A DNA stretch of 64,000 bases from Octopus vulgaris (Eukaryota): NCBI GenBank assembly GCA_951406725.2, contig OX597823.1:95418001-95482000 (forward strand). The letters are read 5' to 3'. A model generated the notes under the pieces. It ran no database searches. It was not told the origin of the DNA and worked only from the letters and a program-made list of their open reading frames with translations. Below are positions 1 to 64,000 of this stretch, piece after piece (within the stretch, counting starts at the first letter, position 1; each line of letters opens with the position of its first letter). The position numbers were made by a program, and so were the translations under genes.

Positions 1-146
1 AGCTGAAAAGAAATAGTGAAAGAAAGAATAATGTATTCATTGAAACCAGAGGCGATGAAGAGCTTAGCAGCCGACCCACCAAAGTTACTTGACAGGTTTC
101 CAACTGTTTGGTATTGGTTTGAGAGTTATAAAATATTAATATTGAA

Positions 147-518
147 CAGGCACAGACATGGCTGTTTTGTAAGAGGTTTGCTTCCCAACCACATAGCTCT
201 GGGTTCAATCCCACCGTGTGGCACCATGGTCAAGTATTTTCTATTATAACCACGGGTCAACCAAAGCCTTGTGAGTGGATTTGGTAAAATGAAACTAAAA
301 TAAATTCGTTTTATATTTGTGTTTGTCTCCTCTCATTCCTCGACAACTGGTGTGTTTATGTCCCTGTAACTTAGAAGTTCAGTTAAAGTGACCGATAGAA
401 TAAGCATTAGGCTTTATAAAATGAGTCCTAGGGTCCATTCATTTGACTACAACTTCTTCGAGGTGATGCCTCAGCATGGCCGGGCTCTAATGATTGAAAC
501 AAGTAAAAGATAGAAGAT
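147..518 (+). mobile_element. tRNA-derived SINE (family recurring at about 4247, 11235, 15545, 33990, 52860)
   Basis: A/B-box-like head (ggctgt..gtaagaggtttgcttcccaaccac..gggttcaatccc), shared core (aagccttgtgagtggatttggta) and tail (cagcatggcc...tgaaacaagtaaaagata). Confidence 0.75.
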
Positions 519-519
519 C

Positions 520-555
<36 letters not shown>

Positions 556-761
556 TTGTGTGTGTGTATCAGGTCACCCCATAAGTTCTGTTGGTCACCC
601 CATAAGTTCTGTTGGACTTTACATTTTTTAAAAGTGAATGAAATTTAATAGTATTTTAGAATGTCTAATGGAATTAAAAATTATTTTTATGCGTTTGTGT
701 AAATCTAAACTAATTAAATATTATTTTACAGAATAATAGAATTAAAATGTTTTTGATTAAA

Positions 762-2796
762 ACCCTTCGTAATCTCAACTCTTCATGGATTGATTATAAA
801 AAAGCCTTTGACAGCATACCACATTCGTGGATTCTGGAATCGCTGGAAATCGCTGGACATTTTCAAAATTTCTCCTGTGATTTCAGATTTTTTAAAGTAT
901 ATGTCACTATGGAACACGAAGCTCTAATTATATCATTCTAATGGAGTATTGCACTCAAACAATATTAGCAAAACCTGTGGCATAAACTGTGGCATTTTCC
1001 AAGGTAACTCACTTTCACCACTAATTTTCTCCATTGCACTAATACCACTCTCAAGTGAACTGAATAGAACCGCTTATGGCTACAAAATTGACAACAGGAA
1101 AATAAGCCATCTATTTTATATGGATTATTTAAAACTATGTCAAAGATGATGAAGACCCTGAAGGACTACTACATACTGTGAAAAGATTCAGTGATGATAT
1201 CGAGATGGAGTTTGGCCTTGAAAAGTGTGCCAAAGCCACTTTTAAGAAAGGGAAATTGGTAAAGTCAAGTTTAATCGAATTAGATGTCGAACCAGTAATA
1301 AATGAACTTGAGCAGGAACAAACCTGTAAATATCTAGGAATAAATGAAGGCCCTGGTATCCAGCATGCAAGCATGAAAGAGAAGGTTAGGAAGGAATGTT
1401 ATAGAAGAGTTCGAGCAGTCCTGAAGTCAGCTGAATGCATATAATAAGGTTTTAGCCATAAATTCCTTAGCAGTACCAGTTGTTCTTTATAGATTCAATG
1501 TGCTTAACTGGAATACCAGTGAAATAATGAAAATTGACAGAAAAATCCGTAAGCTACTGACTTGTAATAAGATGCACCATCCAAAGGCAGACGTGGATCG
1601 TCTTTACATTCCCAAAGCTCAAGGAAGTCGAGGCTTGATCCAGCTTGAACTTACGTACAAAACCACCACAATCGGACTGCCCAAATATCTTGAAACAACC
1701 AACGTTTGGATGCTAAAACTTGTTGAGAAACATGAAAGACTGTAAAGATTTCACTCTATTTTCAAAGAGAGCAAAATATTTGCTACTGATCTCTTAGATA
1801 CCTACCAGATTGATCAGGTTGAAGGAAATGCGCCAACTGCTGCTGCAAAGAAAATAAAATTAATTGCAAATTAGCTAGCAGATGGGAACAGAAACCTCTG
1901 CATTGCAAGTATGTGGCCCGTAGCAAACAAGCTGATGTCGACCAGAAACACACGCACCAAAGGTTACAAAGCTCAGGGCTAAAAGCAGAGAGTGAAGGAT
2001 TCATATTAGCTGCTCAAGACCAAAGCTTATTAACCAGGAACTACCAAGCCAATGTGATAAAAAATGGAGCTGACCCAAAATGCCGATTCTGTAACGATGA
2101 GATTGAAACAATAGACCACCTAATCTCAGGGTGTAGAGTCTTAGCACCTTTAGAATATAAAGCAAGACATGAAAGAGTCGGCCAATATTTACACTGGACA
2201 ATATGTCGGCATTATAAAATCAAAACCGCTGGGAAATGGTATAAACACCATCTTGAAGCTGTGACCGAGGGAGAAAATGTGTCGATTCTATGGGATCCCC
2301 GTACAAAATGACAAAACTATAAAAGCTAATAAACCGGATATTATAAAAAATCAGACAAAAAGGTGAGTTTATTAATTGACATGAGTATTCCTTGCGATCA
2401 CAATATAGCGGCGAAAGAATTTGACAAGATTAGTAAATATAAAGACTTGCTAATAGAAACTGAAAAATGTGGCATCTCAAGGCGACTACAGTACCAGTGA
2501 TTGTAGGATCTCTAGGAATGAAAAAAAGGTACTGAAACCTATTTGAAAATGATACCAGGCTTAGCATCCCTACAGGAAGTGCAAAATATCATATTAACTG
2601 GAACAGCTCATGTACTGAGAAGAGCATTATCGCTGTGAAAACATCCATTCATGAATTTATTTATTAATTTTTTAAATACATATTTTACCTGTGAATTTGC
2701 GTTTGTAATATGGGAATGCATACGATGAGCTTCTCTGCCCAAGGTGTACGGAAAACACTCGGCGAGAAACGGAAGAAAATTTGAAGAAAGAAGACA
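762..2796 (+). mobile_element. 5'-truncated Dong/R4-like (RLE) non-LTR retrotransposon, decayed, antisense in SLC22 intron 7
   Basis: RT fragments WIDYKKAFDSIPH, GIFQGNSLSPL, HLFYMD, HPKADVDRLY; CCHC CRFC..ETIDHLISGC; RHERV; NKPDII; ends in an (AAT)n tail. Confidence 0.88.
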
Positions 2797-2802
2797 ATAA
2801 TG

Positions 2803-2866
<64 letters not shown>

Positions 2867-2942
2867 TAATAATAATAATAATGATGCTGCTGCTGCTGAT
2901 GATGATGATAACAAAAAGAACAAGAACAACAACAATAATGAT
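2797..2942 (+). repeat. (AAT)n microsatellite, tail/target of the Dong element
   Basis: Visible directly. Confidence 0.95.
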
Positions 2943-2950
2943 TCGTTTAC

Positions 2951-3177
2951 CTTTTGTGCCGTAGAGAACGGGAAATATTCCAGCGATACAAGTGACTCCA
3001 GTCAAAACCATCTGGCTAGTATGCAATGTTTTTCTTCCGACACGATTTAACAGAAGTATGCACAGAGTATAGGCCGGAAACTCGACAATCGCATTCAAAA
3101 AAAAATTCATATAGAGATTGCCATACAATTTGCCAACATTAAGAGAAAGGCCGTAATATACCATACTCACAGTCGCC
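2951..3177 (-). CDS. SLC22-like transporter exon 7; remaining exons presumably lie left of the window
   Basis: Acceptor tttatatag|G; ATVSMVYYGLSLNVGKLYGNLYMNFFLNAIVEFPAYTLCILLLNRVGRKTLH...FPVLYGTK; donor G|GTAAAC; 227 nt, phase 2 to 1. Confidence 0.93.
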
Positions 3178-4246
3178 CTATATAAAAGAAATGAAACAGT
3201 TTATATAATGTACAAACATGCACAAAAATTGCTGACCAAACTCTGGTTAGATGGCTACGTAATTTCTTAGAGAGAATTATAATAATTTTTGAACGTTGAG
3301 ACCAACAGCAAGTAAAGTTAAACAACTAACTGTCTAATATAGACAATTAAGACAACTCAACAACTGAGGCAGAGTTAGCCAACAAGAGCCAGTTAATGAA
3401 AGTAACTTTATATTTTTGGATAAATGGTGAGTAGATGGTTTGTATGTGTATGTGGCCTTTTTTACCTTATGTGTGCATGAAGTGTTTATGAAGTAGAAAA
3501 TATTCACTGATTTGTCAGTAGTCTCTGACACTTGTTAGCCTTCGGTAATTCTTAGTGATATAGTTTTCTAAATTTGATGAAGGGCCCTGCCTAAATCATC
3601 ATATCCTTCCTCTTCCTCACAGTAAATAAATATCTAAAATGGTTTGTCAGTTTAACTCATGGTCCCAGAAGACAAATTAGAAATGGTGTTGTCTCAGATG
3701 CACTGGAACAGCCACTCTGACCCACAAGGGCTCACACTTGCAGACAGCTGTCTCCACCCTGATAGTGGTGAACAGTGACTTGGTTGATGGCCGAGAATGC
3801 TTGACGTCTCCACTGACGCAGGCTTGACCACAAACCTGTCAGAGAATGGCCAATACTTTGATAACTTACTTTTAGGGTCTTGTTACCATGGTTTTGTTTC
3901 AATTAATTTTGAAAATAAAGAAGAATTTAATAAAATGATTTGCCCATAATTAAGACTGGAACACAAATAAACATGAAATTTTAATGGAAAATTTCAAATT
4001 AGATCAAACAGGAAGTCTGTATGATACAACAAGGGACATTCTCATGTGGGTTGATATCAAAAGGGTCAACTAAGTTTTACTTCTTATTTTATCATTCTTT
4101 GCTTTGCTCTAAAAAGAATTCCTTTATTTCATTTTCATGTAAGCATCCTTGCACACTTAGTATCTTTGATATTCCTTCAAGTTTGACTTCATATGAATTT
4201 CTTGCAAGAAAACTTCCACAAATATCTGCATCATTCTGATCAATAT

Positions 4247-4610
4247 AGGTGCATGCATGGCTGCGTGGTAAGAAGTTTGCTCCCCAACTACATGGCTCCA
4301 ATTTCAGTCCCAGTGCGCGGCACCTTGAGCAAGTGTCTTCTATCCTAATCAACGGGCTGGCCACACACACACACACACACACAGCTATGTGTGGATCTTT
4401 GTCTATGTGCTTGTTCCCCTACCACTGTCTGATAACCTCTGGTGGTTTGTTTATGTCCCCATAACGTAAAGGCTTCAAAGAAACCAATGAAATCAGCACC
4501 AGAATTTAAAAAGTCAGAAGTCAATTAATTCAAGTATATGTTTTTTCAAGACGGTGCCCCAGCATGGCCGCAGTCAAATGTCTGAAAGAAGTAAACGATA
4601 AAAGATAAAG
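4247..4610 (+). mobile_element. tRNA-derived SINE
   Basis: Same head and tail as 147-518. Confidence 0.7.
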
Positions 4611-4645
4611 AGTACTCAGAAAATGGTAAATGTAATATCACTTAC

Positions 4646-4858
4646 CAGTTTAGCATCAAAATTAGGGTCCGTTTTAGAAGCTGAGGAATGGTAAACATTT
4701 TCCAGATTTCTACCTTTTTCTCGTTCGATGAAGAAATGTTGACCATTTCTGTTGGAGGCAAAACTGTTTTATTCAGTTTGGCGATGTTGCTAAGAATTAA
4801 GTTGGCATCTTTTGTTCTCTTTTTATTGAGGAGCCATCGGGGAGACTCGTCCAGGAAA
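4646..4858 (-). CDS. SLC22-like transporter exon 6
   Basis: Acceptor ttctatttgcaag|T (AAG); FLDESPRWLLNKKRTKDANLILSNIAKLNK...IWKMFTIPQLLKRTLILMLNW carries the ESPRWL signature; donor TG|GTAAGT; 213 nt, phase 2 to 2. Confidence 0.9.
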
Positions 4859-5744
4859 CTTGCAAATAGAAAACGGAAAATACAACAGCAACAACACACA
4901 CACACACATACACACACAGACACACACACAAACACACAAACACACACACACAAACACACACATATATATACACACATTCACATAATACATACATACATAC
5001 ATACATACATACAAAGAGACAAATAAGTAAATAGACATTTATTCAAGGTGCCATACAGTGAGACTGAACCCAGAACCATGTGTTTGGGAAGCAAACGTCT
5101 TACCACAAAGTCACGCCTGCATCTTTGATGTTAATAAAGATGTTTAAAAGTCAGGTGAAGCCTGTATTTAAAGCTTCTTAAGTTACTCGTCTCTAAACAT
5201 CGAATGCTTTCGCCCCAAAAGAAGAACTAATCTACATAATTGGATTCAAACGAAGGTACAGGTGTTAGATCAGAGTTTTCCTTCCACTAGAGAGATATCT
5301 AAACAAAGACTAAGGGTTCTTCACCCCCAGCTGTCCATTGACGGGTTTCGTTTCTCATCCAGGAGGGTGTTCGACATAAACACACCCCAGCCCCACCCGC
5401 CTTCCCAAGCAAGCTTTTTAGGGTTGTAGGTTTCGTCGCCAACAATGTAACGGGTTGTATATACATATACACATACGTGCACCCTAACACATACACATAC
5501 ACGTACACATACGCACATATCCATTCATCTACCCATATATACATCCATACGTATATACATATATGCACCCATATATACTTAAGTACGTCCGTATATATAA
5601 ATCCATGCACCCATACATTCATTTACTCATACGTACATACATGCATGTATTGATACATACACCCAGCCATATTTATATCTGTATAACCATACAGGTATAA
5701 ATGCATCCATCCATCCTTCCACCCATACACACATGCATACCTAC

Positions 5745-5916
5745 CAGACATAGGCGACACCGAGCACCAGTGACGGGATTGATATTATGATCATCAAAGT
5801 CCTCCAGGTCCTCACAAAGTAAGTCAGAAGAGAAAGGATCATGTATCCGCCGGTAAACACCATTTGGATGGCAATGGAAGATTTCATTCTACTGTCCACC
5901 GAAGACACTTCAGAAG
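5745..5916 (-). CDS. SLC22-like transporter exon 5
   Basis: Acceptor aattctag|CT; ASEVSSVDSRMKSSIAIQMVFTGGYMILSLLTYFVRTWRTLMIIISIPSLVLGVAYV (R-x-WR motif); donor TG|GTAGGT; 172 nt, phase 1 to 2. Confidence 0.92.
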
Positions 5917-6000
5917 CTAGAATTTGAAACAATGATGATGAGGAAAGACAATGACAACAATTACGAAGATGATGATATAAAGAGGGAATTTATAATACAA

Positions 6001-6035
6001 ACACACGCACACACACACACACACACACGCGCGTG

Positions 6036-6131
<96 letters not shown>

Positions 6132-6169
6132 GTATATATATATATATATATATATAAATGTATATATAC

Positions 6170-6212
<43 letters not shown>

Positions 6213-6228
6213 GTATATATACATATAA

Positions 6229-6268
<40 letters not shown>

Positions 6269-6276
6269 CATATATT

Positions 6277-6317
<41 letters not shown>

Positions 6318-6426
6318 TGATTTTATATATACATATAAATGTGTATTATAAGATAATATATTATAATATATATATATATATATATTCTGATTGAACTAGT
6401 ACTTTCATATATATGTATATATACAG

Positions 6427-6484
<58 letters not shown>
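6001..6484. repeat. (CA)n/(TA)n compound microsatellite
   Basis: Visible directly. Confidence 0.95.
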
Positions 6485-6488
<4 letters not shown>

Positions 6489-6552
6489 TGGGCTAGCCTA
6501 CCTCATTGTCTGGGGGCGTCGACATAACATTAACTCTTGTTTTCTCGTGTTC

Positions 6553-6588
6553 CTTTCTGTTGAAGAGCGTAGGCTCGAAACTTAAAAG
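6553..6588 (+). ncRNA. Degenerate minimal hammerhead-ribozyme-like motif
   Basis: CTTT CTGTTGA A GAGC-gtag-GCTC GAAAC TTA AAAG: stem I CTTT/AAAG and stem II GAGC/GCTC intact; core has substitutions. Confidence 0.5.
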
Positions 6589-7657
6589 ACTTTCTTACCT
6601 TCCCGAGCGTTAAACTAATACACCTGTTTGTTGTTTAAACACATGTCTTCGTCTCTTGTTCTTTAGTAAATTCCAACTGTGTGTGTGTGCGCGCGCGCGC
6701 ATTATATTCAACTTACGTTGAAAATAAACAAAGTTTGCTTTAGAAGCTTTGAGATGTATTGAAAGATAAGGAAATAATTTTATTCTCAAACGCAGGAGAA
6801 TGCTAATAATATAGCATGAACAGGATAAACTATCCATATTTTGCAGAAATCTGTCGGTAGCCAGTCATGAGATTCGGACTCACACACCTGTGATTACGCG
6901 TCTAGTGCTTTACCATTAAGCTAAACTGAGTCAGCGAAAATTTTTCTGCAAATTTAGGATTTATATATCTAGCTTTATAAGACGCTACTGTACGTTAAAT
7001 TCAAATTATGGATAGTTATCTGTTTATATATATTGTTGGCCTGCTCGCTTAGCGAGCGGGGTGGCGTCATTTGAAGGCTAAAACAATTCAAAGTGCATTG
7101 TGACCAGTGATGTGTAGCAACATCTGATAGCCTAGTCGGTCACGGTGATATATATATATATATATATATTTAGATATATATAAATAGTGGTAAACGAATT
7201 ATTAGCCGTACAGGCAAATTAATAAAATATATACATACAATATTAGATTTGTACATATATACGTAAGGGTACTACACGAGTACCTATATCGCTAATTATA
7301 GAAGTCAGAAAATACTTCTGTACCACCGAAAAGTCACAAATTTATTACAGACAAGATAGGAAAAAATATCAGTGAATAATAATAATGTCTTACCTCAAAT
7401 AGGTCAGAACAAGTAAATGCTGGTCAACTCGGTACCGGTTTCGAAATTTAACGCATATATATATATCATGACGATGATGTGTATATGTATACATATGTAT
7501 GTGTGTATAAATGTGTGTACACACGCACATAACTATTTTTACATCATTTTTATTCAGCTGAGGATTTCAAATGCGACTTTAGAGTTGGGTATTCCGTACG
7601 TGGCACTTGTGTCAATTAACAAAAATATTAATAAAATTATATGCATACATACATACA

Positions 7658-7689
<32 letters not shown>

Positions 7690-7917
7690 ACTAAATTTAA
7701 CTGATATTGATGGGTGAGCGTTTGGCCAATAAGATTCGCAAGGCGTCACGAAAGCGTCGATTTTTGAGTTCGATTCTGCCTGAGGTTAGCTCATCATTTT
7801 TCAGTCATTTGTTTACATTAAACAAATTGTCGATTCAAATCGGAGAATAAATATCATTATGCTATATATTATATGCAGTTATATATATATATAGATGATA
7901 CATACATACTTACTTAC

Positions 7918-8012
<95 letters not shown>

Positions 8013-8308
8013 ATAAAATGTTTTTCCAGAAAAATTTCATCAAAAGTGGCACCATATTAAAATACTTTTAAAGGTTAAAATTATAAACAATTTATAGATA
8101 AGGGCAAAAAAAAATTATTTCTATGCCAAAATGCTGAGAACAGACTTTAAATCGTCAATTACCACATACCAACGCACTCGTTTAACCTGTTACATTTTAT
8201 TCTGTTTGTTCATAACCTATATATATGTGTGTGGGTGGGTGTTTATATGTGTATCTGTTTTTTTTTTGTGTGCGTGTATATATACATGCCACCATGAATA
8301 TGTGTGCA

Positions 8309-9150
8309 TACGAGGTGGTATGAAAATCTTCCAAGACTATTTATATATTTAAGTTTTAAACATCATCTCTTTCGAAATAGCCACCTTACGCAACAATTCA
8401 CCCGTCCCAGTGTTCCTGCCAGTTTTGGTATCCAGCCTGGAAGTCGTTTTCTGTAAACATGTCGAGGACCTTCTGTCTTTCTCTCTTGATCTTGACAATG
8501 GTGTCGAAATGGCAACCTTTGAGCTGCGTTTTCATGTTGGGGGAAGAAACGGAAGTGCGCAGGTGCAAGATCTGGCGAATATGGCGCATGTGGAAGCGAT
8601 ACGATGTTGCTTTGGCGGGAAACTCACAGGTGAGAAGAGCTCGGTGACAGGGGGCACTGTCGTCGTTATGAATTTTAATTTTTTGTTCTCCGCAAATCCG
8701 ATCGCTTTCGCCGAATGTCCTCCCTCAAACGCTTCAAAACCTCGTTCGTTGCCATCCGTCCATCCTCAGGCACGAGCTGATCAATGCTCTCAACATTTCC
8801 GGTAGGTGACGCTCGTGGCAGGTCTTCCTGATCGTTCATCCTCTCCCAGGGACGTTCTTCCTCTTTTGAAGCATCCGTGCCACTTGAAACTGCGAACAAC
8901 TCATTGCCTCATCATCGTAAGATTCCTGAAGCATGCTCAATGTCTCTGTAGGAGACTTCGCAATTTTGACGCAAAATTTCACGTTGGTTCTTTGTTCCAA
9001 CTTCCTGTCCTTGACAAAAAGTGCAGACTACACCATACACGTGATCCCAAGAACACAAATTTTACAACTTGCGAACACAGGAATGTCACTTGGCACACTG
9101 CCTCATGAAGACTATTGCCTTTCCACTCAGAGCAACGTAACATTTCTTGC
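8309..9150 (-). mobile_element. Mariner-type DNA transposon, internally deleted
   Basis: TA-CGAGG terminus at 8309; fragments VLKRLREDIRRKRSDL and KTQLKGCHFDT...FQAGYQNWQEHW; related to the 41355-42258 element. Confidence 0.75.
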
Positions 9151-9306
9151 GTAATGAGATAAAACAAAGTTGTTTATGATTAAAAACCATCAAAGGATCT
9201 CCTTCTAATGGACGAGAGCAGATAAAGAATAAACGACAGAACATAATTGAACTTGCATTCAAATTTAAAAGTGAATATTTATGGTGTTTTATTGTTGTAT
9301 GCTTAC

Positions 9307-9461
9307 CAAAGACAACTGAGGGAATGTAGGATCCAGCACCACCAATAGCAGTGATAAAGCGTAACACATATATGGCATAAATATTGGAGATGAAGGCCAT
9401 TGCTACTCCGGTTGACCCTTGCAAGAATAAACACACAATTATCACTTTCTTGCGACCAAAT
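9307..9461 (-). CDS. SLC22-like transporter exon 4
   Basis: Acceptor ccttttcag|A; FGRKKVIIVCLFLQGSTGVAMAFISNIYAIYVLRFITAIGGAGSYIPSVVF completes MFS motif A (SDRFGRK); donor G|GTAAGC; 155 nt, phase 2 to 1. Confidence 0.93.
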
Positions 9462-9502
9462 CTGAAAAGGATTAAAGAGACAAACTTAAATTTCATCTGA
9501 TT

Positions 9503-9540
<38 letters not shown>

Positions 9541-9611
9541 ACACACACACTCACACACACATGCACACACACACACATGCACACACACACGCACACACAC
9601 GCACACACACA

Positions 9612-10050
9612 TGAGGCGTGCTCAAAAGGTATCCGAATTTAATGTTTTCTCCTCCAAATCTAATGTCACGTGGGCAAAATACTTTGGAGGGGGGGGGGGG
9701 TGACACTGCCCTTCCTGCGCCTGTTGGCTGCATCAATTCTTGGCTGTTATGCCTAAAGTACAGATATGCAGTTCTCACGTGGATTTTCATGTTTGGCCAA
9801 AAGCTTGGTGGTACTCAAGCTCAACCCATCCAGAGAATTCAACAAACCATTGGCGATATGATACCATGGACAAAACTCGGATTAAGGGGTGGTATAACTA
9901 CTCCAAACATGGTTTCTACTGAGTGGTGAGTGAGGCATGTTCAGGCAGGCCATCCACAAGCGGAAACGAGGCGGTGACTGAGAAGATTCGGCGAATAGTT
10001 ATGGAAGGACATCATGTAACAAGCCAGGAGATTACTTATGAAGGAAGTTA
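9612..10050 (+). mobile_element. Mariner 5' fragment
   Basis: Terminus-like tgaggcgtgctcaaaaggtatccg; SGRPSTS...EKIRRIVMEGHHVTSQEI (HTH/GRP motif). Confidence 0.55.
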
Positions 10051-11019
10051 TCCATGAATTCCATAGAACCTTTGAATCATCAGATCTTTTGTCCCCCATT
10101 TTCCCTTTTGTGAAATTACTTTGGTGAAGAGTTCTTTAATATTATTTGCTTATATTTTCATATGTTTTTTTTATGTTATTTTTACTTCACCTCTTTTAAT
10201 TTCTTCTTGTTATTTTGCTTAAATTAAGGATGGGGAATTCCTGAATTTCTTTCTAGCATTTGAACTTAATTGATATGAGGATATCCAAATACGATGAACA
10301 TTTTTTTCTATAATGATAGCAACACAATATATCTTTACTTTGATATTTACTTCTATGGCCCAAATCCATGTAATTTCGTCCAATTCTGGCCTTAAGTACA
10401 CAGATGAGCTAGCTTTCTTTATTTGCTTTAATTTGTGAAGAAACAGTTGTACTATATATTAGTGTTTATTAATGTGTCTTTTACTTGTTTCAGTCTTTCG
10501 ATTGTGGCCATGCCGGGGCACTGCCTTGAGGAATGTCTAGTCAAATGAAACGATCCCATTACTTTTTTCTCAAGCCTGGTACTAATCTTATGGTATGTAG
10601 AAATTTATATACGTTTAGGTATTTCTCAGCCAGAATTTACCATCTACCTACATTCTTTTGTTAGAAACAAAACATTGAGGCACCCAATTACTAAGGACTT
10701 TAATACTGGACTTTGTGCCTTTGACCTTTGCATTGTCAAATCCAATACATCCAATAATACCAAAAGCAACAACAATACTCTCCCACCTTGTGCTGACCTA
10801 TGAAAAGAGAAACACCTACACACTTGTCTACAAATTTCTACCTGCATGAATAAATTCTAAACAATAACATCGTCCCACATTTAATCAATAAAAATTTCTC
10901 CAAAACACCTCTCCATAATAACCAACCATAAAAACCTGATTACCACTCCATTCAAACCCACACACCAAAGGAAGATTCTAGCTCTCAGACTATATAAAGG
11001 CAAGACCAACTCTAATGAA

Positions 11020-11069
11020 TTGCAGTCGGACTATGGCTTAGCTGGTCGAAACTTCGAAGTCACTGTCAA
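11020..11069 (+). ncRNA. Degenerate minimal hammerhead-like motif in a probable Penelope pLTR remnant
   Basis: TTG-CAGT [CGGACTA] ... GGTC GAAAC TTCGAA GTC ACTGTCAA; palindromic stem III; TATATAAA 30 nt upstream (10991). Confidence 0.5.
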
Positions 11070-11170
11070 CAACATTCTTGCTTAAGAATAATAAATATTC
11101 ATTTATATATATATACACAAACACACACAAACACATTCAACGCCCCCACCACCACAAGTATATATTATAT

Positions 11171-11202
<32 letters not shown>

Positions 11203-11234
11203 CAAACACACACATACATACACACACACAGACG

Positions 11235-11625
11235 CAGGATTGGCTGTGTGGTAAGAAGCTTGTTCCCCAACCACATAGCTCCGATTTAGATATTGGGCAA
11301 GTGTCTTTTAGTATAACCTCGGGCCGACCAAGGCCTTGTGAGTGGATTTGGTAGACAGAAACTGAAAGAAACCCGCCACACACACATACACATATGTGCA
11401 CGTATATATTTGTGTTTGTATGTGAGTGTGTGTGTGAGTGTGTCTGTGTGTGTGTGTGTGTTTGTGTTTGTCCCCCTCCATCGCTTGATAACCGTAGTGG
11501 TTCGGCAAAAGGAACCGATACAATAAGTACTAGATTTACAATAAATAAGTCCTGGGCTTGATTTGTTCGACTACAGGTGGTGCTCCAGCATGGCCGCAGT
11601 CAAGTGACTGGAAGAAGTATAAGAA
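11235..11625 (+). mobile_element. tRNA-derived SINE with internal (TG)n
   Basis: Shared head, core and tail with 147-518. Confidence 0.7.
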
Positions 11626-11682
11626 TATGTGTGTGTATGAACGTCTGTGTGTGTATATATATATATAGTCTATACATGTATG

Positions 11683-11715
<33 letters not shown>

Positions 11716-12304
11716 ACCTGTGTGTGTGCCTGTGTGCACGACGGTGTGTGTGTGTACCAATGTTTATACGTATTTATATATGTCCATATTTGAGTATGTA
11801 TTTATACTCTTGTTCCCAGATCTGACTCCTAATAGTAGCACCTGTTAAGGTTCCAGGTATGGTTTAATTTGCATGTAAATCACTGGGAATGATGGACCCC
11901 TATTTCTTGTCAGAACTTCCTCTTAGGCAAAGGTAAACTTATATAAAAAAAGCATTGCAGTGCAGTTGGCTTCTGGTCATCTCAGCCTCTGTTGTGCCTC
12001 TGGTTTTATGGCTGTTTACTCAGAAAAGTGGTTCTTCTCAAAACAAATCCATGCACAGGAACTTCTTGGACTCTCAGAACGTTTGCAAGGAAGTTTTGAA
12101 CTTATGAAGTGGTCATGCTCGGTCATGAGTTAACATCCACAACCATATATACATATACATGTACTACACAGAAACAGACCGACAGACAGACAGACAGACA
12201 GACACACATACACACACAAAATATATATATATGAAATGTGCAAAAACGCAAAATAGAATGCAAACACTGAACACACCAGCATGCAGATACGACACGGGAC
12301 TTAC

Positions 12305-12408
12305 CTGTCTGATAAAATTCCACAGCCGACCATGGCGAAAAGGTAGCCCATGAAGAAAAAGGTAATGGTGTGACTTGCCAGAATCGCTTTATCGCAAACG
12401 AGATTCAG
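12305..12408 (-). CDS. SLC22-like transporter exon 3
   Basis: Acceptor ctcatcgcag|; LNLVCDKAILASHTITFFFMGYLFAMVGCGILSDR; donor AG|GTAAGT; 104 nt, phase 0 to 2. Confidence 0.93.
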
Positions 12409-12469
12409 CTGCGATGAGAAATATGAAAATTATTTAATGTATACAGTTTATAATTTTGATAATAATAAA

Positions 12470-13208
<739 letters not shown>

Positions 13209-13279
13209 TACTGTGTTTTAATATTAAAATTGAAAAAAATTTACCTTGTTTTGTAAAATATTTTGGACCTGGGTTTGCA

Positions 13280-15150
13280 CCCCTAGGCAAATTCCATTCC
13301 TGCAGTTATGTCACTGTTGGGAGTTAATCCAGAATCTTTTGTGTGGAGGGACTTTGTTGTAAAGATTGTTTTCAAGAATTAGTCCCAGAATCTATTCTGA
13401 CCCAGGAGTTATATTGGAAAGATTATCAATAACCATTGCCAGAACACTTCACGCTATGGCGACAATGTCTTGGAACCACAATCAATATCCAGTCCCAACA
13501 TACATTGCATCATAGAGATGTATTTTTGTAGAAAACTCTATCAATAAAACCCCAGAACTTATTCCATTTTCTTCATTCTTTCACCCTCCATATACGCAGA
13601 TATCTCCCTGGATAAGATGGTGTCTATAGCCAGATATCTCCCTGGATAAGATGGTGTCTATTCCCAGATATCTCCCTGGATAAGATGGTGTCTATACCCA
13701 GATATCTCCCCGGATAAGATGGTATCTATACCCAGATATCTCCCTGGACATGATGGTATCTATACCCAGATATCTTCCTGGATAAGAGGGTGTCTATACC
13801 CAGATATCTCCCTAGGTAAGATGGTGTCTCTACCCAGATATCTCCCTGATTAAGATGGTGTCTATACCCAGATATCTCCCTGGATAAGATGGTATCTATA
13901 CCCAGGTATCTCCCTGGGTAAGATGGTATCTACACCCAGATATCTTCCTGGATAAGAGGGTGTCTATACCCAGATATCTCCCTGGGTAAGATGGTGTCTA
14001 TACCCAGATATCTCCCTGATTAAGATGGTATCCATACCCAGATACCTTCCTGGGTAAGATGGTGTCTATACCCAGATATCTCCCTGGATAAGATTGGTGT
14101 CTATACCCAGATATCTCCCTGATTAAGATGGTGTCTATACCCAGATATCTCCCTGGATAAGATGGTGTCTATACTCAGATATCTCCGTGGATAAGGTGGT
14201 GTCTCTACCCAAATATCTCCCTGGATAAGATGGTGTCTATACCCAGATATCTCCCTGGATAAGATGGTGTCTCTACCCAGATATCTCCCTGGATAAGATG
14301 GTATCTATACCCAGATACCTTCCTGGATAAGATGGTGTCTGTACGCTACCCAGATATCTCCCTGGATAAGATTGGTGTCTATACCCAGATATCTCCCTGA
14401 TTAAGATGGTGTCTATACCTAGATATCTCCCTGGATAAGATGGTGTCTCTACCCATTTATCTCCCTGGATAAGATGGTGTCTATACCCAGATATCTCCCT
14501 GGATAAGATGGTATCTATCTTTGTCCTCGACCTTGTCAACCATGGAACTTGTAGGAGTTATCCTAAACCCATTCTGCCTGTTGCCATGGTTCTCATCAAC
14601 TCCTTTGGTATTAGGCATAACCCTGCAACCTTCCATTTCCACTTTGATGCCAATTGATGGCATCTTCAGGTCCCAACTGTCCCTTATTCTATGATTTCTC
14701 TTGTTCAGGCATGAATTGTTGACATTGGTAATTGATGGGTTTTTGAAGGATGGCAGAGATTTCAGAGCTGTGTCAAAGAGTTCACCTGATTGTTAATTAG
14801 TAATAAAGCGATTGGTGGTTATAGACAGTGAGAAATAGAATTTTTCAACCATCTTCCCTTTCTCTAGCATCATGGAACTTGATTTGGTGGCTTGTAAGTA
14901 GTCTTTCTTGGTAAGGTATGTCTTGCAATATTCACCAACTGTTTGGGACTAATGTCACCAATGTCAGCTATACTTTTACTAGGGGCTGTCCAACACCTGA
15001 CTTAGATGAGGATCTTCCTTATTTCGCCTCAGTCAACTTGCTCACCATATTTTTGGCAAGGACCAACAGGAGAACAAGCTGATGTTTGTCTGATGACTTG
15101 AACTCCAAAGCGATCAGCAGTCTGAAATTCCTGAAGAATTCAAAGGATGG
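13280..15150 (-). mobile_element. Decayed Hero/NeSL-like RLE LINE fragment interrupted by a minisatellite
   Basis: Minus-strand peptides KSSSMMLEKGKMVEKFYFS, GIKV, TMATGRMGLG and LPTVT*LQEWNL resemble Hero-clade RT C-terminal motifs (KSRSLVLKKGK, GRAGLG, LPSPSNLHRWG). Confidence 0.55.
13591..14518. repeat. 34-bp minisatellite, about 27 copies (cccagatatctccctggataagatggtgtctata)
   Basis: Direct tandem units, no spacers. Confidence 0.97.
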
Positions 15151-15752
15151 ATGGAGATATAGTGATGGTGTAGTGTACATTCGGTTTTGCTTTTACACAT
15201 GCATGCAGACACATGCGCACATATGAATAGGATCTTACGACTGAATTGAAAATAGAATTTAGGAGCAATGTATATAACAAAGATCTTGGTACAACATAAC
15301 AACCCTAGCTAATTTATATACATTGATATCCCAGCCTAATTGTTTAAGCTATCCTCATTGGATACTTAACATATACACACAAATACTACATTCATAGTTC
15401 CCGACATTTGCGTTTCTATGTGTACATGTGGCAGTAATACTGTATTGGTGTGTACATCTAATATTAAGCTTCTCATGATGGTTGTATACATGTACAATAA
15501 TTGAATGCTGTGACCATGAAAAATCTTTCTTGCATGGTTCTGTAGGTGCAGGCATGGCTGTGTGGTAAGAAGTTTGCTTCCCAAGCACATAGTTCTGGGT
15601 TAAGTTCCCTTGCATGGCCCCTTGTGTAAGTGTCATCTATTGCTTCATGTTGATAAAAGACTTGTGAGTGGATTTGGTTGACGGACATTGAAAGACACTT
15701 GTCATATATATGTGTGTATATATATGTGTGTGTGTATGTGTGTGTGTGTGTG

Positions 15753-16105
15753 AGGCGCAATGGCCCAGTAGTTAGGGCAGTAGACTCGCGGTCATAGGAT
15801 TGCAGTTTCAATTCCCAGACCGGGTGTTGTGAGTGTTTATTGAGCAAAAACCCCTAAACCTCCATGGGGCTCCGGCAGGGGGTGGTGGCAAACCCTGCTG
15901 TACTCTTTCGCCACAACTTTCTCTCACTCTTTCTTCCTGTTTCTGTTGTACCTATATTTCAAAGGGCCAGTCTTGTCACACTTTGTGTCATGCTGAATCT
16001 ACCCACGAACTACGTTAAGGGTACTCATGTCCGTGGATTGCTCAGCCACTTGCACATTAATTTCATGAACAGGCTGTTCTGTTGATCAGTTCAACTGGAA
16101 CCCTT
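15753..16105 (+). mobile_element. tRNA-derived SINE, second family (also 36011-36290 and 62047-62345)
   Basis: gaggcgcaatggcccagtagttagggcag...gtttcaattccc head; shared ggctccggcagggggtggtggc core. Confidence 0.75.
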
Positions 16106-16114
16106 GTCATAACC

Positions 16115-18110
16115 AACAAAGTTCCAGACAAAGCCATTAGAGCAAAGGAACAGGCCTGGAAAGCCTGGAGGGATGGGGGTAGCAGGGAACTGTACCAGGT
16201 AGCCAAAAGGGAGGCTGGGCGGCAGGTATGCATAGCCAAGGGTGAAGCAGAAAAGAAGTTTGCCAATGTCCGGCGATGTGAGGACCAAAGAACTGAGGTA
16301 TTTCGGATTGCTAGACAGTGTGTGAGAGAAAATTGTAATGTCACAGGTGAGAAATGCGTCCGCATGGATGATGGTGCACTTGCTTTCAATGTTTCTGAAA
16401 AGAAAGAGACTTGGAGAAGCCATTATGAGAGACTGCTGAATGTGGAGAATGAATTGGAGGAGGGGAGCCTGCCAAATGTTGACCCATTAGAGGGACCAGC
16501 TATCCCATTAGAGGGACCAGCTCCCTAGTAGATAAAGCAATTAAGGGTATGAAGCCAGGAAAAGCCCCGGCCCATCAGGAATCACTGCTGAAATGCTTAA
16601 AACATCTGGTGGTGTGGGCTATGGCCTAGTCACCTGCATTGTAAACCAGGTAGTTCATAATGAAGTCATACCCAATGACTGGCGTAGCAGCACCATAGTC
16701 AAGTGCTACAAGGGTAAAGGTGATGCTCTACAGGGGTATCAAACTGTTGGATCAGGTGATGAAGGTCACGGAGAGGGTCAGAGCCCATCTCATTAGGGAG
16801 AGAGTCTGCTTAGTTGAGATGCAGTTTGGTTTTGTTCTGGGTAGAAGCACCACTGATGCCATATTCCTGGTTCGACAACTGCAGGAAAAATACCTAGCTA
16901 AAGATAAACCCCTCCACATAGATTTCGTGGACTTGGAGAAAGCCTTTGACAGGGTCCTCTGGTCTCTTATCTGGTGGGCGATGCGGAAACTGGAGATTGA
17001 CGAATGGTTAATAAGGGCTATACAGGCCCTATACAGAGAAGCCGTCAGCAAGGTTAGGATTGGCAACGAGTATAGTGAAGAATTTCGGGTAGAAGTAGGG
17101 GTCCACCAAGGTTCAGCGCTCAATCCCTTTTATTCATCATAGTCCTCCAGGCAATAACAGAGGAATTCAAAACGGGTTGCTTCTGGGAGCTCCTCTATGC
17201 TCAGAGTGAAAGGTAGAGTGTACGACGCATGTGTACGAACTGCCATGCTTCACGGCAGTGAAACATGGGCTGCGACTGCAGAGGACAAGCATAGGCTTGA
17301 AAGAAATGAAGCTAGCATGATCTGCTGGATGTGTAATGTCAGTGTGCACATACGACAGAGTGTAAGCGCCCTGAGGGAAATGCTGGACATAAGAAGCAAT
17401 GGATGTGGCGTGCAACGTCCGCGCTGGTATGGTCATGTACTACGGATGGATGAGGAGAGATGTATGAAGAAGTGTCACTCTCAAACAGTTCAAGGAATCC
17501 GGAGTAGAGGTAGACCCAGGAAGACATGGAATGAGGTGGTCAAGCATGACCATCGAACATTGAGTCTCACAGAGGCAATGATGAAAGACCGAGACCTCTG
17601 GAGATATGCTGCGACTGCGAAGATTCGACAAATAACGTGAGTTCATGTCTGTTTCCTGCATCAGCTTCACATAGAAGTACCAGTCCATCCAAAGTGCCTT
17701 GGATCGCAGGAAGGCCTGCTGTGCTTGAGGAGACCTATTGAATCAAGTACATCAACATCAATAAATCAAATGGAAATTGTAGTTGTGATACCTGTGCTAG
17801 TGGCACGTAAAAAGCACCATCCGAACGTGGCTGATGCCAGTGCCACCTTGACTGGCTTCCGTGCCGGTGGCACGTAAAAAGCACCAACCGATCGTTGCCG
17901 TTGCCAGCCTCCCCTGTCACCTGTGCCGGTGGCACGTAAAAAGCACCCACTACACTCACGGAGTGGTTGGCGTTAAGAAGGGCATCCAGCTGTAGAAACA
18001 CTGTCAGATCAGACTGGAGCCTGGTGCAGCCTCCTGGCTTCCCAGACCCCGGTCAAACTGTCCAACCCATGTTGGCATGGAAAACGGACGTTAAACGATG
18101 ATGATGATGA
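16115..18110 (+). mobile_element. RTE-clade LINE, 5'-truncated with an internal deletion, (GAT)n tail
   Basis: QFGFVLGRSTTDAIF, FVDLEKAFDRV, GVHQGS, LHGSETWA, RGRPRKTW; 3' end ggaaaacggacgttaaac(gat)n. Confidence 0.9.
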
Positions 18111-18130
18111 TATATATATACATATATATA

Positions 18131-18178
<48 letters not shown>

Positions 18179-18223
18179 TAGAGAGAGAGAGAGAGAGTGA
18201 GAGAGAGAGGGAGGGAGAGAGAG

Positions 18224-18466
18224 AAGAAATGGAGGAAAAATAACAATGAGAAGTGGGTCTTTGGTGCTAAAAAGCCATTATTCAATTAGTTAAGCAAGGT
18301 GAGAGTGAGTTTACAGCTGTTTCTGTGTACTTTGCTGTATTTACCTCAGCATGGTACACAGAAACAGCTGTAAACTCACTCTTACTCTCACCTTGCTTAA
18401 CTAATTAAATAATGGCTTTTTAGCACCAAAGACCCACTTCTCATTGTTATTTATTCTCCATTTCTT
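18224..18466. repeat. Fold-back inverted repeat of about 243 bp (arms about 107-113 bp)
   Basis: 18224-18330 is the reverse complement of 18354-18466 with few mismatches; each arm contains the hammerhead 3' half GAAACAGCTGTA. Confidence 0.92.
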
Positions 18467-19091
18467 ATTACCTATACACGCATGAAACTACGGTTTACGT
18501 TTTGAATTACCCGCGGATTTATACCTTATAACAAGGACCATACCTGCTGAGGTAATTACCAGGAGTGCCTCTGGATACATTTATCCCTTAGAGGATTTAA
18601 ACACCTCTACCTATACCTCCCGTTCATGTGCTCCTGTTTCTGCGTAGATCATAACCCCCCACCCATTCGTTCCTTATTATCTATCTATTTCCTTACCATG
18701 TAAATATAGTTCCGATAGCTTCGTCTCTCTTGTTTGTCTTAAGGTCATGCATATCCGTTAATCGTCATATTTTATTTATTTTATTCAAGTTTATCGTTTC
18801 GTTAATTCATTCTCTCTAAATTTGTCTAACCATAGTATACAAGTGCAGAAGACGATGCTCTCGTCTAAATTTGCTGGTTCGCGGTACACCCTCCCACCCC
18901 CTCCATACTCACCGGAAGTTTCTATCCTCTGTCATCCTTGGTTGTCTTCCGCGAACACTTCTAAGGGCCTCTGCCATCCCCTCACCTACCTAGGGTTTAT
19001 TGATCATATGGCGCATAAAAATGGTGTAGTGTATGCAGGTTGTAGTCTAGTGTTTATTTATGAATTGTGCCAAATGCAAGCTTTCTTTTCA

Positions 19092-22000
19092 GGTACGCGA
19101 CACTGCTGTCCCTCATCCCAGGGTCTCACAGGCCCACACCTCTCACACCCTCAGAGTTGGCACACTCAACGTCGGCACACTGAAATTTAGGTCTGGTGAG
19201 ATTGTTGAGATGCTTGAACGGAGAAGTGTAGATTTGTGCTGCATCCAAGAAGTAAGGTGGAGAGGAGGTTCCGCTAGGTTCATCACACGCAAAGAACACA
19301 CGTACAAGATTGTCTGGGCAGGGAACTTGACGGGGTCGGGGGCATGGGTATACTTCTTGCGGAGAAATAGGTGGATAAGGTGATCGAGGTAGTCAGAGTG
19401 TGCGACGGAATACTTAAGATTAGATTAGTGCTTCACCATAGGATAGCTACCATTATCTCGGCCTATGCCCCTCAGTCGGGGCTACCGGATGTGTAGAAAG
19501 ACCGATTCTATGACACTCTACTGCAGACTACCTCGTTGACGAATGACAGGGACTTTCTCTTTGTGGCTGGCGATTTTAATGGACATGTTGGACAACATGC
19601 AGGGAGCTTCCATGGCTATGGTTTTGGTTCCCGCAATGAGGAGGGAACCAGGCTGCTGGAGTTTTGCGATGTAAATGATCTTATGGTTTGCAACACCAAC
19701 TTCAGGAAACCCACCTGTCACCTAGTCACCTACCGTTCTGGCAAACACACTTGCCAAATTGACTACATCCTCGCAAGAAAAAGGGAAAGAGGGCTGTTTA
19801 TAAATGCCAAAACCTTCCCAGGCGAAGAATGTACCCCTCAACATAGATTAGTAGTTAGTGACTTCGGGATCAGGGCTAAATGGATGCCCAGAAGAACAGC
19901 TTGGAGGAGAAGGGTCTAGAAGCTTAAAGATCCTGCAAATGGACAGAGATTTAGAGACGTATTACTCGAAGCCTTCGACGAAATAGAAGGGGATATAGCT
20001 TTACATAATGTGGAAGACAACTGGAGGTTTCTTCAGGACAACTTGCTGAGAGCCACTGACCAGATCTGTGGATGGTGCAAAGTTCCCTCTCGACCCAAGG
20101 TAACGTGGTGGTGGAACAATGTGGTTGACAGGGCTATTAGACAAAAGAAACAGTCTTGGAAGGACTGGAGGAACGGTGGTAGCAGGGAATTGTATCAGAC
20201 CTCCAGAAGGGAAGCTAGGAGATAGGTTTATTTAGCCAAAGGGGAAGCAGATAAGAAAAAATTTGCCAGTGTTCTGCGCCGTGGGGACCAAAGACTTGAG
20301 GTATTTCGTGTTGCAAGACAGTGTGTGAGAGAGAATTGTGATGTTGTAGGAGAGAAATGTGTTAGCATGGATGATGGCTCACTTGCGCTAAATGAGGCTG
20401 CAAAGAGAGAGGTTTGGAGACGCCACTATAAAAGGTTGCTGAATAAAGAAAATGAATGGGAGAAAGAGAGTCTGCCGAATGTCAAGCCAGCAGAGGGACC
20501 AGCTATCCGAGTAGATAAAGCAATTGAGAGTATGAAGACAGGAAAAGCCCCCGGCCTATCAGGAATCACTGCAGAGATGCTCGAAATATCTGGCAGTGTC
20601 GGCTATAGCCTAGTCACCCGTATAGTTAACCAGGTGATACACGAAGGATTCATACCCAATTACTGGTGTAGCAGCACCATAGTCAACTGCTACAAAGGTA
20701 AAGGTGACGCTTTAGATACAAATAATTACGTAGGTATGAAGTTATTGGATCAAGTAGTGAAGGCCACGGAGAGGGTCATAACCCAACTAGTCAGGGAGAG
20801 AGTCAGTTTAGATGAGATATAGTTTGGGGTTCGTGCCAGGGAAAAGAACCACTGATGCTATATTTCTGGTAAGACAGCTGCAGTAGAAATACCTAGCCAA
20901 AGATAAACTTCTGTACATGGCTTTCGTTGACATGGAGAAAGCATTTGACAGGGTCCCCCAATCCCTTATCTGGTGGTCAATGAGGAATCTAGGGATAAAT
21001 GAAGGGTTAGTGAGAGCTGTGCGAGCCATGTACGGGGACGCCGTCAGTAAGGTGAGGGTTGACAACGAGTACAGTTAAGAATTCTGGGTAGAGGTAGGGG
21101 TCCACCAAGGTTCAGTCCTCCTCCTCCTCCTATTTATCATAGTCCTCCAGGCAATAACAGAAGAATTCAAGATAGGATGCCCCTGGGAGCTCCTCTTTGC
21201 TGATGACCTTGCTCTAATTGCTGAGTCACTATCAGAACTAGTGGAGAAGTTTCAGGCGTGGAAACAAGGATTAGAATCGAAGGGCCTTAGAGTCATCTAG
21301 CTAAAACTAAAGTCTTAATAAGGAAGAAGGTAGAAAAACCACAAACCCCTTGAAGTAGATAGCCCTGCTCGATCTGTAGAAAAGGTGTAGGTAGAAACTC
21401 TATAAGATGTACCCAGTGGAAGCCATGGACACATAAGAGATGCAGCAATGTCAAAGAAAGGCTAACTAGGAAGGTAGTTTTTGTATGTGGCAGATGCTCA
21501 GGAGCAATAAACACTGAAAATGTGCAGAGAAAACCTTCAGCCACATTCCAGGGAGAAAAACTAGAAGTAGTTGATAGCTTCCATTACCTAGGTGACCAAG
21601 TCAGTAGCGGAAGAGGGTGCGCTAAAAGTGTAGCTGCTAGAATAAGAATAGCCTGGGCAAAGTTCAGAGAGCTCTTACCTTTGCTGGTGACAAAGGGCCT
21701 CACGTGCAGAGTAGAAGGTAGACTGTATGATGCATGTGTACGAATAACCATGCTACACGGCAGTGAGACATGGGCTGTGACTGCTGAGGATATGCGTAAG
21801 CTCGCAAGGAATGAAGCCAGTATGCTCCGCTGGATGTGTAATGTCAGTGTGCATACTAGACAGAGTGTAAGTACCTTGAGAGAAAAGTTGGACCTAAGAA
21901 GCATTAGATGTGGTGTGCAAGAGAGACGGCTGCATTGGTACGGTCATGTGGTAAGAATGGATGAGGATAGCTGTGTGAAAAAGTGCTACACCCTAGCCGT

Positions 22001-22785
22001 TGAGGGAACCTGTGGAAGAGGTAGACCCAGGAAGACCTGGGATGAAGTGGTGAAGCATGACCTTCGAACATTAGGCCTCACCAAGGAAATGACTAGCGAC
22101 CGAGACCTTTGGAAATATGCTGTGCTCGAGAAGACCTCGCAAGCCAGATGAAACCATAACCCGTGGCCTATGCCAGGAGCATACCCAGCCCGCATATGCG
22201 TAGCTTTTCCTTCTTTGGTAACTAAACTTTGCTTGCGAAGTCCTGTTGAGGCAAGTGGAATCAAAATCGAACCAAATTCGACTGGCACCCATGCCAACCT
22301 TACGATGACCTCTTGAACCAAATTCGATGACTGGCACCCGTGCCAGTGGAGCGCTAACAGCTCCATCCAAGCGAGATCACTGCCAGAGCAGCTGTCTGGC
22401 TTCCGTGCCAGTGGCACGTAAAAAAGCTCCATTTGAGCATGAGCGTTACCTGCGTTGCCTTACTGGCACATGAACAAAATATTCGAGCAAGGTCGTTGCC
22501 AGTGCCACTGGACTGACTCCTGTGCAGGTGGCACATAAAAAGCACCATTTGAGTGTGGCCGTTGCCAGTACCGCCAGACTGGCCCTTGTGCCAGTGGCAT
22601 GTGTATGCACCCACTACACTCTTGGAGTAGTGAGCGTTAGGAAGGGCATCCAGCTGTAGAAACTCTGCCAGATCAGATTGGAACCTGGTGCAGCCATCTG
22701 GTTCGCCAGTCCTCAGTCAAATCGTCCAACGCATGCCAGCATGGAAAGCGGACGTTAAATGACGATGATGATGATGATGATGATA
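19092..22785 (+). mobile_element. Near full-length RTE LINE (APE endonuclease, RT, PHD-like finger) with multiple stops and frameshifts
   Basis: RVGTLNVGTL...CIQEVRW, VAGDFNGHVG, QIDYIL, QHRLVV (APE); RT motifs; LFADDL; 3' UTR and (GAT)n tail. Confidence 0.93.
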
Positions 22786-23988
22786 TATATATATGTACGT
22801 ATGTATGTATATATGTATGTACGTATGTATGTGTGTATGTATGTATGTATATATGTATGTATTTGTTTGTGTGCATGTGTGTGAGTATGTGTGTGTGAGC
22901 TTGTTCCCTACCACTGCTTGACAGCCGATGTTGGTGTGTTTATGGCCCCGTAATTTAACAGTTCAGTAAAAGGGACCAATATAATAAGAACCAGGCTTTA
23001 TGAAATAGCAATAACTACTGGTTTTGATTCGTTCAAGTAGAATTCTTCAAGCAATGCCCCAACATGGCCACAGTCTAATATCTAGAACAAGCAAATGATA
23101 AAAGATAAGTGAGGTAAATGCTTATCTCTGAAGGTTGCAAAGTCTGGATCAAAATTATATTGAACAAACGAGTGAAAAGAAGTTGGTCTAACGTTAAATA
23201 TTAAACGCCCCACTTTTTATAAAATGCAGACGCCATGAAATTGTATCTATTCACACAGTAACAAGTTCTGAATTCTTCTTTCATATATCTTTAACATTTC
23301 AATGTTTTGTTTTATTATAAAAGCTCTGTGTCAACTAAAGCGAAAATAATAACTTGCTGTATTTTTTATATTATTGAGAAATTTTCAATAGTCAAGATTT
23401 GAAGAGGTAAAGTGTACTTCTTTCCATAAACAACTTGAATGCTTCTCATGGTGCATAGCTAACAACTTTATACACACACACACACACACATAATATATAA
23501 ACATTCACACACACATATACATACGCACATATATACGTGTATACATCTATACATACACTCATATACTTTAGTAAGATAACAGGGTAATGCTGTTTGTAGG
23601 ATTGACAGAGAAGAAGATGACAAGACGTAAAATAAAATAAAGCAGGATAAGATACAATATAGAGGGGAAGCGAAACGAAAGAAAATAAAGTGAAATGATA
23701 TAGTATATATAAAAAAGGGAGCAGAGTAGAAGGAGGTTTAAGTTTCTGTAATTGGTTGAGGGGATATAAAGGATCACAGATATAAAGGGTCACAGATTAA
23801 AGGATCACGGGCATAAAGGCCTTAATGGTTCGTGGATGATATAAAAGCTTTAAAAGTCTAAGGATGTATAAAAGGCTTGTGGACATAGAGGTAGACGGGA
23901 GATAGGTAGGGAGATGGACAGACAGGTAGATAACTAGGTTGATAGATAGACAGACAGACAGAACAATCTATTTTTATCTACACACACC

Positions 23989-24053
<65 letters not shown>

Positions 24054-24212
24054 TTTATTAATAAAGCTGCAAAGACATCACAAAAAATGGCTCTTCAGAG
24101 TTTCATGTTCCTGTTAGTCAGATAGTTTTAGATAAATATATAGCTTGGTAGGTAGATACATGGATAGATGTTTTAGCTTGCATGTGGGAAGTGACCTGCA
24201 AAATAACCTTAC

Positions 24213-24435
24213 CTCAGTGGTGATTGAGGTGTGTGTGTTGGTTTTATCATACACCCAAGAACTGCACTTCTGTGTAGTTTCATTTCCATTTTCTGTGGTA
24301 TTGGAATATATCAAACATTTTTCATAAACCACCTCCCCTTCATCCTCACTCTTTGGAATATATTCGTTTATCAGTTCTTCATGGATTTCACTTTGGATTT
24401 TATACGTGTCGTTGTCGTAACCAGGAATAGCACAC
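24213..24435 (-). CDS. SLC22-like transporter exon 2 (large extracellular loop)
   Basis: Acceptor ttttcctag|G; CAIPGYDNDTYKIQSEIHEELINEYIP...EKCLIYSNTTENGNETTQKCSSWVYDKTNTHTSITTE with conserved Cys, N-glycosylation sequons and a WVYD...SITTE motif; donor GAG|GTAAGG; 223 nt, phase 2 to 0. Confidence 0.93.
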
Positions 24436-24903
24436 CTAGGAAAATATACAAAATAGGTTTCTTTGATCTTTCATTTAAATTTAGTTACATCTTCTGTAGC
24501 TTTCAGACTTGTGGACCTTACCATACATTTGAAAATATTTCGTTTGATGAATTTTATAGACAGAAATAAGTATTCTTATCTCGGTGCAGAGGTCCAGTGT
24601 ACTGTCTCTCACTTAAGGCGACTGAATTATACTGAAACACTGGCTGTTTCAGAGTCTGCCATGTCACTGAATTCTGCATTGTCAACACACGTCGTCTCAA
24701 AGGGAGAAACGTTTATTCAGGCAAAATCCAAGAACGCGAAACATTATTTACTTTTCAAGTCTGCTGGAATACACGCATCAGTGATCTGATTCTCACTGCT
24801 TTCCATGCTCTGGGTAATTTAATATATAATATGCATACACACGCACACACTTACACACGCATATGTATGAATGTATACAAGGTGTTTTCCACTAATATAT
24901 GTA

Positions 24904-24982
<79 letters not shown>

Positions 24983-25563
24983 ATATATATATATATACAT
25001 ACATACATATATATATGTGTGTGTGTATGTGTGTGTGTGCATGTGTGTGTGCGCGCGCGTGTGTGTATATATATATGCATAACTTCTGAACTGCAAAACT
25101 ATTTATTGTTCAGTGAACATAACGCTAAATAAATGTTCTAAATGACTCAATGGATTTCTTTTAAAAGTGAAGTAATTAATATATACATACACGTTGTGTG
25201 TGTGGTATGTAACCCTGACCTTAGTTTGAAGACTAGAGTCTGTTACTCATTAGCTTTACAAGATATTGTAACCAAACTGGAATATTTTGTACAATAAAGA
25301 ATTTCAGTCAATTGAAACCTACAATCAACTATGAAGTCGCTTGAAGAATTACTCGAAAACTACTAAATGGTTTCTTGGCACTAAGCCCTGTCAGATGGTC
25401 TCTTGGTTTCTTTAGATCATTCAAATTTTCTCAACTGATCAATGGACCAGTTGAGTGTACATGTCAGAAGTGTACCTGCAATGACTACTACTGTAGACCA
25501 AATTTACACTAATAAAGGAAAATTATTATTATTTTGTACCTTCTCTTACACACACACGCGCGC

Positions 25564-25565
<2 letters not shown>

Positions 25566-25596
<31 letters not shown>

Positions 25597-27135
25597 TTAA
25601 CGTCTGCTTTCCATGCTAGCATGGGTTGGACGATTTGACTGAGGACTGGCAAACCACATGGCTGCACCAGGTTCCAATCTGATCTGGCAGAGTTTTTACA
25701 GCTGGATGCCCTTCCTAACGCCAACCACTCCAAGAGTTTAGTGGGTGCATACATGTGCCAACGGCATGAGTGCCATCCAGCAGCACTGGCAATGACCTCA
25801 CTTGAATGTTTTTTTCCCGTGCCACCGGCACAAATACCACTGAGGCGATGCTGGTAATGTAATGGAAGCCAGTCAGCTGCTCTAGCAACGATCACACTCG
25901 GATGGTGCTCTAGCACTCCACTAGCATGGGTGCGAGTCATCGAATTTGATTTGATTTCACTTGCCTCAACAGGTCTTCGCAAGCAGAGTTTATTGTCCAA
26001 TGAAGGAAAGGTATGCATAAGTGGGCTGGTTACACCCCTGGCATAGGTCACAAGGTTATGGTCTCACTTGGCTTGCCGGGTCTTCTCGAGCACAGCATAT
26101 TTCCAAAGGTCTCAGTCACTAGTCATTGCCTCGGTGAGGCCTAATGTTCGAAGCTCGTTCTTCACCACCTCATCCAAGGTCTTCCAGGGTGTGACACTTT
26201 TTCCCACAGCTGTCCTCATCCATTCACAACACATGACCATACCACCGCTGTCGTCTCTCTTGCACACATCTGATGCCTCTTAGGTCCAACTCTCAAGGCA
26301 CTTACATTCTGTCTAATATGCACACTGACATTACACATCCAGCGGAGCATACTGGCTTCATTCCTTGCAAGCTTACGCATGTCCTCAGCAGTCACGGCCC
26401 ATGTTTCACTGCCATGTAGCATGGCTGTTCGTACACATGCGTCATACAGTCTACCTTTTACTCTGAGCGTGAGGCCCTTTGTCACCAGCAAAGGTAAGAG
26501 CTCTCTGAACTTTGCCCAGGCTATTCTTATTCTAGCAGCTACACTCTCAGTGCACCCTCCCCTGCTACTGACTTGGTCACCTAGGTAATGGAAGCTATCA
26601 ACTACTTCTAGTTCTTCTCCCTGGAATGTGACGGAAGCTGTTCTCTGCACATTTTCAGTGTTTATTGCTCCTGAGCATCTGCCACATACAAAAACTATCT
26701 TTCCAGTTAGCCTTCCTTTGATATTGCAGCACCTCTTATGTGTCCATGGCTTACACTGGGTACATCTTATAGAGTTTCTACCTACACCTTTTCTACAGAT
26801 CGAGCAGGGTCATCTACCTGAAGGGGTTTGTGGTTTGTCTACCTTCTTCCTTATTAGGACTTTGGTTTTTGCTAGGTTGACTCTAAGGCTCTTCGATTCT
26901 AATCCTTGCTTCCACACCTGAAACTTCTCCACTAGTTCTGATAGTGACTCAGCAATTAGAGCATGGTCATCAGCATAGAAGAACTCCCAGGGGCATCCTG
27001 TCTTGAATTCCGGTGTTATTGCCTGGAGGACTATGATAAATAGGAGCGGGCTGAGAACTGAACCTTGGTGGACCCCTATCTCTACCTGGAATTCTTCACT
27101 GTACTCATTGCTAACTCTCACCTTACTGATAGCGT
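25566..27135 (-). mobile_element. 5'-truncated RTE LINE, opposite orientation to 19092-22785
   Basis: GVHQGSVLSPLLF, FYADD, LHGSETWAV; (CAT)n tail at 25566-25593; peptides nearly identical to the 21522 ORF. Confidence 0.92.
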
Positions 27136-27480
27136 CATATAAATATACAAATCTGTATGAGTTAGAGGTTAAGAAGCCATCTAAGGGATATTAAATATCC
27201 AATATGTTACTGGGTGTATACCTACGTATTTATAACCAAGTGCTTACTATTGCATGGCAATATCGCAATTGAATACTAGGTATGAGGTGGTGGTAAATTA
27301 GAAATTTAGCCAGGATTTATAAGGCAGATAAGTGAATGGAGAGGATAAACAATAGACAAACTTCAGCCAGTTAACATTCAATTAAGTATATTTATTAAAT
27401 GATTACAAACATATGTATGAGTGGTACAAATCATGAAATGGAAAAAGGCAATAACTGCATAAACAGACATATATGTACGC

Positions 27481-27532
<52 letters not shown>

Positions 27533-27800
27533 AAATGAATAATAATAGATGAATGTATGTGACCCTTCCATGAATTATGAGCAGAGAATATACAGGGATT
27601 ATCTCAAAAGGTCGATAAAAATCAAGTGTAAAGATTTCAGGTATCGTAAACCCATGGTGGGGGTGCTGGAGTGAGAAAGGTTTTTAATTTCAAACAATAA
27701 AAGAAAAAATGTCTCAAGGAATTTTGGGTTTGAAGCACCACCATTTGACCACCCACCTGGAATAAATAATAATACGAAGAAATCATTATTATAAACTTAC

Positions 27801-27943
27801 CTGTAATCTAAGTCAGGTGCAATAAAAACCATGCTTCCAATTTGTAAACCATCCATAATGGTTGAAGAGAAGAGGAAAGCTAGCATCAGTTTCTGATAAA
27901 GTCCACATCCTCCAATTGTCCCAATCACTTCTTCGTAGTCCAT
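27801..27943 (-). CDS. SLC22-family organic cation/anion transporter-like gene, coding exon 1
   Basis: ATG at 27943 in Kozak context (ttcaccATGG); MDYEEVIGTIGGCGLYQKLMLAFLFSSTIMDGLQIGSMVFIAPDLDYR is a typical SLC22 N-terminus plus TM1; donor AG|GTAAGT; 143 nt, phase 2. Confidence 0.92.
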
Positions 27944-28229
27944 GGTGAACAAACCTCTCAGAACAAATGTGTCGTCTGCTTCAAGTAATTTCTAATTGTG
28001 TCTGTTAGTGAATATGTCTGGCTACTTTCATGCATACATAATATATGTATCAGGTATGCAAGTGAGAATACCTGTAGGAGCATAATTGGTGGTATGGGGG
28101 AGAGGAGGAGGCATGGGAGTGAAGGACTAGCATTTGGGATTGGGTGTTGTATGGAAGTGAGAGGAGGAGGGGAAAAGAGAACAAGAGAAAGAGTGTGGGG
28201 AGGGGGGATTAAATGTGAGTATATCTCTG

Positions 28230-28375
<146 letters not shown>

Positions 28376-28465
28376 TATATATGCAAGGTATGTCATAATA
28401 GTTGGATGTATTTTATTTGTAATATTTGTATTTAATACATTTGTTCCAGTATGTATGTATATGTG

Positions 28466-28514
<49 letters not shown>

Positions 28515-28820
28515 TATATATCATGTGAGTGTGTGTGCATGCACACATAAATATATATATATACAATATTATAAAGTCCAACATGAGGAAATACAGGTTG
28601 CGGCAGATGTAACACCGTTTTTGCATTTAATAACTTTGATACTATATACGAGATGTTTATTAAGTAACTTTTTTTTATTGAATCCAAATTTATTGCATTA
28701 CTTAAAGAAATGAATAATAAACCAATGAAAAAAAAATCCCAGAAGTTTTAGGAAATGAGAAAGAAACTCATTTAGAAATTAGAAAACGTAAATACAAAAA
28801 AAAGCATTACTTCTGCCGCA

Positions 28821-29251
28821 TCTCTTATCTCTTATGATAAAAGGCAGGTTTTCTCTGCCTGTTCCCATGTTTCTTTTTAATACAATTCTACAATATAGAA
28901 TTTCTTCAATTGGAATTTACCTATGATTTTTCCAAGCAGATTCGATTGGGTCATGGAATGTAAATTTTTTTCAATTTGACCCCCAATTAAGCAAAAATTC
29001 GAGAAAACTCAATATTTTACGATTTGCTTTTCACATTTCAAGTGGTTTACTCCTGCTATTACCACCACACTTTCTCCTACTTTCTCTTTGCAAGTGTGAA
29101 ACTATTAAAGTGAAAGTATTTATATAACAGGGATGAGCCATTAATACTGGTCATTCTTTTTGCTAGAGGAAGATCCGCTATGGTCTTATATGCTACACCA
29201 CTGGTTTTCAATTCATATTAATCAAATTAATATTCAATTTTTCACCCTTAT

Positions 29252-29295
<44 letters not shown>

Positions 29296-29894
29296 TGTGC
29301 GTGTGTGTGTGTGTGTATTAGCAATCCGTATAAAATTGCATCAATGGCTTAAACTTGAATAAGTGGTTTCACATAAATGGGGATAAATTAAAAAGGTTTG
29401 TTGTTATTATTATTATTACTGTTTGACTATTGTAATCACGTTTGTTGGTTCCTCGTCAGGGAAACGTTGTTGTGTTGCATTTGTTAAATAATTGTAAACT
29501 GTAACCCTCCCCCTTTCGGAGAAGGGGCCTTGGTTATTGTTTAAAAATTGAATTGTGTCCCTGTTTGGGGAAATTGACAATATTTTCACCGTCTTTACGG
29601 AAGCATTTTTGTTAAAATGCCTTCGATAGAAGAAAGTCCAAAAATGAATTTCGCTGCAGCCGTACATTGCTATACAAGAGGGAGGACAAGATCCAATTGA
29701 TCGAAATTGCAAGAGACGGGCCTACAATTCCAGTCTGTTATATATTTTGAGTATTGTTATCACTAGCGATATCAAGATATAACTTTGTATTTTGTATTTT
29801 ATGTGTAGGTGTATATATATAGATGTAGATGTAATATGTACACATATATATATACACATATATACATGCATAATATATCTACCCATACACACAT

Positions 29895-29931
<37 letters not shown>

Positions 29932-32109
29932 TAGGGGCAGGTGTGGCTGTGTGGTAACAAACTACGTTCCAAACACATGGTCCTGAGTTCAGTCCCACTG
30001 TGTGGTGACTTGGCATGTGTAGGCACAAACACTCTGTCTTCACATTTGCTGCGTGAGACATGTTTTAATGTTGACAAGCTTGCAGAGTACATAGCCGACA
30101 ATGAGTCAAAGCTCCTTCCAGAACAGAAGTTCGCTTACAACTCCGTTGTTAATTCAGTCCGGGCAAAAGCTGGGGGGATTTTTTTCCTGGACGCTCCTGG
30201 GGGCACTGGGAAAACTTTTGTCAACAAATTAATATTGGCTGAGATTAGGCGAACACAAGGCATTGCCCTAGCTGTGGAATCATCTGTAATTGCGGTTACT
30301 TTGTTGCCAGGCGGCAGGACAGCTCACTCCACTTTCAAGCTCCCGCTTGACTTAGCGAAGACTGAGACACCAACTTGCAACATCAGTAACAGCTCCGATC
30401 AGGCAGAAGTCTTCAGACGATGCAAGCTTATCGTTTGGGATTAATGCACGATGGCCCACAGACGTGCTCTTGAGGCACTAGATAGATCTCTCAGAGACAT
30501 CAAACACTCTTCAGCTCCCATGGAAGGCATAACACTTTTTCTTTCAGGGGACTTCCAACAAACACTTCCCGTCATTCCCAAAGGGACTAGAGCTGATGCA
30601 GTAAGTGCGTGTCTTAAGTCATCCACATTGTGGCCACTGGTGAAGACTCTCAAACTCCACACCAATATGCGTGCTCATATGCAACGGGATATCACATCAT
30701 CAGCATTTTCTCACATCCTCCTTGCACTTGGCGAAGGCAAAATACCAGGGGATGAAAATGGTAATATTGCCATCGATTCCATTTGTACCATTGTTAAAAC
30801 GCCTTCTGATCTCAGAGATGCAGTGTTCCCAGATCTACAAGCTAATTATCAGAATATGGATTGGATTGGCCAAAGGGCTATTCTGGCCCCGAGGAATAAA
30901 ACTGTTCACCATATTAACGATGAAATGCTAAAACTCATTCCTGGGGATGTCTATGTATATAAGTCTATCGATACAACTCCTGACACAGAGGACGTAATCA
31001 GCTATCCAATAGAGGTACTCAATTCCTTTGAGCCCCCCGGACTACCACCACACATTCTCAAACTTAAAGTTGGTGCCCCTATAATGCTCATTAGAAATTT
31101 GGTTCCCCAAAAACAATGCAATGGCACACGTTTCATCGTTAAGTCCTTATCTCCCAATCTGATTGAGGCCACCATTATCACAGGGTGCGGTCGAGGCAAC
31201 GTTGTGCTCATACCTAAGATGCATCTTTTCCCATCAGGAGCAGACCTACCTTTCATATTTCAGAGGTCCCAGTTCCCAGGAAGGCCATGTTTCGCAATGT
31301 CAATTAACAAAGCGCAGGGTCAAACACTGTCTTTGGCGGGAATACATTTGGGAGAGCCATGTTCCTCTCATGGTCAGCTTTATGTTGGCTGCTCGCGTGT
31401 CGGCAGCAACAGTGATGCTTTCGCATTCGTTCCACAACGAAAAACAAAAAACATTGTGTACAAGGAGGTTTTATAGGATTACGTTTCATCATTTTCGAAC
31501 ATGTTAGTATTTCACTTACATACGACTCTCTTTTATGATGGCATTTACATTTTTCGGCGTTTCATGACATTAATTCACACTTAACCAACACCTGTCCTTC
31601 GCTCACCTCTATTTCTATCCATTCATCATCAAACCACCAGCATCATCTTCTATATCCAACGTACATGACACATCTACCCCCTACATCTACACTCTCACTG
31701 TTAAAGTTTACATAAGCGACAACACGATCGCAACATACACTTTGGAAACTAAGCAACAGATCATTTTATACAACAACAAATTTAATCATAACGCCCATCA
31801 ATGAAAACATCTCTACCACTGTGTTGTGATTCATCTATTCAGCACCACTACAGTCTTGCCAGTCTGACATATGGTGAGTAGATGCTATTGTTCTATATTT
31901 TATAAATTACCCATATTTACTTACCCATGCTTCATTCCCCTCTTGCCTACTACAGCATGAAGTTTTGTAACAGCACATCCGCTGCCGTTCGTGGAAAACG
32001 AAGAGACCCTATTCTCAATATTTGCCTGAATAATCATCATAATTCAGTGCAATCATTAACAGTACTTTCAAGCAATTCAGCCCCGAGCATCGCCGGGCAA
32101 TTCTGCTAG
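28821..32109 (+). mobile_element. Helitron, internally deleted: Pif1-family helicase present, no Rep domain seen
   Basis: 5' A|TCTCTTATCTCTTATGATAAAAGGCAG; 3' hairpin gccccgagcatcgccgggc then CTAG|T. Confidence 0.9.
30030..31476 (+). pseudogene. Helitron Pif1-like helicase with one in-frame stop in Walker B
   Basis: DAPGGTGKT, GRTAHSTFKLP, IVWD*CTM (TAA at 30442-30444 in place of Glu), GDFQQTLPV, AMSINKAQGQT, HGQLYVGCSRV; ORFs 29941 and 30451 share one frame. Confidence 0.9.
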
Positions 32110-32416
32110 TCTCTTATGATAATCTTATGATAAAAGGCAGATTTTTTCTGCCTGTTCCCATGTTTCTTTTTAATACAATTCTTCAATATATAATTTCTTC
32201 AATTGGAATTTACCTATGATTTTTCCAAGCAGATTCGATTGGGTCATGGCATGTAAAGTTTTTTTCAATTTGACCCCCAATTAAGCAAAAATTCGAGAAA
32301 ACTCAATATTTTACGATTTGCTTTTCACATTTCAAGTGGTTTACTCCTGCTATTACCACCACACTTTCTCCTGCTTTCTCTTTGCAAGTGCGAAACTATT
32401 AAAGTGAAAGTATTCC

Positions 32417-32469
<53 letters not shown>

Positions 32470-32646
32470 TAGCAATTCGTATAAAATTGCATCAATGACT
32501 TGAACTTGAATAAGTGGTTTCACATAAATGGAAATAAATTAAAAAGGTTTATTGTTATTATTATTACTGTTTGACTGTTGTAATCACGTTTGTTGGTTCC
32601 TCGTCAGGGAGACGTTGTTGTGTTGCATTGTGTTGCATTTGTTAAA
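32110..32646 (+). mobile_element. Second, tandem Helitron 5' end (copy of 28821 to about 29490 with a deletion)
   Basis: Near-identical to 28821 onward; starts with TC immediately after the CTAG. Confidence 0.9.
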
Positions 32647-32659
32647 CAGAGAAAGCCAA

Positions 32660-33160
32660 GGAGCAGTTCTACACCAGCCTGGACACTCTTCTATGCACCA
32701 CGCCTGCCATTGTCAAGCTCATCCTGCTGGGTGATTTCAAGGCCGGGGTTGGCAGTGACAGCAACAAGTAGAAAGCACGCTGTAGGCAAGACGAACAGCA
32801 ATAGACTCCTCCTGCAGAGCTAGTGTGCAGAACATGAACTGCTCATCCCAAACACAGTCTCCAGGCAGGCTGATATATAGAAGAACACGTAGATGCACCC
32901 CCGAGCCAAACAGTGTCTTCTTATAGACTACATCATCACCCGTCGATGAGACAGCTGTGAAATCCTCACCACCAGGGCACTGCTGGACGGACCACCACCT
33001 TGTGCAGGTTAAGCTCAACACTCGCATAGTCCCCCACCATCCCAAGCACCCCAAGCTCATCAACCAGGCCTTCAACACAGTAAGACCCCAGTCTAATCAA
33101 TACTAGCAGGACTTCCTGAACAGCCTTGATGCAGAGGGAAAATGGAACCAGTTCAATGAT
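32660..33160 (+). mobile_element. Decayed LINE APE endonuclease fragment
   Basis: KLILLGDFKAGVG, HPRAKQCLLIDYIITR, WTDHHLV. Confidence 0.6.
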
Positions 33161-34082
33161 TGAAAGTCACATGTAAAACGATTGTAAAGATGTCTTGATC
33201 AGACATACCGCAGCCATGTAGGTTGTTCCCTGTCTCGATTATTTCTTATTTCTTTATTGCCACAAGGGGCTAAACATAGAGGGGGACAAACAAAGACAGA
33301 CAAAGGAATTAAGTTGATCACATCGACCCCAGTGCGTAACTGGTACTTAATTTAGCGGCAAGCTGGCAGAAATGTTAGCACGCGAAATGCATAGCCGTAT
33401 TTCGTCTGCCGTTATGTTCTGAGTTCAAATTCCGCTGAGGTCGACTTTGCCTTTCATCCTTTTGGGGTCGATTAAATAAGTACCAGTTACTTAATTAAAT
33501 AAGTACCAGCTTGTGGTCAGAGATGCACATATTGTCAGCCACTAAGGGTCATGCTGAACTGGTGAAGATCAAACAGCTGACAAGCAAATCAGTGGTATTG
33601 AGTGTAGCCCATCTTTTATACAATACAATGTACATGATAACACTTCCAACCAGTTAAAATTAGAAGCCACGAGAGCCACTACCTGGTACTGCATCAGAGA
33701 ATTTATTATTATTATTATTGTTGTTGTTGTTGTTGTTGTTATTGAGTGAGAGTAGCCACACCATCAAAGAGATGCTGAGGTATGAATATACAAAGCCCAA
33801 TATACATATCCATTGCTACGCATGTGATAAGGGTGCACCAGGCACATGCCTCACAACCATATATGCATGACATGGTGACCTCATATCAAGATAAACAATG
33901 CATGAATTTGCAGGTGTGACCCAGTTAGAATTTTCTTCAATTCAAGTAGCCTATCCTGCTCTTGTGTATGTATGTATGTATGTATGTATGTGTGGACCTT
34001 GGGAAGTGTTTTTTTTATTATTGCCTCAAGCTGACCAAAGCCTTGTGAGTTGATTTGGTAGACAGAAACTGAAAGAAGCCCG

Positions 34083-34117
<35 letters not shown>

Positions 34118-34441
34118 TATGAGTGTGAGTGTTTCCCCCCTACAACCGCTTGAAAACTGGTGTTGATGTGTCTAGCAGTTCGGCAAAAGTGATGAATAGA
34201 ATATGAGGCTTAAAAAAAGACCTGGGGTTGATTTATCCAACTAAAGTTCATCAGGGCGGTGCCCCAGTATGGCCACAGTCTAATGACAGAAGCAAGTAAA
34301 AGATAAAAGATACATACAGACAAACAGAGACAGAGAGAGTGTTGATGGGTGTATACTTCTGTAGGAGTGTATGTGGATGGACTGACGGACAGAAGATAAA
34401 TAGACAGACAGATAAATAGACAGACAGACAGACAGACAGAC

Positions 34442-34512
<71 letters not shown>

Positions 34513-34593
34513 CATACAGACAGACAGATAGATAGTTAGGCAGGTAGATAGACTGACAGATAGACAGACAGACAGACAAATAGATAGATAGAT

Positions 34594-34629
<36 letters not shown>

Positions 34630-35127
34630 TTTTTGCAGGTCATAAAAAACAGGACGTGGAGTTTATTGTGACGAGCGAGATATATGTCAAGTTTACTGGG
34701 CCATTCATTAACGAAGGGAGGCAACTGCACAAAGCCTGGGTTTCTTTTGTCTCAGATATTTCCTGAAAGCAAGTGGCCTAGTGGTTAGGGGATTGGGTCA
34801 TACTTGTTGATCGTGGGTTCAAATCTGCGAGGGAAGATTGCGTTGGCTCCTTGAGTAAAGCGCTTTATTTCACTTTGCTCGTGTACTCAGAGGGAGAGGC
34901 CCTTTGTTACCAACACTTTTTTAGTAGGTAGAAAGTTACCATTCGATGGGAGTCCTGTATCCTCAGCTTAAATAACTTTAAAAACTAGGTAAGCTTGGGT
35001 TTCATGGTCCACAGGCTCAAGTTAGGGACAAACTAGAATATTTTGGAGCCTAAAAATTTTGTAGAAGAAAAGCCTCCTCCACACATACATATTCATATAT
35101 GACCACACAAACAAACGCACACATATG

Positions 35128-35560
35128 TGTGTGTGGAAGGTGCACAGTTACAATCAAAGACTCCATCAAATGCCAGGAGAGAAAACTAGAAGTAGTTGAT
35201 AACTTCCGTTACCTAGGTAACCAAGTCAGTAGTTGGGGTGGATGCTCTGAGAGCACAGCTGCTAGAATAGGAACAGGCTGGGCAAAGTTGAGAGAGCTCC
35301 TACATTTGTTGGTAACAAAGGGTCTTTCCCTCAGAGTGAAAAGTAGATTGTACGATGCCTGTGTGCAAACAGTCATGCAACACGGCAGTGAAACATGGGC
35401 TGTGACCATTGAGGGCATGCGGAGGTTTGAAAGAAATGATACTAGTTGGATGTGCAATGTCAGAGTGCATGTATGACAAAGCGTAAGCCTCTTGAGAGAA
35501 AATGTGGTGTGCAACTGCAGTGGTATGGTCATGTGATGCATATGGACAAGGACAGCTGTG
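35128..35560 (+). mobile_element. RTE LINE fragment
   Basis: LEVVDNFRYLGNQ...RLYDACVQTVMQHGSETWAV. Confidence 0.82.
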
Positions 35561-35884
35561 ATTTTTATCATTTTTGGTAAATGTTTTGGGGACACAGCAA
35601 GCCAATGGTTGTTCTGTGTGCTCATCATCTGTTCATATTGGAGTTTCCAGCACAAATGCCAAGCAGTAAAGCATGTCATTTCCAATTTTCTGGCATAGTG
35701 AATTGCACCATGGTGCTGCTTTTCTCACAGATGGTGCACAACTGACCCAACTATACTGTGTAGTTGACAAAATAAAAAAAAATACAATGCACATGCACGA
35801 AATTAAAAATATAAAATGGTGACAATTTAGCCATCGCTCTCTGTATATACATGCATACATACATACATACATACATACATACAC

Positions 35885-35931
<47 letters not shown>

Positions 35932-35934
35932 CAC

Positions 35935-35999
<65 letters not shown>

Positions 36000-36394
36000 T
36001 ATATACACATGGAGGCCCATGGCCTAGTGGTAGGGGCAGCGGACTCGCGGTCGCAGGATCGGGCGTTGTGTGTGTTTATTGAGCGAAAACACCTAAAAGC
36101 TCCACGAGGCTCCGACAGGGGGTGGTGATCCCTGCTGTACTTGTTCACCACTCATTCTCCCACTCTTTCTTCTGTTGGCCAGCTCGCTTAGCCAGTGGGG
36201 TGGCGTCATTCGAAGGCTAAAACAATGTGAACGCATTGTGACCAGCGATGTGTAACAACATCTGATGGTCTGGTCGGTCACGTGATCACGTGATATATAT
36301 ATACACACACATACATATATATGTATATATATATACACATACATACATATATACATACATACATACATAAATACATACATAAATACATACATAA

Positions 36395-36473
<79 letters not shown>

Positions 36474-36818
36474 TAAGTACAAAGTGAGATAGGGGTTATG
36501 AGTGTAACCAACTATGGGATATCAGTTATCCAATATACTGCTGGTGTAGTACCCAAAAGGCAAATACATAAATGCTTATAATTGCAATGCAATTAATTCA
36601 TTTATTGTATTAGATGGGCGAAGGTAAAATATTTTACCTCAAATTCATAATACAAATAAGAAAATGGAGGAACAGATTCCTTTCAATCATCGACTTACAG
36701 ATATTACCAATTCATATTATTTATTAATTACTTAAATAGGAACATCCAAATCCAACAGAATAAAACAATATACATCAATAAGTCAGATAATATCATAAAA
36801 ATAATACACATAAAATGT

Positions 36819-36942
36819 ATCTCACAGCTTTTTCAGCCTGTAGATAAAGGTATCTCATTGTGCCTATATTAGTCAGATGTATTGAGGCAATATGCAGTTA
36901 AAAATTAGTTATATATATATACCTCAAGGCCTCGTCAGAGAT
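36819..36942 (-). ncRNA. Hammerhead motif, degenerate copy
   Basis: ATCT CTGACGA GGCCT...AGGCT GAAAA AGCT GTG AGAT (two substitutions in stem III and the cleavage site). Confidence 0.6.
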
Positions 36943-37041
36943 TATAAAGGACAAATATAAAAATATACAAATGCAAATACAAATATGAAACAAAATAAAC
37001 ACACACAAGAATATATATATATATATATACACACACACATG

Positions 37042-37097
<56 letters not shown>

Positions 37098-37927
37098 AGT
37101 GTATATACATACATATATACATATATATAAGTATATATATAACAATATACATACACATAAGGTTACAGATAATCAAATATATATACTGGAGTATACATAT
37201 ATATCCACATCAATGGGTACATATACAAAGTCCAAATTTCATTACATTACATAACGAAAACTATTAATATTATTATTGTTATAAATAATACCAATATTGG
37301 AATATGTGCATTCTGCTATTGACAATACATAGTAGATGGAGAATACCACATAAAGTATAATATAATATAATCTAGTGTTATATAATATAATATATTGTAT
37401 ATCACATATATAATATAGTATAACATAATATATAGACAGATGCCTATGAAAGATGCAAGCACATTAATTCAACAAATAATGTAACAAATAATGTCATTAT
37501 ATTCATATATCATACAGTCAAAATCGAAACTTCAATCTTTTTATATTCTCAACATGCTCTTGTCACCAAAGAATGTACATTTATATGGATTGTAGTACTC
37601 TGTGTCAACCAATATTCTGTGCATGTTTGAATATACAGATACAATACCAATACCAATATCAATTCCTTCTGGAAACTATCTTAAGCATGTCCTTGAGAAT
37701 GATTTTTTATGTAGTAATCTTTTATGCCCAATATTTTAAGGAACTTGTTGAACTTTTTTATGTTCTTAACATGTCCCTGTTACCAAAGACTGTATATATG
37801 TAATGTAGCAATTTGTAACAACCAATAATTAACGCAACCAAACTTCTTCATGTTACTTTTGACAATCTTTTTCCAAAAGTGAAACCGGTAAAGTAAATAA
37901 ACATCTTTAAATTGCATTTTCAAACCT

Positions 37928-37989
<62 letters not shown>

Positions 37990-38055
37990 TTGTGTATGTG
38001 TATTTTGTTTCATTTTTGTATTTGCATTTGTATATTTTTATAATTGTACTTTATA

Positions 38056-38181
38056 ATCTCTGACGAGGCCTTGAGATATATATATAAGTAACTCATTTTT
38101 AACTGCATATTACCTCAATACATCTGACTAATATAGGCACAATGAGATACCTTTATCTACAGGCTGAAACACCTGTAAGAT
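38056..38181 (+). ncRNA. Type I hammerhead ribozyme motif with intact core and an 89-nt stem II loop
   Basis: ATCT CTGACGA GGCCT [89 nt] AGGCT GAAAC ACCT GTA AGAT: stem I ATCT/AGAT, CUGANGA and GAAA cores, GUA cleavage triplet. Confidence 0.75.
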
Positions 38182-38582
38182 CCATTTTATGTGTATTATT
38201 TTTATGGTATTATCTTACTTATTGATGTATATTGTTTTATTCTGTTGGATTTGGATGTTCCTATTTAAGTAATTAATAAATAATATGAATTGGTAATATC
38301 TGTAAGTCGATGATTGAAAGGAATCTGTTCCTCCATTTTCTTATATATATATATTTTTTTTTATAGTCCACAAATGAGATCCAGAGATTCTCCGTGTAGA
38401 AGACAGTGCTCAAAAGGTTCAAACATAGATTCTGATGTCTTTACAAGGGATCAGTTCCATGGGATAAAGAATGGGTATAAGAGGGACCAGGTTGAATAAG
38501 TATAGAAGCAAATATAGGGATAAGCAACTTAGATACACCAAATGTATTAATTGAATTTAGTGCTTAATACACTTAATATATT

Positions 38583-38990
38583 AGGTTGGTGAGCTGGCAG
38601 AATCGTTAGCACGCTGAGTGACTTGCCTAGCGGTATTTCATCTGCAGTTCAACTTCCACCAAGGTCGCCTTTGCCTTTCATCCTTTTGGGGTCGATTAAA
38701 TAAGTACCAGTTACACACTGGGGTCGATGTAATAGACTTAATCCGTTTGTTTGTTCTTGTTTGTCCCCTCTGTGTTTATCCCCCTGTGGGTAATGCATAA
38801 ATAAATATATTTCATATTTTACGTTCCGAGTTCAAATTCCGCCGAGGTCGACTTTGCCTTTCATCCTTTTGGGGTCGATTAAATAAGTACCAGTTACACA
38901 CTGGGGTCGATGTAATAGACTTAATCCCTTTGTCTGTCCTTGTTTGTCCCCTCTGTGTTTATCCCCCTGTGGGCAATGAAGAAATAAATA
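38583..38990 (+). mobile_element. Tandem SINE copies with a Tx1/L1-like 3' tail (related piece at about 33245-33500)
   Basis: gagctggcagaatcgttagc head, gagttcaaattccgccgaggtcgactttgcc core, tail tgtccttgtttgtcccctctgtgtttatccccctgtggg. Confidence 0.75.
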
Positions 38991-39043
38991 TATTTCATAT
39001 ATTTGATGCATCTAATTTGCTTATCCAAATAATTGCTTCTGTA

Positions 39044-39411
39044 TCTCTCTATATATAAACGGCAAAATGTCTGTCTGTGTGTGTGTCCTATATACAAATC
39101 CACAATTGTTCAGTTAGAGGGCTCATACTCTCTATGGTCATTCAAAATCATTCAAGGGTGGTCGTGCACATCTTTACATTTCTCCAGTCACCCCACAAAG
39201 CCATTAAGAAATCAATAGAAGTGACTTTTTTGTGAATTTTGTATCCAAAACTCAATCAAAATGCCCGAAACTTGATACACCAATTGAATGCCAGCTAGCT
39301 GTATGGGATTGGTCGGAGATTTGGACAGTACTCGCGTGTATGTGCGCACGCACGCAGCTGTATATGCATGCACTAGCACTATGACCCGGTGTTGCCGGGT
39401 CATAGTGCTAG
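39044..39411 (+). mobile_element. Non-autonomous Helitron, 368 bp
   Basis: A|TCTCTCTATATATAAACGGCAAAATGTCTGTCTG start similar to the other Helitrons; 3' palindrome ending CTAG|T. Confidence 0.85.
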
Positions 39412-39617
39412 TATATAGATAAGTATATACAAGCATATAAGTGTATAAATATATACATACATGAGTACCTGCAAGGTGTATAAGAATCCGCTCTTTTGTT
39501 CTGCAGACGTAATATCACCTGCTTTTTTATATTCAAGATATTTTCTGAATGATCAGTCAGGTAATTCACAATTGCAACAAGAAGAATAACTGTGAAGTGA
39601 ATCACCAGCTGTTCCCT

Positions 39618-40317
39618 CATACATGCATGCATACATACATACATACATACATACATACATACATACATACATGCATACATACATACATACATTCATACAT
39701 GCATGCATGCATACATACATACATACATACATACATACATGCATACATACATACATACATGCATGCATGCATACATACATACATGCGTGCATACATACAT
39801 ACATGCGTGCATACATACATACATATATACATACATACATACATGCATGCATGCATACATACATACATACATACATACATACATACGTACACACATACAT
39901 ACATATATACATATATACATACATACATACATACATATATACATGCATACATACATACATACATGCATACATACATACATGCATGCATACATACATACAT
40001 ACATACATACATACGTACACACATACATACATGCCTGCATACATACATACATACATACATACGTACGTACACACATACATACATACATGCCTGCATACAT
40101 ACATACATACATACATACATACATACATGCATACATGCATACATACATACAACATACATACATACATGCATACATACATACATGCATGCATACATACATA
40201 CATACATACATGCATGCATGCATAGATACATACATACATGCATACATACATACATGCATGCATACATACATACATACATACATACATACATACATACATG
40301 CATGCATGCATACATAC
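39618..40317. repeat. (ACAT)n/(GCAT)n microsatellite of about 700 bp
   Basis: Visible directly. Confidence 0.97.
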
Positions 40318-40565
40318 TTATGTTTGTATCCATGTATAAACATGTGTGTAGTATGTATATATACGCATGTCCTGACCTTGTGAAGAGGAACATGTGTTCA
40401 GCAGACATATCATCAGCTGCTCCTATTCACGAGACAGTCTGATTCATCTCACTTGAAAATCACGTTTCTAATAATGAAATAAACCACCAGCATTGTGTGT
40501 GCGTGCATATGTGTGTGTGTGTGTGTGTGCGTGCATGTGTGTGTGTGTGTGTGTGTGTGTGCGTG

Positions 40566-40615
<50 letters not shown>

Positions 40616-40984
40616 TGTGTGTGTGTGTGTGTGAACTTAAGTCAGTAACTGGCTCCAAGACACATGACATCTTAACTAAAAAAAAATTACTTAACATGGA
40701 AAATCAATTTAAAAAATTTATTTATATTTGTTTAATTTAATGATTTGTAAATATTTTCACACGTTTTATTTGATTTTTCCTCTTCAGTATTATTCTTTTT
40801 AAGGGTTTTTAAAAATATCTTTATGCTTTTGCATATGTTCACTGACACTGGAGAAATTGATTGAAGTTTATTTTTTTCCTTTAGCATCTTTGAAAAAAAT
40901 GACAAAACTCAAAACAACATTAGTTGAAGTAAGTCCCCCCCCCCGCACACACACATGCGTATATATATATATATATATATATAT

Positions 40985-41323
40985 GGAGGAGACCCCCTTC
41001 TGTCGTGAATGACCATGGGATTGCACCTAGAATGTTACCCTCCGAGGCACAAGTCCGGGCAAGGCTGTTTGTTGAAGACCAGCAGTCACCCATGCATACC
41101 AGCTCCACTTCTCCACGCCACCGATGTTATCCAAGGGAAAGGCAAAGGGGCCGATACAGCTTGGCACCTGTGACATCGCAACTCATTTCTACAGCTGAGT
41201 GAACTGGAGCAACGTGAAATAAGGTGTCTTGCCCAAGAACACAACACGCAGCCTGGTCCAGGAATCGAACTCGCAACCTCACAATCATAAGCTCGACGCT
41301 CTAACCACTGAGCCATGCACCTT

Positions 41324-41325
<2 letters not shown>
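40985..41325 (-). mobile_element. tRNA-derived SINE
   Basis: Minus strand GCATGGCTCAGTGGTTAGAGCGTCGAGCTTATGATTGTGAGGTTGCGAGTTCGATTCCTGG (A and B boxes); similar to 61798-62040. Confidence 0.75.
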
Positions 41326-41354
<29 letters not shown>

Positions 41355-41355
<1 letters not shown>

Positions 41356-42258
41356 CAAGGTGATATCACCATGTTCCTGGACTAGTTCTGTAGCATGCCA
41401 ACAGATGGCAGCACACAGTTGCATGCACAATGAGAGTTAATGGTGACCTTTATGAGGCAATGTGCAAAGTAACATCACTGTTTTTACTTCACCAGTTGCG
41501 ATGCTTTGTGTTTTTGTGATCACGTGTCTGCTGCTATCTGTAATTTAGTCCTGAACAGGAAGTTGGAAAAAAGAGCCTATGTGAAAATTTGCATTAAACT
41601 TGGGTAGTCTGCTACAAAGACATTGAGCATGTTTCTGCAAGGTTATGGGTCATGTATAATGTTTCGAGAGGCACAGGTGCTTCAAAAGCGGAAGAATGTC
41701 CTGGAAAGCAATGAGAAATCTGGAAGACCTGCCACAAGTGTTACTCCTGGAAATGTGGAATGGGGCATCAAGAATTCATCCCCCAGGGTCAGACGATCAA
41801 CCGAGAGTTCTACTGCAATGTTTTGAAGCATCTGAGGGAGGAGATTAAGCAAAAGCAACCGGATCTGTGGAACGTGAAGAACTGGATTCTTTAAGACGAC
41901 ACTGCATCCTGTAACCAAGCTCTCATCACTTGTGAGTTTCTCACCAAAAACAGCTGCTTGGTATTCCTTCCACACCTAACCTATTTGCCAAATTTAGCAC
42001 CGTCAAACTTCCATTTCTTCCCCCAATATGAAAATGCAGCTCAAAGGTCACTGTTTTAGTGCTATTGTCGAGATCAAGAGCAAATTACAGAAGGTTCTTG
42101 ACTCCCTTATGGAGAACAACTTCCAGGCTGGATTCCAAAAATGGCAGTAATGCTGAGACTGGTGTATTGCTGTGCAAGGTGACTATTTCAAAGGTGATGA
42201 TGTTAAAACTTAGGTAAATAAGTTATTTTTTATTAAGCATAACTAGTCCAGGGACCTC
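41355..42258 (+). mobile_element. Mariner-type element, decayed
   Basis: TIR-like ttcctggactagtt ... aactagtccaggga; SGRPATS, VLKHLREEI and FQAGFQKW fragments. Confidence 0.75.
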
Positions 42259-42924
42259 ATGGAGGTGAGGTGGCTGAATTCTTTTCAAGCTTTGGGCCTC
42301 ATGGAGACCAAGTGGATGAGTTCCTTTCAAGTGTTGGACCTTACAGAGACAATGACCATGACCTTTGGCATTATATATGCTCAGGAAGAAGATCCAACAA
42401 GCTGAGTGAAATTGCAGTCTTGGCAGATACTAGCGTCATGCAAACTGGCACCTGTGCTGGTTGCATGTAAATGCAACCTGGTGTCACGCAAATGGCACCC
42501 ATGCCCACGGCACGTAAAAGCACCCATTGCATTCTCAGAGTGGTTGGCATTAGGAAGAGCATCCAGCCATAGAAAACCATGTCAAATCAGAGTGGAGTCT
42601 AGAGCAGCCTTCCAGCATGCCAGCCCAGTCTGACAACCAGCCCATGCCAGCATGGACAACAGATGTTAAATGATGATGATGACATCTTCATCAACATCAG
42701 CTGGCACTGGCATTGACCACGCTTGAATGGTGCTTTTTACATGCCACCAGCACAGGTGCCAATCTGGCGGTACTGTCATCAGCCACAATGGCTTCACTTG
42801 TTTAACAGGTCTTTATATATGTATATACATACATGTATATATATATATCTGTCTATATATCTATCTATCAATATATATATATAAATATATATACATATAT
42901 ATATATATATATCATATATATATC

Positions 42925-43019
<95 letters not shown>

Positions 43020-43217
43020 CATACACGTATATATATTACAAATAAGAAAATGGAGAAGCACAGGAGTTGGTTCATCAGCTTTAGGATATTAAAATGTTGA
43101 CTTATTTATTTATCAAAACGACAACCATAATAACATATATACATATAGTACATTATTCAATGCATATAAGATAATAATACAAGTAGTTATTAAAAAACAT
43201 GAATATAAATTATTAAA

Positions 43218-43343
43218 ATCACTTACAGCTGTTTCAGCCAATGGATAATAGTAACTCATTGTGCCTATATAAGTCAAGTGTATTGAGGTGGTAGGTAGTT
43301 GAAAATGACGTACTTATATATATCCCTAGGCCTCGTCAGAGAT
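43218..43343 (-). ncRNA. Type I hammerhead ribozyme motif with perfect core and palindromic stem III
   Basis: ATCT CTGACGA GGCCT...TGGCT GAAAC AGCT GTA AGTGAT; stem I is weak in this copy. Confidence 0.72.
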
Positions 43344-43395
43344 TATAAAGTACAATAAAAAATATAAATATATACATGAAACAATATACACGCAC

Positions 43396-43483
<88 letters not shown>

Positions 43484-43514
43484 ATAACAATTCATACATA
43501 CCGGTCAATATATA

Positions 43515-43841
43515 AACACAAAAACCGGGGAAATAGTCACAAACGCGAATATGAACTGCAAAAGCAGAAATTTAATTTACTGCATCAAATGCCCAAATTG
43601 TGAAGAAATATATGTAGGTCAGACGGGAAATGCACTATCAGAACGCTCACGTCTACACCGACAACAGATTAGAGACCCAGAGGTCCGTCAGATACCTTTG
43701 AGTAACCACCTAGCAACACGTGGTCGGAAAATATATATAATATTTCCATTCTACAAATTACACAGCCCAAGTGAAATCGAGAGGAAAATCAGAGAAAAGA
43801 ATTTTATTGATAAATTCGAATCCAAGCTAAATAAGCAATAA
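43515..43841 (+). mobile_element. Penelope-like element GIY-YIG endonuclease C-terminal fragment
   Basis: [39 protein letters not shown]...LSNH...RKIREKNFIDKFESKLN. Confidence 0.88.
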
Positions 43842-44484
43842 TAATAATACTTAGAGGTACTACTTCTACTGCTACGACCATGACCATTAACAACAACAAC
43901 AATACTAAAGGTGATCAAGATGAATATAGCAGGAAAATGATCTTATTTAGGGTTAAAAGTTCTATTGCCACCACCATCACCACTAGCAACAGTAATTAAG
44001 GTGCTGACAATGATGATGATGAGAATTGAAATATAAAAATCCCTGACAAAGGCTATTTACAACATTTCTAAAAACAGCCCAACAATTGCTGCCTCGGCCA
44101 GGGTTAAGATACAGGACTCTTGACATGTTCAACAAAGCGTGACGCCTAAACCAATCAGCTTAAGTAATTGAGTGATGCTACACACTGATTTGTCAGAATA
44201 CAGTTTGCAAAACCTAGCAATCTGGAGACACAGGTGTATTTAAGGCACAGATTTAACCATCTCGCTACAGTCAAAAATTGTGAAGCATGACTGTCACCAC
44301 TGCTACATGAACCTGAAGATTGCATAATTTAATACATGAAAGTAATAGTTCAATCAGAATGAACATTCAACATATTATTATCTTATTTTGTTTTATTATA
44401 TTATATTATCTTATATTATATTATTATAAGATTGTAAATAAAACGTGAAAATCAGACAAGGTTGGAATTCCTGTTATTAATATA

Positions 44485-46909
44485 CTAGCAGCATAGCACG
44501 GCGTTGCCCGGGTATGTAAAAGCCCCTAGTTGGCAACGACTAATCCCGATCTAGTCCTTTCCTTCTAGGGAACGAAGGCGCATGTGTAGGTTGCAATGTC
44601 TTCTCTTCACTCCAATACTTCTGTGTATACGACGTTCCTAGCTGTTCCTTTGGGCGAAAACATGAAAACATCATTGCGCCTCCCAACACGTGAACAGTCC
44701 AAGTAGAGTTGACCGTGGGCGAAGCACTGTTCGCCCAAATGTAACCCAGCGACTTGTAGCGATTGGCCTTGGGATTTATTGATGGACATTGCGAAGCAGA
44801 GTTTAACAGGAAACTGAGAATGCCTGAAGTGGATTGGTAGGTCAGCGCCCGGCGGTTGAAGGTGCATGCGTGGAATGAAGACGCCCTCTCCCTTCTCACA
44901 ACCGGTAAGTATTGTTGCCGTTATTAAATGTGGTGCCAAATGTTTCATAACCAGATGTGTGCCGTTGCACAGTTTAGGTGGAACCAAATTCATGATGAGC
45001 ATAATGGGCGCACCGACTTTTAACTTCAGGATGTGTGGCGGCAAGCCTGGCGGTTCAAGTGAATTCAGGAATTCAACAGGATAATCGGCAAGCTCGGCGG
45101 GGTCTGCTGTCCTATCTATAGATTTGTAGACGTGGACATCACCAGGAATAGCTTCAAGTAGCTGGATATTGATGGAGTTGACGGTTGTATATTTGGGTGC
45201 GAGAATAGCTCTGCCTACCAGCCATTTTAGGTCGCGTAGATTGTTTTGTAGGTCGTGGAAGACAGCGTCCCGGGGGCTAGCAGGGGTGTCGACAGTGGTG
45301 CAAAGTGAGTCCAATTGAACGCAGCCGTCCGCATATTTTCACCGAGCGATAAAAGGTCCCTGGTGAATGCAGCGGATCCGCAGTCACCAATCAACTGCGC
45401 GCGCATGTTAGTTGTAGGTGCAAGGGCCGCACATGTGCCCAAAGAACTGACGACTTAAGGCACATGCGCATGGTATCGGCACGGGTACCTTTTGGAATAA
45501 CAGATAGAGTCTGCCTGAAGTCTCCTGAAAGAAGTAAAGTCAATCCTCCCATGAGTGCCGTAGAGTCTCTGATGTCTTGCAGGGACCTGTCCAGTGCCTC
45601 AAGGGTGCCTTTGTGTGCCATAGTACACTCGTCCCATACGATGTGTTTGCATCTGTGCAGAATGTCGGCCTTTTCTGAGTTCTTGGCGATGTTGCAGATA
45701 GGTGACTCGGACTTTGCCAGATCGAGCGGGAGTCTGAAGGCAGAGTGGGCGGTTCTGCCACCCGGAGGCAACGTGGCCGCGATACCAGAGGAAGCTACAG
45801 CTAGGGCAATGTCCATGTTGCGTCTGACCTCCGCCAGAATTAGTTTCGTGACGAAGGTTTTGCCAGGGTCGCCAGGTGCGTCAAGGAAGTAAATCCCCCC
45901 ACGTTGCTGTCTGACAGAGTCTACGATGGTGTTGTAGGCTATGCGCTGGTCTAGAAGCAGTTGTGGTTCATTATCATGGACGTACTGGTGCAGTTCCTCA
46001 ATGCAGTAGGAAGTTTCGCGTAACAATTCAGCAGACATAACATTGGCGTGTTCACGTGTGGGTGGTGGAAGGCCGTAGTCCGTTAAAGTAGAGCCACCCA
46101 TATCGATGACAGCGTCTTCGAGTTGAATAAGCGCAAAATTGTAAATGAGGTTGGTGAACGTGATCTCGACGGTAGGGCAGTAAGCTTTGGTTTGTATGTG
46201 GGATACCTTGAAGATTAAGTCTAGATTTCCTCCTGTGGGTTGAAATATCGATAGCTGTTTGATAGTTATTTGGGGGAGTAAGAGAGTTAAAGAAGGTCGA
46301 GTTGCGTCCCCTAGACAGTCTGTGGTTTGTGTTTAATACACAAATCGGTTTGCTATGTGTGCCACATGATTTAATTAACCGATTTTTTCCAGTAATAAAG
46401 TATCCTATTGGAATAAAAAGAGCCATATAGCTCCTTGGAGCAGACATGATGCTCGCTGTGAATTAAAAAAAAATTCCTGCCAATTTGTTAAATATATTGT
46501 CGAAAATATGTCATCTTGAATTTGAACGCAATTTCCCAAAATGGCATGATTTTATCGATTTTTTTTTATCGTAAGGTATTTCATGGAAAACTAACGTCAG
46601 AATTAAGTTCCTTAGGGTAACATTAAGCTTCACCATGAGCTTGGTGAAAATTGATTGCAAGAGTTGCGAAAACTACAACAGAAAATGTGTTGCATATGAA
46701 AAGCTTAGATTCTCGACCCCATGTCGAATTTATAAATTTTTTCAGAACTGGGGGAACTTTCCAAAGTTTTCGCTGCGTTAGTTTTGAATTATGACATTGG
46801 GCTATGTGTGTGTCAAGTGTCATCAGAATCGGTAGAAAGCCGTGGTCAGGGTGAGGGTACAACCTGACAGACACACAGACAGACAAACTGCCTTTTATAT
46901 ACAGAGAGA
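44485..46909 (-). mobile_element. Helitron with frameshifted Pif1-like helicase
   Basis: 5' A|TCTCTCTGTATATAAAAGGCAG at 46909; 3' cccgggcaacgccgtgctatgctgCTAG|T at 44485; DAPGDPGKT, WDECTM, GDFRQTL, AMSINKSQGQS. Confidence 0.9.
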
Positions 46910-46984
46910 TTCTTCTATACACAATCACACACACCCGTATATATATCTATATAAACACATATATACACATATATGTGTATATGG

Positions 46985-47590
46985 TCTGCTTCTTGGTATC
47001 CTTCTGGCCTCAAGCCTAAAGTCACTAATGACTAGCCTATGCTGGGAAGTACATTCTTCACCCAGGAGGGTCTTTATATTTAAGAGCAACCCTGCGTTCC
47101 GGTATCTGGTGAGGATGAAATCAATCTGACTAGCAGAGTCCCCCGATTGATAGGTTATCAGATGGCTGTCTGGCTTCCTGAAGTTAGTGTTGCAGATTAA
47201 AAGGTTACATGCATCACAGAACACCAGTAGCCTGGTTCCCTCATCGTTTCGGGTGCCAATACCATGGCTACCGTGTACCCCAGTGAAGATATCAGATTGC
47301 CGCCCAGCATGCCCATTAAAGTCTCCAGCCACAAAGATGAGGTCATTGCCACTCGTCTTTGAGGTAGCCTGTAGAAGGGTATCATAAAAGTGGTCCTTCT
47401 GATCATTTGCTAGCGCCGCATGTGGGGTGTAGGCGGAGATAATTGTAGCTGTGCTGTTCTGCAGGACCAGCCTGAGCTTAGGCACTCTATCACATACCCT
47501 AACAACCTCTATGACTCTATCCACCCGTTTCTCCGCAAGGAGTATGCCTACACCCCTACACCATCCATGTTACCTTGCCAGAAGACTTTA
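46985..47590 (-). mobile_element. RTE LINE APE endonuclease fragment
   Basis: [40 protein letters not shown]. Confidence 0.85.
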
Positions 47591-47592
47591 TA

Positions 47593-47645
<53 letters not shown>

Positions 47646-47758
47646 ATGAATATATATGAGTGTGTATATACATATATATATGTGTGTGTGTGTATGTATA
47701 TATATATACACATATATACACATATGTATATATATGTACATGTATATATGTGTGTGTA

Positions 47759-47847
<89 letters not shown>

Positions 47848-48199
47848 GAAGTTAGTTCAGTATATATGCGAAGTTAGATCAGTGAGCTCTATGTGACATT
47901 GGAAAATTTATATAGGGTGTGCTATTGATTTAAAAAATAGATATAGGGGACACCCCAGTATAAAAAAATCCCACGACATTCACATCATACATTAAACACC
48001 TCAAAGAGTCTAACATTGAGTATAATTAAAGATGGTCGATAATTACTGAATCAACACAATATACCACACACACTAGGTGGTATAAAGGAATCGAGGAGCA
48101 TCGAATCCAAGAACTCATTCTATTGAGGTCTCTTTTGTGATGCTGGTAATATGGGGATGTAAAGATACCAACATTAGTTGGCAAGCAATGTATAAAAAC

Positions 48200-48470
48200 T
48201 TAGATAAAAGTTAGATATGTTTCGAGCAAAGATTGGTCCAGGCCATGTCTAACTTAATAGCACCACCTGATAGGATTATCTAAATCCTTTTTGAGTCAAG
48301 TTTTGTTTATGATCCATTCAAGTAGTGAGTTCTTGTTGAGTGAGTTGTATCCAGGTATGGGTGGCTTATCTGGTATTCCTTGAAGAAATCTGTCCAGACT
48401 CCGTTTAAAGGTGATGGGATCCTTTTCTTCTTTGATCAGTTTTAGGACAACGTTAAACAGGGCAAGGCCT
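48200..48470 (-). mobile_element. CR1-like LINE 3' end
   Basis: GLALFNVVLK...FKRSLDRFLQGIPDKPPIPGYNSLNKNSLLEW is a typical CR1-group ORF2 C-terminus. Confidence 0.6.
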
Positions 48471-48471
48471 G

Positions 48472-48990
48472 TTGAGGAAAAGAAATTATGTCGCGGATTT
48501 CCTCACGAATGAAGGTAAGAATTGCTTTCTCGTAGAAGTGGCAATGGTGAAAGAGGCGATCTGGAAGACAGGGATGAAAGGGATTAGGACAGGCAACTTC
48601 ATATCTGGCCTCGCTTTAGTGAACTTCTTTAAGTTTCACTTGAAAAGAAAAGTGGAGCTGGAAAGAAGGTGTCTGTCTGAGAAGGTGTTTAAAAAACGAT
48701 GGATGCGTGTTGCACGGATGTTGGGTGTGAAAGGCCCTGTGTGAACACGTCATAAAGGAAAAAAATAAGGTGTCGATGGATGAAAAGACAGGGCTCGTGT
48801 GGGGGGGGGGGGGGCGGAGCATACCAGTTTATTTTTCTTTCATTGGTTTTTAGTGTTTGTAATTATCGTTTTTGTGTACCATTCGATTAATCATATACAC
48901 CAATTTAAATTTTTATATCTCATTTGTCGACCCCAAAGTTTGTTTGTGCTGTCCCCCTCTTTGCTCACCCCTTATGGGAAATAATAAAAC
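48472..48990 (+). mobile_element. Tx1/L1-like LINE ORF2 C-terminus plus 3' UTR
   Basis: VAMVKEAIWKT...FKKRW; tail tgtccccctctttgctcaccccttatgggaaataataaaac. Confidence 0.55.
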
Positions 48991-49007
48991 TCGCTGTGTA
49001 GTGCCTT

Positions 49008-51014
49008 GGGGCGTTGTTATTGTGTGTACGTGAGTTAATGCTGAAATATTTATTGAATTGTTGTTCAAATTGTTACCATTGTTGATTCTGTAATTGTTGT
49101 TTTGTTCCCCATTGTGGGGAGATGGAAAAGGCGCTAGGGGAAGGCCCAAGTTATGCGGCCGTAACTGGCGAAGGAGTAGACGTGCAAGAGTTGGAGGTCC
49201 GCGAGTTAAAGTGGAACCTCGAAAGGTGAAGAAGGAGTGTGAACAGTTTGTCACAATGGAAGGAAGTACTTTGAAGCTGAAGCCACCCGAGGAGCTATCT
49301 ACGAATGTGACAAAGAGAACAGTAGTGTACAAAACCATGAAGGCAGCCACTAGGAAAATAGAGGTTGCCCCTATAGCGGTAATAGAAGAATGTATCAAAG
49401 ACATAAAAAGATACACAGCATTCGTTACAAGAGGAAGAAGATATGCGACTGTGGAGGTGCGCTTCGCAACGGAGGAGGAAGCAGTTAAACACTCCACGGA
49501 GGCTATAAGATCGGAGGAGTGGGTGCTCTTGCCTTCGTACTGTGGCAAACGTGTGGCCAAAGTACGAGTGGATAAGGTGCCACCCGAACTGAAGGAGGCA
49601 TGGCTGATGACAGCCATAACGTATAATATGAAAGAAGGAAAGATTTTGAAGGCCACGAGGACCCAGAAGGTGGACTACTGGGGTTATGGAATTGAATTGA
49701 CTATACAGGCAACAACGGAGGATTGGAACAGTGTGGTGGATGAGATTGTCCTCCCAGAAGATGTGAGACTGAGAGTTACAGTGGAGGGTAGGCCGCCGAT
49801 ATGCTTTTCATGTGGAGAAAAGGGCCACATGAAGGCATGGTGCACCCAGAAAAAGCAACAAGGAGAGCAGGTGGAGAGAGAAGAGAGCGTGGACCAGGTA
49901 GAACAGGTCGAGGCAAAGGAAAAAAAAACAGAGGATGATTTTACTGTGGTAAAAAAAAGAAGGAAGAGCGGAGGGAAGGGATGTCCGCCAGAGAAACAGA
50001 AAAAGAAGAGAGAAGAGATGAGAAAAGAAACTGTGAAGGAGGTCAGCAGGAAGGAAGACAAAAGGGTGACAGAGAAAGAAAGTAAAAAGAAAGTGGAGCT
50101 ACAAGTAAAGATACCAGTTGTTCCGGTGGGAAAGGATTCGGAAATTCAACTGGCCGAAGAAGAGATGGAGAGACTGTTTAGAGTGGAGGAGGAAAAGAGA
50201 GAACAAAGAGTTCAAAATAAAGGAAGGAAAATACAAGGAGGAAATGGAGTATGGTATTACGTGACCTACCCAAAGAATGTAGAAACAGAGAAGAAGATAG
50301 TCAAGTTTAATGAAATAGTAAGAGTGAAAGTAGCATCATACATATATGCAGAGGATATGAAGGCGATAGTGATAGAAAAGGAAAACTACAAGAAACTGGA
50401 AGAAATGTGTGGAGATAGTACTGATCCACCAGGAGTGAGGGTGGAATTCAAAGAATTGCCGCCAGTTGTGGATTTAATAGAAATCGAACCATTGAAGAAG
50501 TACTATTAAAAAGAAAATATGTTTGTTAAATTGAGAGAAAAAAAGGAAAGAAAAAAGAAAAAGGTAAAAAAAAATAAAAAAGGGAGAAAAAGTAAAAAAA
50601 AAAGTAAGAGTAAAGTGTTTTATGCTATGTTTAAAAAAAGTAGTGAAAAATCGAAGACCAATTGTAGATAATGTATATAACGGTTCAAATGGTACCGCAT
50701 GGAAGTGGGGCCCATGCAACCATTTTCATTTTTTATATAATTTCATCTCATTTACATTCGTTTATGTTTTTTGTCCCCACTGTGGTCTTGTCTGTCCTTG
50801 TGGTGTCCCGTCTGTGTTTGGGGCTTTATACCTAATAAAGAAATCCTCCAATTGAATTGTCACCTTGGGCGTTGTTATTATGTTTACGTGGGTTAATGCT
50901 GAAATAATTATTGAATTGTTATTCGAATTGTTGCCATTGTTGTTCAAATTGGTCTAGTCTGTCCTTGTGGTTTCCCCTCTGTGTTTGGGGCATTATGCCT
51001 AATAAAGAAATCTG
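49008..51014 (+). mobile_element. ORF1-only Tx1/L1-like non-autonomous element plus a mini-copy, flanked by a putative TSD
   Basis: tgtagtgcctt at 48997-49007 and 51021-51031; the 5' segment is repeated at about 50866-50945 and the 3' tail at about 50785-50845 and 50952-51012. Confidence 0.65.
49256..50509 (+). CDS. LINE ORF1-like nucleic-acid-binding protein with a zinc knuckle; probable original start at 49122, now frameshifted
   Basis: Long open frame; CFSCGEKGHMKAWC (CX2CX4HX4C) after RVTVEGRPPIC; K/E-rich tail with FTVVKKRRK; upstream out-of-frame MEKALGEGPSYAAVT. Confidence 0.75.
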   Translation: MEGSTLKLKPPEELSTNVTKRTVVYKTMKAATRKIEVAPIAVIEECIKDIKRYTAFVTRGRRYATVEVRFATEEEAVKHSTEAIRSEEWVLLPSYCGKRVAKVRVDKVPPELKEAWLMTAITYNMKEGKILKATRTQKVDYWGYGIELTIQATTEDWNSVVDEIVLPEDVRLRVTVEGRPPICFSCGEKGHMKAWCTQKKQQGEQVEREESVDQVEQVEAKEKKTEDDFTVVKKRRKSGGKGCPPEKQKKKREEMRKETVKEVSRKEDKRVTEKESKKKVELQVKIPVVPVGKDSEIQLAEEEMERLFRVEEEKREQRVQNKGRKIQGGNGVWYYVTYPKNVETEKKIVKFNEIVRVKVASYIYAEDMKAIVIEKENYKKLEEMCGDSTDPPGVRVEFKELPPVVDLIEIEPLKKYY

Positions 51015-51659
51015 TCACCATGTAGTGCCTTACTATATTTTACCCGGAGAAAGGAACCCTGAGGAAGGAAACGTTTTTACAGAGTGAGGTGAATTTGGAC
51101 TATTTCCTACAAGCCGTTAAAACTTTTGTGAAACGGGCGCAGGTTTGGACAAATACTTTCAATCGTTTCTCTTAATTTATTTTCTAGCTTCATGATACCC
51201 CTTATATATTTTAGGTTTTTATGTTTATCTTGTTATATTTCTTATTTATGTTAATACTTCTATATTGTTATCCTGAAACTCCTAATATAAATATGTGGAT
51301 ATTGGAATGGAATAATACCCCATGTCCTACATGTGAATTCTGAATTTGCTTGTGTGAATATTTTAAGAGAAATATCTGAAATTTTTATCGTATAGCAAAT
51401 TTTATTAATCGTTAACTCATATACGGGTGAAAAAACAGTTGTACTATATAGTGGAGCTTTACCTCCATTAAAATTCTCGTATTATACATACATTCATACA
51501 CATAGCAATTTTTATTCTAGTAGGTTTCAAGTTTGTATCTCATTTTTTCTCATTTTTTATGCCAAAGATATTTATTTATTCTGTGTTCTATTTTTTATAT
51601 ATCTGTTTATTTTCAAACTTTATATTTGTATCTTTAATTTATTTTAACGGAAACATACA

Positions 51660-52387
51660 CCCCCAAACGCCATTTTGAAGTGTCGTCTTCCCTTCTTTTA
51701 CGCAGAAGAACGACACGTATCTCGACCAGATTGTGACTTGCGATGAAAAGTGGATTTTTTAGGACAACCGACGACACTCAGCTCAGTGGTTGGACACCGA
51801 CGAAGTTCCACGGCACTTCCCGAAGCCAAAATTGCACCAAAAGAAGGCCATGGTGACTGTTTGGTGGTCTGTTGCCGGTCTCATCCATTATAGCTATTTG
51901 GATCCAAGCGAAACCATTACGGCGGAGAAGTACTGTCAGCAAATGGATGAAATGCATAAGAAACTCCGACAACAGCCAGCATTGGTCAATAGATAAGGAC
52001 CAATTCTTCTCCACGACAATGCTCGGCCGCACGTCGCACAATTGACCCTGCAGAAGTTGAACGAATTGGGCTGCGAAACTCTGCCTCATCCGCCATACTC
52101 ACCAGACCTCTCGCCTACCGATAACCATTTTTTCAAGCATCTTGACAACTTCCTGCGTGAGAGATGCTTCAAAAACCAAGACGATGCCAAAGACGCCTTC
52201 AACGACTTCATCACCACCAGAACGCAGGATTTTCACGCTACTGGCATAAATAAACTTGTTTCGCGTTGGCAAAAGTCTGTTGATTCTGATGGTGTTTCTT
52301 TCTATTAATAAAGTTTTGTTTGGGCCGAGATATGTGCATCTGAATTTAAAGGTTAAAAACCACAAGAACTTTCTTGATAACCTAATA
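51660..52387 (+). mobile_element. Mariner (Hsmar1/SETMAR-like) transposase 3' part with right TIR
   Basis: IVTCDEKWI, LHDNARPH, HPPYSPDLSPTD; end aactttcttgataacctaata. Confidence 0.88.
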
Positions 52388-53046
52388 AATTAAAAAAAAA
52401 CAGGGTTTGCTTACTCAATAGAGGGCAGAATATATTACACGATATTACATGGTATTAATGAAATTTTAAAAATTCCATTTTTTTGGAAGCTGGATAAGAG
52501 ATAACGTTTTAATTTCAAAATGAAATCGGGATCATTTAGTAAGGGAGGTAACTATCTTTATAATAAGCGTATAAAACTAACAAAGGGAAATAACTCTCAT
52601 ATTTCTTAAACCTGATAATGTGGTTTTATTTTGTTAGTCCATGAAATTTGATGGTAGATTAACTTAAGGATAGGAGTAATCTCTGTAATCCAGTGGTTTG
52701 TTGGATAAGATTAAACATTTACCCTTGAATTACAGTGCATAGTCTGTCCTTTTATTGCACGAGAAAAATTTAAGAATAAAATTAAAATATTACTTTAACA
52801 TCAGGATTTATATTTACACAACTGTAACGATTATTTAAAATTCCTTTAATGGGTTCAGTGATTGGGCTGCGGCCATGCTGGAGCACCGCCTCTAGCCGAA
52901 CAAATCGACCTCAAGACTAATTCTTTGTAAGCCAAGTACTTATTCTATCGGTCGCTTTGCTGAAACGTTAACTTTCGGGTACGTAAACACACCAACATCG
53001 GTTGTCAAGCGATTGGGGGTGGGACACAAACACAGACACACAAATA

Positions 53047-53302
53047 TATACATACATACATACATACATACATACATACATACATACATACATACATACA
53101 TACATACATACATACATACATACATACATACATACATACATTCATACATACATACATACATACATACATACATACATACATACATACATACACATACATA
53201 CATACATACATACATACATACATTCATACATACATACATTCATACATACATACATACATACATACATACATACATACATACATACATACATACATACATA
53301 CA

Positions 53303-53334
<32 letters not shown>

Positions 53335-53345
53335 CATACATACAC
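53047..53345. repeat. (ACAT)n microsatellite
   Basis: Visible directly. Confidence 0.97.
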
Positions 53346-53355
53346 ACAATTATAA

Positions 53356-55432
53356 ACATGTGGGTAAGGAATGATGAACATTCCATAGAGGGGGATTTGA
53401 GAGGTGAAGGGGAGGAAGGAATGTTGAACATTCCAGAGAGGGGGATATGAGAGGTGAAAGGGAGGAAGGGGAGGAAGGAATGTTGAACGTTCCAGAGAGG
53501 GGATTTGAAAGGTGAAGGGCAGGAAGGGGAGGAAGGAATGTTGAATATTCCAGAAAGCGGGATTTGACGGGTGAAGGGGAGGAAGGGAAGGGACGAATGT
53601 TGAACTTTCCAGAGAGGGGGATTTGATAGGTGAAGGGAAGATAGGGGAGGAAGAAAAGTTGAACATTCCAGAGAGGGGCATTTGAGAGGGGAAGGGGTGG
53701 AAGGGGAGGAAGGGGAGGAAAGAATAATGAATACTCCAGAGAGGAACGAACATTCGAGAGGTGAAGGGCAGGAAGGAATGTTGAACTTTCCAGGAAGGGG
53801 GATTTGAGAGGTGAAAGGGAGGAAGGTGAGGAAGGAATTTTGAACATTCCAGAGAGGGAGATTTGATGAGGTGAAGGGAAGATAGGGGAGGAAGAAAAGT
53901 TGAACATTCCAGAGAGGGGCATTTGAGAGGGGAAGGAGTGGAAGGGGAGGAAGGTATGTTAAACATTCCAGAGAGGGTGATTTGAGAGGTGAAAGGGGAG
54001 GAAGGGGAGGAAGGAATGTTGAACGTTCCAGAGTGGGGGATTTGAGAGGTGAAGGGGAATAAGGGGAGAAAGAAATGTTGAACATTCCAGAGAGGGGGAT
54101 TTGAGAGGTGAAAGGGAGGAAGGTGAGGAAGGAATTTTGAACAATCCAGAAAGGGGGATTTCAGAGGTGACGCAGAGGAAGGGGAGAAAGAAATGTTGAA
54201 CATTCCAGAGAGGGGGATTTGAGAGGTGAATAGGAGGAAGGGGAGGAAGGAATGTTGAACGTTCCAGAGTGGGGGATTTGAGAGTTGAAGGGGAGTAAGG
54301 GGAGGAAGGAATTTTGAACAATCCAGAGAGGGGGATTTCAGAGGTGACGCTGAGGAAGGGGAGAAAGAAATGTTGAACATTCCAGAGAGGGGTGTATTTC
54401 AGAACTGAAGGGGAGGAAGGAATGTTGAACGTTCCAGAGTGGGGGATTTGAGAGGTGAAGGGGAGTAAGGGGAGGAAGGAATTTTGAACAATCCAGAGAG
54501 GGGGATTTCAGAGGTGAAGTGGAGGAAGGGGAGGAAGGAATGTTAAACATTCCAGAGAGGGTGATTTGAGAGGTGAAGAGGTGTAGGAAGAAATGTTGAA
54601 TATTCCCGAGAGGGGGATTTGAGAGACGAAGTGGAGGAAGGGGAAGAAGGAATGTTGAACAATCCAGAGCAAGGGACTTGAGAAGTGAAGGGGAGGAAGT
54701 GAACGAAAGAATGTCCAACATTCCAGACAGGAGGTTTTAGAGGTGAAGGTGAGGAAGGGGAAGAATGAATGTTGTACATTTCTGAGAGAGGGGTTTGAGA
54801 GGTGAAGGGGAGGAAGTGGAGGAAGAAATGTTTCAAATTCCAGCGAGGGGTTATTTGAGAGGTGACGGGGAGGAGGGGGAGTAAGGAATGTTGAACATTG
54901 CAGAGAAGGGGATTTGAGAGGTGAAGGGGAGGAAGGAATGTTGAACATTTAGAGAAAGGGATTTGAGAAGTGAAGGGGAGGAAGGTGAGTAAGGGATGTT
55001 GAACATTCCAGAGAGGTAAAGTGGAGGAAGGGGAGGAAGGAATGTTGAACATTCCAGAGATAGGGGTTTGCGAGGTGAAGTGAGGAAGGGGAGGAAGGAA
55101 CGTTGCACATTCCAGAGAGGGAAATTTGAGAGGTGAAGGGAAGGAAGGGGAGGAAGGAATGTTGAACATTGCAGAGAGGGGGTTTTGAGACATAAAGTGG
55201 AGGAAGGGGATGAAGGAATGCTGAACATTCCAGAGAGGGGGATTTCAGAAGTGAAGGGGAGGGAGAGGAGGAAGGAATGTTGAACATTCCAGAGGGGGAT
55301 TTGAGAGGTGAAGGGGAGGAATGGAAGGAAGGAATGTTGAACATTCCAGAGAGGGGATTTGAGAGATGCAGGTAGGAAGGGGAGGAAGGAATGTTGAACA
55401 TTCCAGAGAGGGGGAGTTTAGATTTGAAGGGG
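53356..55432. repeat. Purine-rich minisatellite, unit about 49-60 bp, roughly 35 copies
   Basis: Consensus about gaaggggaggaaggaatgttgaacattccagagagggggatttgagaggtgaagggga. Confidence 0.96.
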
Positions 55433-55654
55433 AGTATTGCGTGGTACTGATTGTGATACTGGTCACAAAATGGTTGGGGCCAAGTTCAAGTTCATGATCC
55501 GGAAGAAGAATCTTAGTGCAGGTGTACGAGTACCAAAGAACATTGATGCAGAGCAGCTAAAACAAGCACAAGTTTTGCAGTTGTTTCAGAAGAGATGCAG
55601 CAATGTTCATTTTGGAGGTTCATGGCAATCTTTACGGGATGGAATATAAAAAAT

Positions 55655-56137
55655 GCTTATACATTCTAATTTTTCAAATCTACCGCAGAATACTACATGT
55701 CTCTGTTGGACGAACTACAGGAAGATTTGAAACAGAAACACCGGGGAAAGCTGAGCCGTAATATCCTGTTCTTGCAGGACAATGCACCAGCACACACAAC
55801 ACATGAAACTACAGAAAACATGTGACTTTGGTTTCGAATAGGTAGTCCATTCTCCTTGCTCTCCTGGCTTGGCCCCCTCCGACTACCATCTCCTTCCACA
55901 ACTGAAGAAAGTCCCCAAGGGAACAAAATTTCACTCCAATTCGAATGTGATCGCTGGTACCGACGCTTGGTTGAGGCCCAACATTTCGATTTCTTTTTAG
56001 AGGGTTTAAAAAAATGAAGGACCGCTGCAATATGTGTGTGAGTGTGAGGGGGGAATATGTTGTATAACATCACAATTAACTGATTCTTATGTATTTTCTT
56101 TTACCCAAAGCCAAGAAATTTTCAGCACCCCCTCATA
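55655..56137 (+). mobile_element. Mariner 3' fragment
   Basis: ILFLQDNAPAH, LAPSDYHLLPQLKK; TIR-like end aattttcagcaccccctcata. Confidence 0.72.
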
Positions 56138-56528
56138 AAAATCCTACGTCACAACAATTAGTTACCTATCTATAAAATATGCTTAACATTTTTAGAAAAA
56201 AATATGCGTGTCATATTATGTGAAAAGCAATTACAATTAATGAGTTATTTAGAATTGAAGTATTTAAATGTTTTTCTATATTTGTGAGAACATTTCATTG
56301 TAAAATACCTTTATAATTCAATGATATTTATTTAAAAGAAATTATATAATACCCCAAAGCAAAGATCACGTTTAAAATTACCAGTATTGTATGATGGTGC
56401 CTAACTAATAATGGACCCCATTAAATCATACTTAGTGTTCCTATCCTTTGAATACTAAATGTGAGCATGGGACATGGACATTAAAGGATGATGATAATGA
56501 TAATGAGGTTGAGGATGATGATGGCAAA

Positions 56529-56574
<46 letters not shown>

Positions 56575-56929
56575 GGATGAATAAAGCGTATCGCCAGGAA
56601 AATAAATGCAGTTGGTGGCCAAGAATTTGAACGAGAATCAAAGGAATTCTTCATAATTTCACTATTTTTAACACAACGTGTACAGTATTCGTAGCGGGTG
56701 TGATTTATTACTCTTCGTTGTTTTTTACATTTTAAAATATTCCATTTGAGTAACTCGATTTAAAAGGAATAACATCAATGCCATTCCAACCGTAACAAAC
56801 CAGGTGCAGCAATTGAATGACTTGCATAAGAAATAACTTATACATATTTGCATGGGCACATATACACATATGTATATGAATATATTTATTTGTTTGTGCA
56901 TTTAGTTGAGTGCGCACAATTTATTATTT

Positions 56930-58010
56930 GCAATAACGACTTCAAGAAACCAACCAGTCACCTGTTCACTTATTAATGTGGTGGCCACACAAAGCAAGAT
57001 TGACTACATTCTCACCAGAAAGCAGGAAAGCTAGTTGCTTATAAACACAAAACCCTTCCCAGGTGAAGAGTGCAAACCTCGACATGTGTTAGTTAATAGT
57101 GAATTCAGAGTTCAGGCTAGAAAGACACCAAGAAGCAAACCAGTTTGGAAAAGAAAGATTTGGAAGCTTAAGGATCCTCTGAATAGTCAGAGATTTAGAG
57201 AGATTCTAAATGAAGCATTTGGCAAGGAGGGAGAGGAGGAGAAGATAGTAATATATGAATAACATAGAGGACAACTGGAGGTTCCTATGAGACAACACAA
57301 TGGTGGCCACTAACCAAATTTGTGGATAGTGCAAAGTCCTCTCCACACCTATGGTGACATGGTGGTGTCCTTAAAGATGACACACCCAATGGTTGGAGTA
57401 GCAACATTATAGTCAACCCTACAAATGTAAAGATGATACTTTAGACCGAGATAATTACAAAAGTATCAAATCGCTGGAACAGGTGATGAAAGTTACAGAG
57501 AAGGTCAAAAATTAAAAAGAGAGAGTCTTGATGGAATGCAGTTTGGTTTTGTGCCAGGAAGATGCACAACTGATGCTATCTTCTTGGTGAAGCTGCTTCA
57601 GGAGAAGTACTTTGCTTTTATTGAAATGGAGAAAGCCTTTGAGGGGCTCCCCTGCTCCCTTATCTGGTGGGCAATGCAGAAGGCTAGAGATAAATGAGTG
57701 GCTAGTGAGAGCTGTAGAAACCAGGTAGAGAGATGCTGATTGTAAGGTGAAGGCTGGCAACGAGTATAACAGTGAATTCAGTGTACAGGTAGGAGTGTAC
57801 ACAAAGGATCGATTCTCAGCCCCCTTTTTGTTCATCATAGTCCTTCTGGCCATAACAGGAATTTCAGATGTGTTGCTCATGAAAGCTCCTCTATGCTGAT
57901 AACTTTGAACTTATTGCTGAATCACTACAAGAACTAGAGAAGAAATTTCAGGTGTGGAAGCAAGGTTTGGAATCAAGGGGCCTTAGAATTGAGTTAGCAA
58001 AGACTAAACC
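56930..58010 (+). mobile_element. Heavily decayed RTE LINE
   Basis: IDYILTRK, KPFPGEEC, QFGFVPGRCTTDAIF and LLYAD similarity to the 19092 element. Confidence 0.8.
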
Positions 58011-59185
58011 CCTAGAAAACCTTAATAAGAAGCAAGGTGTGATGTTTTGACTTATGAAAATTTCAATTCAACTGCTGTTTTGTCTTATTTTTTACTTTTT
58101 TGTTTTGTTGTTTTGATTTTTTATGCCTTGTTGTCAGGAATGAAATGGTTGCCTTTGTACAGTCTGGTCGAACATTCTTATGCAGCCTTTACCTTTTAAA
58201 GGGGCCCTGTACAGCTTTTTTACCTTTTTAAGGCAGCCCTGTGCAGCCCTTATCATTTAAAAAATCTCAGTATCGCCTTTTTATCTGTTAAGGTCACACC
58301 ATACTTCCCTTATCCTTCTCCAAAGAAAGGTCTTCCTTATTCCCTTGCCATCTTTAGGGCTACTCTCTATAAATAAACAGTCAACAGCCACAGCATCACT
58401 GGGTTGTAGAGGACCAACAGAGGAAACTTGCTCTTCTTGTGTTGTATATGTAGAACAAATCTGCTGAACGGAGGCCAACCTTTGCCAAGCTAGAACAACA
58501 CCTGGAATTGAACTTGGCACTACAAGTTAATGAAAGACTTGTCCATTTCACAGTGCTGCCACTTCTTACTGCCAGTATGTTGTTCTTCTACTTTCATTTT
58601 TACAATTATTACCCCATGTTCTCAGTCTTGCATGTATAAACAGGATTTCATTCATCCAGGAAATACTATTTTATTTGGTTTGAATCTTTTTCAAATGCAT
58701 ATACATACCCAGGTGAGTGTATATATATATATATATATACACACACACAAAGGAGTTTATGCACTTATAGCTTTTCTTCATTATGTATATACTTGTGCAA
58801 CATTTCCTTCCACCAATTCTCTCTCTCTCACTCTCTCCCTTCTGGTAGGGTCTCCATTCATTTTCAAATCTCCATGCTATCTTAAATGGTGTTAAGTTAT
58901 AAAGGTCTCTGTTATTATATTTATTATTACTTTTATTATTAGTATCGTTATGCATTTATTTTCTTTTAAATTTATTTTCATATTTATTTTTAATTCTTAT
59001 ATTCCAATGTGCAATTAAAGTGTAAAGTTCTGTGGAAAATAGAATCAAAAGACAAAACAAAAAGATTTGGAGGAAATGAATAAAAAGAGAGGAAACCATT
59101 CTTTGGGGAATTTCCGAATGGTTTGAGAAACTTTCCATCATTAAAACATTAGGGTTTTTTCATTATTCATGTATTTACATATAAT

Positions 59186-59272
<87 letters not shown>

Positions 59273-59310
59273 TAAATGGAGTTTAACGCAGGTATAATTC
59301 AAATAGTTTT

Positions 59311-59398
59311 ACTTCCGACACATGTTTCGAAGATTTCACTGATATTATTCAATAGAATAAAATGGTGTAAAGCAATGTAATCTTCTCTTTAGGGAAGT
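59311..59398 (-). ncRNA. Type I hammerhead motif with one core substitution, in an insert of about 400 bp between (TA)n tracts
   Basis: ACTTCC CTAAAGA GAAGATT...AATCTTC GAAAC ATGT GTC GGAAGT: 6-bp stem I, 7-bp stem II, GUC site; core G is replaced by A. Confidence 0.7.
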
Positions 59399-59668
59399 GA
59401 ATAAATGAAACTCGTCAATAAGACATTTTAACTGAAAATGATGGATGTGTATAGTGATTTACTGAACGCTATTAATATTGTTTGAAAATGTTATATGATA
59501 TAACATCAGAAGTAACTTATAGAAAGAGGAGGGATATTTTTAGTGAATGTTAAATATAAAAGAAAATTAATGTTTAGATTATATATAATGATAGAGATTA
59601 CTTATATGAACTAAAGGTGTTTTTGTCAATGTTTACATCTGTATACACGCTCTATAACCGTGCATACC

Positions 59669-59707
<39 letters not shown>

Positions 59708-60037
59708 TATCTATATACACTACCTTATAAGGGAACCATTTTGATTAAATCCATTTGCACCAAAAAAACAAACAGATAAATAAAATTGCATGATTCTAAC
59801 TAATTTGTTTTTTTTTATTGTATTTTTTGTTTGGTTGTTTTGTTTGCAAAAAATCTCATTTTGTTTTTGCTTGACCCTAGATGCAGGGTGTGTGTTTTCT
59901 GTGATTCTACTAATCCAAGGGTGGTTGATAAACGGTGGTGTTAGAGGGTTGGACAAAGGGTGTTGCAGTGTCTGTGTTGGGTTTTGACATTCTGTGACGA
60001 AAGGGATGCCAAGTTGTATCAGGACAACACTGGTGCC

Positions 60038-60072
<35 letters not shown>

Positions 60073-61797
60073 GAGAGGAGACTAGAATACAGAGCTGACT
60101 GCTAGTGTTACACCCTGCCCCATCCTGTACATTCAGGTACATATGCACTGACCACTAAGCCATGCACCTTCGACAGGTAAATTAGAATAGCAGACATGAG
60201 ACAGAGACTCCATTGTAGTCATTAGTAAAGTGAAGGTAACTGTTAATGTTGTGGGTCAACAGAATGAGAAGGTGAGGAGTCATTTTAAAGTATCAGTGGC
60301 AAGAAGTGCCACAAGGTGAACAGGTTGGTGGAACCCAGTTAAAAATTACAGGGAGTCTATTGTAGGAGTGAGAAATGGGGGAGAGAGAATAAAAAATGAA
60401 TAATGAACATTTGACAACCCCCAACCCAAATTGCTGACCAAAATTTGAAACCCTTATTAGTAAAAGTTTCAGGTAACGAGATGCAAGAATTAGACAAAAT
60501 GTTTAACTGCATCTCTTCTGGCTCTTGATGTTCTGAGTTCAAATATTGCCAAGGGCAAGTTTGGCTTTCATGCTTTTGAGGCTGATAAAATGCTGTACCA
60601 ATCAAATACTGGGGTCGATGTAACTGACTAATCTCGTCCCCCCTTCCCCCTAAAATTGCTATCCATATGATTCTTAGGGGTACCTGAAAGATTTGCCATT
60701 CAAATCTCTGTGTAATAAAATATCTCATACTTTCATTATAAAAATATAATAAGATTTTTTAAGCATCAAATGGCTCGGAGGTTCCTTCAGAGGAAAACAA
60801 GAAATCAAAAAAGTCCAAAGGTAGAGAAAAGTTGAGGAACTCTGGTTTAAGCTTATGTGCAACACACAAATCACCAAAATTGCTAGTCTTCCAACTTTAT
60901 TGGACAAAACTACAATACAAATAAGTGGGGGGAAACGGTGAGAATTAAGCAGCGGAAAATGGGGAGGAGAAGGAAGCAAAGGGTGGTACACCCCAGACCA
61001 AATGGCACGTTCAACGGTGCTCTGTGGACTTGATTGCAAAGGCATTGCTGTGGAGAATGGCCAGCAACACTTGCTTCAGCAGCCAATCCACCTAGCAGGG
61101 CTCATTTGTCAGGTGGACCACAATTATTCTGATTTTGTGGGGTAAATCATCCGTGCAGGGTCTGAGAACACCTGAGGTCACTACTGCAACCAGTACAAAC
61201 TGATAGTGGCCGGTCAGGCTCCTGTATTTATCTATTTTCCCTTTCCTCTGGGTTATGGATATTTATTCCTTGTGAGATGGCGAATGATAACATAATTTGA
61301 TGGGGTAGGTTGTTTTGTAGTGTCCGAATGGAAAGGCGGGCTTACTTAAAGATAATTCACACACAAATGAAAAGATGCTGAAGACTATTGTGAAATAGGA
61401 GAACAGATGTTTTATTCCATTAAAAATATTAAATTGACCACACCAGATCAAAACAAAACAAGAGATTGGAAACAACAACAACAATAGTTATTACAAGAAA
61501 TTCCATGGCACCATAATGTTTGGCGTTGTTTATATTTTCGAAGAAATGGTCGTGAGAAGAATTTCTGAAACATCTCAAATAACAAAAAATGCAAACAAAG
61601 AATGATGTGTGTGTCTATTTATAATGTGTGTATGTGTATGAGTGCGTGAGAGAGGGAGAGGGAGAGAAAGAGCGACAGAGAGGGGGAGAAAGAGAGGAGA
61701 GAGGGAGAGAGAGAGGGGGAGAGGGAGAAACAGATGGAGTGAGTAATGTATTTGTGAGAGTTTGAAAAAAATCATCTCGTGTAGATTCATCAGACGT

Positions 61798-62345
61798 GGA
61801 GGCGCGTTGCTTAGTGGTTAGGGTGTCAGCATCATGATCCTAGGATTGTCATTTCGATTCCTGGACTGGGTGACGAGTTGTGTTCTTGAGCAAAATACTT
61901 CATTTCATGTTGCTCCAGTCCACTCAGCTGGCAAAAATGAGTAACACTGCGATTGTCTGGCGTCCCGTCCAGCTGGGGAACACATACGCCATTGAAACCG
62001 GGAAACCGGGCCCATAAGCCTGGCTAGGCTTTAAAAGGGCGTAGTGGAGGTGCAATTCCCCAGTGGTTAGGGCAGCGGACTCGTGGTTGGAAGATCGCGG
62101 TTTCGATTCCCAAACCAGGCGTTGTGTATGTTTATTGAGCGAAAACGCCTTAAGCACCACAAGGCTCCGGCAGGGGGTGGTGGCAACCCCTGTTGTACTC
62201 TTTTGTCCCAACTTTCTCTCACTCTTCCTGTTTCTTGAGTAATGCTGCGATGGACTGTCATCCCGTCCAGCTGGGGGGAACAAATACGCCATAGAAACCG
62301 GGAAACCGGGCCTATGAGCCTGTCTAGGCTTGAAAAGGTCGCATA
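61798..62345 (+). mobile_element. Two tandem tRNA-derived SINEs sharing a 3' tail
   Basis: Two A/B-box heads (61798, 62047), both ending cccgtccagctgggg..acatacgcc..gaaaccgggaaaccgggcc. Confidence 0.75.
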
Positions 62346-63470
62346 AATAAATAAAAAAGATTCATCAGACAACTCCAGTTTGTTGAAATAGAAAAAAAAG
62401 GTCTTTATAGAGATTTTACTCAGCTTTTTGAGGCAAACGAAAGTTCCAGTTGCGATTGGCTGAACATAACAAACAAAAGACAGTCATGTGATGTTTCATC
62501 CGAGCTGCCTTTCTAGGCTTGCAGAAACACAGTAGTATAACCATTGGAATTCAATATTTTTTTATTGTGAGACAAGTGGCCGGTTGGAAGATTGTGCACA
62601 GATACTGACAAGAGGGACATCAAATTATCTGGTAAAATAGGGGTCATTGATTGAATGAAATCCAAGCTTAAGGGGATTTGTCAAACAAATACATGTAAAC
62701 ATACACAAGATATTATGTAGTAGTTTGAGGGAGATTCAGCTACTATTTCTAACTGATCTTCCAGACATGCAGAGGTAGTAATATAATGTTGTTATAATAA
62801 ATTTGAGGTAGTGATATCATGCTGCTATGAGGAAAGAAGCCATTCTGCTGTGGAGTCTCATCTCAGATGACAAGTCTTGAGGAGTGGCCATCAAATAGGA
62901 CATGTGGAATGGTGTGTGTATATCAGTTAAGCCAAGAACTTGCATGAAGTGGGGCAGCCAATTGCACATAGCATCCACATCTAGTGAGAAAATATTAGCA
63001 CTGGCAGAAGGGTGAGTGATGTGGATCTGAGATGTTCAGGTTTCAAGTCATTATTGAAATAACCCTCTTTCAATTGATGCTGATGGATTCTGTTCATCTA
63101 TTTACACGAAGAATAAAATTCTTAGGAGTCTGAAGGGACAAATGTTGAGTGAGAAGGTGCTTGAATTGGACCCTTAATTCAACCCTTACCGACAAACACA
63201 GGTGTCCGGTCACTGGCAAATTTTGGGTGGCACATTTATGGGAATCATCTTGACACTGTTTGGATGGTCATCAGGATTTGACATGGTTTAACATAAGGGG
63301 TGAAATGTTGCAGTGTGGACATGCTTTTCTCTTTCCACTGTCCACTCTACCCTCTATGTTCTTGTGGTAGCCATTGTGAAATAGGAAAGGTGGACTTGGT
63401 CAGAGCTTGACAGTTGCTCTTTCTCTATACTGTATCACTTGTTGTGGGCATCAAAACGTGGTTCTTGCAA

Positions 63471-63534
<64 letters not shown>

Positions 63535-63723
63535 GTTGTGGTTCTGGTTCTATTGTTCTTGTTAATTGTATTGTAGTGGGTGTTTAGCCTCAAATCAATG
63601 CTCATAGACATTTATTGTTGTTGATGGTGGTGTTTGTGTTGATAACCAATCCTAACTTCCCAGACAAATGTCAGAGAAGTTACCCTTGAAAGATCTACAG
63701 GTTTTCTTCACGTACTTAACCCT

Positions 63724-63848
63724 TATGAAATTATTCTATTTATATTATTATCATTGCTATTTTTGTTGTTGTTTTTTCCGTAGTAGTAGTAATAATTGTT
63801 GTTATTAAAATTATTATTGTGATTATTATTATTATCATTATTATTATG

Positions 63849-63900
<52 letters not shown>

Positions 63901-64000
63901 ATTATCTTCTTTGAATTTCGCTTCCAATTCTTGCTGAGTGTCTTCCCAACACCTAGAGCAAAGAAACTCATTGTATTCATTGGCAGGTCATCAAAATAAA
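63724..64000 (-). mobile_element. 3' end of a Dong/R4-like LINE with (AAT)n tail, continuing beyond the right edge
   Basis: The reverse complement of 63905-63970 aligns with the Dong 3' UTR at 2727-2796. Confidence 0.72.

Follow-up and report, generated by a model that had tools for sequence, protein, structure and literature searches.

An abundant dispersed repeat in Octopus vulgaris carries a type I hammerhead motif with a predicted long stem II arm

Repeat copies and neighbouring elements at the locus

The window, the whole 64,000-nucleotide stretch of Octopus vulgaris DNA analysed here, contains two copies of a ~360-bp unit arranged as inverted arms (36656-37012 on the minus strand and 37986-38344 on the plus strand; Table 1). 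Pairwise alignment shows that the arms are reverse complements, as the first-pass annotation had stated, with 95.5% identity and 16 differences over 359 aligned columns. They are divergent, head to head, with (TA)n at the 5′ end of each arm and an 840-bp spacer between them. The minus strand also holds a third, diverged copy (about 43036-43400), and an nhmmer profile search of the whole 64 kb found no fourth. The start of the unit, after (TA)n, agrees to within a few bases among the three copies; (TA)n is present at the 5′ ends of 3/3 copies and at the 3′ ends of 2/3, the outer end of the left copy having none. No target-site duplication is found at the junctions of the inverted pair, and the search for a 30-40-bp one-sided tail of the type seen in Penelope-like elements (PLEs) found a 5-nt extension only; both features are optional in PLEs. 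The unit has no coding capacity, with stops throughout the six frames of each copy.

The spacer carries an internal direct repeat of ~77 bp (37538-37614 and 37755-37827, 77% identity, 213 bp apart). One minus-strand frame at this direct repeat has 4 stops in 146 codons, without a protein match. Pfam searches of the spacer gave 0 families in 6/6 frames, and a protein search with one frame segment as the query gave 0 matches among 1.84 billion proteins. Kinship of the spacer with the 3′ UTR of the neighbouring Neptune-type element was considered and is not accepted, the likeness being weak (1/150 shuffles on one strand, 13/150 on the other).

Head to head with the third copy, across one (TA)40, lies a 5′-truncated Neptune-type PLE that is cut at the CXXC linker and is present at very high copy in 4/4 runs. 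Its GIY-YIG fragment shares 53-63% identity with five proteins, and three of these are ORFs of 698-724 aa comprising a reverse transcriptase (RT) and an endonuclease with a CX4CXXC linker, described in the available part of the source as a mark of the Neptune and Nematis clades (PMC8557442). The GIY-YIG fragment and the 460 bp past its stop are all high-copy (to 44300), and an apparent short hammerhead lies 472 nt after the stop. Relatives of the GIY-YIG domain were collected as the best 80 of 121 metagenome loci; 67 of these have at least 300 nt downstream, and 13 were dropped for short flanks. Three strict hammerhead descriptors, which proved too strict, matched 0, 1 and 0 of the 80 loci, and a relaxed one matched 50/67, in which the hammerhead core follows the ORF at a distance of 288-922 nt, a range that includes the position seen in the octopus fragment. 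In 49/50 of these loci the first stem II domain measures 10-16 nt (median 12.5); the 147-nt first match at the remaining locus, L025, overlaps a compact 10-nt motif there and is read as spurious. Many of the 50 loci (L001-L079) read GAAACCG and then UG, GG or AG, and the usual U-H cut triplet is not obvious.

Other mobile elements surround the repeats. Two decayed PIF1-helicase ORFs of Helitron type lie at 29935-31476(+) and 44607-46332(-), with PF05970 and PF21530 confirmed for 30445-31473, and what we take to be a Helitron-like 3′ end (CTAG plus hairpin) adjoins the Neptune-type element near 44486. SINE-like repeat copies at 33412-33490, 38636-38820 and 38829-39003, two of them in tandem with 183-bp spacing, presumably represent a cephalopod SINE. 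A 471-codon open frame at 49094-50509(+), with a zinc-knuckle-like CCHC motif and no Pfam family at E<=0.001, is assumed to resemble a LINE ORF1. From their translations, we take 16061-17640, 19051-22151, 26216-27190, 35054-35476 and 46925-47569 to be decayed RTE-type LINE fragments, and 8363-8908 and 51763-52308 to be mariner-like transposase pieces. Exon-like pieces on the minus strand (24114-24470, 9086-9550, 5741-5989, 4642-4977 and 2685-3200) presumably resemble an SLC22/MFS transporter gene; Pfam found nothing in the two intron-containing pieces searched, and the repeats lie upstream of the SLC22/MFS-like pieces or in an earlier intron.

Table 1. Coordinates of the repeat copies, their predicted parts and the adjacent element (window positions)
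Feature	Position	Strand	Remarks
Left copy of ~360-bp unit	36651..37012	-	C3 at 36938, G12 at 36834; dead by C15.2>A and A17>G at 36823
5-nt 3′ extension of left copy	36651-36655	-	common to third copy
(TA)n-(CA)n-(TA)n microsatellite, 5′ end of left copy	37013..37095	.	
Spacer between arms	37096..37932	.	no protein match
(TA)27 at 5′ end of right copy	37933..37986	.	
Right copy of unit	37986..38344	+	followed by short (TA)n
Type I hammerhead layout, right arm	38056..38181	+	stem I 38056-59/38178-81; predicted cut after 38177
Right-arm core parts	CUGACGA 38060-66; GAAA 38166-69; stem III 38169-76; A17 at 38177	+	
Stem II domain	38067..38165	+	99 nt, predicted rod of five helices
Rod helices IIa, IIb	38067-71/38161-65; 38074-78/38154-58	+	predicted
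Rod helices IIc, IId, IIe	38088-97/38141-50; 38104-10/38133-39; 38115-18/38124-27	+	predicted
Possible 75-nt GT-AG intron	38088..38162	+	signals resembling a donor, a branch point and a YAG, seen by eye
Conserved 3′ terminus of right copy	38328..38344	+	15/17 (88%) identical to third copy
Third copy	43036..43400	-	C3 43339, G12 43235, A17 43224; core intact, stem III palindrome perfect, stem I weak
(TA)40 common to third copy and Neptune-type fragment	43401..43480	.	
5′-truncated Neptune-type Penelope-like element	43482..44485	+	right end approximate; high-copy 3′ UTR
GIY-YIG domain of Neptune-type fragment	43488-43841	+	PF01541, E 1e-6
Decayed compact hammerhead of Neptune-type element	44308-44352	+	read by eye; not MFE fold

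The hammerhead motif and its stem II arm

Each arm holds a type I hammerhead layout with a long stem II insert, in agreement with the first-pass annotation, which had put the insert at about 89 nt. Specifically, stem II of the right arm closes with GGCCU and AGGCU around an 89-nt loop (38072-38160), the loop is 87 nt long in the left and third copies, and the two core halves are 97-99 nt apart in the copies. A matching hammerhead descriptor was found 2 times in 3.0 Mb of simulated order-2 Markov sequence. The elements of a type I hammerhead (CUGANGA, GAAA, a UH core and three stems) are found in the right copy, the third copy and the family majority, and the left copy departs from them at positions 15.2 and 17, confirming the core decay that had been proposed for it.

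Stem III of the right arm is interrupted by a private C at 38172. Because essentially all depth at this position reads G (about 100%, in 4/4 runs), we assign the palindrome ACAGCUGU to the family and the change to the right arm. The palindromic stem III of Penelope type, which had been named as a feature of such ribozymes, is thereby found in the family majority and in the third copy. Computed self-duplex energies of the 8-mer are -11.1 kcal/mol for the third copy, -4.7 for the left and -1.1 for the right; stem I of the third copy, read from its sequence, has only 2 contiguous pairs. Judged by sequence, neither arm of the inverted pair is an intact family member.

The hammerhead search suggested earlier as a check was negative against Rfam: no hammerhead match was obtained at the gathering score, nor among 150 of the 159 matches at E<=10, those listed being microsatellite-driven. 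The long insert may explain this miss. In unconstrained folds the hammerhead is absent in 3/3 copies, with a penalty of 3-7 kcal/mol. The abundant repeat carries a hammerhead motif, for which self-cutting is a prediction.

With moderate confidence, the stem II insert is predicted to form one long rod, about eight times the usual arm length. The rod is the minimum free energy (MFE) fold of the isolated stem II domain in 2/3 copies (right and third, not left), with energies of -16.7 kcal/mol in the right copy, -12.7 in the left and -17.4 in the third. The helix that had been proposed within the loop is indeed complete in the left copy (8/8 pairs), but not in the right (7/8) or third (5/8). When forced, it gives -9.1, -13.6 and -2.5 kcal/mol in the right, left and third copies, so that it is slightly ahead of the rod in the left copy and far less stable in the other two, and we reject it as the family fold. 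Folding z-scores of stem II are weak (-1.66, -0.09 and -1.3 for the three copies). One A-U/G-C compensatory pair is seen among the three copies, a covariation not above that of shuffled sequences (174 of 500). Of the 8 family variants that fall on paired sites of the rod, pairing is kept by 4, restored by 2, broken by 1 and left as a mismatch by 1. Changes that break a pair are depleted relative to those at unpaired sites (2/70 vs 10/44, p=0.001), a comparison in which the structure was partly drawn with the variants in view, and variation at all paired sites vs unpaired sites does not differ significantly (8/70 vs 10/44, p=0.12).

Abundance and conservation of the family

The family was sampled from public contigs matched to the right arm, in four runs with four organism labels. 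Matching contigs number 875, 457, 554 and 319 in the 4/4 runs, and the summed depth over the ribozyme in run X1 is 4e4-1.5e5, as against about 50-65 for single pieces. These values hint at a copy number of the order of 10^3, the depth itself being no copy number. Long contigs in runs X5 and X7 match 38045-38171 only. Metagenome contigs scanned with a pattern of the long-armed motif yielded 0 matches.

Conservation is concentrated on the hammerhead. A comparison of the right copy with the third shows identity at 115/146 positions (79%) of the hammerhead domain, compared with 78/155 (50%) for the 3′ flank (Fisher p=3e-7). The third copy had been described as keeping its catalytic nucleotides with a drifted loop; the catalytic nucleotides are kept, but the loop is 78% identical, against 50% for the 3′ flank. 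There are 34 sites in the family that vary at 5% or more, none of them among the 12 catalytic positions, and the sole core change falls on the free N7. The expectation that the core would be better conserved than its flanks holds for the domain as a whole; the invariance of the core by itself is not significant (0/12 vs 34/345, p=0.61). Loose ends before 38078 in X1, X5 and X7 belong to a diverged relative with N7=G and an altered 5′ strand of stem IIa.

Depth over the first 50 nt of the unit is down about 10-20-fold, and loose ends there show other upstream sequence. The two arms carry this same poorly represented 5′ segment, sit 1 kb apart and have minority alleles in common, for instance at 38272, a site at which the alternative letter makes up 62-83% of the depth. 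On these grounds a single head-to-head insertion of the inverted pair appears likelier than two independent ones.

Origin of the repeat and alternative readings

We consider it probable that the ~360-bp repeat, with its type I hammerhead and predicted 97-99-nt stem II rod, belongs to a Penelope-like retroelement that targets (TA)n, either as its pLTR or as a non-autonomous derivative. This reading rests on the motif, the abundance, the palindromic stem III, a hammerhead domain better conserved than the 3′ flank, and the (TA)n at 3/3 5′ ends. The first-pass annotation had reached a similar view: its dispersed, (TA)n-associated type I hammerhead family with an unusually long stem II stands. The non-autonomous status that it assigned is a possibility beside that of a truncated end of an autonomous element, and the retrozyme-like status is unsupported here, with 0/3 copies in tandem and no joints in the contigs of the four runs. 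No parent ORF with RT and GIY-YIG domains was found for the unit in the window, where the only such piece is on the opposite strand and appears to have a hammerhead of its own.

Metazoan PLE pLTR minimal hammerheads, as described in the available text of Cervera and de la Pena (2014, PMC4209133), resemble the unit in their type I order, short stem I, dimer-suited palindromic stem III, AT-rich flanks, many solo copies and nearby opposite-strand pairs. The unit differs in having no parent ORF in the window and in its stem II of 97-99 nt, where their descriptor has 3-7 bp and a 3-10-nt loop, a limit by which the family would be missed (PMC4209133). In layout the unit agrees with the consensus of metazoan PLE hammerheads (PMC4209133; PMC8557442 File S2). 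It has the palindromic stem III of the minimal PLE hammerhead and lacks its compact stem II. Hydra- and Neptune-clade hammerheads (Craig et al. 2021, PMC8557442) are alike in (TA)n targeting, inverted 5′ copies, an extra base after CUGANGA, a U before GAAA and, in several families, an ACAG..CUGU stem III; the longest loop II in the available part of their table is 35 nt (PMC8557442 File S2). Their core search, as far as the available text describes it, allowed a 7-17-nt spacer, and eight half-core cases are given at 35-50 nt (PMC8557442). Motif searches and inspection by eye found no match of the unit to three Octopus Naiad consensus 3′ ends in the available text, where line breaks can split motifs (PMC8557442), and none to the Hydra-1_Obim hammerhead row (PMC8557442 File S2).

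Two further systems bear on the arrangement. Animal non-LTR retrozymes, in the portions of the sources available (PMC7229834; 10.64898/2026.07.22.740005), are likewise short non-coding type I hammerhead units, probably pLTR-derived, with dispersed monomers. Their definition rests on tandem repeats together with a circular RNA; in the present family 0/3 copies are in tandem. Adineta vaga has EN+ Penelope insertions that share head-to-head inverted pLTRs, solo pLTRs, ~1-kb captured spacers and a one-sided tail (available text of PMC3846280). At the octopus locus there is no ORF between the repeats and no target duplication, and the one-sided extension measures 5 nt vs about 30 (PMC3846280). Our literature search found no report of this repeat family or of a PLE hammerhead with a stem II of ~90 nt; Repbase and Dfam lay outside that search and may catalogue the family. 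Hammerheads can in principle accommodate a long stem II arm, and we therefore confine the novelty to a natural, conserved and abundant long-armed form within a known hammerhead kind.

The insert could instead be, or include, a spliceosomal intron within stem II, whose removal would reduce the motif to a compact hammerhead with only 3 bp in stem II; we regard this as unlikely. The right and third copies, like family loose ends, have a donor-like AA/GTA at one shared position. There is a branch-like TGAC/CTAAT about 30-35 nt upstream, as well as a pyrimidine tract and CAG/G at 38160-63, and a donor whose use would give a perfect tetraloop stem is seen in the left copy only. There is precedent in the available text on PLE pLTRs, which carry introns, the D. 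virilis intron end abutting helix I such that spliced and unspliced ribozymes differ (PMC4209133). Each signal, however, doubles as a paired rod strand, the third copy has no AG, the left copy's donor G is absent among family variants at 5% or more, and the signals were judged by eye, without scoring; the absence of a skip joint in 4/4 runs weighs weakly, these being contigs of which none is on record as RNA. In the unlikely event that the long arm is a retained intron, splicing would switch the ribozyme between long-armed and compact forms, and such long-armed hammerheads would make up an abundant class that published descriptors miss and that may sit in Penelope-like families said to lack ribozymes. 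A true non-LTR retrozyme, that is, a self-contained non-coding unit with tandem arrays and a ~360-nt circular RNA that happens to be present in the window as monomers only, is quite unlikely. Its size would fit the 170-400 nt of animal retrozymes (350-390 bp in mussel, in the available text of PMC7229834), monomers are common in such families, and the three copies start together after (TA)n and have a common 3′ terminus despite 50% flank identity. Against this stand the 0/3 copies in tandem, the absence of go-back joints in the contigs of the four runs, though junction (TA)n could hide such joints, and a 5′ end that is maybe not fixed, given the depth drop and the other upstream sequence at the loose ends there.

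The unit might also be the pLTR of the adjacent Neptune-type element, with the third copy as the inverted 5′ copy of that element, which we judge very unlikely. The shared (TA)40 speaks for it, as does a weak 3′-flank likeness to the Neptune-type element (2/300 shuffles as high for the third copy, 17/300 for the right arm); the whole arm against the 3′ UTR gave 0/300 shuffles as high, mostly through AT-rich matches. The 3′ UTR is high-copy to 44300, however, with no loose end into the unit among the 24 listed of about 1,040, which argues against the third copy as an inverted pLTR of that element; an arm profile search also finds nothing in the Neptune-type element. The neighbour is probably not the parent of the unit, since it appears to have a short hammerhead of its own, placed past its stop as in its relatives. 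Unit and Neptune-type element most likely share a (TA)n target, and the latter is a candidate enzyme donor in trans. Least probable of all, and hardly credible, is a MITE-type DNA transposon bounded by terminal inverted repeats of 355 bp, in which the hammerhead-like motif is incidental: the long inverted repeats do enclose an 840-bp non-coding middle, with TA at one outer end, but the third copy is a solo arm with (TA)n on both sides, conservation is highest on the ribozyme and not at the ends, the spacer shows no transposase or other protein match in the searches above, and there is no target duplication.

Under the preferred reading, as a pLTR or derivative of a Penelope-like element, the unit would be transcribed, and its RNA would form dimers via the 8-nt palindrome, with cutting after GUA. 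Dimer cutting at low rates is described for other PLE ribozymes in the available text of PMC4209133, and protein help for cutting is considered possible (available text of PMC11167929); of the predicted animal retrozymes tested, 8/9 were inactive in the part of the source available (10.64898/2026.07.22.740005). The long arm would fold clear of the core and may bind protein or provide a promoter element. Insertion would fall to a Penelope-like enzyme with RT and GIY-YIG domains, which would nick (TA)n and start reverse transcription close to the conserved 3′ terminus. The inverted pair would likely be one insertion, a pLTR with an inverted pLTR, whose spacer was captured or inserted later; head-to-head inverted pLTRs, solo pLTRs and captured spacers of 0.9-1.5 kb are on record (available text of PMC3846280). 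The pair would since have decayed, with the left copy unable to cut and the right predicted to be poor at dimer pairing.

Published descriptors have a blind spot for such forms: a loop II limit of 10 nt (PMC4209133) and a core spacer limit of 17 nt (PMC8557442), as given in the available texts, leave long-armed hammerheads uncounted. If the family does not cleave, it would be a structurally odd yet ordinary pLTR relic; as a family that keeps the core while gaining a ~90-nt structured arm, it may offer a natural test of the roles of arm, palindrome and core in cleavage and mobility.
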